From the NCBI GenBank assembly GCA_944383265.1, contig CALWOX010000005.1, positions 79,863 through 143,862 of the forward strand: a stretch of 64,000 nucleotides of DNA. Direction: 5' to 3'. The notes beneath the pieces are model-generated. The model worked only from the letters and a program-made list of their open reading frames with translations. It had not been told where the DNA came from and ran no database searches. The DNA comes from an uncultured Lachnospiraceae bacterium. Its GTDB lineage: Bacteria > Bacillota > Clostridia > Lachnospirales > Lachnospiraceae. Shown here in pieces: positions 1 to 64,000 of the stretch; positions within the stretch are counted from its first letter, which is position 1; each line of letters begins with the position of its first letter. The translations under genes and the position numbers were made by a program.

Positions 1-63
1 CAGGAAGATCGCTTTTATAATATGATAAAAGTTTAATTAACATATCAAGGAGGAAACAGCGAC

Positions 64-2700
64 ATGGCACAGAAATGGGTGTATATGTTCAAAGAGGGAA
101 ATGCTGAGATGCGTAACCTCTTAGGTGGTAAGGGCGCTAACCTTGCTGAGATGACAAACCTCGGCCTGCCCATCCCTCAGGGATTCACAGTTACTACCGA
201 AGCCTGCACAGATTACTATACTCAGGGAGGAAAGATCTCTGACGAGATTCAGGAGCAGATATTCGAGGCTCTTAAGAAGGTAGAGGAGATCAACGGAAAG
301 AAGTTCGGAGACAATGAGGATCCCCTTCTTGTTTCAGTTCGTTCAGGAGCTCGTGCTTCTATGCCTGGTATGATGGATACCATCCTTAACTTAGGCCTTA
401 ATGATGTGGCTGTTGAGGGCTTCGCAAAGAAGACAGGAAATCCTCGTTTTGCTTATGATTCATACAGAAGATTCATTCAGATGTTCTCAGACGTTGTTAT
501 GGAGATACCCAAGTCAACCTTCGAGAAGATCATCGATGAGGTAAAGGAGCAGAAGGGTGTTAAGTTTGACGTTGAGCTTGATGCTGACGACATGAAGACA
601 CTTATCCTTCGCTTCAAGGAGTACTACAAGGAGCAGAAGGGTACAGAGTTCCCTCAGGATCCCAAGGAGCAGCTCATGGAGGCTGTTAAGGCTGTATTCC
701 GTTCATGGAACAACCCTCGTGCTATCGTATATCGTCGTATGAACGACATTCCCGGAGATTGGGGAACAGCCGTAAACGTACAGACCATGGTATTCGGTAA
801 CATGGGCAATACATCAGGAACAGGTGTTGCATTCACACGTAACCCCGCTACAGGTTCTACAGGAATCTTCGGTGAGTACCTTATCAATGCTCAGGGTGAG
901 GACGTTGTTGCAGGTGTTCGTACACCTCAGCCCATCTCAAAGCTTGAGGAGGATCTTCCCGAGTGCTACAAGCAGTTCGTAGACCTTGCTATGAAGCTTG
1001 AGAACCATTACAGAGATATGCAGGATATGGAGTTCACCATTCAGGAGGGCAAGCTCTACTTCCTTCAGACACGTAACGGAAAGAGAACAGCTCCCGCTGC
1101 TATAAAGATCGCTTGTGACCTTGTTGACGAGGGCAAGATCACTTCTGAGGAGGCTGTTTGCAGAATAGACGCAAAGTCACTTGACCAGCTTCTTCATCCT
1201 ACATTTGATCCCGATGCTCTTAAGGCAGGCGAGGTCATCGGTTCAGCTCTTCCCGCTTCACCCGGAGCTGCTGCAGGTAAGGTTTACTTCACCGCAGAGG
1301 ATGCAAAGAACGCTCATGAGAAGGGTGAGAGAGTTATCCTTGTAAGACTTGAGACATCACCCGAGGACATCGAGGGTATGCATGCTTCAGAGGGTATCCT
1401 TACAGTTCGCGGAGGTATGACATCACACGCAGCCGTTGTTGCTCGTGGAATGGGAACCTGCTGCGTATCAGGATGCGGCGAGATAAAGATCGACGAGGAG
1501 GCTAAGTACTTCGAGCTCGGCGGACATACATATCATGAGGGAGATTACATCTCACTTGACGGTTCAACAGGTAAGATCTACGACGGAGATATAAAGACAA
1601 GAGAGGCTACAGTCGGCGGAGACTTCAAGCGTATCATGGACTGGGCTGATCAGTACAGAGAGCTCGGTGTTCGTACAAATGCCGACACACCTAAGGACAC
1701 AGCAAACGCTGTAAACCTTGGAGCAGAGGGAATCGGACTTTGCCGTACAGAGCATATGTTCTTTGAGCCCGACAGAATTCCCAAGATCAGAAAGATGATC
1801 CTTTCAGAGACTGTAGAGGCTCGTGAGGAGGCTCTCAATGAGCTCCTTCCTTTCCAGAAGGGAGACTTCAAGGCTATGTACAAGGCTCTTGAAGGAAAGC
1901 CTATGACAGTAAGATACATCGATCCGCCTCTTCATGAGTTCGTTCCCAAGACAGATGAGGAGATCGCTGATCTCGCTAAGGATATGGGACTTACTGTAGA
2001 GCACGTTAAGGCGGTTTGCGACAGCCTTCACGAGTTCAACCCTATGATGGGACACAGAGGATGCCGTCTTGCAGTTACATATCCCGAGATCGCAAGAATG
2101 CAGACCAGAGCTATCATGGAAGCTGCTATCGAGGTTCATGAGGAGGACGGATTTGATATCGTTCCTGAGCTCATGGTTCCCCTCGTAGGAGACAAGAAGG
2201 AGCTTAAGTTCGTTAAGGACGTTATCGTTGAGACAGCTGAGGCTGTTAAGAAAGAGAAGGGCTCCGATATGCACTATAAGGTTGGTACAATGATCGAGAT
2301 CCCTCGTGCCGCTCTTATGGCAGGAGAGATCGCTGAGGAGGCTGAGTTCTTCTCATTCGGTACAAACGACCTTACACAGATGACCTTCGGCTTCTCACGT
2401 GACGATGCAGGTAAGTTCCTTGACGCTTACTACGGAGCAAAGATCTACGAGTTCGATCCCTTCGCTAAGCTTGACCAGGCAGGCGTAGGCCAGCTTGTTG
2501 AGATGGCTGTTACAAAGGGACGCGCTACAAGACCTGACCTCAAGTGCGGTATCTGCGGAGAGCACGGCGGAGATCCTTCAACTGTAGAGTTCTGCGACAA
2601 GGTTGGACTTAACTACGTATCATGCTCACCTTTCAGAGTACCTATTGCAAGACTTGCTGCTGCACAGGCTGCTCTTCACAGAAAGGGAATCGTTAAATAA
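64..2700 (+). CDS. ppdK: pyruvate, phosphate dikinase
   Basis: 878-aa ORF. It has an N-terminal ATP-grasp region (GGKGANLAEM), the phospho-His swivel motif GGMTSHAAVVARGMG and a C-terminal PEP-utilising barrel (GICGEHGGDP). An AAGGAGG RBS lies about 10 nt upstream of the ATG. Confidence 0.97.
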   Translation: MAQKWVYMFKEGNAEMRNLLGGKGANLAEMTNLGLPIPQGFTVTTEACTDYYTQGGKISDEIQEQIFEALKKVEEINGKKFGDNEDPLLVSVRSGARASMPGMMDTILNLGLNDVAVEGFAKKTGNPRFAYDSYRRFIQMFSDVVMEIPKSTFEKIIDEVKEQKGVKFDVELDADDMKTLILRFKEYYKEQKGTEFPQDPKEQLMEAVKAVFRSWNNPRAIVYRRMNDIPGDWGTAVNVQTMVFGNMGNTSGTGVAFTRNPATGSTGIFGEYLINAQGEDVVAGVRTPQPISKLEEDLPECYKQFVDLAMKLENHYRDMQDMEFTIQEGKLYFLQTRNGKRTAPAAIKIACDLVDEGKITSEEAVCRIDAKSLDQLLHPTFDPDALKAGEVIGSALPASPGAAAGKVYFTAEDAKNAHEKGERVILVRLETSPEDIEGMHASEGILTVRGGMTSHAAVVARGMGTCCVSGCGEIKIDEEAKYFELGGHTYHEGDYISLDGSTGKIYDGDIKTREATVGGDFKRIMDWADQYRELGVRTNADTPKDTANAVNLGAEGIGLCRTEHMFFEPDRIPKIRKMILSETVEAREEALNELLPFQKGDFKAMYKALEGKPMTVRYIDPPLHEFVPKTDEEIADLAKDMGLTVEHVKAVCDSLHEFNPMMGHRGCRLAVTYPEIARMQTRAIMEAAIEVHEEDGFDIVPELMVPLVGDKKELKFVKDVIVETAEAVKKEKGSDMHYKVGTMIEIPRAALMAGEIAEEAEFFSFGTNDLTQMTFGFSRDDAGKFLDAYYGAKIYEFDPFAKLDQAGVGQLVEMAVTKGRATRPDLKCGICGEHGGDPSTVEFCDKVGLNYVSCSPFRVPIARLAAAQAALHRKGIVK

Positions 2701-2803
2701 ATAATTTGCGTAAAAGCGCATATCTTAAAGAAAAAGACGCAAATGGCAGAGTGGCAAAAAGTATTGTAAAAATACCGATCTGTGCCAAGCGGACGTAAAT
2801 AAG

Positions 2804-2858
2804 AAAACTCTATGTGAATGGATCATATCATGGCCATTTGCATAGAGTTTTTCTTTTG
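2804..2858 (+). terminator. intrinsic terminator downstream of ppdK
   Basis: Long hairpin: AAAACTCTATG..AATGG..loop..CCATT..CATAGAGTTTT, followed by a T-rich run (TTTTTCTTTT). Confidence 0.75.
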
Positions 2859-2935
2859 CTTTTTTGATTATATTCTGCTACGGCTATTATATCCTCTGAT
2901 TTTTCATTTTCCGGTTGATAGCTTATTACGCCTAT

Positions 2936-2958
2936 AGGAGGCCTTTCCTCCTTTTTTG
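2936..2958 (+). terminator. second short hairpin plus T-run (tandem terminator or 3' end of a small transcript)
   Basis: AGGAGG-CCTTT-CCTCCT stem-loop followed immediately by TTTTT. No ORF lies between this and the first terminator. Confidence 0.35.
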
Positions 2959-3069
2959 TTGTTAAAACTACATAATAGAATCCCGCAAAAGGACTATAAT
3001 AAGTATATAAAGCAAAAGAGCTTTATAAAAAGCCGAAAGTATAAGGAGCTTTTGGCGTAAAGATAATAC

Positions 3070-3098
3070 TTGCCTAATCTCTACTAAAGTAGTATGAT
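3070..3098 (+). promoter_or_regulatory. sigma-70-like promoter for eno
   Basis: TTGCCT (3070-3075), 17-nt spacer, TATGAT (3093-3098). This leaves a 5' UTR of about 130 nt before the eno ATG. Confidence 0.5.
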
Positions 3099-3227
3099 TA
3101 AAGCGAGAGTTAGATATATTTAACTCAAATGACTGAAACAATACGACAATCAATGTTTACAGGATGGGTAAATACCAATACAGACTAGAATATAGGAAGG
3201 GAGAGAGGGAACAGATTCCCGCGGTAA

Positions 3228-4535
<1,308 letters not shown>

Positions 4536-4654
4536 TATCCGAAGCCGGTCCCATACTGCAAGGCAAGGCATATATAAAGGCAGCGCGGGATAAGCCCGGT
4601 ATCGGACAGAGCTGTCGGATGGTTTTATGAAAGGAATACAGGATATATAATATT

Positions 4655-5599
4655 ATGATAAATACAGGTAAGGCCGCAGTTATAGGCTGCGGATTTGTGG
4701 GAGCATCTATTGCTTTTGCTCTTATGCAGAAGAGGCTCTTTTCGGAGCTGGTGCTTATTGATTCAAATGTAGAAAAAGCCGAGGGTGAGGCTATGGATCT
4801 CTCCGACGGGCTTCCTTATGCGGGAACTATGGATATACATGCAGGGTCCTATGAGGATCTTTCGGATTGTGATCTTGCTATTATTACAGCGGGAGCTAAT
4901 CAAAAGCCCGGTGAGACAAGACTTGATCTCATAGATAAGAACGTGGCTATACTTAAGTCGATTATCCCTGAGATCACAAAAAGCGACTTTAAGGGCATAC
5001 TGATGATAGTGTCTAATCCTGTAGATGTTCTGACATATGCCGCATACAAGATCTCAGGATATCCGGCGGAAAGAGTAATAGGCTCAGGAACCGTTCTTGA
5101 CACGGCAAGGCTCAAGCAGCTTCTGTCGGAGCATCTGGAGGTGGACTCAAGGAGTGTACATGCTGTAATAATAGGTGAGCATGGAGACAGCGAGCTGGCC
5201 GTATGGAGCGGAGCCAATGTATCAGGAATAGATCTTAACCATTTCTGCGAGCTGAGAGGACACTATGACCACGAGAGAGCAATGCGACTTATATATGAAA
5301 GCGTAAGAGACAGCGCCTATGAGATCATAAAGAGAAAGGGAGCTACATATTATGGTATAGCTATGGCTGTATCAAGGATAGCCGAGAGTATAATGAAGGA
5401 CGAGCATTCCGTACTTCCTGTGTCGGTAGTATTAAACGGCGAGTACGGCATATCCGATATATGCCTGAGCATACCCTCAATAGTAGGAAAAACAGGAATA
5501 GAGAAGGTGCTGGAAATACCTCTCAGTGCGGAGGAAAAAGACAGCCTTATAAAATCTGCGGAAAGCATTAAGGCTGTAGCTGAAAAAACAGAGCTTTGA
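4655..5599 (+). CDS. ldh: L-lactate dehydrogenase
   Basis: 314 aa. It has the Rossmann motif VIGCGFVGAS, the substrate/active-site region ITAGANQKPGETRLDL and the catalytic-His segment IGEHGDSE. Confidence 0.93.
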   Translation: MINTGKAAVIGCGFVGASIAFALMQKRLFSELVLIDSNVEKAEGEAMDLSDGLPYAGTMDIHAGSYEDLSDCDLAIITAGANQKPGETRLDLIDKNVAILKSIIPEITKSDFKGILMIVSNPVDVLTYAAYKISGYPAERVIGSGTVLDTARLKQLLSEHLEVDSRSVHAVIIGEHGDSELAVWSGANVSGIDLNHFCELRGHYDHERAMRLIYESVRDSAYEIIKRKGATYYGIAMAVSRIAESIMKDEHSVLPVSVVLNGEYGISDICLSIPSIVGKTGIEKVLEIPLSAEEKDSLIKSAESIKAVAEKTEL

Positions 5600-5686
5600 T
5601 ATTAATATAAGCTAAAAAGAAAAGCTGTGCCTTGAGGCCAAGACACAAAAGATACCGTGCTTTGGCTGTCAGGGTACAGTTTTTAT

Positions 5687-6334
5687 TTAATCCTTTAATA
5701 GTATTTTGTTTTTTTCGTATTCAATCAGCCCGTCTCTTTGCATTTTTGAAAGCTCATTGCACATAGTGCTTCTGTCAACATTAAGATAATCCGCAAGCTG
5801 CTGTCGGTTATAGGGGATAATGAAGGAGCTGCCCCCGGATCGTTTTGCACATTCAGAAAAGTATGACATCAGCCGCCCACGTATGGATTTCGGACTTGTG
5901 TGCAGCATCCTTTGGGATAGACTGAGACTCTTTTTGGCGCATACAAAAAGCAGATTTTGAGCAAGTCTTGAGTGAAAGGGGCAGGCGTTGGTGCATGTGG
6001 TCAAGATACGTCCTGCATTCATAAAAAGTATTTCTGTATCTTCGGCGGCGGACACAGAAACAAGCATGGGCTGACCCGGAATGCACGCATATACTTCGGC
6101 AAAGACAGACCCCGGGGCAACATTTCCGAGAATGCTGTTATTTCCCCAAATATCGCAGCAGGATATTAAGGCCATGCCTGAAAGTACTATTCCGATATTT
6201 TCCGTAGAGCTACCCTCGGAAAGTATAGTCTCGCCTTTTTTATAGTTTCGCCGTGAGGCGTTGAGACATAAAAGAAGGGATTTGATTTCTTCCTCATTCA
6301 ACCCGCGAAAAAGGAGGGTATCGGACAATTTCAT
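5687..6334 (-). CDS. Crp/Fnr family transcriptional regulator (HcpR-like by context)
   Basis: N-terminal cNMP-binding-like domain (LFRGLNEEEI...) and C-terminal HTH (RQQLADYLNVDRSTMCNELSKM). I moved the start from 6373 to the ATG at 6334, which is preceded by GGAGG. The gene is divergent from the hcp operon. Confidence 0.85.
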   Translation of the reverse strand: MKLSDTLLFRGLNEEEIKSLLLCLNASRRNYKKGETILSEGSSTENIGIVLSGMALISCCDIWGNNSILGNVAPGSVFAEVYACIPGQPMLVSVSAAEDTEILFMNAGRILTTCTNACPFHSRLAQNLLFVCAKKSLSLSQRMLHTSPKSIRGRLMSYFSECAKRSGGSSFIIPYNRQQLADYLNVDRSTMCNELSKMQRDGLIEYEKNKILLKD

Positions 6335-6378
6335 ATAAATCCTCCAAAAGTTGTTATGACAACAGATATTCATAAAAA

Positions 6379-6420
6379 AATATAGTATATTTGCGATACA
6401 AAGACAAGAGCAAATATTAT
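6379..6420. promoter_or_regulatory. back-to-back divergent promoters (Crp/Fnr gene and ferredoxin-hcp operon)
   Basis: Plus strand: TTGCGA (6391-6396), 18 nt, TATTAT (6415-6420). Minus strand: TTGTCT (6407-6402), 17 nt, TATATT (6384-6379). Two inverted repeats flank the region: GTTGTTATGACAAC at 6350-6363, and TCAGAGA..TCTCTGA at 6443-6478. Confidence 0.4.
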
Positions 6421-6520
6421 TGCCGTAGAAATATCCATGGCATCAGAGAGGATTCCTGTAAAGAATGCCTATCTCTGAAAGGACTATAAGAAATAATCAA
6501 AGGGAAAGGGAAAAACGGAT

Positions 6521-7189
6521 ATGATCAGAAAGATTATCAAGATAGATGAAGAAAAATGCAACGGATGCGGGGCCTGCGCCTCTGCCTGCCATGAAGGCGC
6601 TATTGGAATGATAAACGGAAAAGCAAAGCTTTTGAGGGATGATTACTGCGATGGGCTTGGGGACTGCCTGCCGGCCTGTCCTACAGGGGCAATAAGCTTT
6701 GAGGAAAGAGAGGCGGCTGAATATGACAGGGCTGCAGTATTAGAGAAAATGAACAGAGACGGCATCGATCCGGCTAAAGATAAATCTTGTGAAAGCCGGG
6801 ATGAAGCGGAGAAAAAAGCTCCAGATTCAGAGCTTGCCCAATGGCCTTGTCAGATAAAGCTTATGCCGATAAATGCTCCATATTTTGACGGGGCAAATCT
6901 TCTTATTGCGGCTGACTGTACGGCATATGCTTACAGCAGGATCCATGAGGATTTTATGAGGGGCAGGATAACCCTCATAGGATGCCCTAAGCTTGACAGC
7001 ATAGACTACAGCGAAAAGCTTGCGCAGATACTCAAAAACAACAGTATTCAGAGCGTAACAGTTGTAAGAATGGAGGTTCCTTGTTGCAGGGGATTGGAGC
7101 TTGCAGTAAAGAGAGCGCTTGATGAAAGCGGGAAATTTATCCCTTCTCAGGTAATTATCATTTCGACCGAGGGAAAAATAAAGAGATAA
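6521..7189 (+). CDS. 4Fe-4S dicluster domain protein (ferredoxin-like, Hcp-associated)
   Basis: 222 aa. The N-terminus carries two Cys motifs, CNGCGACASAC and CDGLGDCLPACP. A Cys-containing C-terminal domain follows (VPCCRG). The gene sits directly upstream of hcp. Confidence 0.8.
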   Translation: MIRKIIKIDEEKCNGCGACASACHEGAIGMINGKAKLLRDDYCDGLGDCLPACPTGAISFEEREAAEYDRAAVLEKMNRDGIDPAKDKSCESRDEAEKKAPDSELAQWPCQIKLMPINAPYFDGANLLIAADCTAYAYSRIHEDFMRGRITLIGCPKLDSIDYSEKLAQILKNNSIQSVTVVRMEVPCCRGLELAVKRALDESGKFIPSQVIIISTEGKIKR

Positions 7190-7261
7190 CAGCTGCGGAT
7201 ATGATTTAGTTTTTCAATGATGATTCGACAGCATGATCAAAACAAAAGGAGGCACATAACT

Positions 7262-8899
7262 ATGGAACAGAAGATGTTTTGCTATCAATGTCAGGAGACC
7301 GCAGGCTGTAAGGGCTGCACTATGTCGGGAGTATGCGGCAAAAAGCCGGATGTCGCGGCAATGCAGGATCTGCTTGTATATGTCACAAAGGGTCTTTCCG
7401 CAATTACAACAGAGTTGAGGAGAGAGGGTAAAGAGGTTTCTTCGGAGATAAACCATATGGTCACAGGAAATCTGTTTACGACTATTACCAATGCAAACTT
7501 TGACAAGGAGAGTATAAAGGAAAGGATCAGCGCAACACTTGAAACAAGCGCGTTATTATTAAATGAGCTTGGAGATAAGTCAGACCTTCCTGAGGCATCG
7601 AAATGGGATGGCACTCAGGATTGGGAGGAAAAAGCGGCCAAGACGGGTGTCCTTTCAACGGAAAAAGAGGATATACGTTCTCTGAGAGAGCTTATCACAT
7701 ATGGGATAAAGGGACTTTCGGCATATTCGAAGCACGCCAATGTACTGCTTAAGGATGACGAGGAGACAGATGCATTCATTCAGAGAGCGCTTGCCGCAAC
7801 TCTCGATGACAGACTCAGTCCTGAGGAGCTTGTGGAATTGGTATTGGAAACGGGAAGGTTCGGAGTGGAGGGCATGGCTCTTCTTGACAAGGCCAACACG
7901 GAGGCTTATGGCGATCCTGAGATCACAAGGGTAGATATAGGAGTAAGAGAAAATCCTGCCATACTTATATCGGGACATGATCTCAGGGATCTTGAGATGC
8001 TGCTTGAGCAGACTGAGGGAACAGGTGTGGATGTGTATACACATTCCGAGATGCTGCCCGCTCACTATTATCCGGCATTTAAAAAGTATCCTCACTTTGC
8101 GGGAAACTACGGAAATGCATGGTGGAAGCAGAAGGAAGAATTTGAAGCCTTTAACGGTCCTGTGCTTATGACGACAAACTGCATCGTTCCTCCCAAGGAC
8201 AGCTATAAGGACAGACTTTATACAACAGGGGCTGCAGGTTATCCGGGGTGCAGGCATATACCAGGAGGCATAGGTGAAGAAAAGGACTTTTCATCAATTA
8301 TAGAACAGGCAAAGACCTGTCCGCCTCCTTCCGAGATAGAGAAGGGAGAGATAACGGGAGGCTTTGCCCATGCACAGGTCTTCGCCCTTGCTGATAAGAT
8401 CACTGAGGCTGTAAAAAGCGGAGCGATAAAAAAATTCGTAGTTATGGCAGGCTGTGACGGACGTTCAATGAGCAGGGATTATTACACAAAATTTGCAGAG
8501 GCCTTGCCTGCCGACACAGTGATTCTTACTGCAGGATGTGCAAAGTACAGATACAACAAGCTTCCCTTGGGGGATATAAATGGTATTCCGAGAGTTCTGG
8601 ACGCGGGACAATGCAATGATTCTTACTCATTGGCGGTGATAGCTCTTAAGCTTAAAGAGATCTTCGGTTTGAACGATATTAATGAACTGCCCATTATTTA
8701 TAATATAGCATGGTATGAACAGAAGGCTGTGATAGTTCTTTTGGCATTGCTTTATCTGGGAGTTAAAAACATACATCTGGGGCCTACCCTTCCTGCTTTC
8801 TTGAGTCCGGGTGTGGCGAAGATTTTGACTGACAGCTTCGGAATTTCGGAAATAGGAACAGTTGATGAGGATATGAAGCTTTTCTTCGGAGAGGATTAA
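7262..8899 (+). CDS. hcp: hybrid-cluster protein / hydroxylamine reductase
   Basis: N-terminal Cys cluster [23 protein letters not shown], with Hcp-typical length and C-terminal region. I trimmed the start to the ATG at 7262, which is preceded by AGGAGG. The upstream 15 codons in the track lack an RBS. Confidence 0.95.
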
Positions 8900-8978
8900 T
8901 GACCAAATAGGCGGCCATGTATAGCATAAGATTCAACTTTTATTTCAGGCTTACAGAAAAAAGATAAGGCACAGAGGT

Positions 8979-9021
8979 GGTACCAAGAGTCATAGGATGA
9001 CTTTTGGTACCCTTATTTTTT
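8979..9021 (+). terminator. intrinsic terminator after hcp
   Basis: 15-bp stem GGTACCAAGAGTCAT / ATGACTTTTGGTACC with one mismatch and a 3-nt loop, followed by CTTATTTTTT. Confidence 0.8.
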
Positions 9022-9050
9022 ATAGCCCTTTACAATTTCTTATCATGATT

Positions 9051-9079
9051 TTAGAATATAGTGAGGTATGTGATATAAT
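9051..9079 (+). promoter_or_regulatory. promoter with extended -10 for the microprotein / polyferredoxin pair
   Basis: TGATATAAT (TGnTATAAT) at 9071-9079, with a weak -35 TTAGAA at 9051-9056 and a 17-nt spacer. An 8-bp palindrome ATCATGAT lies just upstream (9043-9050). Confidence 0.45.
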
Positions 9080-9107
9080 TACGCAAAGCCTGTAAAGGAG
9101 ATAAAAA

Positions 9108-9245
9108 ATGAAGCTCAGAGCTTTGAGATATATTTTGCTTTTGGCCTCCGCTGCAATGATATATGCGGGAATAACAACAGGGGAGGCGGAGACTGTATTC
9201 CGCAAGGCGGCCTATATATGCCTTGAGTGCATTGGAATAGGTTAA
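9108..9245 (+). CDS. 45-aa CXXC microprotein (resembles the CD1871A-family small CXXC proteins); not in the ORF track
   Basis: The ATG at 9108 is preceded by AAAGGAG (9094-9100). The translation is MKLRALRYILLLASAAMIYAGITTGEAETVFRKAAYICLECIGIG: one hydrophobic helix plus a C-terminal CLEC motif. It lies immediately upstream of a membrane 4Fe-4S protein. As far as I recall, that is the usual partner for this small-protein family. Confidence 0.55.
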   Translation: MKLRALRYILLLASAAMIYAGITTGEAETVFRKAAYICLECIGIG

Positions 9246-9321
9246 GGCCGGTCTGACATCTTGTGATCTGAAGAATTGCTTTAAAACACACGGTCTGTGT
9301 AAGCGGAAGAGGGAAGAATAT

Positions 9322-10275
9322 ATGTCATCTAAAATAAGGCCTGTATTTCAGGCGGTTTGGACAGCTCTCACAAACGGATATGTGAGAGGCTTTATGGAAG
9401 GAAAAATATATCAGGGAGAATCAAAGAAGCTTTGTGTTCCGGGGCTTAATTGCTACTCTTGCCCCGGAGCGCGTTTTGCCTGTCCTATAGGCTCGCTTCA
9501 GGCCGTGCTTGACTCGGGACAATACAGGATAAGCCTGTATGTGCTGGGCTTCATGGCAGCCTTCGGAGTGCTTTTAGGGAGGTTCGTATGCGGATGGCTG
9601 TGTCCCTTCGGCTTTGTCCAGGATCTGCTTTATAAGATACCGATAGGATATAAGAAGGGAGCAGGACAGAGGAAAGGACCGGAAGCCGGAGGGAAAAGCA
9701 AGGACGGCTGCACAAGCCGTGTAAAGAGAAAAAACTTACCCGGACACAAATATCTCATATATCTTAAGTATGTAATACTTGCCTTTTTCGTTGTGATACT
9801 GCCTATGACTGTAACGAACTTTATGGGTATGGGAGATCCGTGGTTCTGCAAATACGTATGTCCGAGCGGGACTCTTCTTGCAGGCATTCCCATGCTTATC
9901 ATGAATGAGCCTTTGAGAGGAGCCATAGGAGCTTTGTTTTCATGGAAGACCTTTATACTGGTCGTGGTGGTTTTGCTGTCGATATGGTATTATCGGCCTT
10001 TCTGCAAGTATCTTTGTCCGTTGGGAGCCTTTTACGGCTTCTTTAACAAGGCGGCCTTTTACAGGCTTAATGTAAATGAAGACAAGTGTATAAAATGCGG
10101 AAAATGTCAGTCGGCGTGCGGCATGGATATTAAAACATGGGAGAATCCGAACAGTATGGAATGTATACGATGCGGAGACTGCAAGACTGCATGTCCTACA
10201 GGAGCGATCACATCGAGCATGGAGGAATTGATACGAGAGCTGAAGAGCAAGGGATCGAAGGAAGTATCCTCATGA
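9322..10275 (+). CDS. membrane-bound 4Fe-4S binding protein (NapH/YccM-like polyferredoxin)
   Basis: 317 aa. It has several TM segments, paired CxxC/CP motifs in the membrane part (CYSCPGARFACP, CGWLCPFG, CKYVCPSG, CKYLCPLG) and a C-terminal 2x[4Fe-4S] motif (CIKCGKCQSAC, CIRCGDCKTACP). Confidence 0.8.
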   Translation: MSSKIRPVFQAVWTALTNGYVRGFMEGKIYQGESKKLCVPGLNCYSCPGARFACPIGSLQAVLDSGQYRISLYVLGFMAAFGVLLGRFVCGWLCPFGFVQDLLYKIPIGYKKGAGQRKGPEAGGKSKDGCTSRVKRKNLPGHKYLIYLKYVILAFFVVILPMTVTNFMGMGDPWFCKYVCPSGTLLAGIPMLIMNEPLRGAIGALFSWKTFILVVVVLLSIWYYRPFCKYLCPLGAFYGFFNKAAFYRLNVNEDKCIKCGKCQSACGMDIKTWENPNSMECIRCGDCKTACPTGAITSSMEELIRELKSKGSKEVSS

Positions 10276-10378
10276 TTTGCAATGGGATGGCAAATCAGGT
10301 TGAATAAAATGCTAAATCATGATTTACTAAATCGTGATTTAGTAATCACTTTTTTCTCAAAGTTGCTAAAAAAATCCT

Positions 10379-10407
10379 TGCATCCTTCCCTCCTTAGTGC
10401 TATAATA
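10379..10407 (+). promoter_or_regulatory. strong sigma-70-like promoter of the carB leader
   Basis: TTGCAT (10379-10384), exact 17-nt spacer, TATAAT (10402-10407). Confidence 0.6.
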
Positions 10408-10621
10408 CCCGAAGTTTTGAGCAAAAGTAAGTAAGGAGTATGAAATGGCGGCAGGAAGAAACTCACAGGCCAATATCGAGAGATTCTGCTACGGCGGCAT
10501 TGCACATGCTGCGGGGACAGGAGCTTTTGTTTTATTTCCGGCTGTAGTGTCTTCATTATCTTCCATTTCAATTTCAAATTATTCCGAATCTTACCATTGT
10601 TATTTTTATTTATAATTATAA

Positions 10622-10667
10622 AGACTTGCAGAGAGACCCGAAAGGGTTTCGGGCAGGTCTTTTTTTA
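10622..10667 (+). terminator. intrinsic terminator inside the carB 5' leader (candidate attenuator)
   Basis: The outer stem is AGACTTGC / GCAGGTCT. The inner stem is CCCGAAA-GGG-TTTCGGG. Seven Ts follow. The structure lies about 90 nt upstream of the carB ATG, and I see no convincing promoter in between. Confidence 0.8.
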
Positions 10668-10755
10668 AGGCTATTAAGTACTTTTCCAAGGCTCAGGGCA
10701 TTAAAAAATGCAACTTTATCGGATTAGTATCAACGGAGAAACAGGAGGAAACAAA

Positions 10756-13700
10756 ATGGCAAAGAGAACAGACATTAAAAAAGTTTTGGTTATCGGCTCG
10801 GGTCCCATAGTGATCGGGCAGGCGGCAGAGTTTGACTATGCCGGAACTCAGGCGTGTCTTGCCTTGAAGGAAGAGGGATATGAGGTAGTCCTCATAAACT
10901 CAAACCCTGCGACAGTTATGACTGACACAAAGATTGCGGACAAGGTATACATGGAGCCCCTTACTCTTGAGTATGTGGCAAAGATAATAAGAAAAGAGAG
11001 GCCTGACGCTGTAGTTCCCGGACTCGGAGGACAGACAGGACTCAACATGGCTGTTCAGCTTGCAAAGAAGGGAATACTTAAGGAGTGCCAGGTGGAGATA
11101 CTGGGCACAAGCTTTGAGTCTATAGAGAAGGCTGAGGACAGAGAACTTTTCAAGGAGCTCTGCGAGGAGCTTGGAGAGCCTGTAATTCAGTCTGAGATAG
11201 CAACCTCCATGGAGGAGGGAAGAAAGGCCGCAGCAGATATCGGATATCCCGTAGTGCTTCGTCCCGCCTTCACTCTCGGAGGAACAGGCGGCGGATTTGC
11301 CGACACTCCCGAGGAGCTTGAGATAATGCTTGACAATGCCCTGAAGCTTTCGCCTGTTCATCAGGTACTTATCGAAAAGAGCATCAAGGGCTATAAGGAG
11401 ATAGAGTTTGAGGTAATGCGTGACACTGCGGACAATGCCATAGCGGTGTGCGACATGGAAAATATCGACCCCGTGGGAATCCACACAGGAGATTCTATGG
11501 TAGTTGCCCCCTGTAAGACTGTGTCAAAGGCTGACTATGACATGCTTAAGGCTTCCGCATTAAAGATAATCAGGGCCTTAAAGATAGAGGGAGGCTGCAA
11601 TGTACAGTTCGCCCTTAACCCTAACTCATCCGAGTATTTCCTCATTGAGATAAATCCCAGAGTGTCACGTTCATCGGCCCTTGCTTCAAAGGCTACAGCG
11701 TACCCTATAGCAAAGATTACGGCAAAGGTGGCGCTCGGACTTACTCTCGACGAGATAAAGATAGGCGACACAAACGCTCTCTATGAGCCCTCGGTTGATT
11801 ATACTGTTGTAAAGCTGCCCAGATTCCCCTTCGATAAGTTTACTTATGCTTCAAACAGGCTTTCCACTCAGATGAAGGCTACAGGAGAGGTAATGAGCAT
11901 CGGAAGGAGCATGGAGGAGAGCTTCATGAAGGGTGTCAGAGGCCTTGAGATAGGCGTAAATCACCTTTATGAGAAGAAATTCGACAGCTTCAGCGTTGAA
12001 GAGCTTGAGAAATACACAGAGGAGTGCAGAGACGACAGGCTTTTTGCCATAGCTGAGCTCATAAGAAGAGGAGTATCCACAGACAGGATATTTGATCTTA
12101 CAAAGATAACCCGCTACTTCCTTGATACCATAAAGAACGTGGTGGACTATGAAAATGTAATAAAGGAAAACGTAAACGACAAGGATGTCTTGAAGAAGGC
12201 AAAGGAGATGGGCATAAGCGACGCATATATCGCTTCATGCTGGGGCACGGACGAGCTTTCTGTTTACCGCATGAGGGAGGAGATGAGCGAATTCCCTGTA
12301 TACAGAATAGTTGATACCTATCCTCATGAGCATAAGGAAAAGCTTGCTTACCTTTATTCCACCTACAACAAGGACAGTGTAAACGAGTCTGTTGTATCAG
12401 ACAGGAAAAAGATACTCGTACTTGGCTCAGGTCCCATACGTATAGGACAGGGCGTGGAGTTCGATTATTCCACAGTTCACGCTATATGGGCCATAAAGGA
12501 GGCGGGCTACGAGGCCATAATCATAAACAACAACCCTGAGACTGTATCCACAGACTATACGATATCTGATAAGCTTTACTTTGAGCCTCTTACAGTTGAA
12601 GATGTAATGAACGTGGTACATCTTGAGAATCCTGACGGAGTAATAGTTACTCTCGGAGGCCAGACAGCCATAAATCTCGCCGACAGACTCAACAAGCTTG
12701 GCGTAAAGATCATCGGAACAGATGTTGAGGCAATAGACAGAGCTGAGGACAGGGATCAGTTTGAAAAGCTTCTTGAGAAACTTGAGATACCTCAGCCTAC
12801 AGGACAGGCTGTAACAGATGTGGAGGCAGGTGTAAGCGTTGCGGAGAGGATAGGTTATCCTGTTCTTGTGCGTCCTTCCTTCGTTCTTGGCGGAAGAGCT
12901 ATGCAGATAGTTTACAATGCAGAGGAGCTCAGACAGTACTTCAAGAAGGCTATCGTAGCCTCTGAGGATCACCCTGTTCTCGTAGACAAATATATCTCGG
13001 GAAGCGAGCTTGAGGTGGATGCTATATGTGACGGAGAGACAGTGCTTATCCCCGGAATCATGCAGCACATAGAGCGTACAGGCGTACACAGCGGAGACTC
13101 CATAAGCGTTTTCCCCGCCTATAATGTAAGCGAGAAGTCGAAAGAGACTATAATAGACTACACAAGAAGGCTCGGACTCGGAATCGGAATAAAGGGACTT
13201 TACAACATACAGTTTATCGTTGACAAGAACGACGACGTTTATATTATAGAGGTAAATCCCCGTTCATCCCGTACTGTTCCCTTCATAAGCAAGGCGACAA
13301 ACATACCTATGGCAAATATCGCCACAAAGGTCGCTCTCGGACAGAGCATAAAGGAGCAGGGCTATGAGGACGGAATAGCAAAGGAGCCTTCACGCTACTA
13401 CGTAAAGTGCCCTGTATTCTCCTTCTCAAAGCTCAGAGGAGCCGACACAGTACTTTCGCCCGAGATGAAGTCTACAGGTGAGGCAATAGGTTATGACAAG
13501 GATCTTAACAGAGCACTCTACAAGGCTATGCAGGCTGCGGGAATGAAGGTGAAGAACTACGGAACCGTATTTGTGACAGTTGCAGATAAGGATAAGGAGG
13601 ACGTTCTTCCTATAATAAAGAGATTCTACAACATAGGCTTTAACATAGAGGCCACAAAGGGCACAGCGGAATTCCTGAGAGAGCACGGTATCAGGACAAG

Positions 13701-13950
13701 GATAAAGAAAAAGCTCTCAGAGGGCAGTGAGGAGATACTTGACAGCCTCAGACAGGGTTATATCACCTACGTGATAAATACTGTAAAGCCCGGAAACGAC
13801 AGTGCCGAGAGGACAGACGGATTCATGATAAGAAGAGTTGCTGTAGAGAACGGAATCACCGAGTTCACATCTCTTGATACAGTAAGCGCACTCTTAAATG
13901 TGCTTGAAGAGATAACCATGAGCGTATCGACTATAGACGCAGAGGAATAA
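10756..13950 (+). CDS. carB: carbamoyl-phosphate synthase large subunit
   Basis: 1064 aa from [30 protein letters not shown]. The duplicated ATP-grasp halves are visible (second half [20 protein letters not shown]), followed by a C-terminal MGS-like allosteric domain. I set the start at the ATG at 10756, which is preceded by AGGAGG. Confidence 0.96.
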
Positions 13951-13976
13951 TCTATATTAAGTGTTTGACAAAAGAG

Positions 13977-14011
13977 GGAGCTGCCATACTGGTTTTTAGT
14001 GTGGCGGCTCC
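13977..14011 (+). terminator. hairpin after carB (weak T-run)
   Basis: GGAGCTGCCA / TGGCGGCTCC stem with one G-U pair and a 15-nt loop. The downstream tract TTAATTT is only moderately U-rich. Confidence 0.45.
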
Positions 14012-14076
14012 TTAATTTAGAATAATATAAAATATAGAGTAAATAATCAGTTGGTTGCTCTGATGGATTTTTATAT

Positions 14077-14105
14077 TTGACTTGGATGACTTTAAGTTTT
14101 AAAAT
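14077..14105 (+). promoter_or_regulatory. sigma-70-like promoter for the amidotransferase-like gene
   Basis: TTGACT (14077-14082), 17 nt, TAAAAT (14100-14105). Confidence 0.5.
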
Positions 14106-14145
14106 CGTAAGTACAGATTTTGAAAGTTTAAGGAGATAACACATT

Positions 14146-14883
14146 ATGAGTAAACCCAAGATAGGAATAGTTGCAAACAGACTTGTGTCTGACGGAAATC
14201 CTCTTTCAGGAATGTACCGTGCATCAATAAATAATGCTTATGTGGACAGCCTTGAGAAGGCGGGTTGTATCCCTGTTATGCTCCCTGTTATAGATGAGCC
14301 TGAGGATGTGGCGGATCAGATCGAGGGGCTTTCGGGTATAGTTCTCTCAGGAGGGTATGATGTTGATCCTTTGCTCTATGGGGAACAGCCTACTCCTATG
14401 CAGGGACTCACACTTACAGAGGTGGATAATTACAATATTTGGGTAATACATGAAGCTGATAAGAAGGGGATACCTGTTCTTGGCATATGCAAGGGAATAC
14501 AGATATTAAATGTAGCTTTCGGAGGCACTCTCTATCAGGATATTGAAAAGCAGTTCGGAGGAGACTGCTTCAGACACATGCAGAGTGCTCCGGGATACAA
14601 CCCCACTCATTTTGTAACAGTGGAGGAGGGAAGCTTCCTTTCAGAGCTCCTTCCGGAGAGGGCAAAGACCAATTCCTTCCACCATCAGTGCGTGAAGGAG
14701 CCGGCTCCCGGATTTAAGATCACAGCCAAATCTGACGACGGAGTACCTGAGTGCATTGAGAGACAGGAGGGCACATTTATGATGGGTGTGCAGTGGCACC
14801 CTGAGATGATGGCTACCTTTGACAATAAGGAGATGCTGGGGCTTTTCAAGGGCTTTGCGAAGCTTTGCATGAAGGATAAGTAA
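14146..14883 (+). CDS. class I glutamine amidotransferase-like hydrolase (peptidase C26 / PuuD gamma-glutamyl-GABA hydrolase family)
   Basis: 245 aa. The nucleophile elbow is GICKGIQILNVAFGGTLYQDI and the His motif is QWHPE. An AAGGAG RBS precedes the start. Confidence 0.85.
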   Translation: MSKPKIGIVANRLVSDGNPLSGMYRASINNAYVDSLEKAGCIPVMLPVIDEPEDVADQIEGLSGIVLSGGYDVDPLLYGEQPTPMQGLTLTEVDNYNIWVIHEADKKGIPVLGICKGIQILNVAFGGTLYQDIEKQFGGDCFRHMQSAPGYNPTHFVTVEEGSFLSELLPERAKTNSFHHQCVKEPAPGFKITAKSDDGVPECIERQEGTFMMGVQWHPEMMATFDNKEMLGLFKGFAKLCMKDK

Positions 14884-14974
14884 AGAAGCACCCGGGAATA
14901 AATATATCGGTGCATATGTAAGAGGACTAATTCCCGATAAACGGGATAAGTTTAACAGAGAAGGAGGATAAGGT

Positions 14975-15499
14975 ATGGACAGCAGAGTATTTTGGGACTT
15001 GTCGTATGGAGTTTATATCACAACGGTCATGGATGGTGAGAGGCCTACAGGCTGCGTCACCAATTCCGCAATGCAGATAACCTCGGAGCCTGCAACTATA
15101 GCCGTCAGTGTAAACCACGACAACTATACAAACGGCTGCATAGAAAAGTCAGGCAAATTTGCGGTATGCATATGCAGCGAGGCCACAAAGCCTCTTACCA
15201 TAGGGACTTTCGGCTTTCGTTCGGGAAGGGATTTTAATAAGTTTGACGACATTCCCTATGAGATGAAAGCAGGGCTTCCCATTGTCAGAGACAGCATAAA
15301 CGGATATGTGGTCTGCGAGGTGATAAACAAGCTGGAGACGGACACACATACGGTATTTCTCGGAAGGGTTATGGAATCGGAGCGCTTTGATATCGGCTCA
15401 AAGCCTATGACCTATGCTTATTATCATGAGGTGGTAAAGGGAAGGGCTCCTAAGAATGCACCTACCTACATCGATCCCGAGAAGTTGGGAGAAAAGTAG
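14975..15499 (+). CDS. flavin reductase-like (flavoredoxin) domain protein
   Basis: 174 aa with the flavin-reductase-like fold signature (VYITTVMDGERPTGCVTNSAMQITSEPATIAVSVN). A GAAGGAGG RBS precedes the start. Confidence 0.8.
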   Translation: MDSRVFWDLSYGVYITTVMDGERPTGCVTNSAMQITSEPATIAVSVNHDNYTNGCIEKSGKFAVCICSEATKPLTIGTFGFRSGRDFNKFDDIPYEMKAGLPIVRDSINGYVVCEVINKLETDTHTVFLGRVMESERFDIGSKPMTYAYYHEVVKGRAPKNAPTYIDPEKLGEK

Positions 15500-15512
15500 A
15501 GGGGGGGGTCGT

Positions 15513-16778
15513 ATGAAAAGGGCTGACAGAAAATTTATGGAGGACGGCATAAGGACACTCCATACCTTTAACAGCACTCCCGAGCTCAAGGGCAACACCA
15601 GATATATCTTTACAGACGCTGACATGCAGGCAAGGGATTATTTAAAGTCTCTTATAAAGGAGGCTGGCCTTGAGCTTTATGAGGACGGCATAGGGAATAT
15701 TTTTGCTGTCTTAAGGGGAGAGGACTCAAAGCTTCCTCCTGTTTGGACAGGCTCTCATTTTGATACAGTCATAAACGGGGGAATGTATGACGGCGTGGTA
15801 GGGAGCCTCGGAGCCATAGAGGCCTTAAAGGTCATAAAGGATTCGGGAGAGAGGCATCTCAGAGATATAGCTGCGGTATTATTTACCTCTGAGGAATCTG
15901 GAAGATTCGGTATCGGATGCCTCGGAAGCCACTTCATAACAGGCGAGGAGGGCTTTGTGAGCATTGAGGATACAAAAAGAATAAAGGATGACAGCGGCGT
16001 GACTCTGTATGAGGCTATGACCGAGCGGGGATATGGTAAGGATTTCGAGAAGATAAGAAAGAAAAAAGGCGATATCTTTGCTTTTATCGAGCTCCATATA
16101 GAGCAGGGGCCTGTGCTTGAAAGCATGGGTATACCTATAGGAATAGTCACGGGAATAACGGCTCCGACATACATCTCGGTCACCATAAAGGGAGAGCAGA
16201 GACATGCGGGATCCACTCCCATGAACGCGAGAAAGGACAGCATGTGCGCCTTTGCGGAAATAGTGCTTGAGCTTGAGAGCTACGCGAAGTCTCTAGGACA
16301 TCCCAATTTCTGCGCGACTGTAGGCAAGGTGAATGTAAGCCCCAATGCCTCCAATGTAATAGCGGGAGAGGTCAGATTTACTATTGATCTGAGAGGTATA
16401 AAGAGCAAGCCCAAGGACAAGATGGCAGAGGATATAATCAGATTTTTCGCTTATCTTAAGGAAAAACGAGGGGTGAAGATCGAATATCACATTGATGCAA
16501 ACGACAAGCCTATGTTTTCAAATGAGAATCTTGTGGAGCTTATTGAGGGCGTATGTGAGGATAAAAAGCTCCCTTACCACAAGATGAACAGCGGAGCATA
16601 CCATGACTCCCTGATGATGGCAAAGCTTTGCCCTATGGCCATGATATTTGTCCCCAGTAAGGACGGCATAAGCCATGATCCTGACGAGTATACCTCTATG
16701 GATGAGATAATGGAGGGAATGGACGTGCTCTGCGAGAGCGTGCTGAGGATAGCAAACAGGACCGAGCCTCTTAATTAG
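15513..16778 (+). CDS. Zn-dependent M20 amidase of the allantoate amidohydrolase / N-carbamoyl-amino-acid hydrolase family
   Basis: 421 aa. The metal-site segments are TGSHFDTVINGGMYDGVVGSLG and FTSEESGRFG, with a C-terminal SGAYHDS. I set the start at the ATG at 15513, downstream of the G-rich RBS. The track ORF began 19 codons earlier, inside the preceding gene. Confidence 0.85.
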   Translation: MKRADRKFMEDGIRTLHTFNSTPELKGNTRYIFTDADMQARDYLKSLIKEAGLELYEDGIGNIFAVLRGEDSKLPPVWTGSHFDTVINGGMYDGVVGSLGAIEALKVIKDSGERHLRDIAAVLFTSEESGRFGIGCLGSHFITGEEGFVSIEDTKRIKDDSGVTLYEAMTERGYGKDFEKIRKKKGDIFAFIELHIEQGPVLESMGIPIGIVTGITAPTYISVTIKGEQRHAGSTPMNARKDSMCAFAEIVLELESYAKSLGHPNFCATVGKVNVSPNASNVIAGEVRFTIDLRGIKSKPKDKMAEDIIRFFAYLKEKRGVKIEYHIDANDKPMFSNENLVELIEGVCEDKKLPYHKMNSGAYHDSLMMAKLCPMAMIFVPSKDGISHDPDEYTSMDEIMEGMDVLCESVLRIANRTEPLN

Positions 16779-16838
16779 AAATTAAGAGTAAATGAAACGT
16801 AAAAAAAGGGGATATAAAGAGAAGATAAAGAGCAAAAA

Positions 16839-17618
16839 ATGAACGACATTGATAACATTCACGACAAAGTGAGAGATGATTATAAACAGATACTGGCGGA
16901 GCCCGGAAACTCCGTACTTTCAGTAAGTACAGCTGATTCCTCTGTGGCTGAGGCTGTAGGCTACAGCCTTGAGGAGCTTGCTTCTGTCCCCGAGGAGGCA
17001 AATCGAGGACTCGGATGCGGAAATCCTGTAAGGACAGCCGAGCTTAAGGAGGGAGAGGTAGTACTTGACCTCGGCTGCGGAGCGGGTCTTGATTGCTTTC
17101 TGGCTGCAACAAAGGTCGGAAGGCGAGGGAGAGCTGTGGGTGTCGATATGACCCCTGAAATGCTTGCAGAGGCGAGAAGTATAGCAAAGAAGCACAGGAT
17201 AAGGAATGTGGAATTCAGGCTCGGTGAGATAGAAAATCTTCCCGCCGCAGACAATTTTGCGGATGTATGCATCTCTAACTGCGTAATAAACCTGTCACCT
17301 GACAAGGCGAGAGTATATAGGGAAATATTCAGGATATTGAAGCCCGGAGGAAGGATATCAATATGCGATATCATTATTAAGAAGAGCCTCCCGGATGATA
17401 TCAAAAATGATGCCGATATGTATTCCTGCTGAGTAAGCGGAGCGTCTTCAGTTGAAGACCTTGAACGACTCATCAAATTTGCGGGATTTGAGGATGTCAA
17501 GATAAAAGAAAAGCCCTTGTCCCGAGAATATGAGGAGAGATGGGGCGGCAGTAAGGCTGTGGGTGAGTATATAATGTCGTCATCGATAATGGCAAGAAAG
17601 CCTGAGGGACATCATTAA
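16839..17618 (+). CDS. ArsM/UbiE-like SAM-dependent methyltransferase, probably a selenoprotein (in-frame UGA at 17430-17432 read as Sec)
   Basis: The SAM motif is VLDLGCGAGLD and the ArsM-like motif is ISNCVINL. The track ORF stops at a TGA after DADMYSC. The same frame then stays open for 61 more codons (VSGASSVEDLERLIKFAGFEDVKI...) to the TAA at 17616-17618. The UGA aligns with the conserved Cys of the ArsM C-(I/V/L)-(A/G)-G-A motif. A hairpin starts 11 nt after the UGA. Confidence 0.7.
17441..17462 (+). promoter_or_regulatory. candidate bacterial SECIS hairpin
   Basis: GTCTTC-AGTT-GAAGAC, a 6-bp stem with a G-containing tetraloop at 17444-17459, extendable by A-U and G-U pairs across a C-C mismatch. 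It begins 11 nt downstream of the UGA. Confidence 0.5.
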
Positions 17619-17684
17619 GAGTATTTTCAAAAATTATAAGAAATAGCCTTTTATCAAGGCTCTAAAGAGATTATAAAAATGAAT

Positions 17685-17732
17685 AAAAAAGCAGGTCTAT
17701 CGCATCAAAATGAGGTGATAGGCCTGCTTTTT
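17685..17732. terminator. bidirectional intrinsic terminator between the methyltransferase and the MarR gene
   Basis: An A-run, then the stem GCAGGTCTATC / GATAGGCCTGC with one G-U pair, then a T-run. It serves the convergent genes on both sides. Confidence 0.75.
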
Positions 17733-17751
17733 AACGTTCTTTCAAGTTGCT

Positions 17752-18207
17752 TTATGTTGATTTCTTAAAATCCAAATATGAGGGAACAATGTTTGCATCC
17801 ATAGTTAAAAGTATATTATAGAACATATCCAATTCATCCTCGGAAACTCCCGAGTATAGTTTTTCGAGAGGAGATGTAACGGAATCTTCCATGCTGTCAT
17901 TCAGCTTTTTTCCTTCATCCGTTATAAAGAGAATCCACTCCTTTTTATTGTTTTCCGGATGAACCTTTTTGATGTATCCCTTATCAATAAGCTTTTTCAA
18001 AGCTTTTGCTGTAGTGGAACGGTCCACCTTAAGGATATATGAAAGGGTCTCTTGGTTGATACCGGGGTTTTCATCTATTCTTGTCAAAAATGAATGCTGG
18101 CCTCGTGTAAGACCGAATTTTACAAATTGTCCTTCTCTTATCGCATCAAGACATCTGCAGACGTCAAGCATGCACCTTGTTATGGTACGAAAATCTTTGT
18201 TATTCAT
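17752..18207 (-). CDS. MarR family transcriptional regulator
   Basis: 151 aa from MNNKDFRTITRCMLDV. The winged-HTH region is LTRGQHSFLTRIDENPGINQETLSYILKVDRSTTAKALKKLIDKGYI. I set the start at the ATG at 18207, which is preceded by AGGGAGAG. The 34-codon upstream extension in the track is AT-rich and lacks an RBS. Confidence 0.85.
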   Translation of the reverse strand: MNNKDFRTITRCMLDVCRCLDAIREGQFVKFGLTRGQHSFLTRIDENPGINQETLSYILKVDRSTTAKALKKLIDKGYIKKVHPENNKKEWILFITDEGKKLNDSMEDSVTSPLEKLYSGVSEDELDMFYNILLTMDANIVPSYLDFKKST

Positions 18208-18347
18208 AGCTTCTCTCCCTTTTACTAAATAATACTTGAAAAGGAAACAAAAAGCAATCAAAAAGATAAAATGATATGGTCTTAAGGCAGGAAACACAAA
18301 AAGATGCATAAATAATCAAAAAAACTATAGAATTTACATAAAAAATA

Positions 18348-18403
18348 TTGACAGTTCAACAAAAAAGATTTATCATTTCGCTGAAGCTTCAATAAAATGA
18401 TAA
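18348..18403 (+). promoter_or_regulatory. promoter plus 34-bp imperfect palindrome (candidate MarR operator)
   Basis: TTGACA (18348-18353), 17 nt, TATCAT (18371-18376). The palindrome TTATCATTTCGCTGAAG|CTTCAATAAAATGATAA (18370-18403, 14 of 17 positions per arm symmetric) is centred on AAGCTT and overlaps the -10 box. A third copy of AAAATGATA lies at 18268-18276. Confidence 0.5.
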
Positions 18404-18414
18404 GGAGAAAGGTT

Positions 18415-19059
18415 ATGGAAGAGAAAAAAAATGAAAGTTCCAAAAAGGGACTGTCCGTTGTAGGCGTAATAATGCTGGCAATAGCTTTTGTTGTATTTTC
18501 AGGGGCTTTGACAGATGCGGAGGGACCACTGAAGGTTCTGGATTTTTCAAATTTGTTGGGTAATTTCGGAAGTATAAGTGATGGATCGAACTTCAGGGGA
18601 AGCGGAGGAAACAGCGCAAGAGAGGGATTTTTGTTTGCACTTACTCTTTGCCCTACAGTAATGACAGCTATGGGACTTATTCAGATATTTGAAAACTATG
18701 GAGCTCTGAAAGCTGCAGAAAAGCTTTTGACCCCTATAATGAAGCCCATATTGGGAATACCCGGACAGGCATCTCTTGCACTTGTGGGAAGCCTCAGCAG
18801 TTCGGATGCGGGTTCCGCAATGACAAGAGAGCTTTACGATGACGGCAAAATAACAGAGGATGAGAGAGATGTATTTACAGCATTCCAGTATTCTTCATCA
18901 GGAATAATCGTAAATTATTTCGGAGGGGCAAGCTCAATATTCGGCTCGATCACAGTTGGAGCGGGAGTACCGTTTGTATATCTTTTCATAATCAAGATAA
19001 TAGAAGCAAATCTCATGAGACTCATAATAAAGCTTGAAAAGAAAAAGGCTTCAAAGTAA
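18415..19059 (+). CDS. nucleoside-recognition (Gate) domain membrane protein, YjiH-like
   Basis: 214 aa from MEEKKNESSKKGLS, with multiple hydrophobic segments. I set the start at the ATG at 18415, which is preceded by AAGGAG. It is paired with a YjiG-like gene downstream. Confidence 0.7.
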   Translation: MEEKKNESSKKGLSVVGVIMLAIAFVVFSGALTDAEGPLKVLDFSNLLGNFGSISDGSNFRGSGGNSAREGFLFALTLCPTVMTAMGLIQIFENYGALKAAEKLLTPIMKPILGIPGQASLALVGSLSSSDAGSAMTRELYDDGKITEDERDVFTAFQYSSSGIIVNYFGGASSIFGSITVGAGVPFVYLFIIKIIEANLMRLIIKLEKKKASK

Positions 19060-19087
19060 AGCATTTATCGGGAAAGGAAGTATAGAT

Positions 19088-19588
19088 ATGGAACAGACTA
19101 CTGCTTTAAAAAAGGAAACAAAGTCGGAAAAAAGGAATATATTTGACAGCTTTCAGGATGGTACAAGAAAGGGCTGGGGAATATTTGTAAAAAGCATGCT
19201 TCCCAGTATCGTGATGGCATATACCTTTATATATATATTGGAAACGACAGGACTTATGGATCTGTTCTCGGACATATTCGCACCTGTTATGGGGATTTTC
19301 GGAATGCCGCCTATATCTATAGTATGTCTTGCAACTGTATTTTTCAGCAGAGCGGGAGGATGTGCCTTGGCAGCATCATTTGTTGCTGACGGATCTCTTA
19401 CACCCATGCAGGCCACGATATTGCTCCCTACAATGTTTCTTATAGGAGGAACCATAAATCAGTGGGTGAGAGTAATATCTGTATGCGGAACCAGATCATC
19501 AAGACAAAAGTACATTATCATAATGACTTGGATAATGGCATTTCTGTCACTCTGGGTAGGAAGATTTGTATTCCCGCTCTTTTCTTAG
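19088..19588 (+). CDS. nucleoside-recognition domain membrane protein, YjiG/SpmB-like
   Basis: 166 aa from MEQTTALKKE, membrane-spanning. I chose the start at the ATG preceded by GGAAAGGAAG. The track ORF began earlier and overlapped the upstream gene. Confidence 0.7.
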   Translation: MEQTTALKKETKSEKRNIFDSFQDGTRKGWGIFVKSMLPSIVMAYTFIYILETTGLMDLFSDIFAPVMGIFGMPPISIVCLATVFFSRAGGCALAASFVADGSLTPMQATILLPTMFLIGGTINQWVRVISVCGTRSSRQKYIIIMTWIMAFLSLWVGRFVFPLFS

Positions 19589-19644
19589 GAGAGGATATTC
19601 GGAATAGCCCGCGATTTTTCAAGATTATTATCAGGAGGTAAAAA

Positions 19645-21000
19645 ATGAAAAAAACTTTCGATTACATAGATCAAAATTTCGACAGCATGGTAGCAGAGCT
19701 TCAGGAATTTTGTAAAAGCCCAAGTGTTGCAGCTCAAAATCTTGGCATGAAGGAGACTGCCGAGATGCTTGTAAATATAATGAAAAATGCAGGTATAGAT
19801 GCAAGGATAGTGGATAATGAGGACGGCTTTCCTGTTGTATATGGAGAGGTAAAGGGAGAGGCAGACAAGACTATACTTATGTACAATCACTATGATGTAC
19901 AGCCGCCGGAGCCTATTGAAAAGTGGAAGTATCCACCCTTCGGAAGTGAGATACATGACGGACATCTTTATGTAAGAGGCTGTGCTGATGATAAGGGTAC
20001 ACTACTTTCGAGAGTGCAGGCTATAGGCGCAATATTAAAGACAGGTCATAAGCTTCCTGTAAATGTGAAATTCCTTGTTGAGGGAGAAGAGGAGATAGGA
20101 AGTCCGAGTTTTGAGAAATTCGTTCATAAGCATAAAGACCTCCTTAAGGCAGATGCCTGTCTGTGGGAAAACTCCGCAAAGGACGAGGATGATAACCCTG
20201 TGGTAAAGCTTGGCAATAAGGGAATGCTTTACTGTGAGCTCCATGTAAAGACGGGGAATACAGATGTGCATTCCATGAACGCTCCTGTAGTGCCGAGTGC
20301 CGCTTGGGAGCTTGTGGAGGCTCTCAAATCTCTCAGAGATGAGACAGGAAAAGTACTTATAGACGGCTTTTATGATGATGTTCTTCCTGTATGCGCTGAG
20401 GAAGAGGAAGCTTGGAAGAAGGTTCCTTCACCTGAGAAGGGACTTAAAAAGAGACTGGGAATAGATAAATTTGTAAATGACGCTACAGGAGATAAGGTAA
20501 ATATAGCCTTATATACAGAGCCTTCATGCAATATTTGCGGAATGAGCTCGGGATACACAGGCGAAGGACAAAAGACCGTAACACCGTGCACAGCATCGGC
20601 GAAGCTTGATTTCAGACTTGTAGTGGCACAGGATCCGATGAAGATATATGAGCTTTTGAGAAAACACCTTGATAAGCATGGCTTTGAAAATATTGAACTC
20701 AGCCTTACAAGTGCTGCGGCTCCTGCAAAGACATCTGTAAATGAAAAGTTTGTAAAGGTTATAGAGAGAGCGGCAGCTGATGTATATGATAAGCCTTTGG
20801 TCGTTCTCCCCACTGCGGCGGGAACAGGCCCGAGAGACGTATTTGCATACTCCGGAATGCCCATTGCAGGTATAGGATGCGGATATGCCGGACTTTTACA
20901 GCATGCTCCGAATGAAAATATAAGACTTGAGGACTATAAGGAAGCTGTAAAGCATGTGGCCGCTCTTTTATTCAGAGCAAAGGATGAGGATATAGTATAA
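19645..21000 (+). CDS. M20 family metallopeptidase (dipeptidase/deacylase-like)
   Basis: 451 aa. The M20 metal-site motifs are MYNHYDVQPP, GCADDKG and EGEEEIGS. An AGGAGG RBS precedes the start. Confidence 0.88.
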   Translation: MKKTFDYIDQNFDSMVAELQEFCKSPSVAAQNLGMKETAEMLVNIMKNAGIDARIVDNEDGFPVVYGEVKGEADKTILMYNHYDVQPPEPIEKWKYPPFGSEIHDGHLYVRGCADDKGTLLSRVQAIGAILKTGHKLPVNVKFLVEGEEEIGSPSFEKFVHKHKDLLKADACLWENSAKDEDDNPVVKLGNKGMLYCELHVKTGNTDVHSMNAPVVPSAAWELVEALKSLRDETGKVLIDGFYDDVLPVCAEEEEAWKKVPSPEKGLKKRLGIDKFVNDATGDKVNIALYTEPSCNICGMSSGYTGEGQKTVTPCTASAKLDFRLVVAQDPMKIYELLRKHLDKHGFENIELSLTSAAAPAKTSVNEKFVKVIERAAADVYDKPLVVLPTAAGTGPRDVFAYSGMPIAGIGCGYAGLLQHAPNENIRLEDYKEAVKHVAALLFRAKDEDIV

Positions 21001-21065
21001 ATATTCCGGGGAAATAAAAGCTTTTTAAAAATCATTATAAAAATATTTTGAAAAGGAGAAAGCAT

Positions 21066-22268
21066 ATGTCAAGCGTAGCATACAACAAAATAACAGAAAA
21101 GATCGATTCAGTAAGCGATGAGCTTAAGGCTCTTGCACTTTCACTTCATGAGCATCCTGAACTCTCATTTCATGAGTTTTTTGCCTGTGAGAATCTTTCA
21201 AAGATACTGGAAAAATACGGATATAAGGTTAAGACAGGCGTTGCCGGGCTTGAAACAGCATTTATCGGTGAAATGAAAGGAAAGGCCGACGGACCTACGG
21301 TGGCAATTCTTGCCGAATATGATGCTCTCCCTATGGGACATGCATGTGGACATAACCTTATAGCAACAATGTCGGTCGGAGCCGCGATCGGTATAGCCGA
21401 GGTGATGAAGGATATCTGTGGAAGAGTGCTTGTGGTAGGAACTCCTGCAGAGGAAGGCGGCGGAGGAAAGGTCATTATGTGCGACAAGGGAATATTTGAC
21501 GACGTGGACTTTGCCATGATGATACATCCTCATAAGAGAAATCTTATTCAGAGAGGCGGTCTTGCGGTTAAGCATGTAAAGATAGAATACTTCGGAAAGC
21601 CCGCTCACGGCACAAGGCCCGAGGAGGGAATAAATGCCTTAAGCTCTGTGATTCACACCTTTAATTTCATGGATGCTCAGAGGGCTCTGCTTCCCTTCAA
21701 GTCTAATGTTAACGGATACATAATTGAGGGAGGAAAGGCCAGCAATATAATTCCTGAGTATGCTTCATGTGAATTCTGCATAAGGGGCGACATTGTAAAG
21801 GATCTTCTGGTAGTCGAGGATGCATTGAACAGAGCTATTAAGACCGCAAACACATTGTTCGGAACGACCTCGAAAGCCGAATCAGGACTTATGTATACAG
21901 AGAGATATTCAAATAGGCTTATGGATGAGACATACAAAAAGCATATGGAGGCCATGGGAGAGGTCGTTGAATATCCTGAGCCCAACATGAAATACGGCTC
22001 CTCGGATATAGGAAATGTAAGCCTCGAGGTACCTACCATTCAGCCTTACTTGAAGATAACCGAGGCCGACACTCATACCCATGAATTTGAGAAAGCTACG
22101 AAATCAGAGAGAGCACTTAATCAGGCGATAAAGGGAGCCAAAGCTCTGGCACTTACAGCCTATGACATTTTTGAGTCTCCTGAGCTTCAGAAGGAAATAA
22201 AGGAAGAATTCAAGGCTAAGGTTCCCAAATATACAAGGGAGCAGCTCGGATATCATTCTGAGAAATAG
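21066..22268 (+). CDS. M20D family amidohydrolase (N-acyl-amino-acid / aminobenzoyl-glutamate hydrolase-like)
   Basis: Motifs HPELSFHEF, EYDALPMGHACGHN and GTPAEEGGGGK. I set the start at the ATG at 21066, downstream of AAAGGAGAA. The track used an upstream TTG. Confidence 0.88.
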   Translation: MSSVAYNKITEKIDSVSDELKALALSLHEHPELSFHEFFACENLSKILEKYGYKVKTGVAGLETAFIGEMKGKADGPTVAILAEYDALPMGHACGHNLIATMSVGAAIGIAEVMKDICGRVLVVGTPAEEGGGGKVIMCDKGIFDDVDFAMMIHPHKRNLIQRGGLAVKHVKIEYFGKPAHGTRPEEGINALSSVIHTFNFMDAQRALLPFKSNVNGYIIEGGKASNIIPEYASCEFCIRGDIVKDLLVVEDALNRAIKTANTLFGTTSKAESGLMYTERYSNRLMDETYKKHMEAMGEVVEYPEPNMKYGSSDIGNVSLEVPTIQPYLKITEADTHTHEFEKATKSERALNQAIKGAKALALTAYDIFESPELQKEIKEEFKAKVPKYTREQLGYHSEK

Positions 22269-22328
22269 AACCGACACAGTTTATTTTGCTTAATATAAAA
22301 GCAGGCGTTTTAAGGATAGGGGACAGGT

Positions 22329-23729
22329 ATGAAAGAAACAAAAAAGCTGAAACTTGCGATGCCACACTCGCTGGTCATTATAGTAATGATAATGATAACA
22401 GCCATAATACTTACTTGGATAATTCCTGCAGGTTCATTTGACCGATATGAGAACAGCCTTGGAGTTACGGTGATCGATCCTGACTCTTTTAAATATGTAA
22501 ATGCAAATTTTGAGAGCTTTTTGGATATACCGAATTTTATGATAGACGGTTATCTTGACTCTGTGGATCTGATACTTATGATACTGTTTTCGGGAGGAGC
22601 ATTTGATGTTGTGACTTCGTCAGGTGCTTTACATGCAGCTGTATCAAAAATGTCAAGGTTTTTTGCAGGAAGGCAAAAGTACTTTATTTTAGGTGTGATG
22701 CTGTTTTTCGCTCTTCTGAGTACTACTATAGGAGTAAATACTTTTATAGGATTTGCACCTGTAATGGTAATGTTTGCATTGTCCATGGGATATGATTCTA
22801 TAGTTGGAGTTTCGCTGATACTTCTCGGAGGTGCTATAGGATTCTCTACGGGAATGCTTAATCTGAATACTACCATAGTCTCTCAGAGGATAGCGGAGCT
22901 CCCGCTTTACTCAGGTATAGGATACAGATTTTTCTGCTTCGTCATATATTTCATCGTGACCGCCGCATGGCTGCTTGGATATGCGGCAAAAATAAAAAAG
23001 GATCCTGAAAAAAGTCCTATGTACGATTTGGATTTAAGGACAAAGGAGCTTATAGTCGAGGAAAGCGGGGATGACCGCATGACTCTAAGACACTGGCTGG
23101 TGATAGTCACTCTTTTCGGGGCCTTGGCAGTGATAGTATACGGAGGAGTAAAATGGGGATGGGCTCTGACAGACAGCACAGCGGTATTCATATGGCTTGG
23201 TATAATAGCCGGAATATGTGCAGGTTTTTCTCCGAATAAAATAGCTTCATGTTTTGTTCAGGGAGCAAAGCGTATGATAGGAGCGGCATTGATACTCGGC
23301 ATGGCAAGAAGTATCTCGATAATTCTTTCATCAGGCGGAGTACTTGATACTATTGTCTACGCAATAAGCAGAGTTATGTACTATGTTCCCGGCTTTCTTC
23401 AGGGTCCTGTAATGTTTATTGCCAATCTGGTCATAAATACCTTCATTGTGTCAGGAAGCGGTCAGGCGGCAGTTGTAATGCCTGTATTTATACCCGTTGC
23501 CGATATAGTGGGGATCACAAGGCAGACAGCTATCTTGGCTTATAATTTCGGAGACGGATTCGGAAATTATATAATACCTATGTCCACAGCGCTTATGGGA
23601 AATCTCGGAGCGGTAAATATACCCTATGAAAGATGGATGAAGTTTATGTGGAAGCTTTTCATCATTTGGGTAATAACAGGAAGCGTATTGCTTGCAGGCG
23701 CGCAGATCATAAACTACGGCCCTATGTAA
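22329..23729 (+). CDS. YfcC family membrane transporter (DcuC/ArcD-like putative amino-acid/peptide carrier)
   Basis: 466 aa, polytopic. The YfcC-like N-terminus is KLKLAMPHSLVIIVMIMITAIILTWIIPAGSFDR. Confidence 0.82.
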   Translation: MKETKKLKLAMPHSLVIIVMIMITAIILTWIIPAGSFDRYENSLGVTVIDPDSFKYVNANFESFLDIPNFMIDGYLDSVDLILMILFSGGAFDVVTSSGALHAAVSKMSRFFAGRQKYFILGVMLFFALLSTTIGVNTFIGFAPVMVMFALSMGYDSIVGVSLILLGGAIGFSTGMLNLNTTIVSQRIAELPLYSGIGYRFFCFVIYFIVTAAWLLGYAAKIKKDPEKSPMYDLDLRTKELIVEESGDDRMTLRHWLVIVTLFGALAVIVYGGVKWGWALTDSTAVFIWLGIIAGICAGFSPNKIASCFVQGAKRMIGAALILGMARSISIILSSGGVLDTIVYAISRVMYYVPGFLQGPVMFIANLVINTFIVSGSGQAAVVMPVFIPVADIVGITRQTAILAYNFGDGFGNYIIPMSTALMGNLGAVNIPYERWMKFMWKLFIIWVITGSVLLAGAQIINYGPM

Positions 23730-23759
23730 AAAAACGAAAAACAAAGGCGACTATAAAAG

Positions 23760-23804
23760 GAACACTCCTGTCTTATCACGATAGCGGATAGGACAGGGGT
23801 GTTC
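23760..23804 (+). terminator. intrinsic terminator after the YfcC-family gene
   Basis: 18-bp stem GAACACTCCTGTCTTATC / GATAGGACAGGGGTGTTC with two G-U pairs, followed by TTATCGTTT. Confidence 0.7.
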
Positions 23805-23938
23805 TTATCGTTTGAATATATTTACTCTTTATATTTATTGATTATACATGTATAATTTATAAGCGGAAAACAATTTGAAAATTCGCAAAACTTCAGCTTG
23901 AGAGGCTGCGGATTCAAATACGGAAAAGAGGAAACATA

Positions 23939-24502
23939 ATGCTTATACTTGCTTCGGGCTCTCCCAGAAGGATGGAGCTCATGGAAAAGCTTCATATTCC
24001 CTTTAAGGTCGAGGTCTCAGGAAATGAGGAGATAATACCTGAGGGGATTGAACCTGAGAAGCTTCCTGAATACCTTGCCATTGAAAAGGCCAAGGATGTG
24101 TTTAAAAAGCATGAAGGTGAAGGTGCTGTTGTAATAGGCTCGGATACTATAGTTCTTTGCAATGGAAAGATACTCGGAAAGCCCCACAGCAGAGAGGAAG
24201 CCATAGAAATGCTTAAAGGCCTTTCGGGAAGGACTCATGAGGTGGTTACAGGAGTGGGCATCATATCGGATGCCGGGTCGCACAGCTTTACCGATACATG
24301 CGAGGTGGAGTTTTATCCGCTCAAGGATGAGGAGATAGAGCGCTATGTGGATTCAGGCGAGCCTATGGACAAGGCGGGAGCCTACGGAATACAGGGCGAC
24401 GGAGCTCTTCTTGTAAAAGGGATACGCGGAGACTATTACACTGTAATGGGGCTTCCCGTGGCAAGGCTTTACAGAGTGCTTTCGGAGCTGAAAATGATAT
24501 AA
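23939..24502 (+). CDS. maf: Maf family nucleoside-triphosphate pyrophosphatase
   Basis: 187 aa. It has LILASGSPRR at the N-terminus, GSDT, and KAGAYGIQG near the C-terminus. Confidence 0.9.
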   Translation: MLILASGSPRRMELMEKLHIPFKVEVSGNEEIIPEGIEPEKLPEYLAIEKAKDVFKKHEGEGAVVIGSDTIVLCNGKILGKPHSREEAIEMLKGLSGRTHEVVTGVGIISDAGSHSFTDTCEVEFYPLKDEEIERYVDSGEPMDKAGAYGIQGDGALLVKGIRGDYYTVMGLPVARLYRVLSELKMI

Positions 24503-24612
24503 TGATATAAAGAAATATAAAACATTTGCACAAAATACCCGGTGAAATGCCGGTGACAGCTGAAATATCCAAGACTGATAAAAACTTAAAGACAGCATAA
24601 AGGAGGAGAGAG

Positions 24613-26007
24613 ATGACAAAGATTTCTGAGGGAAAAAAGCTTGAAAAGGAGCTTGCCTTTTCTTTCAAAAATATCGCAAAGGAGGAGCCCGAAAAGCTCA
24701 AGGATGCGATAAAGTTTTGCGAGGGCTATAAGGAGTTCCTCAACAAGGGAAAGACGGAAAGAGAGTGTGCTTCTTACACGGAAAAGCTTTTGAAGGACGC
24801 CGGATATAAGCCCTTTGAGCCTGATATGAGCCTTTCTGCGGGAGACAAGGTATACTATGTGAACAGAGGAAAGGGTATTATCGCCTCAACTATAGGAAAG
24901 AAGGCTCTCACAGAGGGCGTGAGATTCAATATAGCTCACATAGATTCACCGAGGCTTGATTTAAAGCCCAATCCCATGTATGAGAAGGAGGAGATAGCTT
25001 ACCTCAAGACCCATTATTATGGCGGAATAAGGAAGTATCAGTGGGCGACGATCCCTCTTTCGATGCACGGAGTCGTTTATCTTAAAAACGGAGAGAAGGT
25101 AGAGCTTTCTATAGGAGAGAAGGAGTCCGACACAAGATTTGTCATAACAGATCTTCTGCCTCACCTTTCCGCAAAGCAAAACGAGAGACCCTTAAAGGAC
25201 GGAATAAAGGGCGAGGAATTAAATATCGTCATAGGCTCTGTCCCCTATGCTGACGATGATGTGAAGAATGCTTACAAGCTCATGGCATTAAAGCTTATGA
25301 ATGAGGAGTACGGAATCACAGAATCTGACTTTATGAGAGCAGAGATAGAGATGGTTCCCTCAGTCAAGGCAACGGATATAGGCTTTGACCGCTCTATGAT
25401 AGGAGCTTACGGACAGGATGACAGAGTTTGTGCATATACTGCTGTTATGGCTGAAATAAAGACAAAATCTCCGGAACATACGACTGTAACCGTATTGACA
25501 GACAAGGAAGAGATAGGCTCCGAGGGAAATACCGGAATGGCGTCAGAATTCCTTCATCATTATATGGAGGACCTTTGTGATATTTTCGGGGTCAAGGTAA
25601 GAAATGTATACAGAAGATCAACATGCCTTTCAAGCGATGTAAACGCGGCCTACGATCCCACTTTTTCTGATGTGTTCGAGCCTGCAAACGCAAGCTTCAT
25701 AAATCACGGGCCTGTAATAACCAAATACACAGGCGCAAGAGGAAAGTCGGGAAGCAACGATGCTTCGGCTGAGACCATGGCTGCTGTCATAAAGATAATG
25801 GATGACAACAAGGTATATTGGCAGATAGGAGAGCTTGGAAAGGTCGATGAGGGAGGCGGAGGAACCATAGCCCTCTTTATGGGAAACAAGGACGTGGACA
25901 CAGTTGATGTGGGAGTGCCTGTCCTTGCTATGCATGCTCCGTTTGAGATAACCTCAAAGCTTGATGTGTTCTATACATATAAGGCATTCAGGGCGTTTTA
26001 TAAGTAA
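24613..26007 (+). CDS. M18 family aminopeptidase
   Basis: 464 aa. Motifs AHIDSPRLDLKP, GAYGQDDRVC, DKEEIGSEG and LAMHAPFE. An AGGAGG RBS precedes the start. Confidence 0.88.
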   Translation: MTKISEGKKLEKELAFSFKNIAKEEPEKLKDAIKFCEGYKEFLNKGKTERECASYTEKLLKDAGYKPFEPDMSLSAGDKVYYVNRGKGIIASTIGKKALTEGVRFNIAHIDSPRLDLKPNPMYEKEEIAYLKTHYYGGIRKYQWATIPLSMHGVVYLKNGEKVELSIGEKESDTRFVITDLLPHLSAKQNERPLKDGIKGEELNIVIGSVPYADDDVKNAYKLMALKLMNEEYGITESDFMRAEIEMVPSVKATDIGFDRSMIGAYGQDDRVCAYTAVMAEIKTKSPEHTTVTVLTDKEEIGSEGNTGMASEFLHHYMEDLCDIFGVKVRNVYRRSTCLSSDVNAAYDPTFSDVFEPANASFINHGPVITKYTGARGKSGSNDASAETMAAVIKIMDDNKVYWQIGELGKVDEGGGGTIALFMGNKDVDTVDVGVPVLAMHAPFEITSKLDVFYTYKAFRAFYK

Positions 26008-26028
26008 AAAAAGAAAATATAATTTTTC

Positions 26029-26057
26029 TTGCACACTTTAATACGGCAGTGTATAAT
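26029..26057 (+). promoter_or_regulatory. sigma-70-like promoter for gdhA
   Basis: TTGCAC (26029-26034), 17 nt, TATAAT (26052-26057). Confidence 0.55.
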
Positions 26058-26115
26058 GTTAAAAGTCCCCTGTGTGCGGACAAAATGATTTGACAGAAAT
26101 ACATTTATGATTTAA

Positions 26116-27462
<1,347 letters not shown>

Positions 27463-27487
27463 AGACGGAGAATACGGAGAGACAGCT

Positions 27488-28960
27488 TTGGAGAGAGAAA
27501 AGTTCAAATCACGCTTAGGCTTCATTTTTGTCAGCGCGGGATGTGCCATAGGCCTCGGCAATGTGTGGAAGTTCCCATATATGGCGGGAAAATACGGAGG
27601 AGCCATATTTATACTTTTTTACCTTTTGTTTCTTTTGATACTTGCGACTCCCATCATGGTATGCGAGTTTGCGGTGGGAAGGGCGTCAAGGAGATCCACG
27701 GCGAGATCTTTTGACATACTGGAGCCCGAGGGAACAAAGTGGCACAGGCTGAAGTGGCTCGGCATTGCGGGAAACTATCTTTTGATGATGTTTTACTCCA
27801 CTGTTGCGGCCTGGTGCATCTACTATGCGGTTAGCTCAGGAATGGGAGCATTTCAGGGAGCGGATTCCGAGGCTGTAAGCTTATTTTACAGTGACATGAC
27901 GGGAAGCCTCGGTACCATGCTTATTTGGACGTGGATAGTTGTGATATTGGGCTTTTTGATCTGCGGAAGGGGACTTCAGAACGGAGTGGAAAAGGCCTCC
28001 ACCTTTATGATGTCAGGCCTTCTTGTGATAATGGTCCTCCTTGCCTTTTACTCGGTCTTTTTCCTTGAGGGGGCAGAGGAGGGAGTGGCCTTCTATCTTA
28101 TGCCTGACCTTGAAAAGGTAAGAGAGGTAGGCCTTTGGAACATTATATACGGGGCCATGAGCCAGTCCTTTTTTACACTTTCTGTAGGAATGGGAGGAAT
28201 GTCCATCTTCGGAAGCTATATGAAAAAGGAGCAGTCCCTTGCAGGGGAGGCGGTGCTGATATCGGGGCTTGATACCTTTGTTGCGGTGACGGCGGGACTT
28301 ATCATAATACCTGCATGCTTTGCCTTCAATATAGAGCCTACCTCAGGCCCGCCGCTGATATTCATTACCCTTCCGAATATTTTCGCAAAGCTTCCTATGG
28401 GAAGGATACTCGGAACATTATTTTTTATTTTCCTTTCCTTTGCGGCATTTACGACCATAATAGGAGTATATGAAAATATAATCTCCTACGGCATGGATCT
28501 CTTCGGATTTTCCAGAAAGAAATCCACGTTAATAAATGCGGCTTTGATGGCGGTATTGGTCCTGCCCTGTGTCCTCGGATTTAACCTGCTTAACGGGTTT
28601 CAGCCTCTGGGAGCGGGAAGCAACATTATGGACACGGAGGACTTCCTTGTCAGCAATAACCTCCTTCCTCTGGGCGCTATGGTATTTGTCCTTTTCTGCA
28701 CCTCAAAGCAGGGATGGGGATATGCCGCTTTTATAAGGGAGGCTGATGAAGGAAAAGGACTGAAATTCCCCAAAAAGGCATTTTTCTACCTTGCCTACTG
28801 TGTGCCCTTCATAATATCCGCCATATATCTGAAGGGATATTATGATATGTTCGTATCAAAGGGCAGGGAGCTGTTTATATTTTGGATGTGCGTAGCCGTC
28901 GCCTTCCTTATATTTATTTTTGTTTCAAGCGGTGTATTTAAAAGAAAAAATGACAGGTGA
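27488..28960 (+). CDS. sodium-dependent transporter, SNF (neurotransmitter:sodium symporter) family
   Basis: 490 aa, polytopic, with the SNF signature GFIFVSAGCAIGLGNVWKFPYMAGKYGG. The start is TTG, preceded by GGAGAG. Confidence 0.9.
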   Translation: MEREKFKSRLGFIFVSAGCAIGLGNVWKFPYMAGKYGGAIFILFYLLFLLILATPIMVCEFAVGRASRRSTARSFDILEPEGTKWHRLKWLGIAGNYLLMMFYSTVAAWCIYYAVSSGMGAFQGADSEAVSLFYSDMTGSLGTMLIWTWIVVILGFLICGRGLQNGVEKASTFMMSGLLVIMVLLAFYSVFFLEGAEEGVAFYLMPDLEKVREVGLWNIIYGAMSQSFFTLSVGMGGMSIFGSYMKKEQSLAGEAVLISGLDTFVAVTAGLIIIPACFAFNIEPTSGPPLIFITLPNIFAKLPMGRILGTLFFIFLSFAAFTTIIGVYENIISYGMDLFGFSRKKSTLINAALMAVLVLPCVLGFNLLNGFQPLGAGSNIMDTEDFLVSNNLLPLGAMVFVLFCTSKQGWGYAAFIREADEGKGLKFPKKAFFYLAYCVPFIISAIYLKGYYDMFVSKGRELFIFWMCVAVAFLIFIFVSSGVFKRKNDR

Positions 28961-28983
28961 CTTTGACGTCACGGGACTTTAAG

Positions 28984-29031
28984 GACAATAAGTTTATCGT
29001 ATAGAGCATGATATGCGGTAAACTTATTGTC
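28984..29031 (+). terminator. hairpin after the SNF transporter gene
   Basis: GACAATAAGTTTA..CG / CG..TAAACTTATTGTC, a stem of at least 13 bp. It lacks a clean T-run (TATAAGAAT). Confidence 0.55.
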
Positions 29032-29065
29032 TATAAGAATCTCATAACTTACAGGGAGGTGTGAT

Positions 29066-29710
29066 TTGTCTGTTAAAAATATAGTTTTTGACATGGGAAA
29101 TGTGCTTATAGACTACGACCCCAATTATGTTCTTGACTTTCACAGTGACAATGAGGAGGACAAAAAGGAAGTATATTCAAAGCTTTTCGACTCCTATGCA
29201 TGGGTGCATACCGATCTTGGGATCTTGAGTGATGAGGAGATACTTAATAAGGCTTTAAAGGGGATAAAGAGCGAGAGTGCAAAAAAGCTATGCAGGGAAT
29301 GCTTTTGTGACTGGAAGGAGCATAACCTCATAAGAAAGCCTGATATGGAGAGGCTTTGTATGAAGCTTAAGGAAAGCGGAATGAAGCTTTACATACTTTC
29401 GAATGCGGCGAAAGTATGCAGAGAAGCCCTTAAAAACAGTCTTTCCTGCTATGATGAATTTTCGGGAATGCTTTTTTCTGCGGAAGTAAAGTGCATAAAG
29501 CCCCAGAGCTTTATCTACGAGAAGTTTTTTGATATGTTCGGACTTTCGCCTGATGAATGCCTTTTTATAGACGATCTTCCTGAAAATATAAGAGCGGGAG
29601 AGGAGCTTGGCATGAGGGGCTATGTCTTTGACGGAGACAGTGAAAGGCTCGAGAAATTTTTATATGAAAATATAATTCCATGTGATAATATGGAATCAAA
29701 GAGGAGATGA
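29066..29710 (+). CDS. HAD family hydrolase
   Basis: 214 aa. HAD motif I is IVFDMGNVL and the distal motif is LFIDDLPENI. The start is TTG, preceded by GGGAGG. Confidence 0.8.
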   Translation: MSVKNIVFDMGNVLIDYDPNYVLDFHSDNEEDKKEVYSKLFDSYAWVHTDLGILSDEEILNKALKGIKSESAKKLCRECFCDWKEHNLIRKPDMERLCMKLKESGMKLYILSNAAKVCREALKNSLSCYDEFSGMLFSAEVKCIKPQSFIYEKFFDMFGLSPDECLFIDDLPENIRAGEELGMRGYVFDGDSERLEKFLYENIIPCDNMESKRR

Positions 29711-29712
29711 CT

Positions 29713-31008
29713 ATGAAAAAATACACGGAAATGGACACAAGTGAGCTCAGAGAGGAATATAAAAAGCTCTCAAAGCAGTATAAGGAATTTCAGTACAGAT
29801 CCCTCTCTCTTGATATGTCAAGAGGAAAGCCCTGCCCCGAGCAGCTGGATCTCTCTATGGGAATGATGGATGTGCTGAACTCAAACACGGACCTTGTATG
29901 TGAGGACGGAGCCGACTGCAGAAACTACGGAGTGCTTTCGGGCATACCTGAGGCAAAGGAGCTCCTTGCGGACATTATGGAGGTGCATCCCGACAATATC
30001 ATTATCTACGGAAACTCCAGCCTTAATGTAATGTTTGACTTTATATCAAGGAGCATGACTCACGGAGTAATGGGCTCTACTCCCTGGTCAAAGCTTCCCG
30101 AGGTGAAGTTTATCTGTGTTGTTCCCGGATATGACAGGCACTTTGCCATGACGGAATATTTCGGAATAAAGATGATAAATGTTCCAATGCTTTCCACAGG
30201 CCCTGACATGGACATGGTTGAAAAGCTGGTTTCAGAGGACGAGAGCATTAAGGGAATATGGTGCGTGCCCAAATATTCAAACCCCACAGGAAATTCCTAC
30301 GATGACGAGACTGTAAGGCGCTTTGCAAGGCTTAAGCCCGCCGCCGCGGACTTCCGTATATATTGGGACAACGCATATACTATTCATCACCTCTATGACC
30401 ACAATCAGGACCATCTCATAGAGATACTTGCGGAGTGTAAGAGAGCGGGAAATCCCGACCTTGTATACAAGTTCGCCTCAACTTCAAAGGTGAGCTTCCC
30501 GGGCTCGGGAATAGCAGCCTGCGCCGCGTCAAAGAATAACCTTGAGGACATAATGGAGCAGCTGAAGTACCAGACCATAGGACATGACAAGGTGAACCAG
30601 CTGAGACATGTGAGATTCTTTAAGGACATCCACGGAGTTGTGGAGCATATGAGACGCCACGCCGACATAATAAGGCCGAAGTTCGAGGAATTTGAAAATA
30701 TTTTTGAGGAGGAGCTGGGTGAGCTTGGCATATGCTCATGGACAAAGCCCAACGGCGGATATTTCATTTCCTTTGACTCAATGCCCGGATGTGCAAAAAA
30801 TATAGCCATGAAGGCAAAGAAGGCAGGCGTTAAGCTCACACCTGCGGGAGCTACCTTCCCCTACGGAAAGGACCCTGAGGACAAGAATTTAAGGATAGCG
30901 CCTACTTATCCTTCCCTCGAGGAGATAAGGGAGGCCGCAAAGCTTTTTTCAATCTGCGTAAAGCTTGCGACTATAGAAAAGCTTTTGGGAGAAGATACAG
31001 GCAAATAA
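29713..31008 (+). CDS. PLP-dependent aminotransferase, class I/II fold (aspartate-aminotransferase-like)
   Basis: About 431 aa with the PNPTG-like motif KYSNPTG and the PLP-lysine motif ASTSKVSF. I prefer the ATG at 29713, which has 6-nt spacing from GAGGAG. The ATG at 29707, overlapping the HAD stop, is the alternative. Confidence 0.85.
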   Translation: MKKYTEMDTSELREEYKKLSKQYKEFQYRSLSLDMSRGKPCPEQLDLSMGMMDVLNSNTDLVCEDGADCRNYGVLSGIPEAKELLADIMEVHPDNIIIYGNSSLNVMFDFISRSMTHGVMGSTPWSKLPEVKFICVVPGYDRHFAMTEYFGIKMINVPMLSTGPDMDMVEKLVSEDESIKGIWCVPKYSNPTGNSYDDETVRRFARLKPAAADFRIYWDNAYTIHHLYDHNQDHLIEILAECKRAGNPDLVYKFASTSKVSFPGSGIAACAASKNNLEDIMEQLKYQTIGHDKVNQLRHVRFFKDIHGVVEHMRRHADIIRPKFEEFENIFEEELGELGICSWTKPNGGYFISFDSMPGCAKNIAMKAKKAGVKLTPAGATFPYGKDPEDKNLRIAPTYPSLEEIREAAKLFSICVKLATIEKLLGEDTGK

Positions 31009-31035
31009 ATAAAGGAGAGGAAAAGGAGAGGACTT

Positions 31036-31689
31036 ATGGGAAAATTTGATGACATGAATGAGAAGCTTACAGGTTACGGGGTAATACCTGTTGTGGTCAT
31101 TGATGATGCAAAGGATGCCGTGCCCTTGTGCAAGGCGCTCCGGGATGGAGGACTCGGCTGCGCCGAGGTGACCTTCAGGACGGCTGCCGCGGAGGAGGCT
31201 ATAAGGCTCATAGCTGAGAGCTTCCCCGAAATGCTTTTGGGCGCGGGAACAGTATTAAACACCGAGCAGGCGGAGAGAGCCATAAAAGCGGGGGCAAAAT
31301 TCATAGTGGCGCCTAATTTTGATGCGGAAGTGGTGGACTATTGTATAGAGAGGGATGTACCGGTATATCCGGGAGCTCTCACCCCCACCGAATTTGCTTA
31401 CGGCTACAAAAGAGGGCTTAGGGTAATGAAATTCTTCCCCGCAAAGGACGGCGGAGGCCCTGCCATGATAAAGGCTGTGTCTGCAGTATTCCCGGGGCTT
31501 AAGTTCATGCCCACAGGAGGAGTAAACGGGGACAATATCAAGGATTACTTCGCCACAGGAAAGGTCGCATGCTGCGGAGGCACATGGATGGTGAAGAAGG
31601 ATTTTATAAAAAATAAAGAATTCGACAAGATAAAGAAGCTTACCGAGGAGGCTGTGGCCGCAGTGAAGGCAGCGAGAGAAGCGCTGTAA
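31036..31689 (+). CDS. eda: KDPG / KHG aldolase (2-dehydro-3-deoxyphosphogluconate aldolase family)
   Basis: 217 aa. Motifs PVVVIDD, GLGCAEVTFRT, GAGTVL, KFFPA and the C-terminal PTGGV. Confidence 0.88.
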   Translation: MGKFDDMNEKLTGYGVIPVVVIDDAKDAVPLCKALRDGGLGCAEVTFRTAAAEEAIRLIAESFPEMLLGAGTVLNTEQAERAIKAGAKFIVAPNFDAEVVDYCIERDVPVYPGALTPTEFAYGYKRGLRVMKFFPAKDGGGPAMIKAVSAVFPGLKFMPTGGVNGDNIKDYFATGKVACCGGTWMVKKDFIKNKEFDKIKKLTEEAVAAVKAAREAL

Positions 31690-31707
31690 CAGGCCTTAGG
31701 GCGACGG

Positions 31708-32466
31708 ATGGAAAAGGACAGAAAGAAGATCATAAGCTGTATACTCGATATAGGAGAGAGACTGCTTGAGGCGGGAGCGGAGGTCAGCCGTGTGGAGGAT
31801 ACCATGCAGAGGATAGGACTTGCCTACGGCTTTGAGAGGATAGATGTTTTTACGATAATCAGCACTATAAATATCTCGGCAGCCTTTGATGGGGAGACCT
31901 ATACCCAGACGAGAAGGATAAGGAAGATAGGCGTGGACATGGAGAAGATAGTGCGTTGCAACGACCTTTCAAGAAAGCTCTGCATTCGCCCCGAGCCTCC
32001 TTGTGAGCTTATAAAGGATGTGGAAGCTCTTGACGGCGTAAAGCAGTATTCTTTTTTTCAGGTACTTGCCGTCTACTTCATCATAGCCTTCGCTTTCACA
32101 CTTTTTTTCGGAGGAAGCATAGGGGACGGCATATCCGCAGGCATAGCATCTCTGATACTGCGGCTCATCGACTTCTCCTTTAAAAAGCTTAACCTCCATA
32201 ACTTTGCCCTTTATTTCATAAATTCCTTCATAGTAGGACTTGCCATATACATATTGATAGGGATAGGTATAGGCGCCTCCTACGACAGGATAGCCATGGG
32301 AAATATAATGCTGCTTATCCCGGGCATTGGCCTTACGACTTCTGTGAGAGACATGATCACAGGAGATATGCTCTCGGGGATACTGGGCTTCCTTGCGGCT
32401 GTGATACAGGCAATCGCCATTGGACTCGGCTTTGCGGCGGCGGCCGCCATATTTATAGGTATATAG
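31708..32466 (+). CDS. threonine/serine exporter family protein (ThrE/YjjP-like, DUF1212)
   Basis: 252 aa: an N-terminal soluble region (GAEVSRVEDTMQRIG) followed by TM helices. It is paired with the small YjjB-like partner downstream. Confidence 0.8.
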   Translation: MEKDRKKIISCILDIGERLLEAGAEVSRVEDTMQRIGLAYGFERIDVFTIISTINISAAFDGETYTQTRRIRKIGVDMEKIVRCNDLSRKLCIRPEPPCELIKDVEALDGVKQYSFFQVLAVYFIIAFAFTLFFGGSIGDGISAGIASLILRLIDFSFKKLNLHNFALYFINSFIVGLAIYILIGIGIGASYDRIAMGNIMLLIPGIGLTTSVRDMITGDMLSGILGFLAAVIQAIAIGLGFAAAAAIFIGI

Positions 32467-32472
32467 AACTTT

Positions 32473-32925
32473 ATGAGTGAGATAATAATTCAAACGGCAA
32501 TGTCCTTTATAACCTCCGCGGGCTTTTCAGTGCTCTTTAATGTGAGAGGAAAAAATGTTTTCATAAACGGTATGGGCGGCTCTCTGTCATGGATAATCTA
32601 TCTTCTTGTTTTCGGACATTGGAACAGCATATTTTGGAGCTTTTTTGTATCTACTTTTGTGATAGCAGTGCTGTCGTACCTCCTTGCAAGACCTCTTAAG
32701 GTACCTGTCACAATAATGCTCGTACCGATGATAATACCTCTTATTCCGGGAGGCCTTTTGTACAACACGGTATTTAATATAATCACAGGAAATACGGAGG
32801 CGGCCAAGGGATTTTTCAATGAGCTCGTACTTGAGCTTGCAGGAATAAATCTTGCCATAATCACAGTTGCCACTCTGTTCGGCATAGTTTATTCTGTAAA
32901 GAAGTACAGGCTTTATGGTCTTTAG
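32473..32925 (+). CDS. threonine/serine exporter family protein (YjjB-like, DUF3815)
   Basis: 150 aa, four or five TM helices. It lies 6 nt downstream of the ThrE-like gene. Confidence 0.78.
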   Translation: MSEIIIQTAMSFITSAGFSVLFNVRGKNVFINGMGGSLSWIIYLLVFGHWNSIFWSFFVSTFVIAVLSYLLARPLKVPVTIMLVPMIIPLIPGGLLYNTVFNIITGNTEAAKGFFNELVLELAGINLAIITVATLFGIVYSVKKYRLYGL

Positions 32926-33000
32926 CCTTGCGGTAAGGCGACATTGATGTTAAAATCAAAGGCTGAAAAATAAAATCATATATCGGAGGGAAGGTCTAAG

Positions 33001-34440
33001 ATGGAAAAGAATCGAGACATTTACCAAAGCCCGTTCTCGGGAAGATATGCGGGCAAGGAGATGCTTTATACCTTTTCGGAGAATTTCAAATTCAGGACAT
33101 GGAGAAAGCTGTGGATAGCTCTTGCGGAGACGGAAAAGGAGCTGGGACTGCCCATTACAGACGAGCAGATAGCCGAGCTTAAGGAGCACGCGGAGGATAT
33201 AAACTACGCTGACGCCGAGGCCAGAGAGAAGGTGGTCCGCCATGATGTCATGAGCCATGTTTACGCTTACGGGCTTCAGTGTCCCAAGGCGGCGGGCATC
33301 ATTCATCTGGGAGCCACATCAGCCTTTGTGGGAGACAACACGGATATCATACAGATGAGGAGAGGACTTGACCTTGTACACAAGTCCCTGGTAAATGTAA
33401 TAACGGAGCTTTCGAAGTTTGCCTTAAAGTATAAGGATGTGCCCACTCTTGCCTTCACTCATTTCCAGCCGGCACAGCCTACCACTATCGGAAAGAGAGC
33501 TACGCTCTGGATACAGGATCTCATGATGGATCTTTCTGACCTTGAGTATGTAAGGGGAAGCCTTAAGCTCCTTGGCTCAAAGGGAACTACAGGAACTCAG
33601 GCAAGCTTTCTTGAGCTTTTTGACGGAGACCATAAAAAGTGCAAGGAGGCTGACAGGCGCATAGCCGAGAAGCTTGGATTTTCTGACTGCTACGATGTGT
33701 CCGGACAGACCTACTCGAGAAAGGTGGATTTCCGCGTGCTTTCCGTACTTTCGGGAATCGCACAGTCTGCACATAAGTTTTCCAATGATATAAGGCTTTT
33801 GCAGAATTTGAAGCAGATCGAGGAGCCCTTTGAAAAGACACAGATAGGTTCTTCGGCTATGGCATATAAGAGAAATCCCATGCGCTCGGAGAGGATGGCG
33901 TCCATCGCAAACTATGTAATGAGCGATATCATGAACCCGTCGATCACAGCGGCAACCCAGTGGTTTGAGAGGACTCTTGATGACTCTGCAAATAAGAGGA
34001 TATCAGTTCCCGAGGCATTCCTCGGAGTTGATTCCATATTGAGGCTTTACATGAATATTGCCGACGGCCTTGTTGTTTACACAAAGGTATGTGAAAAGTA
34101 TCTTAAGGCCGAGCTTCCCTTCATGGCCACAGAGAACATAATGATGGACTGTGTAAAGAGAGGCGGAAACCGCCAGGAGCTTCATGAGAGGATAAGAGAG
34201 CTCTCCATGGAGGCCGGAAAGAGAGTAAAGGAGGAGGGACTTGACAACAATCTCCTTGATCTCATAGCCGCAGACAAGACCTTCGGGCTTGAGAGAGCTG
34301 ATATAGAAAAGCTCCTTGATCCCAAGCTCTATGTCGGAAGAGCGCCGAGACAGACTGAGGAATACATTAAAAATGTGGTTGAGCCCAAGCTTGCATCCTA
34401 CAGCTCTGAACTGGGGCTTGAGGCGGAGATATCACTTTAA
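33001..34440 (+). CDS. purB: adenylosuccinate lyase
   Basis: 479 aa with the fumarate-lyase signature GSSAMAYKRNPMRSE and an N-terminus typical of long-form PurB (YQSPFSGRYAGKEM). Confidence 0.95.
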   Translation: MEKNRDIYQSPFSGRYAGKEMLYTFSENFKFRTWRKLWIALAETEKELGLPITDEQIAELKEHAEDINYADAEAREKVVRHDVMSHVYAYGLQCPKAAGIIHLGATSAFVGDNTDIIQMRRGLDLVHKSLVNVITELSKFALKYKDVPTLAFTHFQPAQPTTIGKRATLWIQDLMMDLSDLEYVRGSLKLLGSKGTTGTQASFLELFDGDHKKCKEADRRIAEKLGFSDCYDVSGQTYSRKVDFRVLSVLSGIAQSAHKFSNDIRLLQNLKQIEEPFEKTQIGSSAMAYKRNPMRSERMASIANYVMSDIMNPSITAATQWFERTLDDSANKRISVPEAFLGVDSILRLYMNIADGLVVYTKVCEKYLKAELPFMATENIMMDCVKRGGNRQELHERIRELSMEAGKRVKEEGLDNNLLDLIAADKTFGLERADIEKLLDPKLYVGRAPRQTEEYIKNVVEPKLASYSSELGLEAEISL

Positions 34441-34489
34441 TAAATTATTATTGACTTTTTATGCTTGTATAATGTATGCTTTTTAGTAC

Positions 34490-34518
34490 TTGATGAAGAG
34501 ACCCTGTTTAATTATAAT
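34490..34518 (+). promoter_or_regulatory. candidate promoter of the pur operon leader
   Basis: TTGATG (34490-34495), 17 nt, TATAAT (34513-34518). A second TATAAT at 34468-34473 has no well-spaced -35. Confidence 0.4.
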
Positions 34519-34722
34519 AGGGCGTATCCCCTTTTTTAGGAGACAAGCTTTTTATTGTGAGAGGAATGTCATGATAGGTATGAAGGCTGAAGCTGCTGAA
34601 TACGGATGGACAGGCATGATAGCTCATGGTGTCAGGCAGGAGATAAAGGGGACCGGTATAGGCTTTTTTATAAGCTCATACTGCAGACAGAGGCAGATAG
34701 TGTATATAAAAACAGTATAAAT

Positions 34723-34753
34723 AAGAGCAGTCTGAAAAGGACTGCTCTTTTTG
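34723..34753 (+). terminator. intrinsic terminator inside the purE leader (candidate attenuator)
   Basis: Perfect 9-bp stem AGAGCAGTC / GACTGCTCT with a 7-nt loop, then TTTT. It lies about 80 nt upstream of the purE ATG and about 280 nt downstream of the purB stop. Confidence 0.75.
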
Positions 34754-34833
34754 TCGCTGTTTTAAGTCAGTGCTTTATGACTGTTCTGACTGAAAAAAGG
34801 CTTATGAGAGGCTTAAATTTTAGGAGGGAATAA

Positions 34834-35331
34834 ATGAGAAAAGTAGGAATCATCATGGGGAGCGACAGCGATTTCCCCGTAGTTGAGAAGGCTGTAAATA
34901 CATTGAAGGAGTATGGCGTGCCGGTTAGCGTGCATGTTTATTCGGCCCACAGGACTCCCGCCGAAGCAAAGAGCTTTGCCGAGAACGCCAGAAAGGAGGG
35001 CTACGGAGCCCTTATATGCGCGGCAGGTATGGCGGCGCACCTTGCAGGAGCTATAGCGGCAAATACGACGCTCCCTGTAATAGGCATACCCATAAAGGCA
35101 AAGGCTCTTGAGGGGATAGACGCACTGCTTTCCACAGTTATGATGCCCCCCGGAATACCTGTTGCAACAGTCGGCATAGACGGAGCTCAGAATGCGGCGC
35201 TTATTGCTGTAGAGATACTTTCAGTTGAGGACGAGGGACTTGCCGTAAAGCTTCAGGAGGCAAGGGACAAGAAGGCGGCAGCCATCCTTTCAAAGGATAA
35301 GGAGCTTTCGGAGAAATATTCAAATCTGTAA
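34834..35331 (+). CDS. purE: N5-carboxyaminoimidazole ribonucleotide mutase (class I PurE)
   Basis: 165 aa with the motifs IMGSDSD and SAHRTP (class I-type). An AGGAGGG RBS precedes the start. Confidence 0.93.
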
Positions 35332-35351
35332 AAATTGACTTTGGAGACAAG

Positions 35352-36851
35352 ATGAAGAGAAAGATAAATGAAGAATGCGGTGTCTTCGGCGTATGGTCAC
35401 CGAAGAAAACAGATGTTGCTTTGACCACCTACTACGGCCTTTATGCATTGCAGCACAGAGGACAGGAAAGCGCAGGAATTGCTGTAAACGACGAGGGGCT
35501 TTTCAGATACTACAGAGATCTGGGACTTGTAAACGATGTTTTCACTCCTGAGCATATAGAAAAGCTTGGAGACGGAAATATGGCTGTGGGCCATGTGAGA
35601 TATTCCACCTCAGGTATAACAAACAGAATAAACGCACAGCCCATAGTTATAAACCACAGCAAGGGCAGGATGGCCCTTGCCCACAACGGGAACCTTGTAA
35701 ATTCATATGAGCTGAGAACAGAGCTTGAGAATCAGGGCTGCATATTCCAGTCCACCACAGACACAGAAGTCATTTCATATATAATCACAGGCGAGAGGAT
35801 AAAGACAGGCAGCATAGAGGACGCTGTAAATAACGCCATGAACAAGATAAAGGGAGCATATTCCCTTGTGATAATGTCACCCTCAAAGCTCATTGCCGTC
35901 AGAGACGAGCACGGCTTCAGGCCTCTCTGCTACGGTGTTACAGAGGACGGAACATATATCGTTGCCTCGGAGAGCTGTGCCCTTGATGCTGTGGGAGCAA
36001 AGCTCATAAGGGATATAAAGCCCGGAGAGATACTTATATTCAGCGACGAGGGAATAAGGAGCATTGAGGACCATTGCAATAAGGCAAAGCCCAGCCTCTG
36101 TGTATTCGAGTATATATATTTTGCAAGGCCTGACTCTGTGATAGAGGGCTGCAGTGTCCACGAGGCGAGAGTGAGAGCGGGAGCCTTCCTTGCCCTCGAG
36201 CATCCCGTGCAGGCCGACGTGGTCATAGGTGTGCCTGATTCCGGAATAGACGCCGCCATAGGTTATTCCAGACAGTCCGGTATCCCTTATGGAGTGGGAC
36301 TTATAAAAAATAAATATATAGGAAGGACCTTCATAGCTCCCAACCAGAAATCAAGAGAAAATCTCGTAAGGATAAAGCTCAACCCCATATCAGAGGTAAT
36401 AAAGGGAAAGAGGGTCATACTTATAGATGACTCCATAGTAAGAGGAACCACCTCCGCAAGGATAGTAAAGCTCATAAGAGAGGCGGGGGCAAAGGAGGTA
36501 CACATGAGAGTCTCGGCTCCTCCATTCCTTAATCCTTGCTATTACGGAACAGATATAGACTCAAGAGAAAACCTCATTGCCTGTAAGTACAGCGTCGAGG
36601 AGACAGCAAAGATAATAGGAGCAGACTCTCTCGGATACCTTTCTGTGGGAAATGCCCTTGAGATAGCAAAGGGAGCGGCAGGAAACGGAAGCTTCTGTGC
36701 GGCATGCTTCAGCGGAGAATATCCCACAGAGATACCTACAAAGACAGAGAAAAACAGATTTGAGGATAAGCTCCCCAAATACAGAAACAAACCTGATAGA
36801 TCAGAGGATTCAGATAATAAAGACGCTTTGGCGGGAAAGGCGGAGAACTAA
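35352..36851 (+). CDS. purF: amidophosphoribosyltransferase
   Basis: 499 aa. The Ntn-amidotransferase Cys lies in NEECGVFGV and the PRTase motif is VILIDDSIVRGTT. C-terminal Cys residues are consistent with an Fe-S-type PurF. Confidence 0.95.
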   Translation: MKRKINEECGVFGVWSPKKTDVALTTYYGLYALQHRGQESAGIAVNDEGLFRYYRDLGLVNDVFTPEHIEKLGDGNMAVGHVRYSTSGITNRINAQPIVINHSKGRMALAHNGNLVNSYELRTELENQGCIFQSTTDTEVISYIITGERIKTGSIEDAVNNAMNKIKGAYSLVIMSPSKLIAVRDEHGFRPLCYGVTEDGTYIVASESCALDAVGAKLIRDIKPGEILIFSDEGIRSIEDHCNKAKPSLCVFEYIYFARPDSVIEGCSVHEARVRAGAFLALEHPVQADVVIGVPDSGIDAAIGYSRQSGIPYGVGLIKNKYIGRTFIAPNQKSRENLVRIKLNPISEVIKGKRVILIDDSIVRGTTSARIVKLIREAGAKEVHMRVSAPPFLNPCYYGTDIDSRENLIACKYSVEETAKIIGADSLGYLSVGNALEIAKGAAGNGSFCAACFSGEYPTEIPTKTEKNRFEDKLPKYRNKPDRSEDSDNKDALAGKAEN

Positions 36852-37894
36852 TGAAAAGCTACAGTGAAAGCTACAAGAATGCGGGAGTTGATATCACCGC
36901 GGGATACAAGGCTGTAGATCTCATGAAGGAGCACATAAAGAGGACCATGACAGCGGGAGTGGTTTCAGATATAGGAGGCTTCGGAGGTCTCTTCGAGCTG
37001 CCGGAGGGCTATAAAAAGCCCGTCCTTGTATCAGGGACAGACGGAGTCGGAACAAAGCTTAAGCTCTCATTCCTCATGGAGAAATATGATACAGTTGGAA
37101 TAGACTGCGTGGCAATGTGTGTAAACGACATTATCTGCTGCGGAGCAAAGCCCCTCTTCTTCCTTGATTACATAGCTTGCGGAAAAAATATTCCTGAGAG
37201 GATAGCAGAGATAGTAAAGGGAGTGGCAGACGGCTGCGTAATGGCTGATGCGGCACTTATAGGCGGTGAGACAGCTGAGATGCCGGGCTTTTATCCCGAG
37301 GATGAGTTTGACCTTGCAGGCTATTCTACGGGAATAGTTGATAAGGAAAAGATAGTGGACAACAGCTCCATGACAGAAGGCGATGTGATAATAGCTCTCC
37401 CCTCAAGCGGAGTACATTCAAACGGATTTTCTCTTGTAAGAAAAGTATTTGACCTTGATAATATTGATAAAGCCGAACTTAAAAGGCCCCTCCCCGAGCT
37501 TTCGGGAAAGAGTCTCGGAGAGACTCTTCTCACTCCCACCAAGATATATGTAAAGCCTGTACTAAAGCTCCTTGAGGAAATAAAGGTAAAGGGCATATCA
37601 CATATCACAGGCGGAGGCTTTTATGAGAACATTCCCAGATCCTTAAAGAAGGGCATGGGAGCCTTTATAAAGAAATCAGATGTAAGGATACTTCCGATTT
37701 TCAAGCTCATTGCCGAAAAGGGTGGTATATCGGAGCACGATATGTTCAACACCTACAACATGGGTGTGGGAATGAGTATAGTTGTTGCGGCTGAGGATGC
37801 GGACAGAGCCCTTGAGATACTTAAAGCAAACGGAGAGGACGCATATATCCTCGGAAGGATAGGAGCCTCAGAGGATCCTGTAGTTTTGGAGTAA
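36851..37894 (+). CDS. purM: phosphoribosylformylglycinamidine cyclo-ligase (AIR synthetase)
   Basis: 347 aa with the motifs SGTDGVGTKLK and GGETAEMPG. The start overlaps the purF stop (TAATG). Confidence 0.95.
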   Translation: MKSYSESYKNAGVDITAGYKAVDLMKEHIKRTMTAGVVSDIGGFGGLFELPEGYKKPVLVSGTDGVGTKLKLSFLMEKYDTVGIDCVAMCVNDIICCGAKPLFFLDYIACGKNIPERIAEIVKGVADGCVMADAALIGGETAEMPGFYPEDEFDLAGYSTGIVDKEKIVDNSSMTEGDVIIALPSSGVHSNGFSLVRKVFDLDNIDKAELKRPLPELSGKSLGETLLTPTKIYVKPVLKLLEEIKVKGISHITGGGFYENIPRSLKKGMGAFIKKSDVRILPIFKLIAEKGGISEHDMFNTYNMGVGMSIVVAAEDADRALEILKANGEDAYILGRIGASEDPVVLE

Positions 37895-37897
37895 GCC

Positions 37898-38545
37898 ATG
37901 GGAGAGGAAAAAAGGATAAAGACGGCAGTCCTCATATCAGGAGGAGGGACGAACCTTCAGGCCCTTATTGACGCACAAAAAAGCGGAGTCATCCGCCACG
38001 CCGAGATATGTGCCGTAATATCGAATAAGGCTGATGCTTACGGACTTGTGAGAGCGGAAAATGCGGGAATTCCACATTTTGTTGCAGAGAAGGAAAAGGC
38101 TGAGGATACGGATACTGCGGACGACAGGGAAAGAAAGCAGCACGAGTTCGAGGAGAGGATAGAAGAGATAATCGAGAGTACAGGAGCAAAAATAATTGTC
38201 CTTGCGGGCTTTCTCGCCATATTAAGTGAGAACTTTACTTCAAAATATCCCGAAAGGATAATAAACATACATCCTTCTCTCATACCTTCGTTTTGCGGAA
38301 AGGGCTACTACGGACTTAAGGTCCACGAGGCGGCCTTAAGCTACGGAGTCAAGGTCACAGGAGCCACGGTGCATTTTGTAAATGAGGTTCCTGACGGAGG
38401 AAGGATAATCCTCCAGAAGGCTGTGTATATAAAGGACGGAGACACACCTGAAATACTTCAGAAGAGAGTTATGGAGGAGGCCGAGTGGGAGCTTCTTCCG
38501 AGAGCTCTGGAGCTTGTATCCGAGAAGATGACAAAGGAAATATAA
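37898..38545 (+). CDS. purN: phosphoribosylglycinamide formyltransferase
   Basis: 215 aa with the motifs AVLISGGGTNLQALID, NIHPSLIPSFCG and GATVHFV. An insert of about 20 aa rich in acidic residues (EKAEDTDTADDRERKQHEFEE) lies mid-protein. Confidence 0.92.
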   Translation: MGEEKRIKTAVLISGGGTNLQALIDAQKSGVIRHAEICAVISNKADAYGLVRAENAGIPHFVAEKEKAEDTDTADDRERKQHEFEERIEEIIESTGAKIIVLAGFLAILSENFTSKYPERIINIHPSLIPSFCGKGYYGLKVHEAALSYGVKVTGATVHFVNEVPDGGRIILQKAVYIKDGDTPEILQKRVMEEAEWELLPRALELVSEKMTKEI

Positions 38546-38567
38546 TTCATTTTAAGAGGTGAGGCAA

Positions 38568-39308
38568 ATGAACGATACGTATGCTTTAAACGATATAGAA
38601 AAGCTCCTTTCGGAAAATACCTACCCCGGAAGAGGCATAATACTCGGAATGACACCAGACTGCAAGAAGGCTGTAGCTGTTTACTTCATAATGGGAAGAA
38701 GCGAGAACAGCAGAAACCGAGTTTTTGAGGAGACAGGAGATGATCTTATAATTTATCCTGCCGACGAGAGCAAGGTGGAGGACCCCAGCCTTATCATATA
38801 TAAGCCCGTGCGTAAGTTTGAAAACAGGCTTATAGTGACAAACGGAGACCAGACAGATACGATATACGAATTTTTGGAGGCCGGAAAAAGCTTCGGAGAG
38901 GCACTCTCCACAAGGTGCTTCGAGCCGGATGCCCCCAACTACACGCCGAGGATAAGCGGAATGCTCACCTTCTTTGAGGAGGAGGGAAGTGTATGCTTTA
39001 AGTATAAGATGTCTATACTTAAATCAGCTGACAGCGAGGGAAGCGCCTGCAACAGATTTACCTACAGCTATTCTCCAATAGGAGGAACAGGACATTTCCT
39101 TCATACCTACAAGTGCGACGGAAATCCCATCCCTACATTTGAAGGGGAGCCTGAGAGGGTAAAGGTTGAAAACGACATAGACGCATACTCAAAAAAGATA
39201 TGGGACAGCTTAAATCCCGACAACAAGATATCCCTTTATGTCAGATATGTGGATATAGCAACAGGCGAGTGTGAGAACAGATTGTTCAACAAGAACGTGA
39301 GAAAATAA
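38568..39308 (+). CDS. IMP cyclohydrolase, PurO-like (archaeal-type, non-PurH)
   Basis: About 246 aa with the N-terminal YPGRGIILGMTPD region I associate with the PurO-type IMP cyclohydrolase family. It sits between purN and an AICARFT-only purH. I set the start at the ATG at 38568, after GAGGTGAGG. Confidence 0.75.
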   Translation: MNDTYALNDIEKLLSENTYPGRGIILGMTPDCKKAVAVYFIMGRSENSRNRVFEETGDDLIIYPADESKVEDPSLIIYKPVRKFENRLIVTNGDQTDTIYEFLEAGKSFGEALSTRCFEPDAPNYTPRISGMLTFFEEEGSVCFKYKMSILKSADSEGSACNRFTYSYSPIGGTGHFLHTYKCDGNPIPTFEGEPERVKVENDIDAYSKKIWDSLNPDNKISLYVRYVDIATGECENRLFNKNVRK

Positions 39309-39354
39309 TAAGAGCTTTAAGATTTATAAAGTACCTGAGAAAAGGAGAACGGTA

Positions 39355-40539
39355 ATGAAGGAATTTCAGTTAAAGTACGGATGCAATCCCAACCAGAAGC
39401 CCTCAAGGCTGTATATGGCTGACGGAAGCGACCTCCCCTTTGAGATTTTAAACGGAAGGCCCGGATATATAAACTTTCTTGACGCTTTAAATTCATGGCA
39501 GCTTGTAAAGGAACTTAAGGAGGCCTTAGGACTCCCTGCGGCAACCTCCTTCAAGCATGTTTCCCCCACCTCTGCGGCAGTAGGAAGAAAACTGTCACCG
39601 GAGCTCAAGAAGGCATGCTTTGCGGATGATATAGAGGGACTTGACGATTCTCCTCTTGCCTGCGCTTATGTGAGAGCCAGAGGAACAGACAGGATGAGCT
39701 CCTTCGGAGACTGGATAGCTCTCTCGGATAAGTGCGACGTCACTACCGCAAATATAATAAAGAGAGAGGTATCAGACGGAATAATCGCTCCTGATTATGA
39801 CGAGGAGGCTCTTGAGATACTCAAGTCAAAGAAAAAGGGAAACTACAATGTAGTAAAGATAGACCCTGAATATATTCCTGCTGAGGCAGAACATAAGGAA
39901 GTTTTCGGAATAACTTTCGAGCAGGGAAGAAATAATTTCAAGATCAATGAGGCGCTTTTGGGAAATATAGTTACAGAAAACAAGATACTTCCCGACAGCG
40001 CAAAGAGAGATCTCATCATCGCTCTTATAACCTTAAAGTATACACAGTCAAATTCAGTCTGCTTTGCGGCGGACGGACAGGCTATAGGTGTAGGCGCAGG
40101 ACAGCAGTCGAGGATACACTGCACAAGGCTTGCGGGACAGAAGGCTGATATCTGGCATTTGAGACAGTCTGAAAAGGTCCTCTCACTTCCCTTTAAGAAG
40201 GAGCTCGGAAGGGCTGACAGGGACAATGTAATAGATGTATATATCTCCGATGAATGCGACGATGTCCTCAGCGAGGAGAACTGGAGAAACTACTTTACGG
40301 AGAGGCCAGAGCCCTTTACAAAAGCGGAGCAGAAGGAGTACCTCTCAAAGATAACCGGCGTGGCTCTCGGCTCCGACGCCTTCTTCCCATTCGGAGATAA
40401 TATTGAGAGGGCAAGAAAATCGGGAGTCAGCTACATAGCTCAGCCCGGCGGAAGCGTAAGAGACGACAATGTCATAAAGACCTGCAACAAGTACGGCATG
40501 ACAATGTGCTTTACGGGAATGAGGCTTTTCCATCATTAA
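39355..40539 (+). CDS. purH: AICAR formyltransferase (PurH C-terminal-domain-only form)
   Basis: 394 aa. The AICARFT-like sequence includes KYGCNPNQ, KHVSPTSAAVG, GVGAGQQSRIHCTRLAG and FFPFGDNIE. The N-terminal MGS-like IMP cyclohydrolase domain of bifunctional PurH is absent. Confidence 0.85.
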   Translation: MKEFQLKYGCNPNQKPSRLYMADGSDLPFEILNGRPGYINFLDALNSWQLVKELKEALGLPAATSFKHVSPTSAAVGRKLSPELKKACFADDIEGLDDSPLACAYVRARGTDRMSSFGDWIALSDKCDVTTANIIKREVSDGIIAPDYDEEALEILKSKKKGNYNVVKIDPEYIPAEAEHKEVFGITFEQGRNNFKINEALLGNIVTENKILPDSAKRDLIIALITLKYTQSNSVCFAADGQAIGVGAGQQSRIHCTRLAGQKADIWHLRQSEKVLSLPFKKELGRADRDNVIDVYISDECDDVLSEENWRNYFTERPEPFTKAEQKEYLSKITGVALGSDAFFPFGDNIERARKSGVSYIAQPGGSVRDDNVIKTCNKYGMTMCFTGMRLFHH

Positions 40540-40627
40540 TCGTTGACCTGAATCTTATTCGGAATGATTCGCAGGTAATCATTATTTAATAATATTTTGA
40601 TGAAAGATATGAAAGGGGGAGATAGCA

Positions 40628-41896
40628 TTGATTACAGCTGTAATAGGCGGAGGCGGAAGAGAGCACGCCATAATAAAGAAGCTTAAGGAAAATAAAGAGA
40701 TAGAAAAGATCTACGCAATTCCCGGAAACGGCGGAATAGCTGAGGATGCGCATTGTGTCGCAATATCCGCCACAGATATAGAGGGCGTTGTGGATTTCTG
40801 CAAGGATAACGGAGTGGAGTACGCTGTGGTTGCTCCTGACGACCCTCTCGTTATGGGAATGGCGGATGAGCTTGAAAAGGCGGGCATTCCCTCCTTCGGA
40901 CCTTCAAAGGCTGCAGCCATAATAGAGGGCTCCAAGGTATTTTCAAAGAATCTTATGAAAAAGTACGGGATACCTACCGCGGCCTATGAGGTATTTTCCG
41001 ATCCGAAGGAGGCATACAGCTATGTTGAGACCTGCCCCCTTCCCACTGTCATAAAGGCGGACGGACTGGCTCTCGGAAAGGGAGTTATCATTGCTGAGAC
41101 AAGAGACGAGGCGAGAGCTGCCGTAAAGACTGTCATGGAGGACAGAAAGTTCGGAAAGAGCGGAGACGAGATCGTTATTGAAGAATTTCTCACAGGCCCT
41201 GAGGTGTCTGTCTTAAGCTTTACAGACGGAAAGACCATGTGCCCAATGGTTTCAAGTATGGATCACAAGAGAGCTCTTGACGGAGACAAGGGCTTAAACA
41301 CAGGTGGAATGGGCACTATCGCACCTAATCCTTACTATACCGAGGACATAGCAAAGGAGTGTATGGAGAAGATATTCCTTCCTACAATGGATGCCATGAA
41401 CAAGGAGGGAAGGACCTTTAAGGGCTGCCTGTATTTCGGGCTTATGCTGACGGAAAACGGACCTAAGGTAATAGAGTATAACTGCCGCTTCGGAGACCCT
41501 GAGACTCAGGTGGTACTGCCCCTTTTAAAGACGGATCTCTTTGAGATAATGAAGGCTGTTACAGAGGAAAGGCTTTCCGAGATAAACATAGAGTGGAAGG
41601 ACGAGGCCGCAGCCTGCGTTATCATAGCTTCAGGCGGATATCCCGAGTCCTACAAGAAGGGCTATCCCATTGAGCTTCCTGAGAACAGAGAGCAGATATA
41701 TGTTGCGGGAGCCGAGCTTAAGGACGGAGTCCTCGTTACCTCGGGAGGAAGAGTCCTCGGAGTTACAGAGACCGCAAAGGAGCTTCCGGAGGCTATAGAA
41801 AAAGCTTATGAGACTGCTCGAAAGGTGCATTTCACAGACATGCATATGAGAACGGATATAGGAAAGAGAGCTCTTATGGCTCTTTCAGGAAAATAA
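40628..41896 (+). CDS. purD: phosphoribosylamine--glycine ligase
   Basis: 422 aa with VIGGGGREHAI and an ATP-grasp core. The start is TTG, preceded by GGGGGAG. The nearby upstream ATG is out of frame. Confidence 0.93.
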   Translation: MITAVIGGGGREHAIIKKLKENKEIEKIYAIPGNGGIAEDAHCVAISATDIEGVVDFCKDNGVEYAVVAPDDPLVMGMADELEKAGIPSFGPSKAAAIIEGSKVFSKNLMKKYGIPTAAYEVFSDPKEAYSYVETCPLPTVIKADGLALGKGVIIAETRDEARAAVKTVMEDRKFGKSGDEIVIEEFLTGPEVSVLSFTDGKTMCPMVSSMDHKRALDGDKGLNTGGMGTIAPNPYYTEDIAKECMEKIFLPTMDAMNKEGRTFKGCLYFGLMLTENGPKVIEYNCRFGDPETQVVLPLLKTDLFEIMKAVTEERLSEINIEWKDEAAACVIIASGGYPESYKKGYPIELPENREQIYVAGAELKDGVLVTSGGRVLGVTETAKELPEAIEKAYETARKVHFTDMHMRTDIGKRALMALSGK

Positions 41897-41915
41897 AAAT
41901 TTGAACGGAGTAAAT

Positions 41916-44900
41916 ATGGTTTATCGAATTTTTGTAGAAAAAAAGCATGGCCTTGAAAACGAGGCAAAGAGCCTGCTTTCCGATGTGCAGAGCTTCCTGG
42001 GCATAACCGGGCTCAAGGCCGTAAGGCTTTTCAACAGATATGACGTGTCGGGAATATCAGAGGATGTATTTGAGAAGGCTGAGAAAACAGTATTTTCAGA
42101 GCCTCAGCTTGACATTGTCACAAAAGACATGAATGAGGTCAGCGCAAAGGATTATTATACGGATTTCGGAAAGGCCTGTGACAGCGCGGAAAAAGAGGGG
42201 AGCATTGCAAAACTCGGAATATCCGACGATGAAGCCTTTGTCTTTGCGGTGGAATATCTTCCCGGACAGTATGACCAGAGAGCCGACAGCGCTGCCCAGT
42301 GTATACAGATAATATCAGAGGGAGAAAGGCCCGAGGTAAGGACAGCGAGAGTTTACAAGCTTTACGGAAGCCTTACTGAGGCGGATATCGAGGCTATAAA
42401 GAAATATGTCATAAACCCCGTGGAGGCGAGAGAGGCAAAGCTTGAGCCTGTGACAAGCCTCAAGACAGAATATGACATCCCCACAGAGGTTGCGACTGTG
42501 GAGGGCTTTATCTCTCTTTCCGATGACGAGCTTGAGGCCTTAAGGAAAAAGCTTGGACTCGCCATGGACTTTGATGACATAAAGTTCTGCGCGGATTATT
42601 TCAGAACCGAAAAGAGAAATCCCACTATCACAGAGATAAAGATGATAGACACCTACTGGTCTGACCACTGCCGACATACCACCTTCCTTACAACTGTGGA
42701 CAAGGTGACTTTTGAGGACAGGGAAGTAGAGGAGGCATGGAACAGGTATATATCCGTAAGGGATGAGCTCGGCAGGAAAAAGCCTGTAAACTTTATGGAT
42801 ATAGCCACCCTTGCGGCAAAGTATCTCAAGAAGCAGGGAAAGCTTCAGAAGCTTGACGAATCCGAGGAGATCAATGCCTGCACAGTAAAGATAAAGGTAA
42901 ATGTGGATGGCAGGGATGAGGACTGGCTGCTTCTTTTCAAGAACGAGACTCACAACCACCCCACGGAGATAGAGCCCTTCGGAGGTGCCGCAACCTGTAT
43001 AGGCGGAGCCATAAGAGATCCTCTTTCAGGAAGAGCCTATGTATATCAGGCAATGAGAGTCACAGGAGCCGCAGATCCCTTAAAGCCTCTCTCGGAGACC
43101 ATGGAGGGAAAGCTTCCTCAGAGAAAACTTGTGACAACAGCCGCCGCAGGATACTCATCTTACGGAAACCAGATCGGTCTTGCTACAGGAATAGTTGATG
43201 AGATATATCACGACGGATACGCTGCAAAGAGAATGGAGATAGGTGCTGTCGTAGGCGCGGCTCCCGCGGAAAATGTAAGGAGAGAGGTTCCCGCTCCCGG
43301 GGATGCGGTGATACTCCTTGGAGGAAGGACCGGAAGAGACGGCTGCGGAGGAGCTACAGGCTCTTCAAAGGCGCATGACCTCCACTCTATAGAGACCTGC
43401 GGAGCCGAGGTACAAAAAGGTAATGCTCCTGAAGAGAGAAAGCTCCAGAGGCTTTTCAGAAATAAAGACGCTTCACTTATGATAAAGCGCTGCAATGACT
43501 TCGGCGCCGGTGGAGTTTCCGTTGCCATAGGAGAGCTTGCCGACGGACTCTTTATAGATCTTAACAAGGTCCCCAAGAAGTATGAGGGACTTGACGGAAC
43601 GGAGCTTGCCATATCCGAGTCGCAGGAGAGGATGGCTGTAGTTGTCGCTCCCGAGGATGTGGATAGATTTATGGAGATAGCTCACAGCGAGAACCTCGAG
43701 GCTACAGTAGTCGCCGAGGTAAGGAAGGATCCCCGCCTTGTTATGACATGGAACGGCAAAAATATCGTTGACATAAGCAGGGAATTCCTGAATTCAAACG
43801 GAGCGGAAAAGCATATCGATATCCTTGTGGAAAAGCAGGAGGATGTTGTAAACGGAAGCACTTTGGAGGATAAGGCGGGTCATTCCTTCAAGGAGAGACT
43901 TACAGAACTCTCAAAAGACCTTAACATATGTTCAAAGAAGGGACTTTCAGAGCGTTTTGACTCTACAATAGGAGCGGGAAGCATACTTATGCCCTTCGGA
44001 GGAAAATATCAGCTCACACCTGTTCAGGCAATGGCTGCAAAGGTATCCGTCGAGAAGGCTGATACGGATACCTGCTCGATGATGGCATGGGGATACAATC
44101 CCTTCCTCACAGAGAAGAATCAGTACAGAGGAGCGTACCTTGCTGTTGTGGAGTCTGTTTCAAAGCTAATAGCATCGGGAGCAGGATTTGAGGATGTTTA
44201 CCTCACCTTCCAGGAGTACTTTGAAAAGCCCGGAACAGAGGGAGAGCGTTGGGGCAAGCCCTTGGCGGCTCTTCTGGGGGCCTTTGAGGCGCAGCTTGAC
44301 CTTGAAGCGGCGGCAATAGGCGGAAAGGACAGCATGAGCGGAAGCTTTGAAAAGCTTGACGTGCCTCCTACCCTTGTATCCTTTGCCGTTACTGCCGAGA
44401 AGGCGGAAAATGTTATCTCCCCCGAATTTAAAAATGCGGGCTCAACAGTCCTTCTCATGAAGCCTCACTATAAGGAAAACGGGCTTCCCTGTATGGATTC
44501 CTTAAAGAAGCTTTACGATACAGTCCATAAGGCTGTTGCAAACAAGAAGATCATTTCGGCATACACTCCTTGTCAGGGCGGAGTTGCAGAGGCGGTTATG
44601 AAGCAGTGCTTCGGAAATATGACAGGCTTTGGATATGATAAAGAAATAAGCGCCGACGAGCTCTTCGGATATTGCTACGGAGCATTTGTAGTTGAGACCG
44701 ACAGCACCGAGACGGCTGAGGCTATACTTGACTGTGAGACTGTTAAGAGCGGAGCCTTCGATGTAAAGAAACTTGGAATTACTACAGAAGAAAAGACGAT
44801 AGTTCTCGGAAATGAGAGCGTTGATCTTTCAGAGCCCCTTTGCTCCTATGAGGAAAAACTTGAGCCTGTATTTGCCTGCAACAGAACAGGAGCGGATGAG

Positions 44901-45776
44901 CCTGCTGCAGAGCAAAAGGACATAAGTCTTCCCGAGCACGAGGCAAAGACATGGGCCAAGCCTATGGTAAGATCGGCTGTGCCTAAGGTACTGATACCTG
45001 TATTCCCGGGAACAAACTGTGAGTATGACAGCGCAAAGGCTGTGGCTGCGGCAGGACTTGAGCCTGATATTCAGATAATCAGAAATCTTACCGCAGATGA
45101 CATAAAGGAGTCTGTGGAGAGGGTATCAAAGGCTATAGCGGAAAGCAATATAATCTTTATTCCGGGAGGCTTCTCGGGAGGAGATGAGCCCGACGGTTCC
45201 GCAAAGTTTATAACCTCATTTTTCAGAAATGAGAGGATAAGGGAAGAGGTGGACAAGCTCCTTGATACAAGGGACGGACTCATGTGCGGAATCTGTAACG
45301 GTTTCCAGGCCCTTATAAAGCTCGGACTTGTTCCCTTCGGAAGGATAACGGATACAGATGAAAGCTGCCCTACACTTACATACAATACCATAGGAAGACA
45401 CCAGTCAAAGATAGTAACACTGAGGGTGGTTTCAAACAAGTCCCCCTGGCTTATGAACACAAAACCCGGAGAACTCTACAAGGTTCCCGTTTCCCATGGA
45501 GAGGGAAGATTCCTTGCAACAGAGGAGCTTGTTAAGAAGCTTTCGGATAACGGACAGATTGCAACTCAGTATGCGGATCTTTGCGGAAATCCTACCATGG
45601 ATATAAGATACAATCCTAACGGCTCTGTATATGCCATTGAAGGAATCACCTCGCCTGACGGCAGGGTATTCGGAAAGATGGGACATGCGGAGAGGATAGG
45701 AAAGCTGCTCTACAAGAATGTTCCCGGAGAGTATGATATGGGAATGTTCAGAGGAGCAAAGAAATATTTTGAGTAG
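41916..45776 (+). CDS. purL: phosphoribosylformylglycinamidine synthase, single-chain large form (PurS-PurL-PurQ fused)
   Basis: About 1286 aa. It has a PurS-like N-terminus, the FGAM synthetase core (HNHPTEIEPFGGAATCIGG) and a C-terminal class I amidotransferase (CGICNGFQAL, VSHGEGRF). I set the start at the ATG at 41916. Confidence 0.94.
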   Translation: MVYRIFVEKKHGLENEAKSLLSDVQSFLGITGLKAVRLFNRYDVSGISEDVFEKAEKTVFSEPQLDIVTKDMNEVSAKDYYTDFGKACDSAEKEGSIAKLGISDDEAFVFAVEYLPGQYDQRADSAAQCIQIISEGERPEVRTARVYKLYGSLTEADIEAIKKYVINPVEAREAKLEPVTSLKTEYDIPTEVATVEGFISLSDDELEALRKKLGLAMDFDDIKFCADYFRTEKRNPTITEIKMIDTYWSDHCRHTTFLTTVDKVTFEDREVEEAWNRYISVRDELGRKKPVNFMDIATLAAKYLKKQGKLQKLDESEEINACTVKIKVNVDGRDEDWLLLFKNETHNHPTEIEPFGGAATCIGGAIRDPLSGRAYVYQAMRVTGAADPLKPLSETMEGKLPQRKLVTTAAAGYSSYGNQIGLATGIVDEIYHDGYAAKRMEIGAVVGAAPAENVRREVPAPGDAVILLGGRTGRDGCGGATGSSKAHDLHSIETCGAEVQKGNAPEERKLQRLFRNKDASLMIKRCNDFGAGGVSVAIGELADGLFIDLNKVPKKYEGLDGTELAISESQERMAVVVAPEDVDRFMEIAHSENLEATVVAEVRKDPRLVMTWNGKNIVDISREFLNSNGAEKHIDILVEKQEDVVNGSTLEDKAGHSFKERLTELSKDLNICSKKGLSERFDSTIGAGSILMPFGGKYQLTPVQAMAAKVSVEKADTDTCSMMAWGYNPFLTEKNQYRGAYLAVVESVSKLIASGAGFEDVYLTFQEYFEKPGTEGERWGKPLAALLGAFEAQLDLEAAAIGGKDSMSGSFEKLDVPPTLVSFAVTAEKAENVISPEFKNAGSTVLLMKPHYKENGLPCMDSLKKLYDTVHKAVANKKIISAYTPCQGGVAEAVMKQCFGNMTGFGYDKEISADELFGYCYGAFVVETDSTETAEAILDCETVKSGAFDVKKLGITTEEKTIVLGNESVDLSEPLCSYEEKLEPVFACNRTGADEPAAEQKDISLPEHEAKTWAKPMVRSAVPKVLIPVFPGTNCEYDSAKAVAAAGLEPDIQIIRNLTADDIKESVERVSKAIAESNIIFIPGGFSGGDEPDGSAKFITSFFRNERIREEVDKLLDTRDGLMCGICNGFQALIKLGLVPFGRITDTDESCPTLTYNTIGRHQSKIVTLRVVSNKSPWLMNTKPGELYKVPVSHGEGRFLATEELVKKLSDNGQIATQYADLCGNPTMDIRYNPNGSVYAIEGITSPDGRVFGKMGHAERIGKLLYKNVPGEYDMGMFRGAKKYFE

Positions 45777-45796
45777 TATTTAACAGAGAAAGATAA

Positions 45797-45851
45797 AACA
45801 CTCCCCTTCTCGGCTTAATCGCTTCGCTGCATGCCGCAGAAGGGGAGTGTT
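45797..45851. terminator. bidirectional terminator between purL and the convergent deacetylase gene
   Basis: Perfect 12-bp outer stem AACACTCCCCTT / AAGGGGAGTGTT enclosing a GC-rich loop region. It is flanked by an A-rich tract on the left and a T-rich tract on the right. Confidence 0.75.
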
Positions 45852-45864
45852 ATTGACTTTTATT

Positions 45865-46914
45865 TTAAAATGAATAGTAAACCTTTCCGGGCTGAAGTGC
45901 CACGCCTTTGTATTTGGCAAGCTCGCTGACTGTGACAAGCTGATAACCCTGTGAGCTTAAGGTGGGGATCAAATAATCCGAGGCATCCGCCGTCGCATTG
46001 TAAAGCTCATGCATCAGTATCACATCTCCGTCCTTTACCTTACTCATGACTTCATTTATGGTTTTTTGAGCATTTTTGTGATCCCAGTCTCTTGTGTCTA
46101 TATTCCAAAGGACTATGGGCATATTTACATTGGAAAGGACAGTTGAATTCTTATTTCCTCCCGGGAGTCTCATTACAGAGGGAGTGACGCCGCAGGCAGC
46201 CTGAACGGCTGCATTACACTTGGCTACCTCGTCTCTTATGACATCAGCTCCGTACTTGTTCAAGTATTTGTGGCTGTATGAGTGGTTCGCTATCTCATGT
46301 CCCTCGGCCGCCATGCGCTGAACCTCCGAGGTGTAGGTCGGAACTCTGTTGCCTACCAAAAAGAAGGTTGCTCTTCCGTTGTTGGCCGCCATCACATCCA
46401 TTATCCTGTTTCCTACCTTGGGATTGGGTCCGTCATCATAGGTGAGGGATATCATGGGCTTGTCAGTGTAGAGGATGCGGCCGTTTGACATTACCGCGTT
46501 TGCGGGAAGCTGAGCCTCCTCGCCGCCTGACTCGGGGACACCGGCGGTCTCATCAGGCTTAGCTTCGGCTTGTGTTTCCTGAGGAGCTTCATCCGATGAG
46601 GCCGAAGCATCCTGCTGAGCCGAGTCGTCAGGTTGAGTTTCAGCTTCAGGCTGCTGAGCCTCCTGTTGATTATCGGCTTCGGGCGATACGGGTATTATGA
46701 TATTTTCCGAGGGCTCATATACAGGGGATACTGTGTCCTGAGGTGTTTCTCCTGATGAGGTGCTTCCGTCGGGGAGGGTATCCTCGACCCATACTGCCTC
46801 TCCCGGGCCCAGCTCCTCATTTATCCATTTTGCCGATGCGGACATGGGCAGCATTAGCGAAAAAACCATAGCCGCCGCGGCAAGTTTAAAGATTACGTTC
46901 TTTTTCATGATCAA
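45865..46914 (-). CDS. secreted polysaccharide deacetylase (NodB homology domain, peptidoglycan/xylan deacetylase-like)
   Basis: 349 aa. It has a signal peptide (MKKNVIFKLAAAAMVFSLMLPMSASA), a low-complexity linker of about 110 aa rich in E/Q/A/P/D, and a NodB domain (LTYDDGP, HSYSH, LMHE). The start is either the TTG at 46914 or the ATG at 46908. Confidence 0.85.
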   Translation of the reverse strand: MIMKKNVIFKLAAAAMVFSLMLPMSASAKWINEELGPGEAVWVEDTLPDGSTSSGETPQDTVSPVYEPSENIIIPVSPEADNQQEAQQPEAETQPDDSAQQDASASSDEAPQETQAEAKPDETAGVPESGGEEAQLPANAVMSNGRILYTDKPMISLTYDDGPNPKVGNRIMDVMAANNGRATFFLVGNRVPTYTSEVQRMAAEGHEIANHSYSHKYLNKYGADVIRDEVAKCNAAVQAACGVTPSVMRLPGGNKNSTVLSNVNMPIVLWNIDTRDWDHKNAQKTINEVMSKVKDGDVILMHELYNATADASDYLIPTLSSQGYQLVTVSELAKYKGVALQPGKVYYSF

Positions 46915-47118
46915 AAATTACTCCTCGTTTTGTATAATGTATGAGCTATTATATACGATAAGGATGTCATTGTGAACTTAAATAAATTTAAGATTCGGAA
47001 ATGATTACAAATTTCTTACATTGTTTCAGACGTACACGAAATATATCGACTTCCGTAAAAAAAAGATATATTATAATTGATATAATCATATTAATATCAG
47101 GTTAAAGAGGTATTTGAA

Positions 47119-48336
47119 ATGATGGTGAGAAGGGAACTTTACCTTAAGAGGATCGAAATGTATATAGGCAGGCCTGTGGTGAAGCTTATAACGGGGGTCA
47201 GGCGTTCGGGCAAAACTACCATATTGAGGCAGATAAGAGACGAGCTTGCCGAAAACGAGACTCCGAAGGAAAGTATGATATATCTTAATTTTGACGGCTT
47301 ATGTTATGCTTATCTGACAAAGCAGGAGGAGCTTTACGATCTTTTGAAGTCAGAGGCTGAAAAAAGGGAGGGAAAGCTTTGGTTTTTCCTTGATGAGCTT
47401 CAGAATGTGAAGTACTGGGCGAAGGCTGTGACCGCCATAAGCTCCGAGTATGACTGCGAGTTCTTTGTGACTTCTTCCACGAACAAGCTCCTTTATGACG
47501 GATTTGCAAGAGATCTCGGCTACAGATATGTGAAGATAGATGTATACCCGCTTATATTCAGCGAGTATCTGGAGTTTGTAAAGGACAAGGAGGAGTACAA
47601 GGATAAGACCGAGGAGGAGCTTTTCAAGTCTTATCTCCTTAACGGGGCAATGCCCGGGGTCCATGCGCTTAACGAGACTGTAGGCACAAGGAAGTCTTAT
47701 CTTCAGGATATATATAATTCCATACTCCTTAAGGATGTTGTGCAGTGCAATAAGCTGAGGGACATATCCCATATAGACAGGATAATGCAGTTCATTATGG
47801 AAAATGTGGGCAGCACCTTTTCTCCCAAGGCCATAAAGGATTATGTAAAGGAGCAGGGAGTCACCATCAGCGTGGACACGGTATATTCATTTCTTGAGGC
47901 CCTTATGGGAGCATATCTTATATACAGAGTTCCCCGCTATGATATAAAAAATGACAAGCTCCTTGAGACCCAGGAAAAATATTATATATGTGATTTCGGA
48001 ATGAAGAATGCGGTAATGGGAAAGCTTCCTCAAAACTATGAGGCGGAGCTTGAAAACGTTCTCTACCTTGAGCTTTTGTCGAGAGGCTTTAAGGTATATG
48101 TGGGCAAGCAGGGAAGATATCAGGTGGACTTCATGGCCACAAAGCAGGAGGACAGGACATATATCAACTGCTGCAATGCTCTCGCTGACAATGAGGCCAT
48201 AAGGAGAGAATTCAATCCCCTGATAAAAATAAAGGATAATTATTTTAAGATAGTACTGTCCATGGACAGCACCGCAAGGGTAAACAAGGGAGGCATAATC
48301 AATTACCCTCTTCTCAAATTCCTGTGTGAGGCGTAA
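47119..48336 (+). CDS. AAA+ ATPase with C-terminal DUF4143-like (PD-(D/E)xK-like) domain, COG1373 type
   Basis: 405 aa. Walker A is GVRRSGKTT and Walker B-like is WFFLDELQ. The C-terminal segment ELENVLYLELLSRGFKVYVGKQGRYQVDFMATK resembles the E..(E/Q)VDF..K nuclease-fold motif seen in this family. Confidence 0.75.
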   Translation: MMVRRELYLKRIEMYIGRPVVKLITGVRRSGKTTILRQIRDELAENETPKESMIYLNFDGLCYAYLTKQEELYDLLKSEAEKREGKLWFFLDELQNVKYWAKAVTAISSEYDCEFFVTSSTNKLLYDGFARDLGYRYVKIDVYPLIFSEYLEFVKDKEEYKDKTEEELFKSYLLNGAMPGVHALNETVGTRKSYLQDIYNSILLKDVVQCNKLRDISHIDRIMQFIMENVGSTFSPKAIKDYVKEQGVTISVDTVYSFLEALMGAYLIYRVPRYDIKNDKLLETQEKYYICDFGMKNAVMGKLPQNYEAELENVLYLELLSRGFKVYVGKQGRYQVDFMATKQEDRTYINCCNALADNEAIRREFNPLIKIKDNYFKIVLSMDSTARVNKGGIINYPLLKFLCEA

Positions 48337-48339
48337 AAC

Positions 48340-49107
48340 ATGATAGATATAAAAAGGCTTACAAAAAAGAAAATAGTAGTGGTGACAGGCTCCACAAGGG
48401 GTATAGGCTTTGCCATAGCGAAGCGCTTTGCGGATTATGGCTATTTTGTGGTCCTTAACGGCAGAGAGCGACATGCCCTTAACCTCGCCACCGCGGAGAT
48501 AGAAAAGATGGGTATACCTTGCGCCGGGGCTGCGGGAGACGTGGGAGACCCTAAATTTGTAAAGGGCCTTTTCATATCTCTTGAGAAGATAGCGACAGAA
48601 TACGGCTACGACAATCCTGTGGATATTTTGGTCAATAATGCAGGCATCTCAAAGGTGGGCCTCATTCAGGACATGAGCTTTGAAGACTGGAATGAGATAG
48701 TGAACGCCAACCTTACAGGAGTTTTTAACACCTGCAAGGAGGCTGTACCGAGGATGGTCAAGGCAAAGTCGGGAAAGATCATAAACATATCGTCCGTATG
48801 GGGCTGCGTAGGAGCGTCCTGTGAGGTGGCGTACTCAGCTACAAAGGGAGGGGTAAACGCATTTACAAAGGCTCTTGCAAAGGAGCTTGCGCCCAGCGGA
48901 ATATCCGTAAACGCCCTTGCCTTGGGAGCGATAGATACAAGGATGAATTCCTTTATGGATCCCGAGGAAAAGAAGAGCCTTATTGAAGAGATCCCCGCAG
49001 GCAGGATGGGTACGCCGGACGAGGTGGCAGATCTCGTGCTCAAGCTCGCCCGCACAGGGCCGTATCTCACAGGTGAGGTCATAAGGTTTGACGGAGCCTG
49101 GATCTGA
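48340..49107 (+). CDS. SDR family oxidoreductase (FabG-like)
   Basis: 255 aa with the motifs TGSTRGIG, NNAG and the catalytic S...YSATK. It starts 4 nt after the stop of the ATPase gene. Confidence 0.85.
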   Translation: MIDIKRLTKKKIVVVTGSTRGIGFAIAKRFADYGYFVVLNGRERHALNLATAEIEKMGIPCAGAAGDVGDPKFVKGLFISLEKIATEYGYDNPVDILVNNAGISKVGLIQDMSFEDWNEIVNANLTGVFNTCKEAVPRMVKAKSGKIINISSVWGCVGASCEVAYSATKGGVNAFTKALAKELAPSGISVNALALGAIDTRMNSFMDPEEKKSLIEEIPAGRMGTPDEVADLVLKLARTGPYLTGEVIRFDGAWI

Positions 49108-49208
49108 TGTAAAATATCAACAAAAGAAGGCCTTAATACTTTTAAAAGGCTCTTTTTTGTGTTAAAATTTTGAATCAGTATGCTTAATCAAGTACAAAGG
49201 AGCGGACT

Positions 49209-50489
49209 ATGGCATTTATAAAAAAGCCTGTCACAGGAATGCGTGACATACTTCCTGATGAGATGGACATAAGGAATTATCTCATGGGAGTCATAAGAGA
49301 TACATACAAGAACTACGGATTTTCATCTATAGAAACGCCTGTGGTGGAGCATATAGAAAACCTCACCGGAAAGCAGGGCGGAGAGAACGAAAAGCTTATA
49401 TTTAAAATAATGAAGAGAGGCGAAAAGCTCTCAGGCGAGGAGGAGGCCTTAAGAAGCGGAGATTTCGACGCGCTTTCGGACAGCGGATTACGCTACGACC
49501 TCACACTTCCCCTTGCACGCTATTATTCAAACAATTCGTCAAAGCTCCCTCAGCCCTTCAAGGCTCTTCAGATGGGACCTGTGTTCAGGGCCGACAGACC
49601 CCAGAGAGGACGTTTTCGTCAGTTTATGCAGTGCGACATAGATATTTTGGGTGACGACACGAACCTTGCGGAGAAGGAGCTCATACTTGCCACGACTGAG
49701 GCCCTTTCAAAGCTTGGCTTTGACCGGCACAACTACAGGATAATAATAAATGACAGGCGTATACTTTTCGGAATGCTTGAGTACGCGGGCTTTCCGAAGG
49801 AGGACGCTCAAAAGATACTTATAATCCTTGATAAGGCGGATAAGATAGGCGATGAGGGAGTAGATGTAGAACTCTCGGAGTCAGGATACTCCGAGGAAAG
49901 CATATCAAAATTAAGAGAGCTGCTTTCATCTGCCGGAAAAGATTCTGAAAGTGCGGGACTCATGGCCGAGAAGATCGGGATAGCCGAGGTCACTGATGCC
50001 TGCAATAATGTAAGGGACATAATGGACAGCATCGCCGCTGTGAGATCCCGAAATATAAAGCTTGAATTCACACCCACCCTTGTCAGAGGAATGGGATATT
50101 ATACAGGAACCATCTTTGAGATACAGGTGGACAGCTTCGGCTCATCTGTGGGAGGTGGAGGCCGATACGACAAGATGATAGGAAAGTTCACCGGAAAGGA
50201 TGTTCCTGCGGTAGGATTTTCCATCGGCTTTGAGAGGATAATGACTCTCCTTATGGAAGAGGGCTTCAAGATTCCCGAAAAGGGTAAAAAGACAGCCTAC
50301 CTCGTAGAGAAGGGCATGCCTTCCGAAAGATTGGGAGAGATATTCAACGAGGCCATAGAGAGAAGAAATGACGGGGAGCAGATCCTTGTGACCTGGATGA
50401 ACAAAAACAAAAAGTTCCAGAAGGAGAAGCTTCAGGCCGAGGGCTATGAAGAATTCAAGGATTTCTATAAAGAAGCTTTGAAGAATTGA
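49209..50489 (+). CDS. hisS: histidine--tRNA ligase
   Basis: 426 aa with class II aaRS motifs (GMRDILP, FRADRPQRGRFRQFMQCDIDILG, GGGRYD). An AAAGGAG RBS precedes the start. Confidence 0.94.
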   Translation: MAFIKKPVTGMRDILPDEMDIRNYLMGVIRDTYKNYGFSSIETPVVEHIENLTGKQGGENEKLIFKIMKRGEKLSGEEEALRSGDFDALSDSGLRYDLTLPLARYYSNNSSKLPQPFKALQMGPVFRADRPQRGRFRQFMQCDIDILGDDTNLAEKELILATTEALSKLGFDRHNYRIIINDRRILFGMLEYAGFPKEDAQKILIILDKADKIGDEGVDVELSESGYSEESISKLRELLSSAGKDSESAGLMAEKIGIAEVTDACNNVRDIMDSIAAVRSRNIKLEFTPTLVRGMGYYTGTIFEIQVDSFGSSVGGGGRYDKMIGKFTGKDVPAVGFSIGFERIMTLLMEEGFKIPEKGKKTAYLVEKGMPSERLGEIFNEAIERRNDGEQILVTWMNKNKKFQKEKLQAEGYEEFKDFYKEALKN

Positions 50490-50598
50490 TAAAGTCTTTA
50501 AGTATTATTTTCGGAATTTTTGGAAAATATCCGTATGAATAACTGAATATATTACATAAAAAACGATATATTATTTAAAATTGAAAGAGGACATAAAA

Positions 50599-52431
50599 AT
50601 GGCAGAGAGTTTAAAGGGACTGAAGAGGACCTGCAGATGCGCGGAGCTTACAGTCGATGATATAGGAAAAGAAGTTACCGTAATGGGATGGGTACAGAAG
50701 TCAAGAAATAAAGGCGGACTTGTATTCACCGACATGAGAGACAGAAGCGGTATACTTCAGGTGATATTTGAGGAGGACATCTGCGGCAGCGAGGTGTTCG
50801 AGAAGGCGGGAACGCTTCACAGCGAATACTGCATCGCCGTTACAGGAAAGGTAAGAAGCCGCGGAAAGGATGTAAACAAGGAGCTTAAGACAGGAGCTAT
50901 AGAGATAGAGGCAAAGGCCTTGAGGATCCTGTCGGAGTCGGCTCCCCTTCCCTTCCCTATTGAATCGGAGACAAAGACAAGAGAGGAACTCAGACTCAAA
51001 TACAGATATCTTGATTTGAGGCGAGCTCCCTTACAGAGAAATATACTTATGAGAAGTAAGCTCGCCATGAGCGTGAGGAACTTCCTTGACGAGGAGGGAT
51101 TTATTGAGATAGAGACCCCGACCCTCATAAAGTCAACTCCCGAGGGAGCAAGGGATTATCTTGTGCCTTCGAGGGTATATCAGGGAGAATTCTATGCCCT
51201 TCCTCAGTCTCCCCAGCTTTTAAAACAGCTTCTCATGTGCTCGGGTTTTGACAGATATTTCCAGCTTGCACGCTGCTACAGAGACGAGGACTTGAGAGCG
51301 GACAGACAGCCTGAGTTCACCCAGATAGACATGGAGCTTTCCTTTGTGGATGTGGACGATGTCATAGATGTAAACGAGAGACTTATAAAGAGAATGTTCA
51401 AGGACGTTATAAATGTTGACGTTGAGCTTCCCATTCAGAGGATAACCTGGCAGGAGGCTATGGATAAATATGGTTCCGATAAGCCTGACCTCCGTTTCGG
51501 ACTTCCCATATGCGATATTTCAGAGACTGTAAAGAATACAGGCTTCGGTGTATTCAAGTCGGCTCTTGAGGCGGGCGGCGTTGTAAGAGGCATAAGAGTT
51601 CCGGGAGAGGGACATATGCCCAGAAAAAAGATAGATGCTCTCGTTGAGGTCGCAAAGTATTACGGAGGAAAGGGACTTGCATATCTCTGTGTAAACTGCG
51701 CGGAGGACGGAGGCCACAAGTGCTCCTTCGCAAAGTTTATGACCGGGGAGGAGCTCGATGCTATAGTAGCCGCAATGGGAGCGGAGAAGGGAGACCTTCT
51801 TGTATTTGCGGCGGACAAATTAAATGTGGTAAGGAATGTCCTCGGAAATGTAAGGCTTGAGCTGGGAAAGCAGCTTGAACTTATAAAGAAAGACGATTGG
51901 AAGTTTACTTGGGTAACAGAATTCCCTCTCTTTGAGTGGTCTGAGGAGGAAGGAAGATACATGGCAATGCATCATCCCTTCACAGCACCTATGGAGGAGG
52001 ACTGGCAGTATATAGATTCAGATCCCGGAAGAGTCAGGGCCAAGGCCTATGACATAGTACTTAACGGAACAGAGCTCGGCGGAGGATCGGTACGTATACA
52101 TCAGGCTGATGTTCAGGAAAAGATGCTTGAAAAGCTCGGATTTACTCCCGAGAGAGCAAATGAGCAGTTCGGCTTCCTGCTTGAGGCCTTCAAGTACGGA
52201 GTTCCCCCTCACGCGGGACTTGCCTACGGCATGGACAGAGTTGCCATGTGGATGGCGGGAGCCGAGAGTATAAGAGACGTAATGGCATTCCCCAAGCTTA
52301 AGGATGCATCGGACGCTATGATGGGAGCTCCTTCAGAGGTGGATAATTCCCAGCTTGATGAGCTCGGAATACTTGTAGATCCCGAGGTCTTAAAGGCAAA
52401 GGAGAAGAACGCGGAGATTTCTAATGAATAA
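50599..52431 (+). CDS. aspS: aspartate--tRNA ligase
   Basis: About 610 aa. It has an OB-fold N-terminus, FYALPQSPQ, CYRDEDLRADRQPEFTQID, GGGSVRIH and GLAYGMDR. I set the start at the ATG at 50599. Confidence 0.95.
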   Translation: MAESLKGLKRTCRCAELTVDDIGKEVTVMGWVQKSRNKGGLVFTDMRDRSGILQVIFEEDICGSEVFEKAGTLHSEYCIAVTGKVRSRGKDVNKELKTGAIEIEAKALRILSESAPLPFPIESETKTREELRLKYRYLDLRRAPLQRNILMRSKLAMSVRNFLDEEGFIEIETPTLIKSTPEGARDYLVPSRVYQGEFYALPQSPQLLKQLLMCSGFDRYFQLARCYRDEDLRADRQPEFTQIDMELSFVDVDDVIDVNERLIKRMFKDVINVDVELPIQRITWQEAMDKYGSDKPDLRFGLPICDISETVKNTGFGVFKSALEAGGVVRGIRVPGEGHMPRKKIDALVEVAKYYGGKGLAYLCVNCAEDGGHKCSFAKFMTGEELDAIVAAMGAEKGDLLVFAADKLNVVRNVLGNVRLELGKQLELIKKDDWKFTWVTEFPLFEWSEEEGRYMAMHHPFTAPMEEDWQYIDSDPGRVRAKAYDIVLNGTELGGGSVRIHQADVQEKMLEKLGFTPERANEQFGFLLEAFKYGVPPHAGLAYGMDRVAMWMAGAESIRDVMAFPKLKDASDAMMGAPSEVDNSQLDELGILVDPEVLKAKEKNAEISNE

Positions 52432-52969
52432 AAGAGAATTTCTTTCAAAGCTTGAGGAGGCGCTTGTATACGAGATGCCTCCGAGAGCAGTCACAGAGAA
52501 TCTGAGATACTATTCCTCATATATAGACTCCGAAAAAGGAAAGGGTCGAAGTGAGGAAGAGGTGCTTGATGAGCTTGGAGATCCGAGGCTTATAGCAAGG
52601 ACCATCATTGAGGCGGAAAAATCCGGAGAGGACGGTATCCCCGGCACTGCCGATGATGTGGTATGGCAGGAAACTCCCTACTCGGCTCGGACGACCAGCT
52701 ATGACAGAAGCACTGAAAGCTCTGACAGAGAGACGGGAAGAGAGGACTACAACGCAGATCCCGAGGAAAACAGGGAAAGAAGAGGCTTTGGCACACATAT
52801 GAGCATACATACCTACAGCGGATGTATGCCCTGCCTTGTAGGATTGATGATAGCTCTCTTTATTATGAGTATATTTATGGGAGCTATCTCACTTATGATG
52901 CCTATACTGCCTGTCATTGCGGTCATAGCGCTGATCTGGTGGCTCCTTGGAAAGGTTGGAAAGAGTTAA
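52424..52969 (+). CDS. DUF1700-like membrane protein
   Basis: 181 aa. The N-terminal helical region resembles DUF1700 proteins (MNKREFLSKLEEAL...EEVLDELGDPRLIARTIIEAE). A disordered acidic/Arg-rich middle follows, then two C-terminal TM helices. The start overlaps the aspS stop by 8 nt. Confidence 0.6.
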   Translation: MNKREFLSKLEEALVYEMPPRAVTENLRYYSSYIDSEKGKGRSEEEVLDELGDPRLIARTIIEAEKSGEDGIPGTADDVVWQETPYSARTTSYDRSTESSDRETGREDYNADPEENRERRGFGTHMSIHTYSGCMPCLVGLMIALFIMSIFMGAISLMMPILPVIAVIALIWWLLGKVGKS

Positions 52970-53557
52970 ATGAAATATTTTTTTGCATCAGATATACACG
53001 GTTCGGCTTTTTACTGCAGAAAAATGCTGGAAAGCTTCAAGGAAAGCGGAGCTGAGAGGATTGTACTCCTCGGAGACATCCTCTATCACGGCCCGAGAAA
53101 TGATCTCCCCAAGGACTATGCTCCGAAGGAAGTGATAGCAATGCTGAACCCTCTTAGGGATAAGATATTGGCTGTAAGGGGAAACTGCGAGGCTGAGGTG
53201 GACCAGATGGTATTGGATTTTCCCGTGCTTGCAGATTACGCTTTTCTTGTGTTAAACGGCATATGCTTTTACGCTACTCACGGGCATGTGTACAATGCCC
53301 TTGAGGACGGAAAAAATCTTCCACCCATGTCGGAGGGAGATGTACTCGTTCACGGCCATACACACATTCCTGTTGCGGAAAGGATAGAGCTGAACTCGGT
53401 GAAGGGCTCCTCGGGAAAAAGGCACATAACAGTTCTGAATCCGGGCTCTGTGTCTATTCCGAAGGGCGGATTCCCGAACTCCTACGGACTCCTTACAGAC
53501 AGGAGATTTGATATATCGGATTTTGACGGAAATATTATAAAAAGCATAGAGCTTTAG
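52970..53557 (+). CDS. YfcE-type metallophosphoesterase (phosphodiesterase, MJ0936 family)
   Basis: 195 aa with the motifs SDIHGS, LGDILYHGPRN, RGNCE, THGH and HGHTH. Confidence 0.85.
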   Translation: MKYFFASDIHGSAFYCRKMLESFKESGAERIVLLGDILYHGPRNDLPKDYAPKEVIAMLNPLRDKILAVRGNCEAEVDQMVLDFPVLADYAFLVLNGICFYATHGHVYNALEDGKNLPPMSEGDVLVHGHTHIPVAERIELNSVKGSSGKRHITVLNPGSVSIPKGGFPNSYGLLTDRRFDISDFDGNIIKSIEL

Positions 53558-53606
53558 CATTTCCTCAGAATTCATTTTAGTATTCATTCAGCATTCAGGA
53601 GCTTTA

Positions 53607-54779
53607 ATGAGATATGAATTTATCGCCCCCTGCCATTTCGGGCTGGAGGCATGTACAAAAAAAGAAATAACGGATCTGGGCTATGAGATAACGGAGGTTT
53701 CCGACGGAAAGGTCAGCTTTGAGGGAGACGAGGAGGCTCTTTGCAGAGCAAACATCAATCTTCGCACAGCGGAGAGAGTCCTCTTAAAGGCAGGGGAGTT
53801 CAATGCGGAGAGCTTTGAGGAGCTTTTTGAGGGAACTCGCAGTATATCCTGGGAGGAACTTATACCGAAGGACGGAAAATTCTGGGTGGCAAAGGCATCT
53901 TCCATAAAGTCAAAGCTGTTTTCGCCCTCGGATATCCAATCCATAATGAAAAAGGCTATGGTGGAGAGGCTTAAGACAAGGTACAGCACAAGCTGGTTTA
54001 AGGAAGACGGTGCCGAATATGCTCTAAGAGTATTTCTCCATAAGGACAAGGTCACTATAGGCATAGACACAAGCGGGGCCTCCCTCCACAAGCGAGGCTA
54101 CAGAAGACTTACGGCAAAGGCTCCCATAACAGAGACTCTGGCTGCTGCCCTTATCATGCTTACACCCTGGAGAGCGGACAGGATACTTGTGGATCCCTTC
54201 TGCGGTTCGGGAACCTTCCCTATTGAGGCTGCCATGATGGCAATGAATATAGCCCCGGGAGTGGAGAGGGACTTTGTTTCCTGCGGCTGGGACAATCTTA
54301 TATCGAAGAAATATTGGTATGACGCCTATGACGAGGCTCATGACCTTGAAAAAAGCATTGAAGAGATAAAAGCCATAAGCGATATACAGGGCTATGATGC
54401 GGACGGAGAGATAATCAATGCGGCAAGGGAAAATGCCGCGAGAGCGGGAGTCGGTGAGCTCATACATTTCCAAAAGAGAGATGTGGCGATGCTCAGCCAT
54501 CCCAAAAAGTACGGGTTTATAATCACAAATCCTCCTTACGGAGAGAGACTTGAGGAAAAGAAAAATCTGCCCGCTCTTTATAAGACTGTAGGAGAGCGGT
54601 TTGCAGAGCTCTCAGACTGGTCCATGTATATGATAACAGCCTTTGAGGACGCCGAGAGATATATAGGAAGAAAGGCCGACAAAAACAGAAAGATATATAA
54701 CGGCATGATGAAGACCTATTTTTATTCCTTCCTCGGCAAAAAGCCGCCTAAGAGGCAGCACAATGAGGAAAATGACTGA
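53607..54779 (+). CDS. THUMP-domain class I SAM-dependent RNA methyltransferase (RlmL/YpsC-like)
   Basis: 390 aa. It has a THUMP-like N-terminal half, the SAM motif DPFCGSGTFPIEA and the catalytic NPPYGERL. Confidence 0.85.
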   Translation: MRYEFIAPCHFGLEACTKKEITDLGYEITEVSDGKVSFEGDEEALCRANINLRTAERVLLKAGEFNAESFEELFEGTRSISWEELIPKDGKFWVAKASSIKSKLFSPSDIQSIMKKAMVERLKTRYSTSWFKEDGAEYALRVFLHKDKVTIGIDTSGASLHKRGYRRLTAKAPITETLAAALIMLTPWRADRILVDPFCGSGTFPIEAAMMAMNIAPGVERDFVSCGWDNLISKKYWYDAYDEAHDLEKSIEEIKAISDIQGYDADGEIINAARENAARAGVGELIHFQKRDVAMLSHPKKYGFIITNPPYGERLEEKKNLPALYKTVGERFAELSDWSMYMITAFEDAERYIGRKADKNRKIYNGMMKTYFYSFLGKKPPKRQHNEEND

Positions 54780-55450
54780 TGAACAAAGAAGAGATTTTGA
54801 ACACACCCTCGGGAGAAGTGACAGTTATCTTTGCCACAGAAAATGAAAACAAGATGGTGGAGATAAGGGAGATAATGGAGGGGCTTCCCATAAAGCTTTT
54901 ATCTCTTAAGGACATAGGGATACGCTCACAGGCCGAGGAAACAGGAGCAACATTCTCGGAGAACTCCGAGATAAAAGCCCGCGATATATTTGACAGGCTT
55001 AGAGCGGACAAGGAGCTTTCAAAAAAAGATATCATAGTTATGGCTGATGACAGCGGACTTTGTATAGATGCGCTTCATGGAGCGCCGGGAGTACTTTCCG
55101 CAAGGTGGCTGGGACACGATACAGGATACGATGAAAAGAACAGGATAGTTCTTGAGAGACTTAAGGATGTGCCCTTTGAGAAAAGAGGAGCGGCATTCGT
55201 ATGTGATATATGCGCTGTACTTCCTGACGGAAGCGTGCTTCATGCCGAGGAGGAGATGAGAGGAGCTATAGCCGAGCATTCGGCAGGAGAAAACGGCTTC
55301 GGATATGATCCCATATTTTTCCTTCCTGAATACGGAAAAACCTCCTCTGAGATACCGAGAGAAGAGAAAAACAGGATAAGCCACAGGGGAAAAGCTTTAA
55401 AGAAGATGAGCGAATCCTTAAAAAATTATCTGAAAAAAGCAGGGTGCTAA
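54779..55450 (+). CDS. rdgB: non-canonical purine NTP pyrophosphatase (XTP/dITP diphosphatase, RdgB/HAM1)
   Basis: 223 aa with the motifs ATENENK, DDSGLCIDAL.GAPGV.SAR, FGYDPIF and SHRG. The start overlaps the upstream stop (TGATG). Confidence 0.9.
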   Translation: MNKEEILNTPSGEVTVIFATENENKMVEIREIMEGLPIKLLSLKDIGIRSQAEETGATFSENSEIKARDIFDRLRADKELSKKDIIVMADDSGLCIDALHGAPGVLSARWLGHDTGYDEKNRIVLERLKDVPFEKRGAAFVCDICAVLPDGSVLHAEEEMRGAIAEHSAGENGFGYDPIFFLPEYGKTSSEIPREEKNRISHRGKALKKMSESLKNYLKKAGC

Positions 55451-55451
55451 A

Positions 55452-55940
55452 GTGAAGAAGATATTAGTCGTCAGCGACACACACGGAAATAATAAAAATC
55501 TCAAAAAGCTCATTGAGATGCATAAACCCTTGGACATGCTTATACATCTTGGGGATGGAGAGGGCGTAGAGCATTATATGAGGGACTGGACAGGCGATGC
55601 CACCGAGCTGTGCATGGTCAGAGGCAACAATGACTTTTTCTCAGGGCTTGAGAGGGATATGGAGACAGACATATACGGACACAAGGCCTTTTTGACTCAC
55701 GGACATATGTATGGAGTTTCGGTTGGAGTCACGGGACTTGCTGAGGAGGCTCGCTCCAGAGGATGCGAGCTTGCATTTTTCGGACACACACACAGGCCCT
55801 TCATGGATGAGATCGAGGGAGTAAGGTGCATAAATCCCGGAAGCCTGAGTTATCCGAGACAGGCTGACCGAAAATGTACCTTCATGCTCATTGAGGCTGA
55901 GGACAGCGGAAAGCTTCATTTCCATCAGGGAGAGATGTAA
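55452..55940 (+). CDS. metallophosphoesterase, MJ0936/YfcE/YsnB family (second paralog)
   Basis: 162 aa with the motifs VVSDTHGN, LGDG, RGNND, THGH and GHTH. The start is GTG, directly after rdgB. That mirrors the conserved rdgB-ysnB arrangement of Firmicutes. Confidence 0.82.
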   Translation: MKKILVVSDTHGNNKNLKKLIEMHKPLDMLIHLGDGEGVEHYMRDWTGDATELCMVRGNNDFFSGLERDMETDIYGHKAFLTHGHMYGVSVGVTGLAEEARSRGCELAFFGHTHRPFMDEIEGVRCINPGSLSYPRQADRKCTFMLIEAEDSGKLHFHQGEM

Positions 55941-55963
55941 ATTGAAAGAGAGGGAGAAGAGAA

Positions 55964-57091
55964 ATGTTTAACAAGAAGAGAGGCAAAGCCTTTTTGACGA
56001 TGCTTTTGCTTATGGCTTCTCTCGGACTTGCGGCATGCTCGCAGAACCGGGAGGCCGAGGCTGACACAACAACAGAAGCGGCTCAGAGTGAGGTCGAGTC
56101 CGAGACAACAGCAGAGCAGGCTCAGAGCGAGACAGAATCTGCGACAAAGGCGGAGGAAACAGACAGTGCGGAGGAGCCTTCGGGGGAAGCTGATGATACG
56201 CTTATAAGAGTGGGTTCGTTGAAGGGACCTACGACCATAGGCCTTGTAAATATGATGCAGGAATCCGAGGACGGCGAGCTGCCCTTAAACACAGAGTTTA
56301 CCATGGCTACGACAGCAGATGAGATAACAGCAAAGATGGTGAGCGGAGACATGGATATAGCATTGATCCCCGCAAACCTTGCATCTGTCCTTTACAGTAA
56401 GACAGAAGGAGCTGTCAGCGTCATAGATATAAATACCCTCGGAGTCCTTTACGGAGTGACAGGGGACGAATCGGTAAACAGCCTTGAAGATCTCAAGGGA
56501 AAGACAGTGTATATGACAGGTCAGGGAAGCACTCCGGAGTTCGCATTAAACTATATACTCGAGGAGAACGGCCTTTCAGGAGAGGTAAACATTGAGTTTA
56601 AGAATGAGGCTACAGAGATCGCGGCCCTCCTTAATGCCGACCCTACGGGAACCGCCATACTTCCTCAGCCCTTCGCAACAGTTTGTCTTAAGCAGAATGG
56701 AGGATTGAGAGAGTTCCTTGACCTCAATGAGGAGTGGGATAAGTGTGCTTCAAGCGGAGATTCACAGCTTTTGACAGGTGTGACAGTAGTGAGGAATGAT
56801 TTCCTTAATGAAAATGCCGACACTGTAGCGGCATTTACAGCGGAGCATGCTGCTTCAGTCAATAAGGCATCGGAGGATCCCAAGGGAACGGCGGAGCTTA
56901 TCGTAAAGTATGGTATAATAGAGAAGGCTCCTATAGCCGAGGCGGCTCTCCCCAAGTGCAATATAGCCTGCATAACAGGAGACGAGATGAAGGCCGCTCT
57001 TTCAGGATATCTTGAGGTCTTATATAACGCAAACCCCGCATCTGTAGGAGGAGAGCTCCCCGGAGATGACTTCTATGCCGTTGTGGAGTAG
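55964..57091 (+). CDS. ABC transporter substrate-binding lipoprotein (NMT1/THI5-like, NitT/TauT-type)
   Basis: 375 aa. It has a lipobox (LGLAAC), an acidic T/E/A/Q-rich linker of about 55 aa, and a periplasmic-binding-protein fold. A permease and an ATPase follow. Confidence 0.78.
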   Translation: MFNKKRGKAFLTMLLLMASLGLAACSQNREAEADTTTEAAQSEVESETTAEQAQSETESATKAEETDSAEEPSGEADDTLIRVGSLKGPTTIGLVNMMQESEDGELPLNTEFTMATTADEITAKMVSGDMDIALIPANLASVLYSKTEGAVSVIDINTLGVLYGVTGDESVNSLEDLKGKTVYMTGQGSTPEFALNYILEENGLSGEVNIEFKNEATEIAALLNADPTGTAILPQPFATVCLKQNGGLREFLDLNEEWDKCASSGDSQLLTGVTVVRNDFLNENADTVAAFTAEHAASVNKASEDPKGTAELIVKYGIIEKAPIAEAALPKCNIACITGDEMKAALSGYLEVLYNANPASVGGELPGDDFYAVVE

Positions 57092-57827
57092 TATAATAAA
57101 AAAATACAAATATGCGATAGTTTTGTTCTGGCTGATATTGTGGCAGATAGCCGCCATAGCCATAGACAACAACATAGTTCTCGTGGGCCCTGTCGATACG
57201 GCAGAGGCCCTATTGGTTCTTGTAAGGCAGCCTTCTTTTTGGCTATCTGTATTAAATACCTTCCTGAGAATAGCCGCAGGATTTTTCGCAGCGCTTATAT
57301 CAGGCGTTATTTTGGGCTTTGCAGGGTATAAATACAGACTTTTTTATGAGTTCCTTGATCCGCTGATATCTCTTATGAAGGCAATACCTGTTGCATCGTT
57401 TGTGATACTTGCCATCATATGGCTGGGAGGAAGCGAGAGGCTCGGGAGCTTTGTAGCTTTTGTAGTTGTATTTCCCATGGTATACCTGAGCACGGTAAGC
57501 GGCCTTATGAGTACGGATAAAAAGCTTTTGGAAATGGCTGAGGTATTTAAGATAAGAGCGATCAAGAAAATCATATATCTTTACCTCCCTGCACTTTTTC
57601 CCTACCTTATAAACTGCTGTAAGACCTCTCTTTCCATGAGCTGGAAGTCGGGAGTGGCGGCAGAGCTGATAGGACAGCCTGTAAACACCATAGGAGGAAA
57701 TCTTTACCAGGCAAAAATATTTCTCGATACAGCCTCACTCTTTGCATGGACCTTTGTGATAATACTTATAAGCAGCATTTTTGAGAAGCTCGTTTTGTAT
57801 ATCCTTGACAGAGTGGATAAGAAGTAA
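57066..57827 (+). CDS. ABC transporter permease (NitT/TauT family)
   Basis: 253 aa with six TM segments and an EAA-like loop region (LLEMAEVFKIRAIKKIIYLYLPALFP). The start is uncertain: the ATG at 57066 or the one at 57075. Both overlap the end of the SBP gene. Confidence 0.78.
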   Translation: MTSMPLWSSIIKKYKYAIVLFWLILWQIAAIAIDNNIVLVGPVDTAEALLVLVRQPSFWLSVLNTFLRIAAGFFAALISGVILGFAGYKYRLFYEFLDPLISLMKAIPVASFVILAIIWLGGSERLGSFVAFVVVFPMVYLSTVSGLMSTDKKLLEMAEVFKIRAIKKIIYLYLPALFPYLINCCKTSLSMSWKSGVAAELIGQPVNTIGGNLYQAKIFLDTASLFAWTFVIILISSIFEKLVLYILDRVDKK

Positions 57828-57881
57828 CGGAGCTTAAATTTATTGGAACTGAAAGAATCGGTAGCATGAAGGAGATTTGGA

Positions 57882-58508
57882 ATGTCCACAGGAGTAGAGA
57901 TAAAAGGGCTTAAAAAAAGCTTCGGAGACAATTTGATATTTGACGGGTTTTACCTGAGCTTTTCTCCGGGAGGCTCCTATGCGATTATGGGAAGATCAGG
58001 GCTTGGAAAGACGACTCTTTTAAAGATCATAATGGGACTTTTAAAGGCTGACGGCGGAGATATCATCTTTACTGATGAGACCGGGAAGAAGCTCTTAGGG
58101 AAGCCTGAATTTGCTGTGGTCTTTCAGGAGGACAGGCTCTGCGAATACCTGAGTGCAAGAGAAAACATTTCCATGTGTATGAGGGGATTTTCAGAAGATC
58201 CGTCTGTGGTAAGGGAGCTTTCACGAGTGCTTTCAGAGGATTCGCTTAACAGGCCTGTAAGGGAGCTTTCAGGTGGGCAAAAGAGGAGAGTCGCCATAGT
58301 GAGAGCCATGATGAGGACAGATGCGGATATCATAATAATGGATGAGCCTTTTACGGGAATGGACGAGGATACAAAGAGGACGGTGGCCGATTATATAAAC
58401 AGCAGAAAACAAAAAAGGCTCCTCATTATATCTGTCCACAGCAGGGAGGAGGCAAAGCTCCTTAATGCCGAGATAACAGATATGGGAAGCCTTACAGATC
58501 ATTCCTGA
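57882..58508 (+). CDS. ABC transporter ATP-binding protein (short form)
   Basis: 208 aa. Walker A is GRSGLGKTT, the signature is LSGGQKRR and Walker B is IIIMDEPF. A GAAGGAG RBS precedes the start. Confidence 0.85.
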   Translation: MSTGVEIKGLKKSFGDNLIFDGFYLSFSPGGSYAIMGRSGLGKTTLLKIIMGLLKADGGDIIFTDETGKKLLGKPEFAVVFQEDRLCEYLSARENISMCMRGFSEDPSVVRELSRVLSEDSLNRPVRELSGGQKRRVAIVRAMMRTDADIIIMDEPFTGMDEDTKRTVADYINSRKQKRLLIISVHSREEAKLLNAEITDMGSLTDHS

Positions 58509-58801
58509 TTGTTCTTAAGTCCCTGACGCTCAAATACCATCTCGTAGCCGTCCTCACCATAATTAAGTGAACGATTTACGCGGCTTATGGTAGCTGTGGA
58601 GGCGCCGGTCTTGTTGGCGATATCCAGATAGGTCATCTTCTTTTCAAGGAGAAGAGCGACCTCGTATCTCTGAGCCATGGCAAGCAGCTCTTTAATGGTA
58701 CACACATCTTCGAAGAACTTATAGCATTCCTCTTTATCCTTTAATGTCAGAACAGCATCAAAAAGATGGTCTACCTCTTCGGTATGAATTTTAGGATTCA
58801 T
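58499..58801 (-). CDS. YerC/YecD family TrpR-related protein
   Basis: 100 aa from MNPKIHTEEVDHLFDAVLTLKDKEECYKFFEDVCTIKELLAMAQR, with an HTH (IANKTGASTATISRVNRSL). I set the start at the ATG at 58801, after AAGGAG. The 3' end overlaps the convergent ABC ATPase gene by 10 nt. Confidence 0.85.
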   Translation of the reverse strand: MNPKIHTEEVDHLFDAVLTLKDKEECYKFFEDVCTIKELLAMAQRYEVALLLEKKMTYLDIANKTGASTATISRVNRSLNYGEDGYEMVFERQGLKNNQE

Positions 58802-59007
58802 ATCTGACTCCTTTCGTGATTTCAAATCAGTATTCCATGTGGTTATGATTTTGTATATAAAATAAATTATTAAAAGTTTAACATTTCACTGCGGTAAAGT
58901 CAAACATTATTTCTTCCTTAAATATGTAAGGATTTTGCCGATTTGAGACACAATTTAAAATTTATATGTTATAATCGTAAAAATATCAGTTTTAAGGGAA
59001 TAAAAAA

Positions 59008-60693
59008 ATGTCAGCAGATGATAAAAGAAGAAGGCAGTTTCAGGCCCTCGGAAAAAACAGAAGCAAGGCATACAGAAATTCATACAGAAATGATTTATAT
59101 GAGGACAGCTCCGGCTATTCGGGGGCTTATTACGGAACCGACAATGACCACAGGCAGGCAGGATACAGGAAACCTGCGGGAGCCTCCTATCAGAGAAGTA
59201 CAAAAAAGGGCCGCAGTCCTCACAGAAGGTATTCCTCATATACAGGGAGAAGCTCCCAAAGTGCAGCCGCAAGGAGGAGAGCCGCGCGAAGAAGGAGACG
59301 AAATATAAATATCATAAAGCTTATATTGGCCCTGGTAGCGCTGCTTCTTATATTGGCGGGTATAATTTTCGGAGTAAAAAAGCTTATAGGAATTATAAAA
59401 GGACCCGAGGACTATATTGCAACAGTTTCGGAGGCCCGTATTGAGGATACGACGGAACCTGAGACTACCGCGCAATCAAAAAAGGACAGGATACTTTCAG
59501 AGGCGAATCTCCTTGCCCTCCAATATGACTATGACAGTGCCATAGAGCTTATACGCTCTGACGAGGAGGTGGCGGGAAGTGCCGAGGGAATCGATGCCAT
59601 GGCCCGATACGAGGAGATAAAGTCAGGCCTTGTGGAGCAGGACATCTCAAAGATAACCCATGTATTTTTCCACAGCCTTGTCGTGGATGAGGAGAATGCC
59701 TTCAATAAGGAGAAATGGGGACGACAGGCCGACGGATACAATCAGGTCATGACAACTGTTACCGAGTTTGAGAAGATGCTTGATAAGTTTTACAGTGACG
59801 GCTTTGTCCTGGTAGGGCTTCACGACATGGCCTCAATGCAGCCTGACGAGGACGGAAACATGGTGATGACTCCCGGAAAAATAATGCTCCCTTCCGGCAA
59901 AAAAGCTATGGTAATGAGTCAGGATGACCTATGCTATTATGAATATATGGAAGGCGCGGGATTTGCCGACAGGATAATAGTCGGAGATGACGGGAAACCC
60001 ACCTGCGTTTATACTGCTCCTGACGGAAGCGAGATAACAGGAGATTATGATCTTGTCCCTATACTTGACAGATTTGTAGAGGAACATCCTGATTTTTCAT
60101 ATAGAGGTGCAAAGGCATGCCTTGCATTTACCGGCTATAACGGCATACTGGGTTACAGGACTGATGAGACCTATGATCCTGATTCGGATATGTATGATTC
60201 CGAGAAGAAGGCGAATGAAAATATTGAGGCGGACAGGGAGACTGCAAGGCAGGTAATAAGCTGTCTCAAGGATGCGGGATATGAGCTGGCCTCCCACAGC
60301 TGGGGTCACAAGAATTATACTGACATAAGCTATGACCACATGAAGAGGGATGCGGACAGATGGGATAAGAACGTAAATAAAGAGCTTATGGACGGAGAAT
60401 GTGACATTATACTTTTCCCCTTCGGAGCGGATGTGGGCGACTGGCATATGTATACCCATGACAATGCAAAGTTTGATTATCTGTGGGATCTCGGGTTTCG
60501 GTATTTCTGCAATGTCGATTCCTCACAGTACTGGGTACAGCTCGGGAAGGATTATATGAGGCAGGGAAGGAGAAATCTTGACGGCTATGCTATGTGGAAC
60601 GATATAGCAAACGGAAAGAACAGGCTTTCTGATCTCTTCGACGCATCCGAGATATTCAGCGACAAGCGCCCCACTCCTGTGCCGGGATATTAG
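59008..60693 (+). CDS. membrane-anchored polysaccharide-deacetylase-like protein
   Basis: 561 aa. It has a disordered basic N-terminal tail of about 100 aa (…AARRRAARRRRRN), one TM helix (IIKLILALVALLLILAGIIFGV) and a large extracytoplasmic domain with an NodB-like HSWGH motif. Confidence 0.7.
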   Translation: MSADDKRRRQFQALGKNRSKAYRNSYRNDLYEDSSGYSGAYYGTDNDHRQAGYRKPAGASYQRSTKKGRSPHRRYSSYTGRSSQSAAARRRAARRRRRNINIIKLILALVALLLILAGIIFGVKKLIGIIKGPEDYIATVSEARIEDTTEPETTAQSKKDRILSEANLLALQYDYDSAIELIRSDEEVAGSAEGIDAMARYEEIKSGLVEQDISKITHVFFHSLVVDEENAFNKEKWGRQADGYNQVMTTVTEFEKMLDKFYSDGFVLVGLHDMASMQPDEDGNMVMTPGKIMLPSGKKAMVMSQDDLCYYEYMEGAGFADRIIVGDDGKPTCVYTAPDGSEITGDYDLVPILDRFVEEHPDFSYRGAKACLAFTGYNGILGYRTDETYDPDSDMYDSEKKANENIEADRETARQVISCLKDAGYELASHSWGHKNYTDISYDHMKRDADRWDKNVNKELMDGECDIILFPFGADVGDWHMYTHDNAKFDYLWDLGFRYFCNVDSSQYWVQLGKDYMRQGRRNLDGYAMWNDIANGKNRLSDLFDASEIFSDKRPTPVPGY

Positions 60694-60722
60694 AAGTTTT
60701 AAAATTAAACAGTCAAGTTTAC

Positions 60723-60767
60723 AGGCTGAAGTTCTCAAGTATTATTTGAGAGGGCTTCAGCCTTTTA
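60723..60767 (+). terminator. intrinsic terminator after the deacetylase-like gene
   Basis: AGGCTGAAG / CTTCAGCCT outer stem with an inner helix TTCTCAA..TTGAGAG, followed by TTTT. Confidence 0.7.
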
Positions 60768-60857
60768 GATTTCTTCACATTCTTCGTAAAGTCAAAGTAT
60801 TTGTGATTTTACTGAACAGGATTGATGTATTGTACTGAAATAAATACATTAAAGGTA

Positions 60858-60886
60858 TTTACAAAATTATAAATATGCAATATTAT
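60858..60886 (+). promoter_or_regulatory. sigma-70-like promoter for the amino-acid ABC transporter operon
   Basis: TTTACA (60858-60863), 17 nt, TATTAT (60881-60886). Confidence 0.5.
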
Positions 60887-60981
60887 ACATAATCATACAA
60901 AAAACGGATTGTTTCATTTTGAGATAACCTGGTATTCAAATAATTAAAGCTCAAAAAGGCGACCGAAAAGAGGAGGAAATT

Positions 60982-61839
60982 ATGAAAAAGCACAATATAC
61001 TTAAAGCATTCGGAATCATGGCGATATTAAGCCTCGGACTTACAGCATGCGGAGGCGGAGAGTCCACAACAGAGACAGCTGAGGCGGCAAACAGGCTTGA
61101 AGCCATAAAGGCGGCAGGAAAAATAACTATGGCTACGAGCCCTGACTTTGCACCCTATGAGTTTGAGGATATCAGCAGCGGATCAACTCAGTATGTGGGC
61201 TCGGACATAGAGCTCGGAAAGTATATAGCGGAGCAGCTAGGAGTGGAGCTTGAGATACAACCCATGGACTTTTCGGCCTGTCAGGCTGCAGTTACCACAG
61301 GCTCTGTAGACATGGCAATATCCTGCTTTGCCTCAACTCCCGAGAGAGAGGAGAGTATGGGACTTTCACACGGCTACAGCATAGATCAGACTCAGCCTAA
61401 TCAGGGACTTTTGGTCCTTGCGGAGAATAAGGACAGCTATACAAAGGCAGAGGATTTTGCGGGAAAGAAGATCGCGGCTCAGAACGGAGCTCTTCAGCAG
61501 CAGCTTGTAGCCGAGCAGCTTCCTGATGCGGAGATGGTTCCCGTAACAACAGCAAATGACGGAGTTATGATGCTTACAACAGGAAAGGTCGATGCCCTTG
61601 CCATAGCGACTTCAGTCGGAGAATCATACGTAAAGAATTATCCCGAGATATGCTTGAGCGACTTCTACTTTGACTATGACTCACCCGGAAACGTAGTTGC
61701 TGTCACAAAGGGAGAGGATGAGCTCCTTGAGGCAATAAATGAGATAGTTGACGACGTGATGGAGCAGGGACTTTATCAGCAGTGGTTTGACGAGAGCATG
61801 GAGCTTGCAACCTCTCTCGGCTTGGTTGACGAGGAGTAA
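60982..61839 (+). CDS. amino-acid ABC transporter substrate-binding lipoprotein
   Basis: 285 aa with a lipobox (LGLTAC) and a family-3 solute-binding-protein pattern ([11 protein letters not shown]). A GAGGAGG RBS precedes the start. Confidence 0.88.
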
Positions 61840-61893
61840 TATCGACAGAATCGATCGGCAACTCAATATAGATAACTGAAGGAGTGAATAGTC

Positions 61894-62571
61894 TTGATAG
61901 AGAATATAGTTCGTGTTTGGGAAAAATATTGGCCGCTTTTTGTACAGGGAATCGGCATGACACTGCTTTTAAGTGCTATAATAGTTCTGTGCGGAAGTAT
62001 ACTGGGCTTTTTGATAGCGCTCTTGAGGATGAGCAAGCTTAAGGTATTTCATATAAAGCCCTTGAACGCTATTGCGAGCATTTATGTGGAGATAATAAGG
62101 GGAACCCCCATGCTCCTGCAACTTTACTTTTTCTACTTCCTCCTGCCGGAGATGCTTCCCTTTATGAACCTTCCTCCCATTGTCTGCGTGACAGTTGCCC
62201 TCTGCCTTAACTCGGCGGCCTACGTTTCCGAGGTAATAAGGGCAGGAATCCAGGGAATAGACAAGGGACAGTCGGAGGCGGCCCGTTCACTGGGACTTAA
62301 TCAGAGACAGGCAATGATGAAGGTCGTCCTTCCTCAGGCCATAAAAAACATACTTCCCGCCCTCGGAAACGAGTTTGTCATGATGATAAAGGATACTTCC
62401 CTTGCATCTACCTTCTTTGCGGGAGAGCTTATGACAGTATACAAGACTGTATCGGGAATAGTTTACCTTCCCATAGAGCCTCTTATAATTGTAGGAATCG
62501 TATACCTTGTGGTTACCTTCAGCCTGTCAAAGCTTGTTCAGCTCTTTGAGAGAAGGATGGCAACAGCATAA
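61894..62571 (+). CDS. amino-acid ABC transporter permease (His/Glu/Gln/Arg/opine family)
   Basis: 225 aa with the EAA loop GQSEAARSLGLNQRQAMMKVVLPQA. The start is TTG, after GAAGGAG. Confidence 0.88.
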   Translation: MIENIVRVWEKYWPLFVQGIGMTLLLSAIIVLCGSILGFLIALLRMSKLKVFHIKPLNAIASIYVEIIRGTPMLLQLYFFYFLLPEMLPFMNLPPIVCVTVALCLNSAAYVSEVIRAGIQGIDKGQSEAARSLGLNQRQAMMKVVLPQAIKNILPALGNEFVMMIKDTSLASTFFAGELMTVYKTVSGIVYLPIEPLIIVGIVYLVVTFSLSKLVQLFERRMATA

Positions 62572-62601
62572 ACAGGAATTTCTTTGACAAAGGAGAACAT
62601 A

Positions 62602-63366
62602 ATGTCAGCAGAGAAAAAATCGGTTGAAAATAACGATATATTGATAAAGGTCGTAGATCTGAAGAAAAACTTCGGAGACCTTCAGGTATTAAAGGGTGTA
62701 AGCGAGGACATCAGAAAGGGAGAGGTGGTCTCTGTCATAGGCCCATCGGGAGGAGGAAAATCCACCTTTTTGAGATGCCTTAATCTTCTTGAGATACCTG
62801 ACGGCGGAAAGGTTTATTTCGAGGGAGTGGACATCACTGACAAGAGCGTCGATATAAACAAGCACAGACAGAAGATGGGAATGGTGTTCCAGCACTTTAA
62901 CGTATTCCCCAATATGACGGTGGGAGAAAATATAACCATGGCTCCCGTGCTTCTCGGTAAAAAGACAAAGGAGGAGGCTGACAAGCTTGCGGATGAGCTG
63001 CTTTTGAGAGTCGGACTTTCAGACAAGAAAAACGAGTATCCCCAGAAGCTCTCGGGAGGACAGAAGCAGAGGCTTGCCATAGTAAGGGCCCTTGCCATGG
63101 AGCCTGATGTAATGCTTTTTGACGAGCCCACCTCGGCCCTTGACCCTGAGATGGTAGGAGAGGTGCTTCAGGTAATAAAGGAGCTTGTTAAGACAGGAAT
63201 GACAACAGTCATAGTCACTCACGAGATGGGATTTGCCAAGGAGATCAGCGACAGGGTACTCTTTATGGACGGAGGCATTATAGCCGAGGAGGGAACACCC
63301 GAGGAAGTATTCGAGAATCCTAAGAATCCCAGAACAAAGGAGTTTTTGAGCAAGGTTCTCTATTAG
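62602..63366 (+). CDS. amino-acid ABC transporter ATP-binding protein (GlnQ-like)
   Basis: Walker A is GPSGGGKST, the signature is LSGGQKQR and Walker B is [12 protein letters not shown] set the start at the ATG at 62602, after AAGGAG. Confidence 0.92.
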
Positions 63367-63393
63367 AAACCCGGACAGGGAGGATGACCTGAA

Positions 63394-64000
63394 ATGGACA
63401 AGAAAAAATATACAGACTATATAGATGAAAAGAAGGATACATTTATCGATGTATCCGACCGCATTTGGGAGTATGCTGAGCTTAGCCTTAAGGAATTCAA
63501 GTCCTGCGAGCTTTACTGTAAGGTACTTAAGGAGGAGGGCTTTGAGGTTGAATCTCCCATATGCGGAATAGAGACAGCATTTAAGGCAAGCTACGGCTCA
63601 GGCAGACCCGTAATAGGAATACTCGGAGAGTACGATGCACTGACAGGCCTCTCCCAGGTAGCTGAGGGTACCGAGCGCAAGGAACTTGTTGAGGGCGGCT
63701 GCGGACACGGATGCGGACACAACATGTTGGGAGCAGGCTCAATGGCCGCCGCATTTGCGGTAAAGAAGTACCTTGAGGATAAGGGAGAGGGAAGCGGAAC
63801 CGTTATATTCTTCGGATGCCCCGGAGAAGAGGGCGGAGCTTCAAAGGCTTTTATGGCAAGAGACGGGGTCTGGAAGGATCTCGACTGCGCTATTACCTGG
63901 CATCCGGGGGACTGTAATCAGGTCACAAGCGGTACCTGCAATTCATGTATACAGACTGAATACGCCTTTAAGGGTATCGCATCTCATGCGGCGGGAGCTC
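63394..64000 (+). CDS. M20D family amidohydrolase (AbgB-like), truncated at the 3' window edge
   Basis: The frame is open from the ATG at 63394 to the window end and is absent from the track because it has no stop. The translation is MDKKKYTDYIDEKKDTFIDVSDRIWEYAELSLKEF...GEYDALTGLSQ...GHGCGHNMLGAG...FFGCPGEEGGASK. A GGGAGG RBS precedes the start. Confidence 0.8.
   Translation, partial: MDKKKYTDYIDEKKDTFIDVSDRIWEYAELSLKEFKSCELYCKVLKEEGFEVESPICGIETAFKASYGSGRPVIGILGEYDALTGLSQVAEGTERKELVEGGCGHGCGHNMLGAGSMAAAFAVKKYLEDKGEGSGTVIFFGCPGEEGGASKAFMARDGVWKDLDCAITWHPGDCNQVTSGTCNSCIQTEYAFKGIASHAAGA

Follow-up and report, generated by a model that had tools for sequence, protein, structure and literature searches.

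The closest described system is a bacterial selenoprotein family that has been catalogued as "Arsenite methyltransferase, UxxG", with WP_011987699.1 as its representative (PMC13188914, Zhang et al. 2026). The family was also listed by Zhang & Gladyshev 2008 (PMC2398784), and passages in PMC13188914 and PMC4211708 trace it to Fomenko et al. (2007, Science 315:387). The gene reported here lies in a 64-kb stretch of DNA, which we refer to as the window. It is almost certainly an ordinary member of a selenoprotein family that has been known since 2007 and is routinely truncated by gene callers. We take the catalogued UxxG family to be the same as NCBIfam NF008823 (PRK11873). From our sequence comparisons we conclude that the gene very probably encodes a 259-residue selenoprotein of the ArsM/AS3MT family, in which an in-frame UGA is decoded as selenocysteine (Sec). 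A preliminary description of this DNA had interpreted the locus as a probable case of Sec recoding in an ArsM-like methyltransferase, and this interpretation held in every part that was tested, with the wording of one motif amended below.

Reading frame and full-length product

As the preliminary description had claimed, the 197-codon frame that starts with the ATG at 16839 and ends in ...DADMYSC-TGA (17430-17432) is followed by 61 in-frame sense codons (VSGASSVEDLERL...KPEGHH) and a TAA at 17616-17618, positions that our translation of the window reproduced. Read-through yields 259 residues including U198 (Table 1). With U198 entered as Cys, this product matched the NCBIfam arsenite methyltransferase profile NF008823 with 304.6 bits (cut-off 263) over residues 3-256, corresponding to profile positions 3-269 of 272. 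The read-through product is thus a full-length member of the family, as had been proposed, and the profile covers the 61-residue tail downstream of the TGA; the 197-residue form would drop the last ~60 profile positions. Domain searches recovered a SAM-binding Rossmann methyltransferase domain, with PF13847 (Methyltransf_31; 1.3e-39) matching residues 70-216, additional matches to PF13649 and PF08241, and starts of the Methyltransf_31, _25 and _11 domains at residues 70-76. The top PDB matches were the ArsM structures 5EVJ and 4FR0.

The tail begins with GUA AGC GGA directly after the UGA, where neither a start codon in frame nor a ribosome-binding site was obvious on inspection by eye; an arrangement of two separate ORFs was rejected on these grounds. 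No terminator-like site was found on the + strand between the TGA and the TAA. About 70 nt past the TAA, where the methyltransferase gene and a MarR gene converge, a long hairpin is likely to act as a bidirectional intrinsic terminator, and none of 200 shuffled sequences folded as well.

Table 1. Positions of the features of the methyltransferase locus, in window coordinates
Feature	Position	Strand	Details
Predicted selenoprotein CDS	16839-17618	+	259 codons, UGA = Sec at codon 198, plus TAA; ArsM-family SAM-dependent methyltransferase
Cys60 codon, motif GLGCGNP	17016-17018	+	Equivalent to CmArsM Cys72; invariant in 169/169 sequences
SAM-binding motif I VLDLGCGAG, residues 75-83	17061-17087	+	D77, L78, G79, G81 and G83 invariant
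Cys148 codon, motif ISNCVINL	17280-17282	+	Equivalent to CmArsM Cys174; invariant in 169/169 sequences
Cys197 codon TGC	17427-17429	+	Directly 5' of Sec198; vicinal Cys in all Sec forms
In-frame UGA (predicted Sec198), motif U-V-S-G (UxxG)	17430-17432	+	Placed by alignment to PDB 4FR0; TGA in 22/22 Sec-form genes
Extended hairpin, this lineage	17441-17461	+	Pairs A17441-U17461 and G17442-C17460 below bulged C17443; in the MFE fold
Core SECIS-like hairpin GUCUUC-AGUU-GAAGAC	17444-17459	+	6 bp, 4-nt loop, G at loop position 2; in the MFE fold
A-run/stem/U-run hairpin, likely bidirectional intrinsic terminator	17686-17732		MFE -37.4 kcal/mol, z = -6.1

Genetic code and Sec machinery

The genetic code in the window is standard, with TGA as the ordinary stop of 8 of the 49 large ORFs, including homologues of hisS and of an rRNA methyltransferase, and with Trp specified by 133 TGG codons. 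A reading of TGA as a sense codon in this organism, for Trp under code 4 or for Gly under code 25, could draw on two database homologues that carry W at the UGA column. The DNA codon is TGA in both, however; they stem from code-4 gene calls on short contigs, and under code 11 these proteins are not obtained. The residue that homologues have at this column is Cys, neither Trp nor Gly, and a protein-like continuation past an internal TGA occurs in no second gene of the window. An alternative genetic code is thus effectively refuted.

Scanning the 64-kb window for TGA-split frames gave the methyltransferase as the sole case with a protein-like continuation, the others being off-frame or of low complexity. 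The combination of split frame and hairpin is more than chance, since there is no other such frame in 64 kb and since all 22 Sec-form genes share the TGA, the open continuation and the hairpin described below. ARAGORN detected 0 tRNAs in the window, hence no tRNA-Sec there. Genes for selA, selB and selD were not found in it either: the ten ORFs of matching size were purB, purF, purM, purH, purD, hisS, aspS, an rRNA methyltransferase gene and two unknowns. The Sec competence of the organism is therefore assumed, and the identity of the inserted residue as Sec is inferred.

Orthologues and constraint on the tail

The comparison set comprised 169 sequences, of which 22 were Sec forms and 147 Cys forms. 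Besides Cys forms from the environment, which made up nearly all of its yield, a metagenome scan added five Sec-form loci (L085-L087, L119 and L131); eight more distinct Sec-form genes came from exact-protein look-ups. The Sec-containing relatives from C. magnum, C. niameyense and Paraclostridium benzoelyticum share 51-55% identity with the window protein and have the same TGA. The reading frame 3' of the TGA is intact in all 22 lineages. Synonymous sites are saturated between pairs of Sec forms (pS about 0.8), and pN/pS has a median of 0.33 in the tail downstream of the UGA (210 sequence pairs) versus 0.28 upstream of it (231 pairs). Purifying selection therefore acts alike on the codons on either side of the UGA, as expected for a selenoprotein, and on this pattern of substitution the tail is evidently translated.

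The protein databases give a different impression. Among the protein matches listed, nearly all of the closest homologues are 193-197 residues long, the NCBI MAG records have 195, and every public gene call stops at the TGA. The homologues thus appear to stop there, which the preliminary description had named as grounds for giving up the Sec reading, but the DNA of all of them reads on in frame. Because it does so, and because the tail is under purifying selection, the stop in the protein records is a gene-calling artefact. These records and the lack of Sec machinery in the 64-kb window are what speaks for a genuine stop, in which case the methyltransferase would be truncated or a pseudogene and the downstream frame a relic. 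A relic would gain stops, frameshifts and nonsynonymous changes, whereas here the tail has stayed open in each lineage despite the saturation of synonymous sites, with the low pN/pS given above. Truncation would moreover deprive the protein of one metalloid ligand out of three and of the final 61 residues that the profile matches, and all 22 genes retain the TGA at a column where the 147 others have Cys. Sec decoding might have been lost very recently in this genome, yet the identical intact gene occurs in four independent assemblies. Its 197-residue product is recorded on contigs of up to 228 kb. We give a genuine stop very little credence.

Predicted metalloid-binding residues and gene neighbourhood

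In the alignment to PDB 4FR0, the Sec198 column falls on Cys224 of CmArsM, an As(III) ligand that is equivalent to Cys206 of human AS3MT. The column is occupied by TGA in the 22 related Bacillota genes and by Cys in all 147 other homologues, a Sec/Cys pair of the kind by which bacterial selenoproteins are recognized. At the level of sequence, both the family assignment and this predicted Sec/Cys pairing are established. The proposal that the UGA replaces the third metal(loid)-binding Cys was supported by these data. The motif C-(I/V/L)-(A/G)-G-A that had been given with it was not: the Cys/Sec column is followed by [V/I/L]-[S/A]-G-A, with S in 84, A in 58 and G in only 4 of the Cys forms at the second of these positions, and the full context reads [C/U]-[VIL]-[SA]-G-A.

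A published definition of ArsM asks for at least three of four conserved Cys residues equivalent to positions 44, 72, 174 and 224 of CmArsM (PMC5552862). When Sec is counted as Cys, the window protein has three of the four, C60, C148 and U198, and lacks the Cys44 equivalent. The N-terminal Cys pair, in the Cys-rich segment around Cys44, is absent from its canonical columns in all 22 Sec forms, while some form of the pair is present in 147 of 147 Cys forms. Conversely, a vicinal Cys at position -1 or -2 from Sec was found in every Sec form (22/22) versus only 2 of the 147 Cys forms.

In the mechanism that we propose, Sec198 would serve as the third metalloid ligand, at the position of CmArsM Cys224. 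Cys148 (Cys174) and Cys60 (Cys72) would be the other two ligands, and the three residues would hold a trivalent metalloid beside the SAM site, from which the methyl group is transferred. The presumed substrate is As(III) or MAs(III), although this is uncertain because ars operon context is missing in this clade. The preliminary description had stated that the gene is not part of an ars operon, and we likewise found no ars genes within +/-10 kb, either in the window or at the loci L167, L169, L170, L172 and L173. At the clostridial loci L029 and L034, an ArsR gene is adjacent. Sec-form genes of gut anaerobes are sometimes located near genes for Fur, rubrerythrin and flavin reductase.

SECIS-like hairpin

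The bacterial SECIS (bSECIS) model of Zhang & Gladyshev (2005), as summarized in PMC13188914, describes an apical loop of 3-9 nt, an upper stem of 4-16 bp, a G in the first two loop positions, a distance of 16-37 nt between UGA and loop, and an MFE threshold of -7.5 kcal/mol. The 6-bp hairpin that had been reported to start 11 nt after the UGA is present at 17444-17459; its loop begins 17 nt past the UGA. The 4-nt loop AGUU, the stem of 6 bp and this 17-nt spacing all fall within the geometry of the model. The hairpin thus agrees with three of the four published constraints, while the free energy is borderline, at -5.9 kcal/mol for the core, -7.0 in a 21-nt context and -10.1 in a 40-nt context that includes the lower stem. 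The core stems of other lineages have values of -3.1 to -5.9 kcal/mol versus the threshold of -7.5, which most lineages do not reach because the stem is short and A/U-rich. No match to Rfam, including any SECIS or tRNA-Sec model, was obtained at the gathering threshold across the whole window. A permissive scan of 17300-17700 returned only chance miRNA and snoRNA matches (E > 1), and Rfam holds no model for such a short coding-region hairpin.

Conservation of the hairpin supports its reading as a SECIS-like element. In the alignment, UCUUC-[A/G]GUN-GAAGA occurs in register in 22 of 22 Sec-form genes, and an automated search for the best hairpin chose the same register in 19 of 21. Among the Cys forms, by comparison, any compliant hairpin was found in only 86 of 142, at scattered positions. 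The lower pairs 17441-17461 and 17442-17460, as read off the alignment, are not conserved in other lineages. Only 2 of the 102 conserved degenerate codon columns show zero synonymous variation, and these two, UCU at Ser203 and GAA at Glu206 (each 22/22), form the arms of the stem; other Ser and Glu columns vary freely. The stem consists of five invariant pairs and one covarying closing pair (UA 12, CG 3, GC 2), for which five double changes were counted, a number matched by 0 of 500 shuffles. These results point to a constraint on RNA structure that is independent of the protein.

Covariation in this stem rests on a single pair, as five of the six pairs never vary. The stem also overlaps the conserved peptide A-S-S-V-E-E, so part of the nucleotide conservation of the hairpin is protein-level. 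The synonymous-site control argues against peptide conservation as the whole cause.

As a ribosome nears the UGA, the mRNA hairpin with its AGUU loop would recruit SelB-GTP-Sec-tRNA(Sec), and Sec would then be inserted in place of termination. The binding of SelB to the hairpin is inferred. The evidence for translation of the tail does not by itself identify the inserted residue, and Trp or Cys could in principle be placed at the UGA by a near-cognate tRNA or a Cys-charged tRNA(Sec), with no selenium involved. Such decoding is unlikely. All 22 genes retain the UGA at a column otherwise restricted to Cys (147), and it is followed by a conserved hairpin with SECIS spacing and a GU in the loop, a combination that is the hallmark of decoding by SelB. 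Were Cys good enough at this site, a single mutation would give a UGY codon, which would be decoded far more efficiently, and the family is already catalogued as a selenoprotein. We regard selenium-free read-through as highly improbable and Sec insertion as the preferred reading.

Discussion

That every Sec form has a Cys beside Sec and is without the N-terminal catalytic Cys pair is possibly a new detail of this family. The dyad may be undescribed, because the catalogue gives the motif only as UxxG. It is conceivable, although we consider it rather doubtful, that the Sec-form ArsM clade has been mechanistically rewired beyond an exchange of Sec for Cys. The methylated pentavalent intermediate is reduced by a Cys44-Cys72 disulfide, and a selenenylsulfide between Cys and Sec could take over this role. 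The dyad could instead retune the site for another soft substrate in gut anaerobes, such as MAs(III), selenide, tellurite or a thiol. Because the Sec forms constitute one clade in the tree, the pattern of dyad and missing Cys pair may go back to one event in their ancestor and not to selection that acted repeatedly.

Since the family has been known since 2007, the locus opens no new question, and the dyad and the N-terminal Cys loss are modest leads. The consequences for annotation are more immediate. This gene and many relatives from gut bacteria are stored as "methyltransferase domain-containing proteins" of 193-197 residues or carry an erroneous Trp where Sec is predicted, and both versions are without the predicted substrate-binding residue. 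A survey of arsM, or of arsenic metabolism by gut microbes, that takes the third Cys as a requirement would overlook the Sec forms or assign them wrongly. Moreover, a predicted metalloid-methylating enzyme of common gut Clostridia would be selenium-dependent, which would tie selenium status to the biotransformation of arsenic or other metalloids.

Comparison with known systems

Both the fdhF-type or consensus bSECIS and the window hairpin lie within the coding region, and the latter has the small 4-nt loop, the G-U at loop positions 2-3 and a spacing of 17 nt; its stem is much shorter and more A/U-rich than that of the fdhF type. The SECIS of E. coli fdhF has a bulged U in the upper stem, which the window hairpin does not have.

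ArsM-fusion selenoproteins with the Sec motif UxxG were reportedly described by Haft and Tolstoy in 2025, namely NF041537 (ArsM/AhpD), NF041536 (ArsM/DUF2284) and NF047649 (methyltransferase/UXPK-star). The window protein shares their N-terminal methyltransferase domain (165-180 bits over residues 3-224) and the same reported UxxG, but it scores far below the respective cut-offs (179.7 vs 510, 172.2 vs 575 and 165.6 vs 460). It has no AhpD, DUF2284 or UXPK-star extension, contains a single predicted Sec and ends at 259 residues.

With CmArsM (4FR0/4FS8) and human AS3MT, the window protein has in common the Rossmann SAM domain and the equivalents of Cys72 and Cys174, C60 and C148. It differs from CmArsM in the predicted Sec198 in place of Cys224, in the absent Cys44 equivalent and in the extra vicinal Cys197. 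Its C-terminal region is short relative to the crystallized eukaryotic ArsM enzymes, with 259 residues in total versus 377-387.

The resemblance to the catalogued UxxG arsenite methyltransferase is the closest. The window gene represents a branch of gut Lachnospiraceae/Oscillospiraceae type with the dyad S-C-U, whereas the clostridial branch has C-G-U, and it lacks the adjacent ArsR gene of the clostridial loci L029 and L034. Both are bacterial and have a SECIS-type hairpin directly 3' of the UGA, both belong to the same profile family, with the window protein above the cut-off, and both share a single, here predicted, Sec in U-x-x-G at the position of the catalytic metalloid-binding Cys.

Probable decoding of the in-frame UGA

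The frame of the methyltransferase gene reaches an in-frame TGA after ...DADMYSC and, as the preliminary description had claimed for this split ORF, stays open beyond it for 61 sense codons (VSGASSVEDLERLIKFAGFEDVKIKEKPLSREYEERWGGSKAVGEYIMSSSIMARKPEGHH). From the evidence presented below, we consider it very probable that this UGA, which is followed by a SECIS-like hairpin, is recoded as selenocysteine (Sec198) and supplies the ligand equivalent to Cys224 in an ArsM-family methyltransferase; what doubt is left concerns the Sec machinery.

Features of the window around and beyond the methyltransferase gene
Feature	Position	Strand	Remark
4Fe-4S (Fer4_5-type) membrane protein ORF	9322-10275		TGA at 10273
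Carbamoyl-phosphate synthase genes			upstream of methyltransferase
M20/M28 peptidase			upstream of methyltransferase
Flavin reductase-like (PF01613)	14975-15499		upstream of methyltransferase
ArsM-like methyltransferase	16839-17618	+	ATG at 16839
Cys-Sec dyad codons	17427-17432		
In-frame TGA	17430-17432		Sec198 (proposed)
SECIS-like hairpin	17444-17459		11 nt past UGA
TAA stop	17616-17618		
Long perfect hairpin	17686-17732		about 18 bp, flanked by A-run and U-run; between convergent methyltransferase and MarR
MarR regulator	17752-18309	-	downstream, convergent with methyltransferase
Two Gate-domain genes and peptidases			downstream, beyond MarR regulator
Purine-biosynthesis operon	33001-45776		purB, purF, purM, purH, purD by NCBIfam
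1291-aa ORF	41901-45776		probably purL
ORF, 405 aa	47119-48336		no NCBIfam match at E <= 1e-10
hisS	49209-50489		after purine operon
aspS	50581-52431		after hisS
ORF, 561 aa	59008-60693		no NCBIfam match at E <= 1e-10

A genetic code in which TGA is a sense codon is excluded, because TGA is the ordinary stop of 8 of the 49 large ORFs in the window and Trp is encoded by TGG (133 codons). A six-frame scan of the window revealed no second TGA-split ORF with a protein-like continuation. The Fer4_5-type ORF is followed by 52 more open codons, which do not look protein-like, and its TGA is taken as an ordinary stop.

Of the thousands of relatives found by protein search, the best 120 were about 70-75% identical, nearly all of them called as 193-197 aa. 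The concern that homologues end at the TGA thus holds for the protein records but not for the DNA, where the frame reads on; the short ends are a gene-calling artefact. Of 164 genome and metagenome loci, 17 had TGA at the Sec/Cys column, 146 had a Cys codon there and one lacked a recognisable motif; in all TGA forms the frame stayed open through a conserved tail (VSGASSVEEL...S+EYEEKWG...GEYIMS). Exact-protein look-ups added 8 further distinct genes, and TGA is present in all 22 distinct Sec-form genes, the window included. Two seemingly full-length database proteins (P0005 and P0032, loci L165 and L166) have Trp at this column where the DNA has TGA, evidently resulting from code 4 translation on short contigs, a calling artefact by which selenoproteins pass as Trp-containing proteins. 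The median pN/pS (Nei-Gojobori, all pairs) was 0.33 past the UGA (codons 199-256) and 0.28 ahead of it (codons 11-197), with synonymous sites among the Sec-form genes saturated (pS about 0.8). The tail has therefore remained a translated sequence all the while these lineages diverged.

Metalloid-binding residues and the vicinal cysteine

The family assignment was borne out for the 259-aa product with U198 read as Cys, which scored 304.6 bits over residues 3-256 against NCBIfam NF008823 (arsenite methyltransferase; curated cut-off 263) and matched Pfam Methyltransf_31 (1.3e-39). The closest solved structures are those of ArsM (5EVJ and 4FR0/4FS8). In the alignment with 4FR0/4FS8 (CmArsM), U198, C148 (ISNCVINL) and C60 (GLGCGNP) correspond to Cys224, Cys174 and Cys72, the As(III) ligands equivalent to Cys206, Cys156 and Cys61 of human AS3MT (PMC4211708), and Cys44 has no equivalent in the window protein. 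This alignment, together with the Cys found in 147 distinct homologues, agrees with the proposal that the UGA takes the place of the third metal(loid)-binding Cys. ArsM proteins have been defined by a SAM domain and at least three of four cysteines (PMC5552862), and the window protein has both if Sec is equivalent to Cys.

When 169 distinct genes (22 Sec forms and 147 Cys forms, window numbering) were aligned with MAFFT, Cys occurred at -1 or -2 from the Sec/Cys column in all 22 Sec forms versus 2 of 147 Cys forms. Sixteen Sec forms carry it at -1 (S/A-C-U) and six at -2 (C-G-U). The N-terminal Cys pair of the Cys44-equivalent region is missing from every Sec form: columns 26 and 27 are Cys in 0/22 Sec forms versus 121/147 and 129/147 Cys forms, and any Cys in columns 20-50 was found in 7/22 versus 147/147. 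By these counts, the Sec clade has Cys72, Cys174 and Sec224 as its ligand set and, in addition, a vicinal Cys, but lacks Cys44, which may be a new detail. We infer as a possibility that a Cys-Sec selenenylsulfide replaces the Cys44-Cys72 disulfide in a redox role. Because the Sec forms are monophyletic in a neighbour-joining tree, with the C-G-U group nested within, dyad gain and Cys-pair loss may reflect a single ancestral event rather than repeated selection.

The hairpin downstream of the UGA

The 6-bp hairpin GUCUUC-AGUU-GAAGAC is present as claimed, and in the minimum-free-energy fold it gains two pairs beneath a bulged C. The bacterial SECIS model requires a loop of 3-9 nt that has a G within positions 1-2 and is closed by 4 bp or more of stem, a distance of 16-37 nt from the UGA and a stability threshold of -7.5 kcal/mol (PMC13188914). 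With its AGUU loop, 6-bp stem and UGA-to-loop spacing of 17 nt, the hairpin fits this geometry, including the expected bacterial spacing. Its weak point is a core stem energy of -3 to -6 kcal/mol versus the threshold; the window hairpin has -7.0 kcal/mol in 21-nt context and -10.1 with a lineage-specific lower stem. An Rfam scan gave no matching model for the hairpin. Compliant hairpins were detected automatically in 21/21 distinct Sec forms, 19 in exact register, compared with 86/142 Cys forms for any compliant hairpin, at scattered positions.

The pattern GCN-UCUUC-[A/G]GUN-GAAGA-N occurs in one register in 22/22 Sec-form genes. Its stem coincides with the conserved peptide A-S-S-V-E-E/D, so that nucleotide conservation is weak proof and synonymous sites serve as the internal control. 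Only two of 102 conserved degenerate columns have zero codon entropy, Ser203 (UCU, 22/22) and Glu206 (GAA, 22/22), and both codons sit entirely inside the two stem arms; the remaining five conserved Ser columns use 3-4 codons each, and the remaining conserved Glu columns both GAA and GAG. The closing pair, formed by the third bases of Ala202 and residue 207, is U-A in 12 genes, C-G in 3, G-C in 2 and unpaired in 5. GAG always accompanies GCC, and GAC (window and L172, a locus of the same branch) always GCG; the observed number of double changes was reached in 0/500 shuffles.

Gene neighbourhood and Sec machinery

Within 10 kb on either side of the gene, ars genes are absent from the window, in accordance with its described position outside an ars operon, and from five long contigs of the same branch (L167, L169, L170, L172, L173). 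The preliminary description's caution that the substrate may not be arsenite is well taken for this branch. A PF01613 flavin reductase-like gene occurs a few genes from the Sec-ArsM in three lineages (window, L167:11549-11983 and L173:5154-5588), in L167 and L173 beside genes for Fur and rubrerythrin; such a setting may relate to redox or oxidative stress, or may be mere chance. ArsR, absent beside ArsM in the window's branch, precedes it in the clostridial branch, in the order ArsR-metallophosphoesterase (calcineurin-like)-ArsM in Paraclostridium benzoelyticum (L029:1815-3588) and ArsR-ArsM in Clostridium niameyense (L034:2574-3597), which supports a putative metalloid-responsive role of the family. 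Downstream of the Sec-ArsM in Clostridium magnum (L012:3847-5186) are genes for an FmdE-domain/zinc-finger protein and for another SAM methyltransferase, which is unrelated to the first.

The long hairpin past the TAA (-37 kcal/mol in context, z = -6.1), overlooked by a simple terminator scan, looks like a bidirectional intrinsic terminator. No terminator-like site was found on the + strand between TGA and TAA. The purine operon, hisS and aspS represent ordinary chromosomal housekeeping surroundings.

The 64-kb window contains no tRNA genes, and ten size-matched ORFs (purine-biosynthesis genes, hisS, aspS and others) included no SelA, SelB or SelD homologues; this is uninformative, because the window represents a few percent of the genome. 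Sec is widely used among Clostridia. This and the evolutionary signatures suggest that the host is Sec-competent.

Comparison with known selenoproteins

The ArsM selenoprotein family and its Sec position are already known. A 2026 review of the prokaryotic selenoproteome places the family, with motif UxxG, in the part of its Table 1 that covers experimentally verified selenoproteins, and credits the entry to Fomenko et al. 2007 (PMC13188914). A 2008 GOS study reported 8 Sec and 245 Cys sequences of arsenite S-adenosylmethyltransferase (PRK11873; PMC2398784). In NCBI MAG records, relatives appear as a 195-aa "methyltransferase domain-containing protein"; the practical value of our analysis lies in mending this widespread truncated annotation and in the lead from the Cys-Sec dyad. 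NCBIfam has exception models for three ArsM-fusion selenoproteins, whose cut-offs the window protein does not reach; the additional domains of these fusions are missing from it. Its U-V-S-G corresponds to the catalogued UxxG, and it is therefore a new, unannotated protein of a known selenoprotein family.
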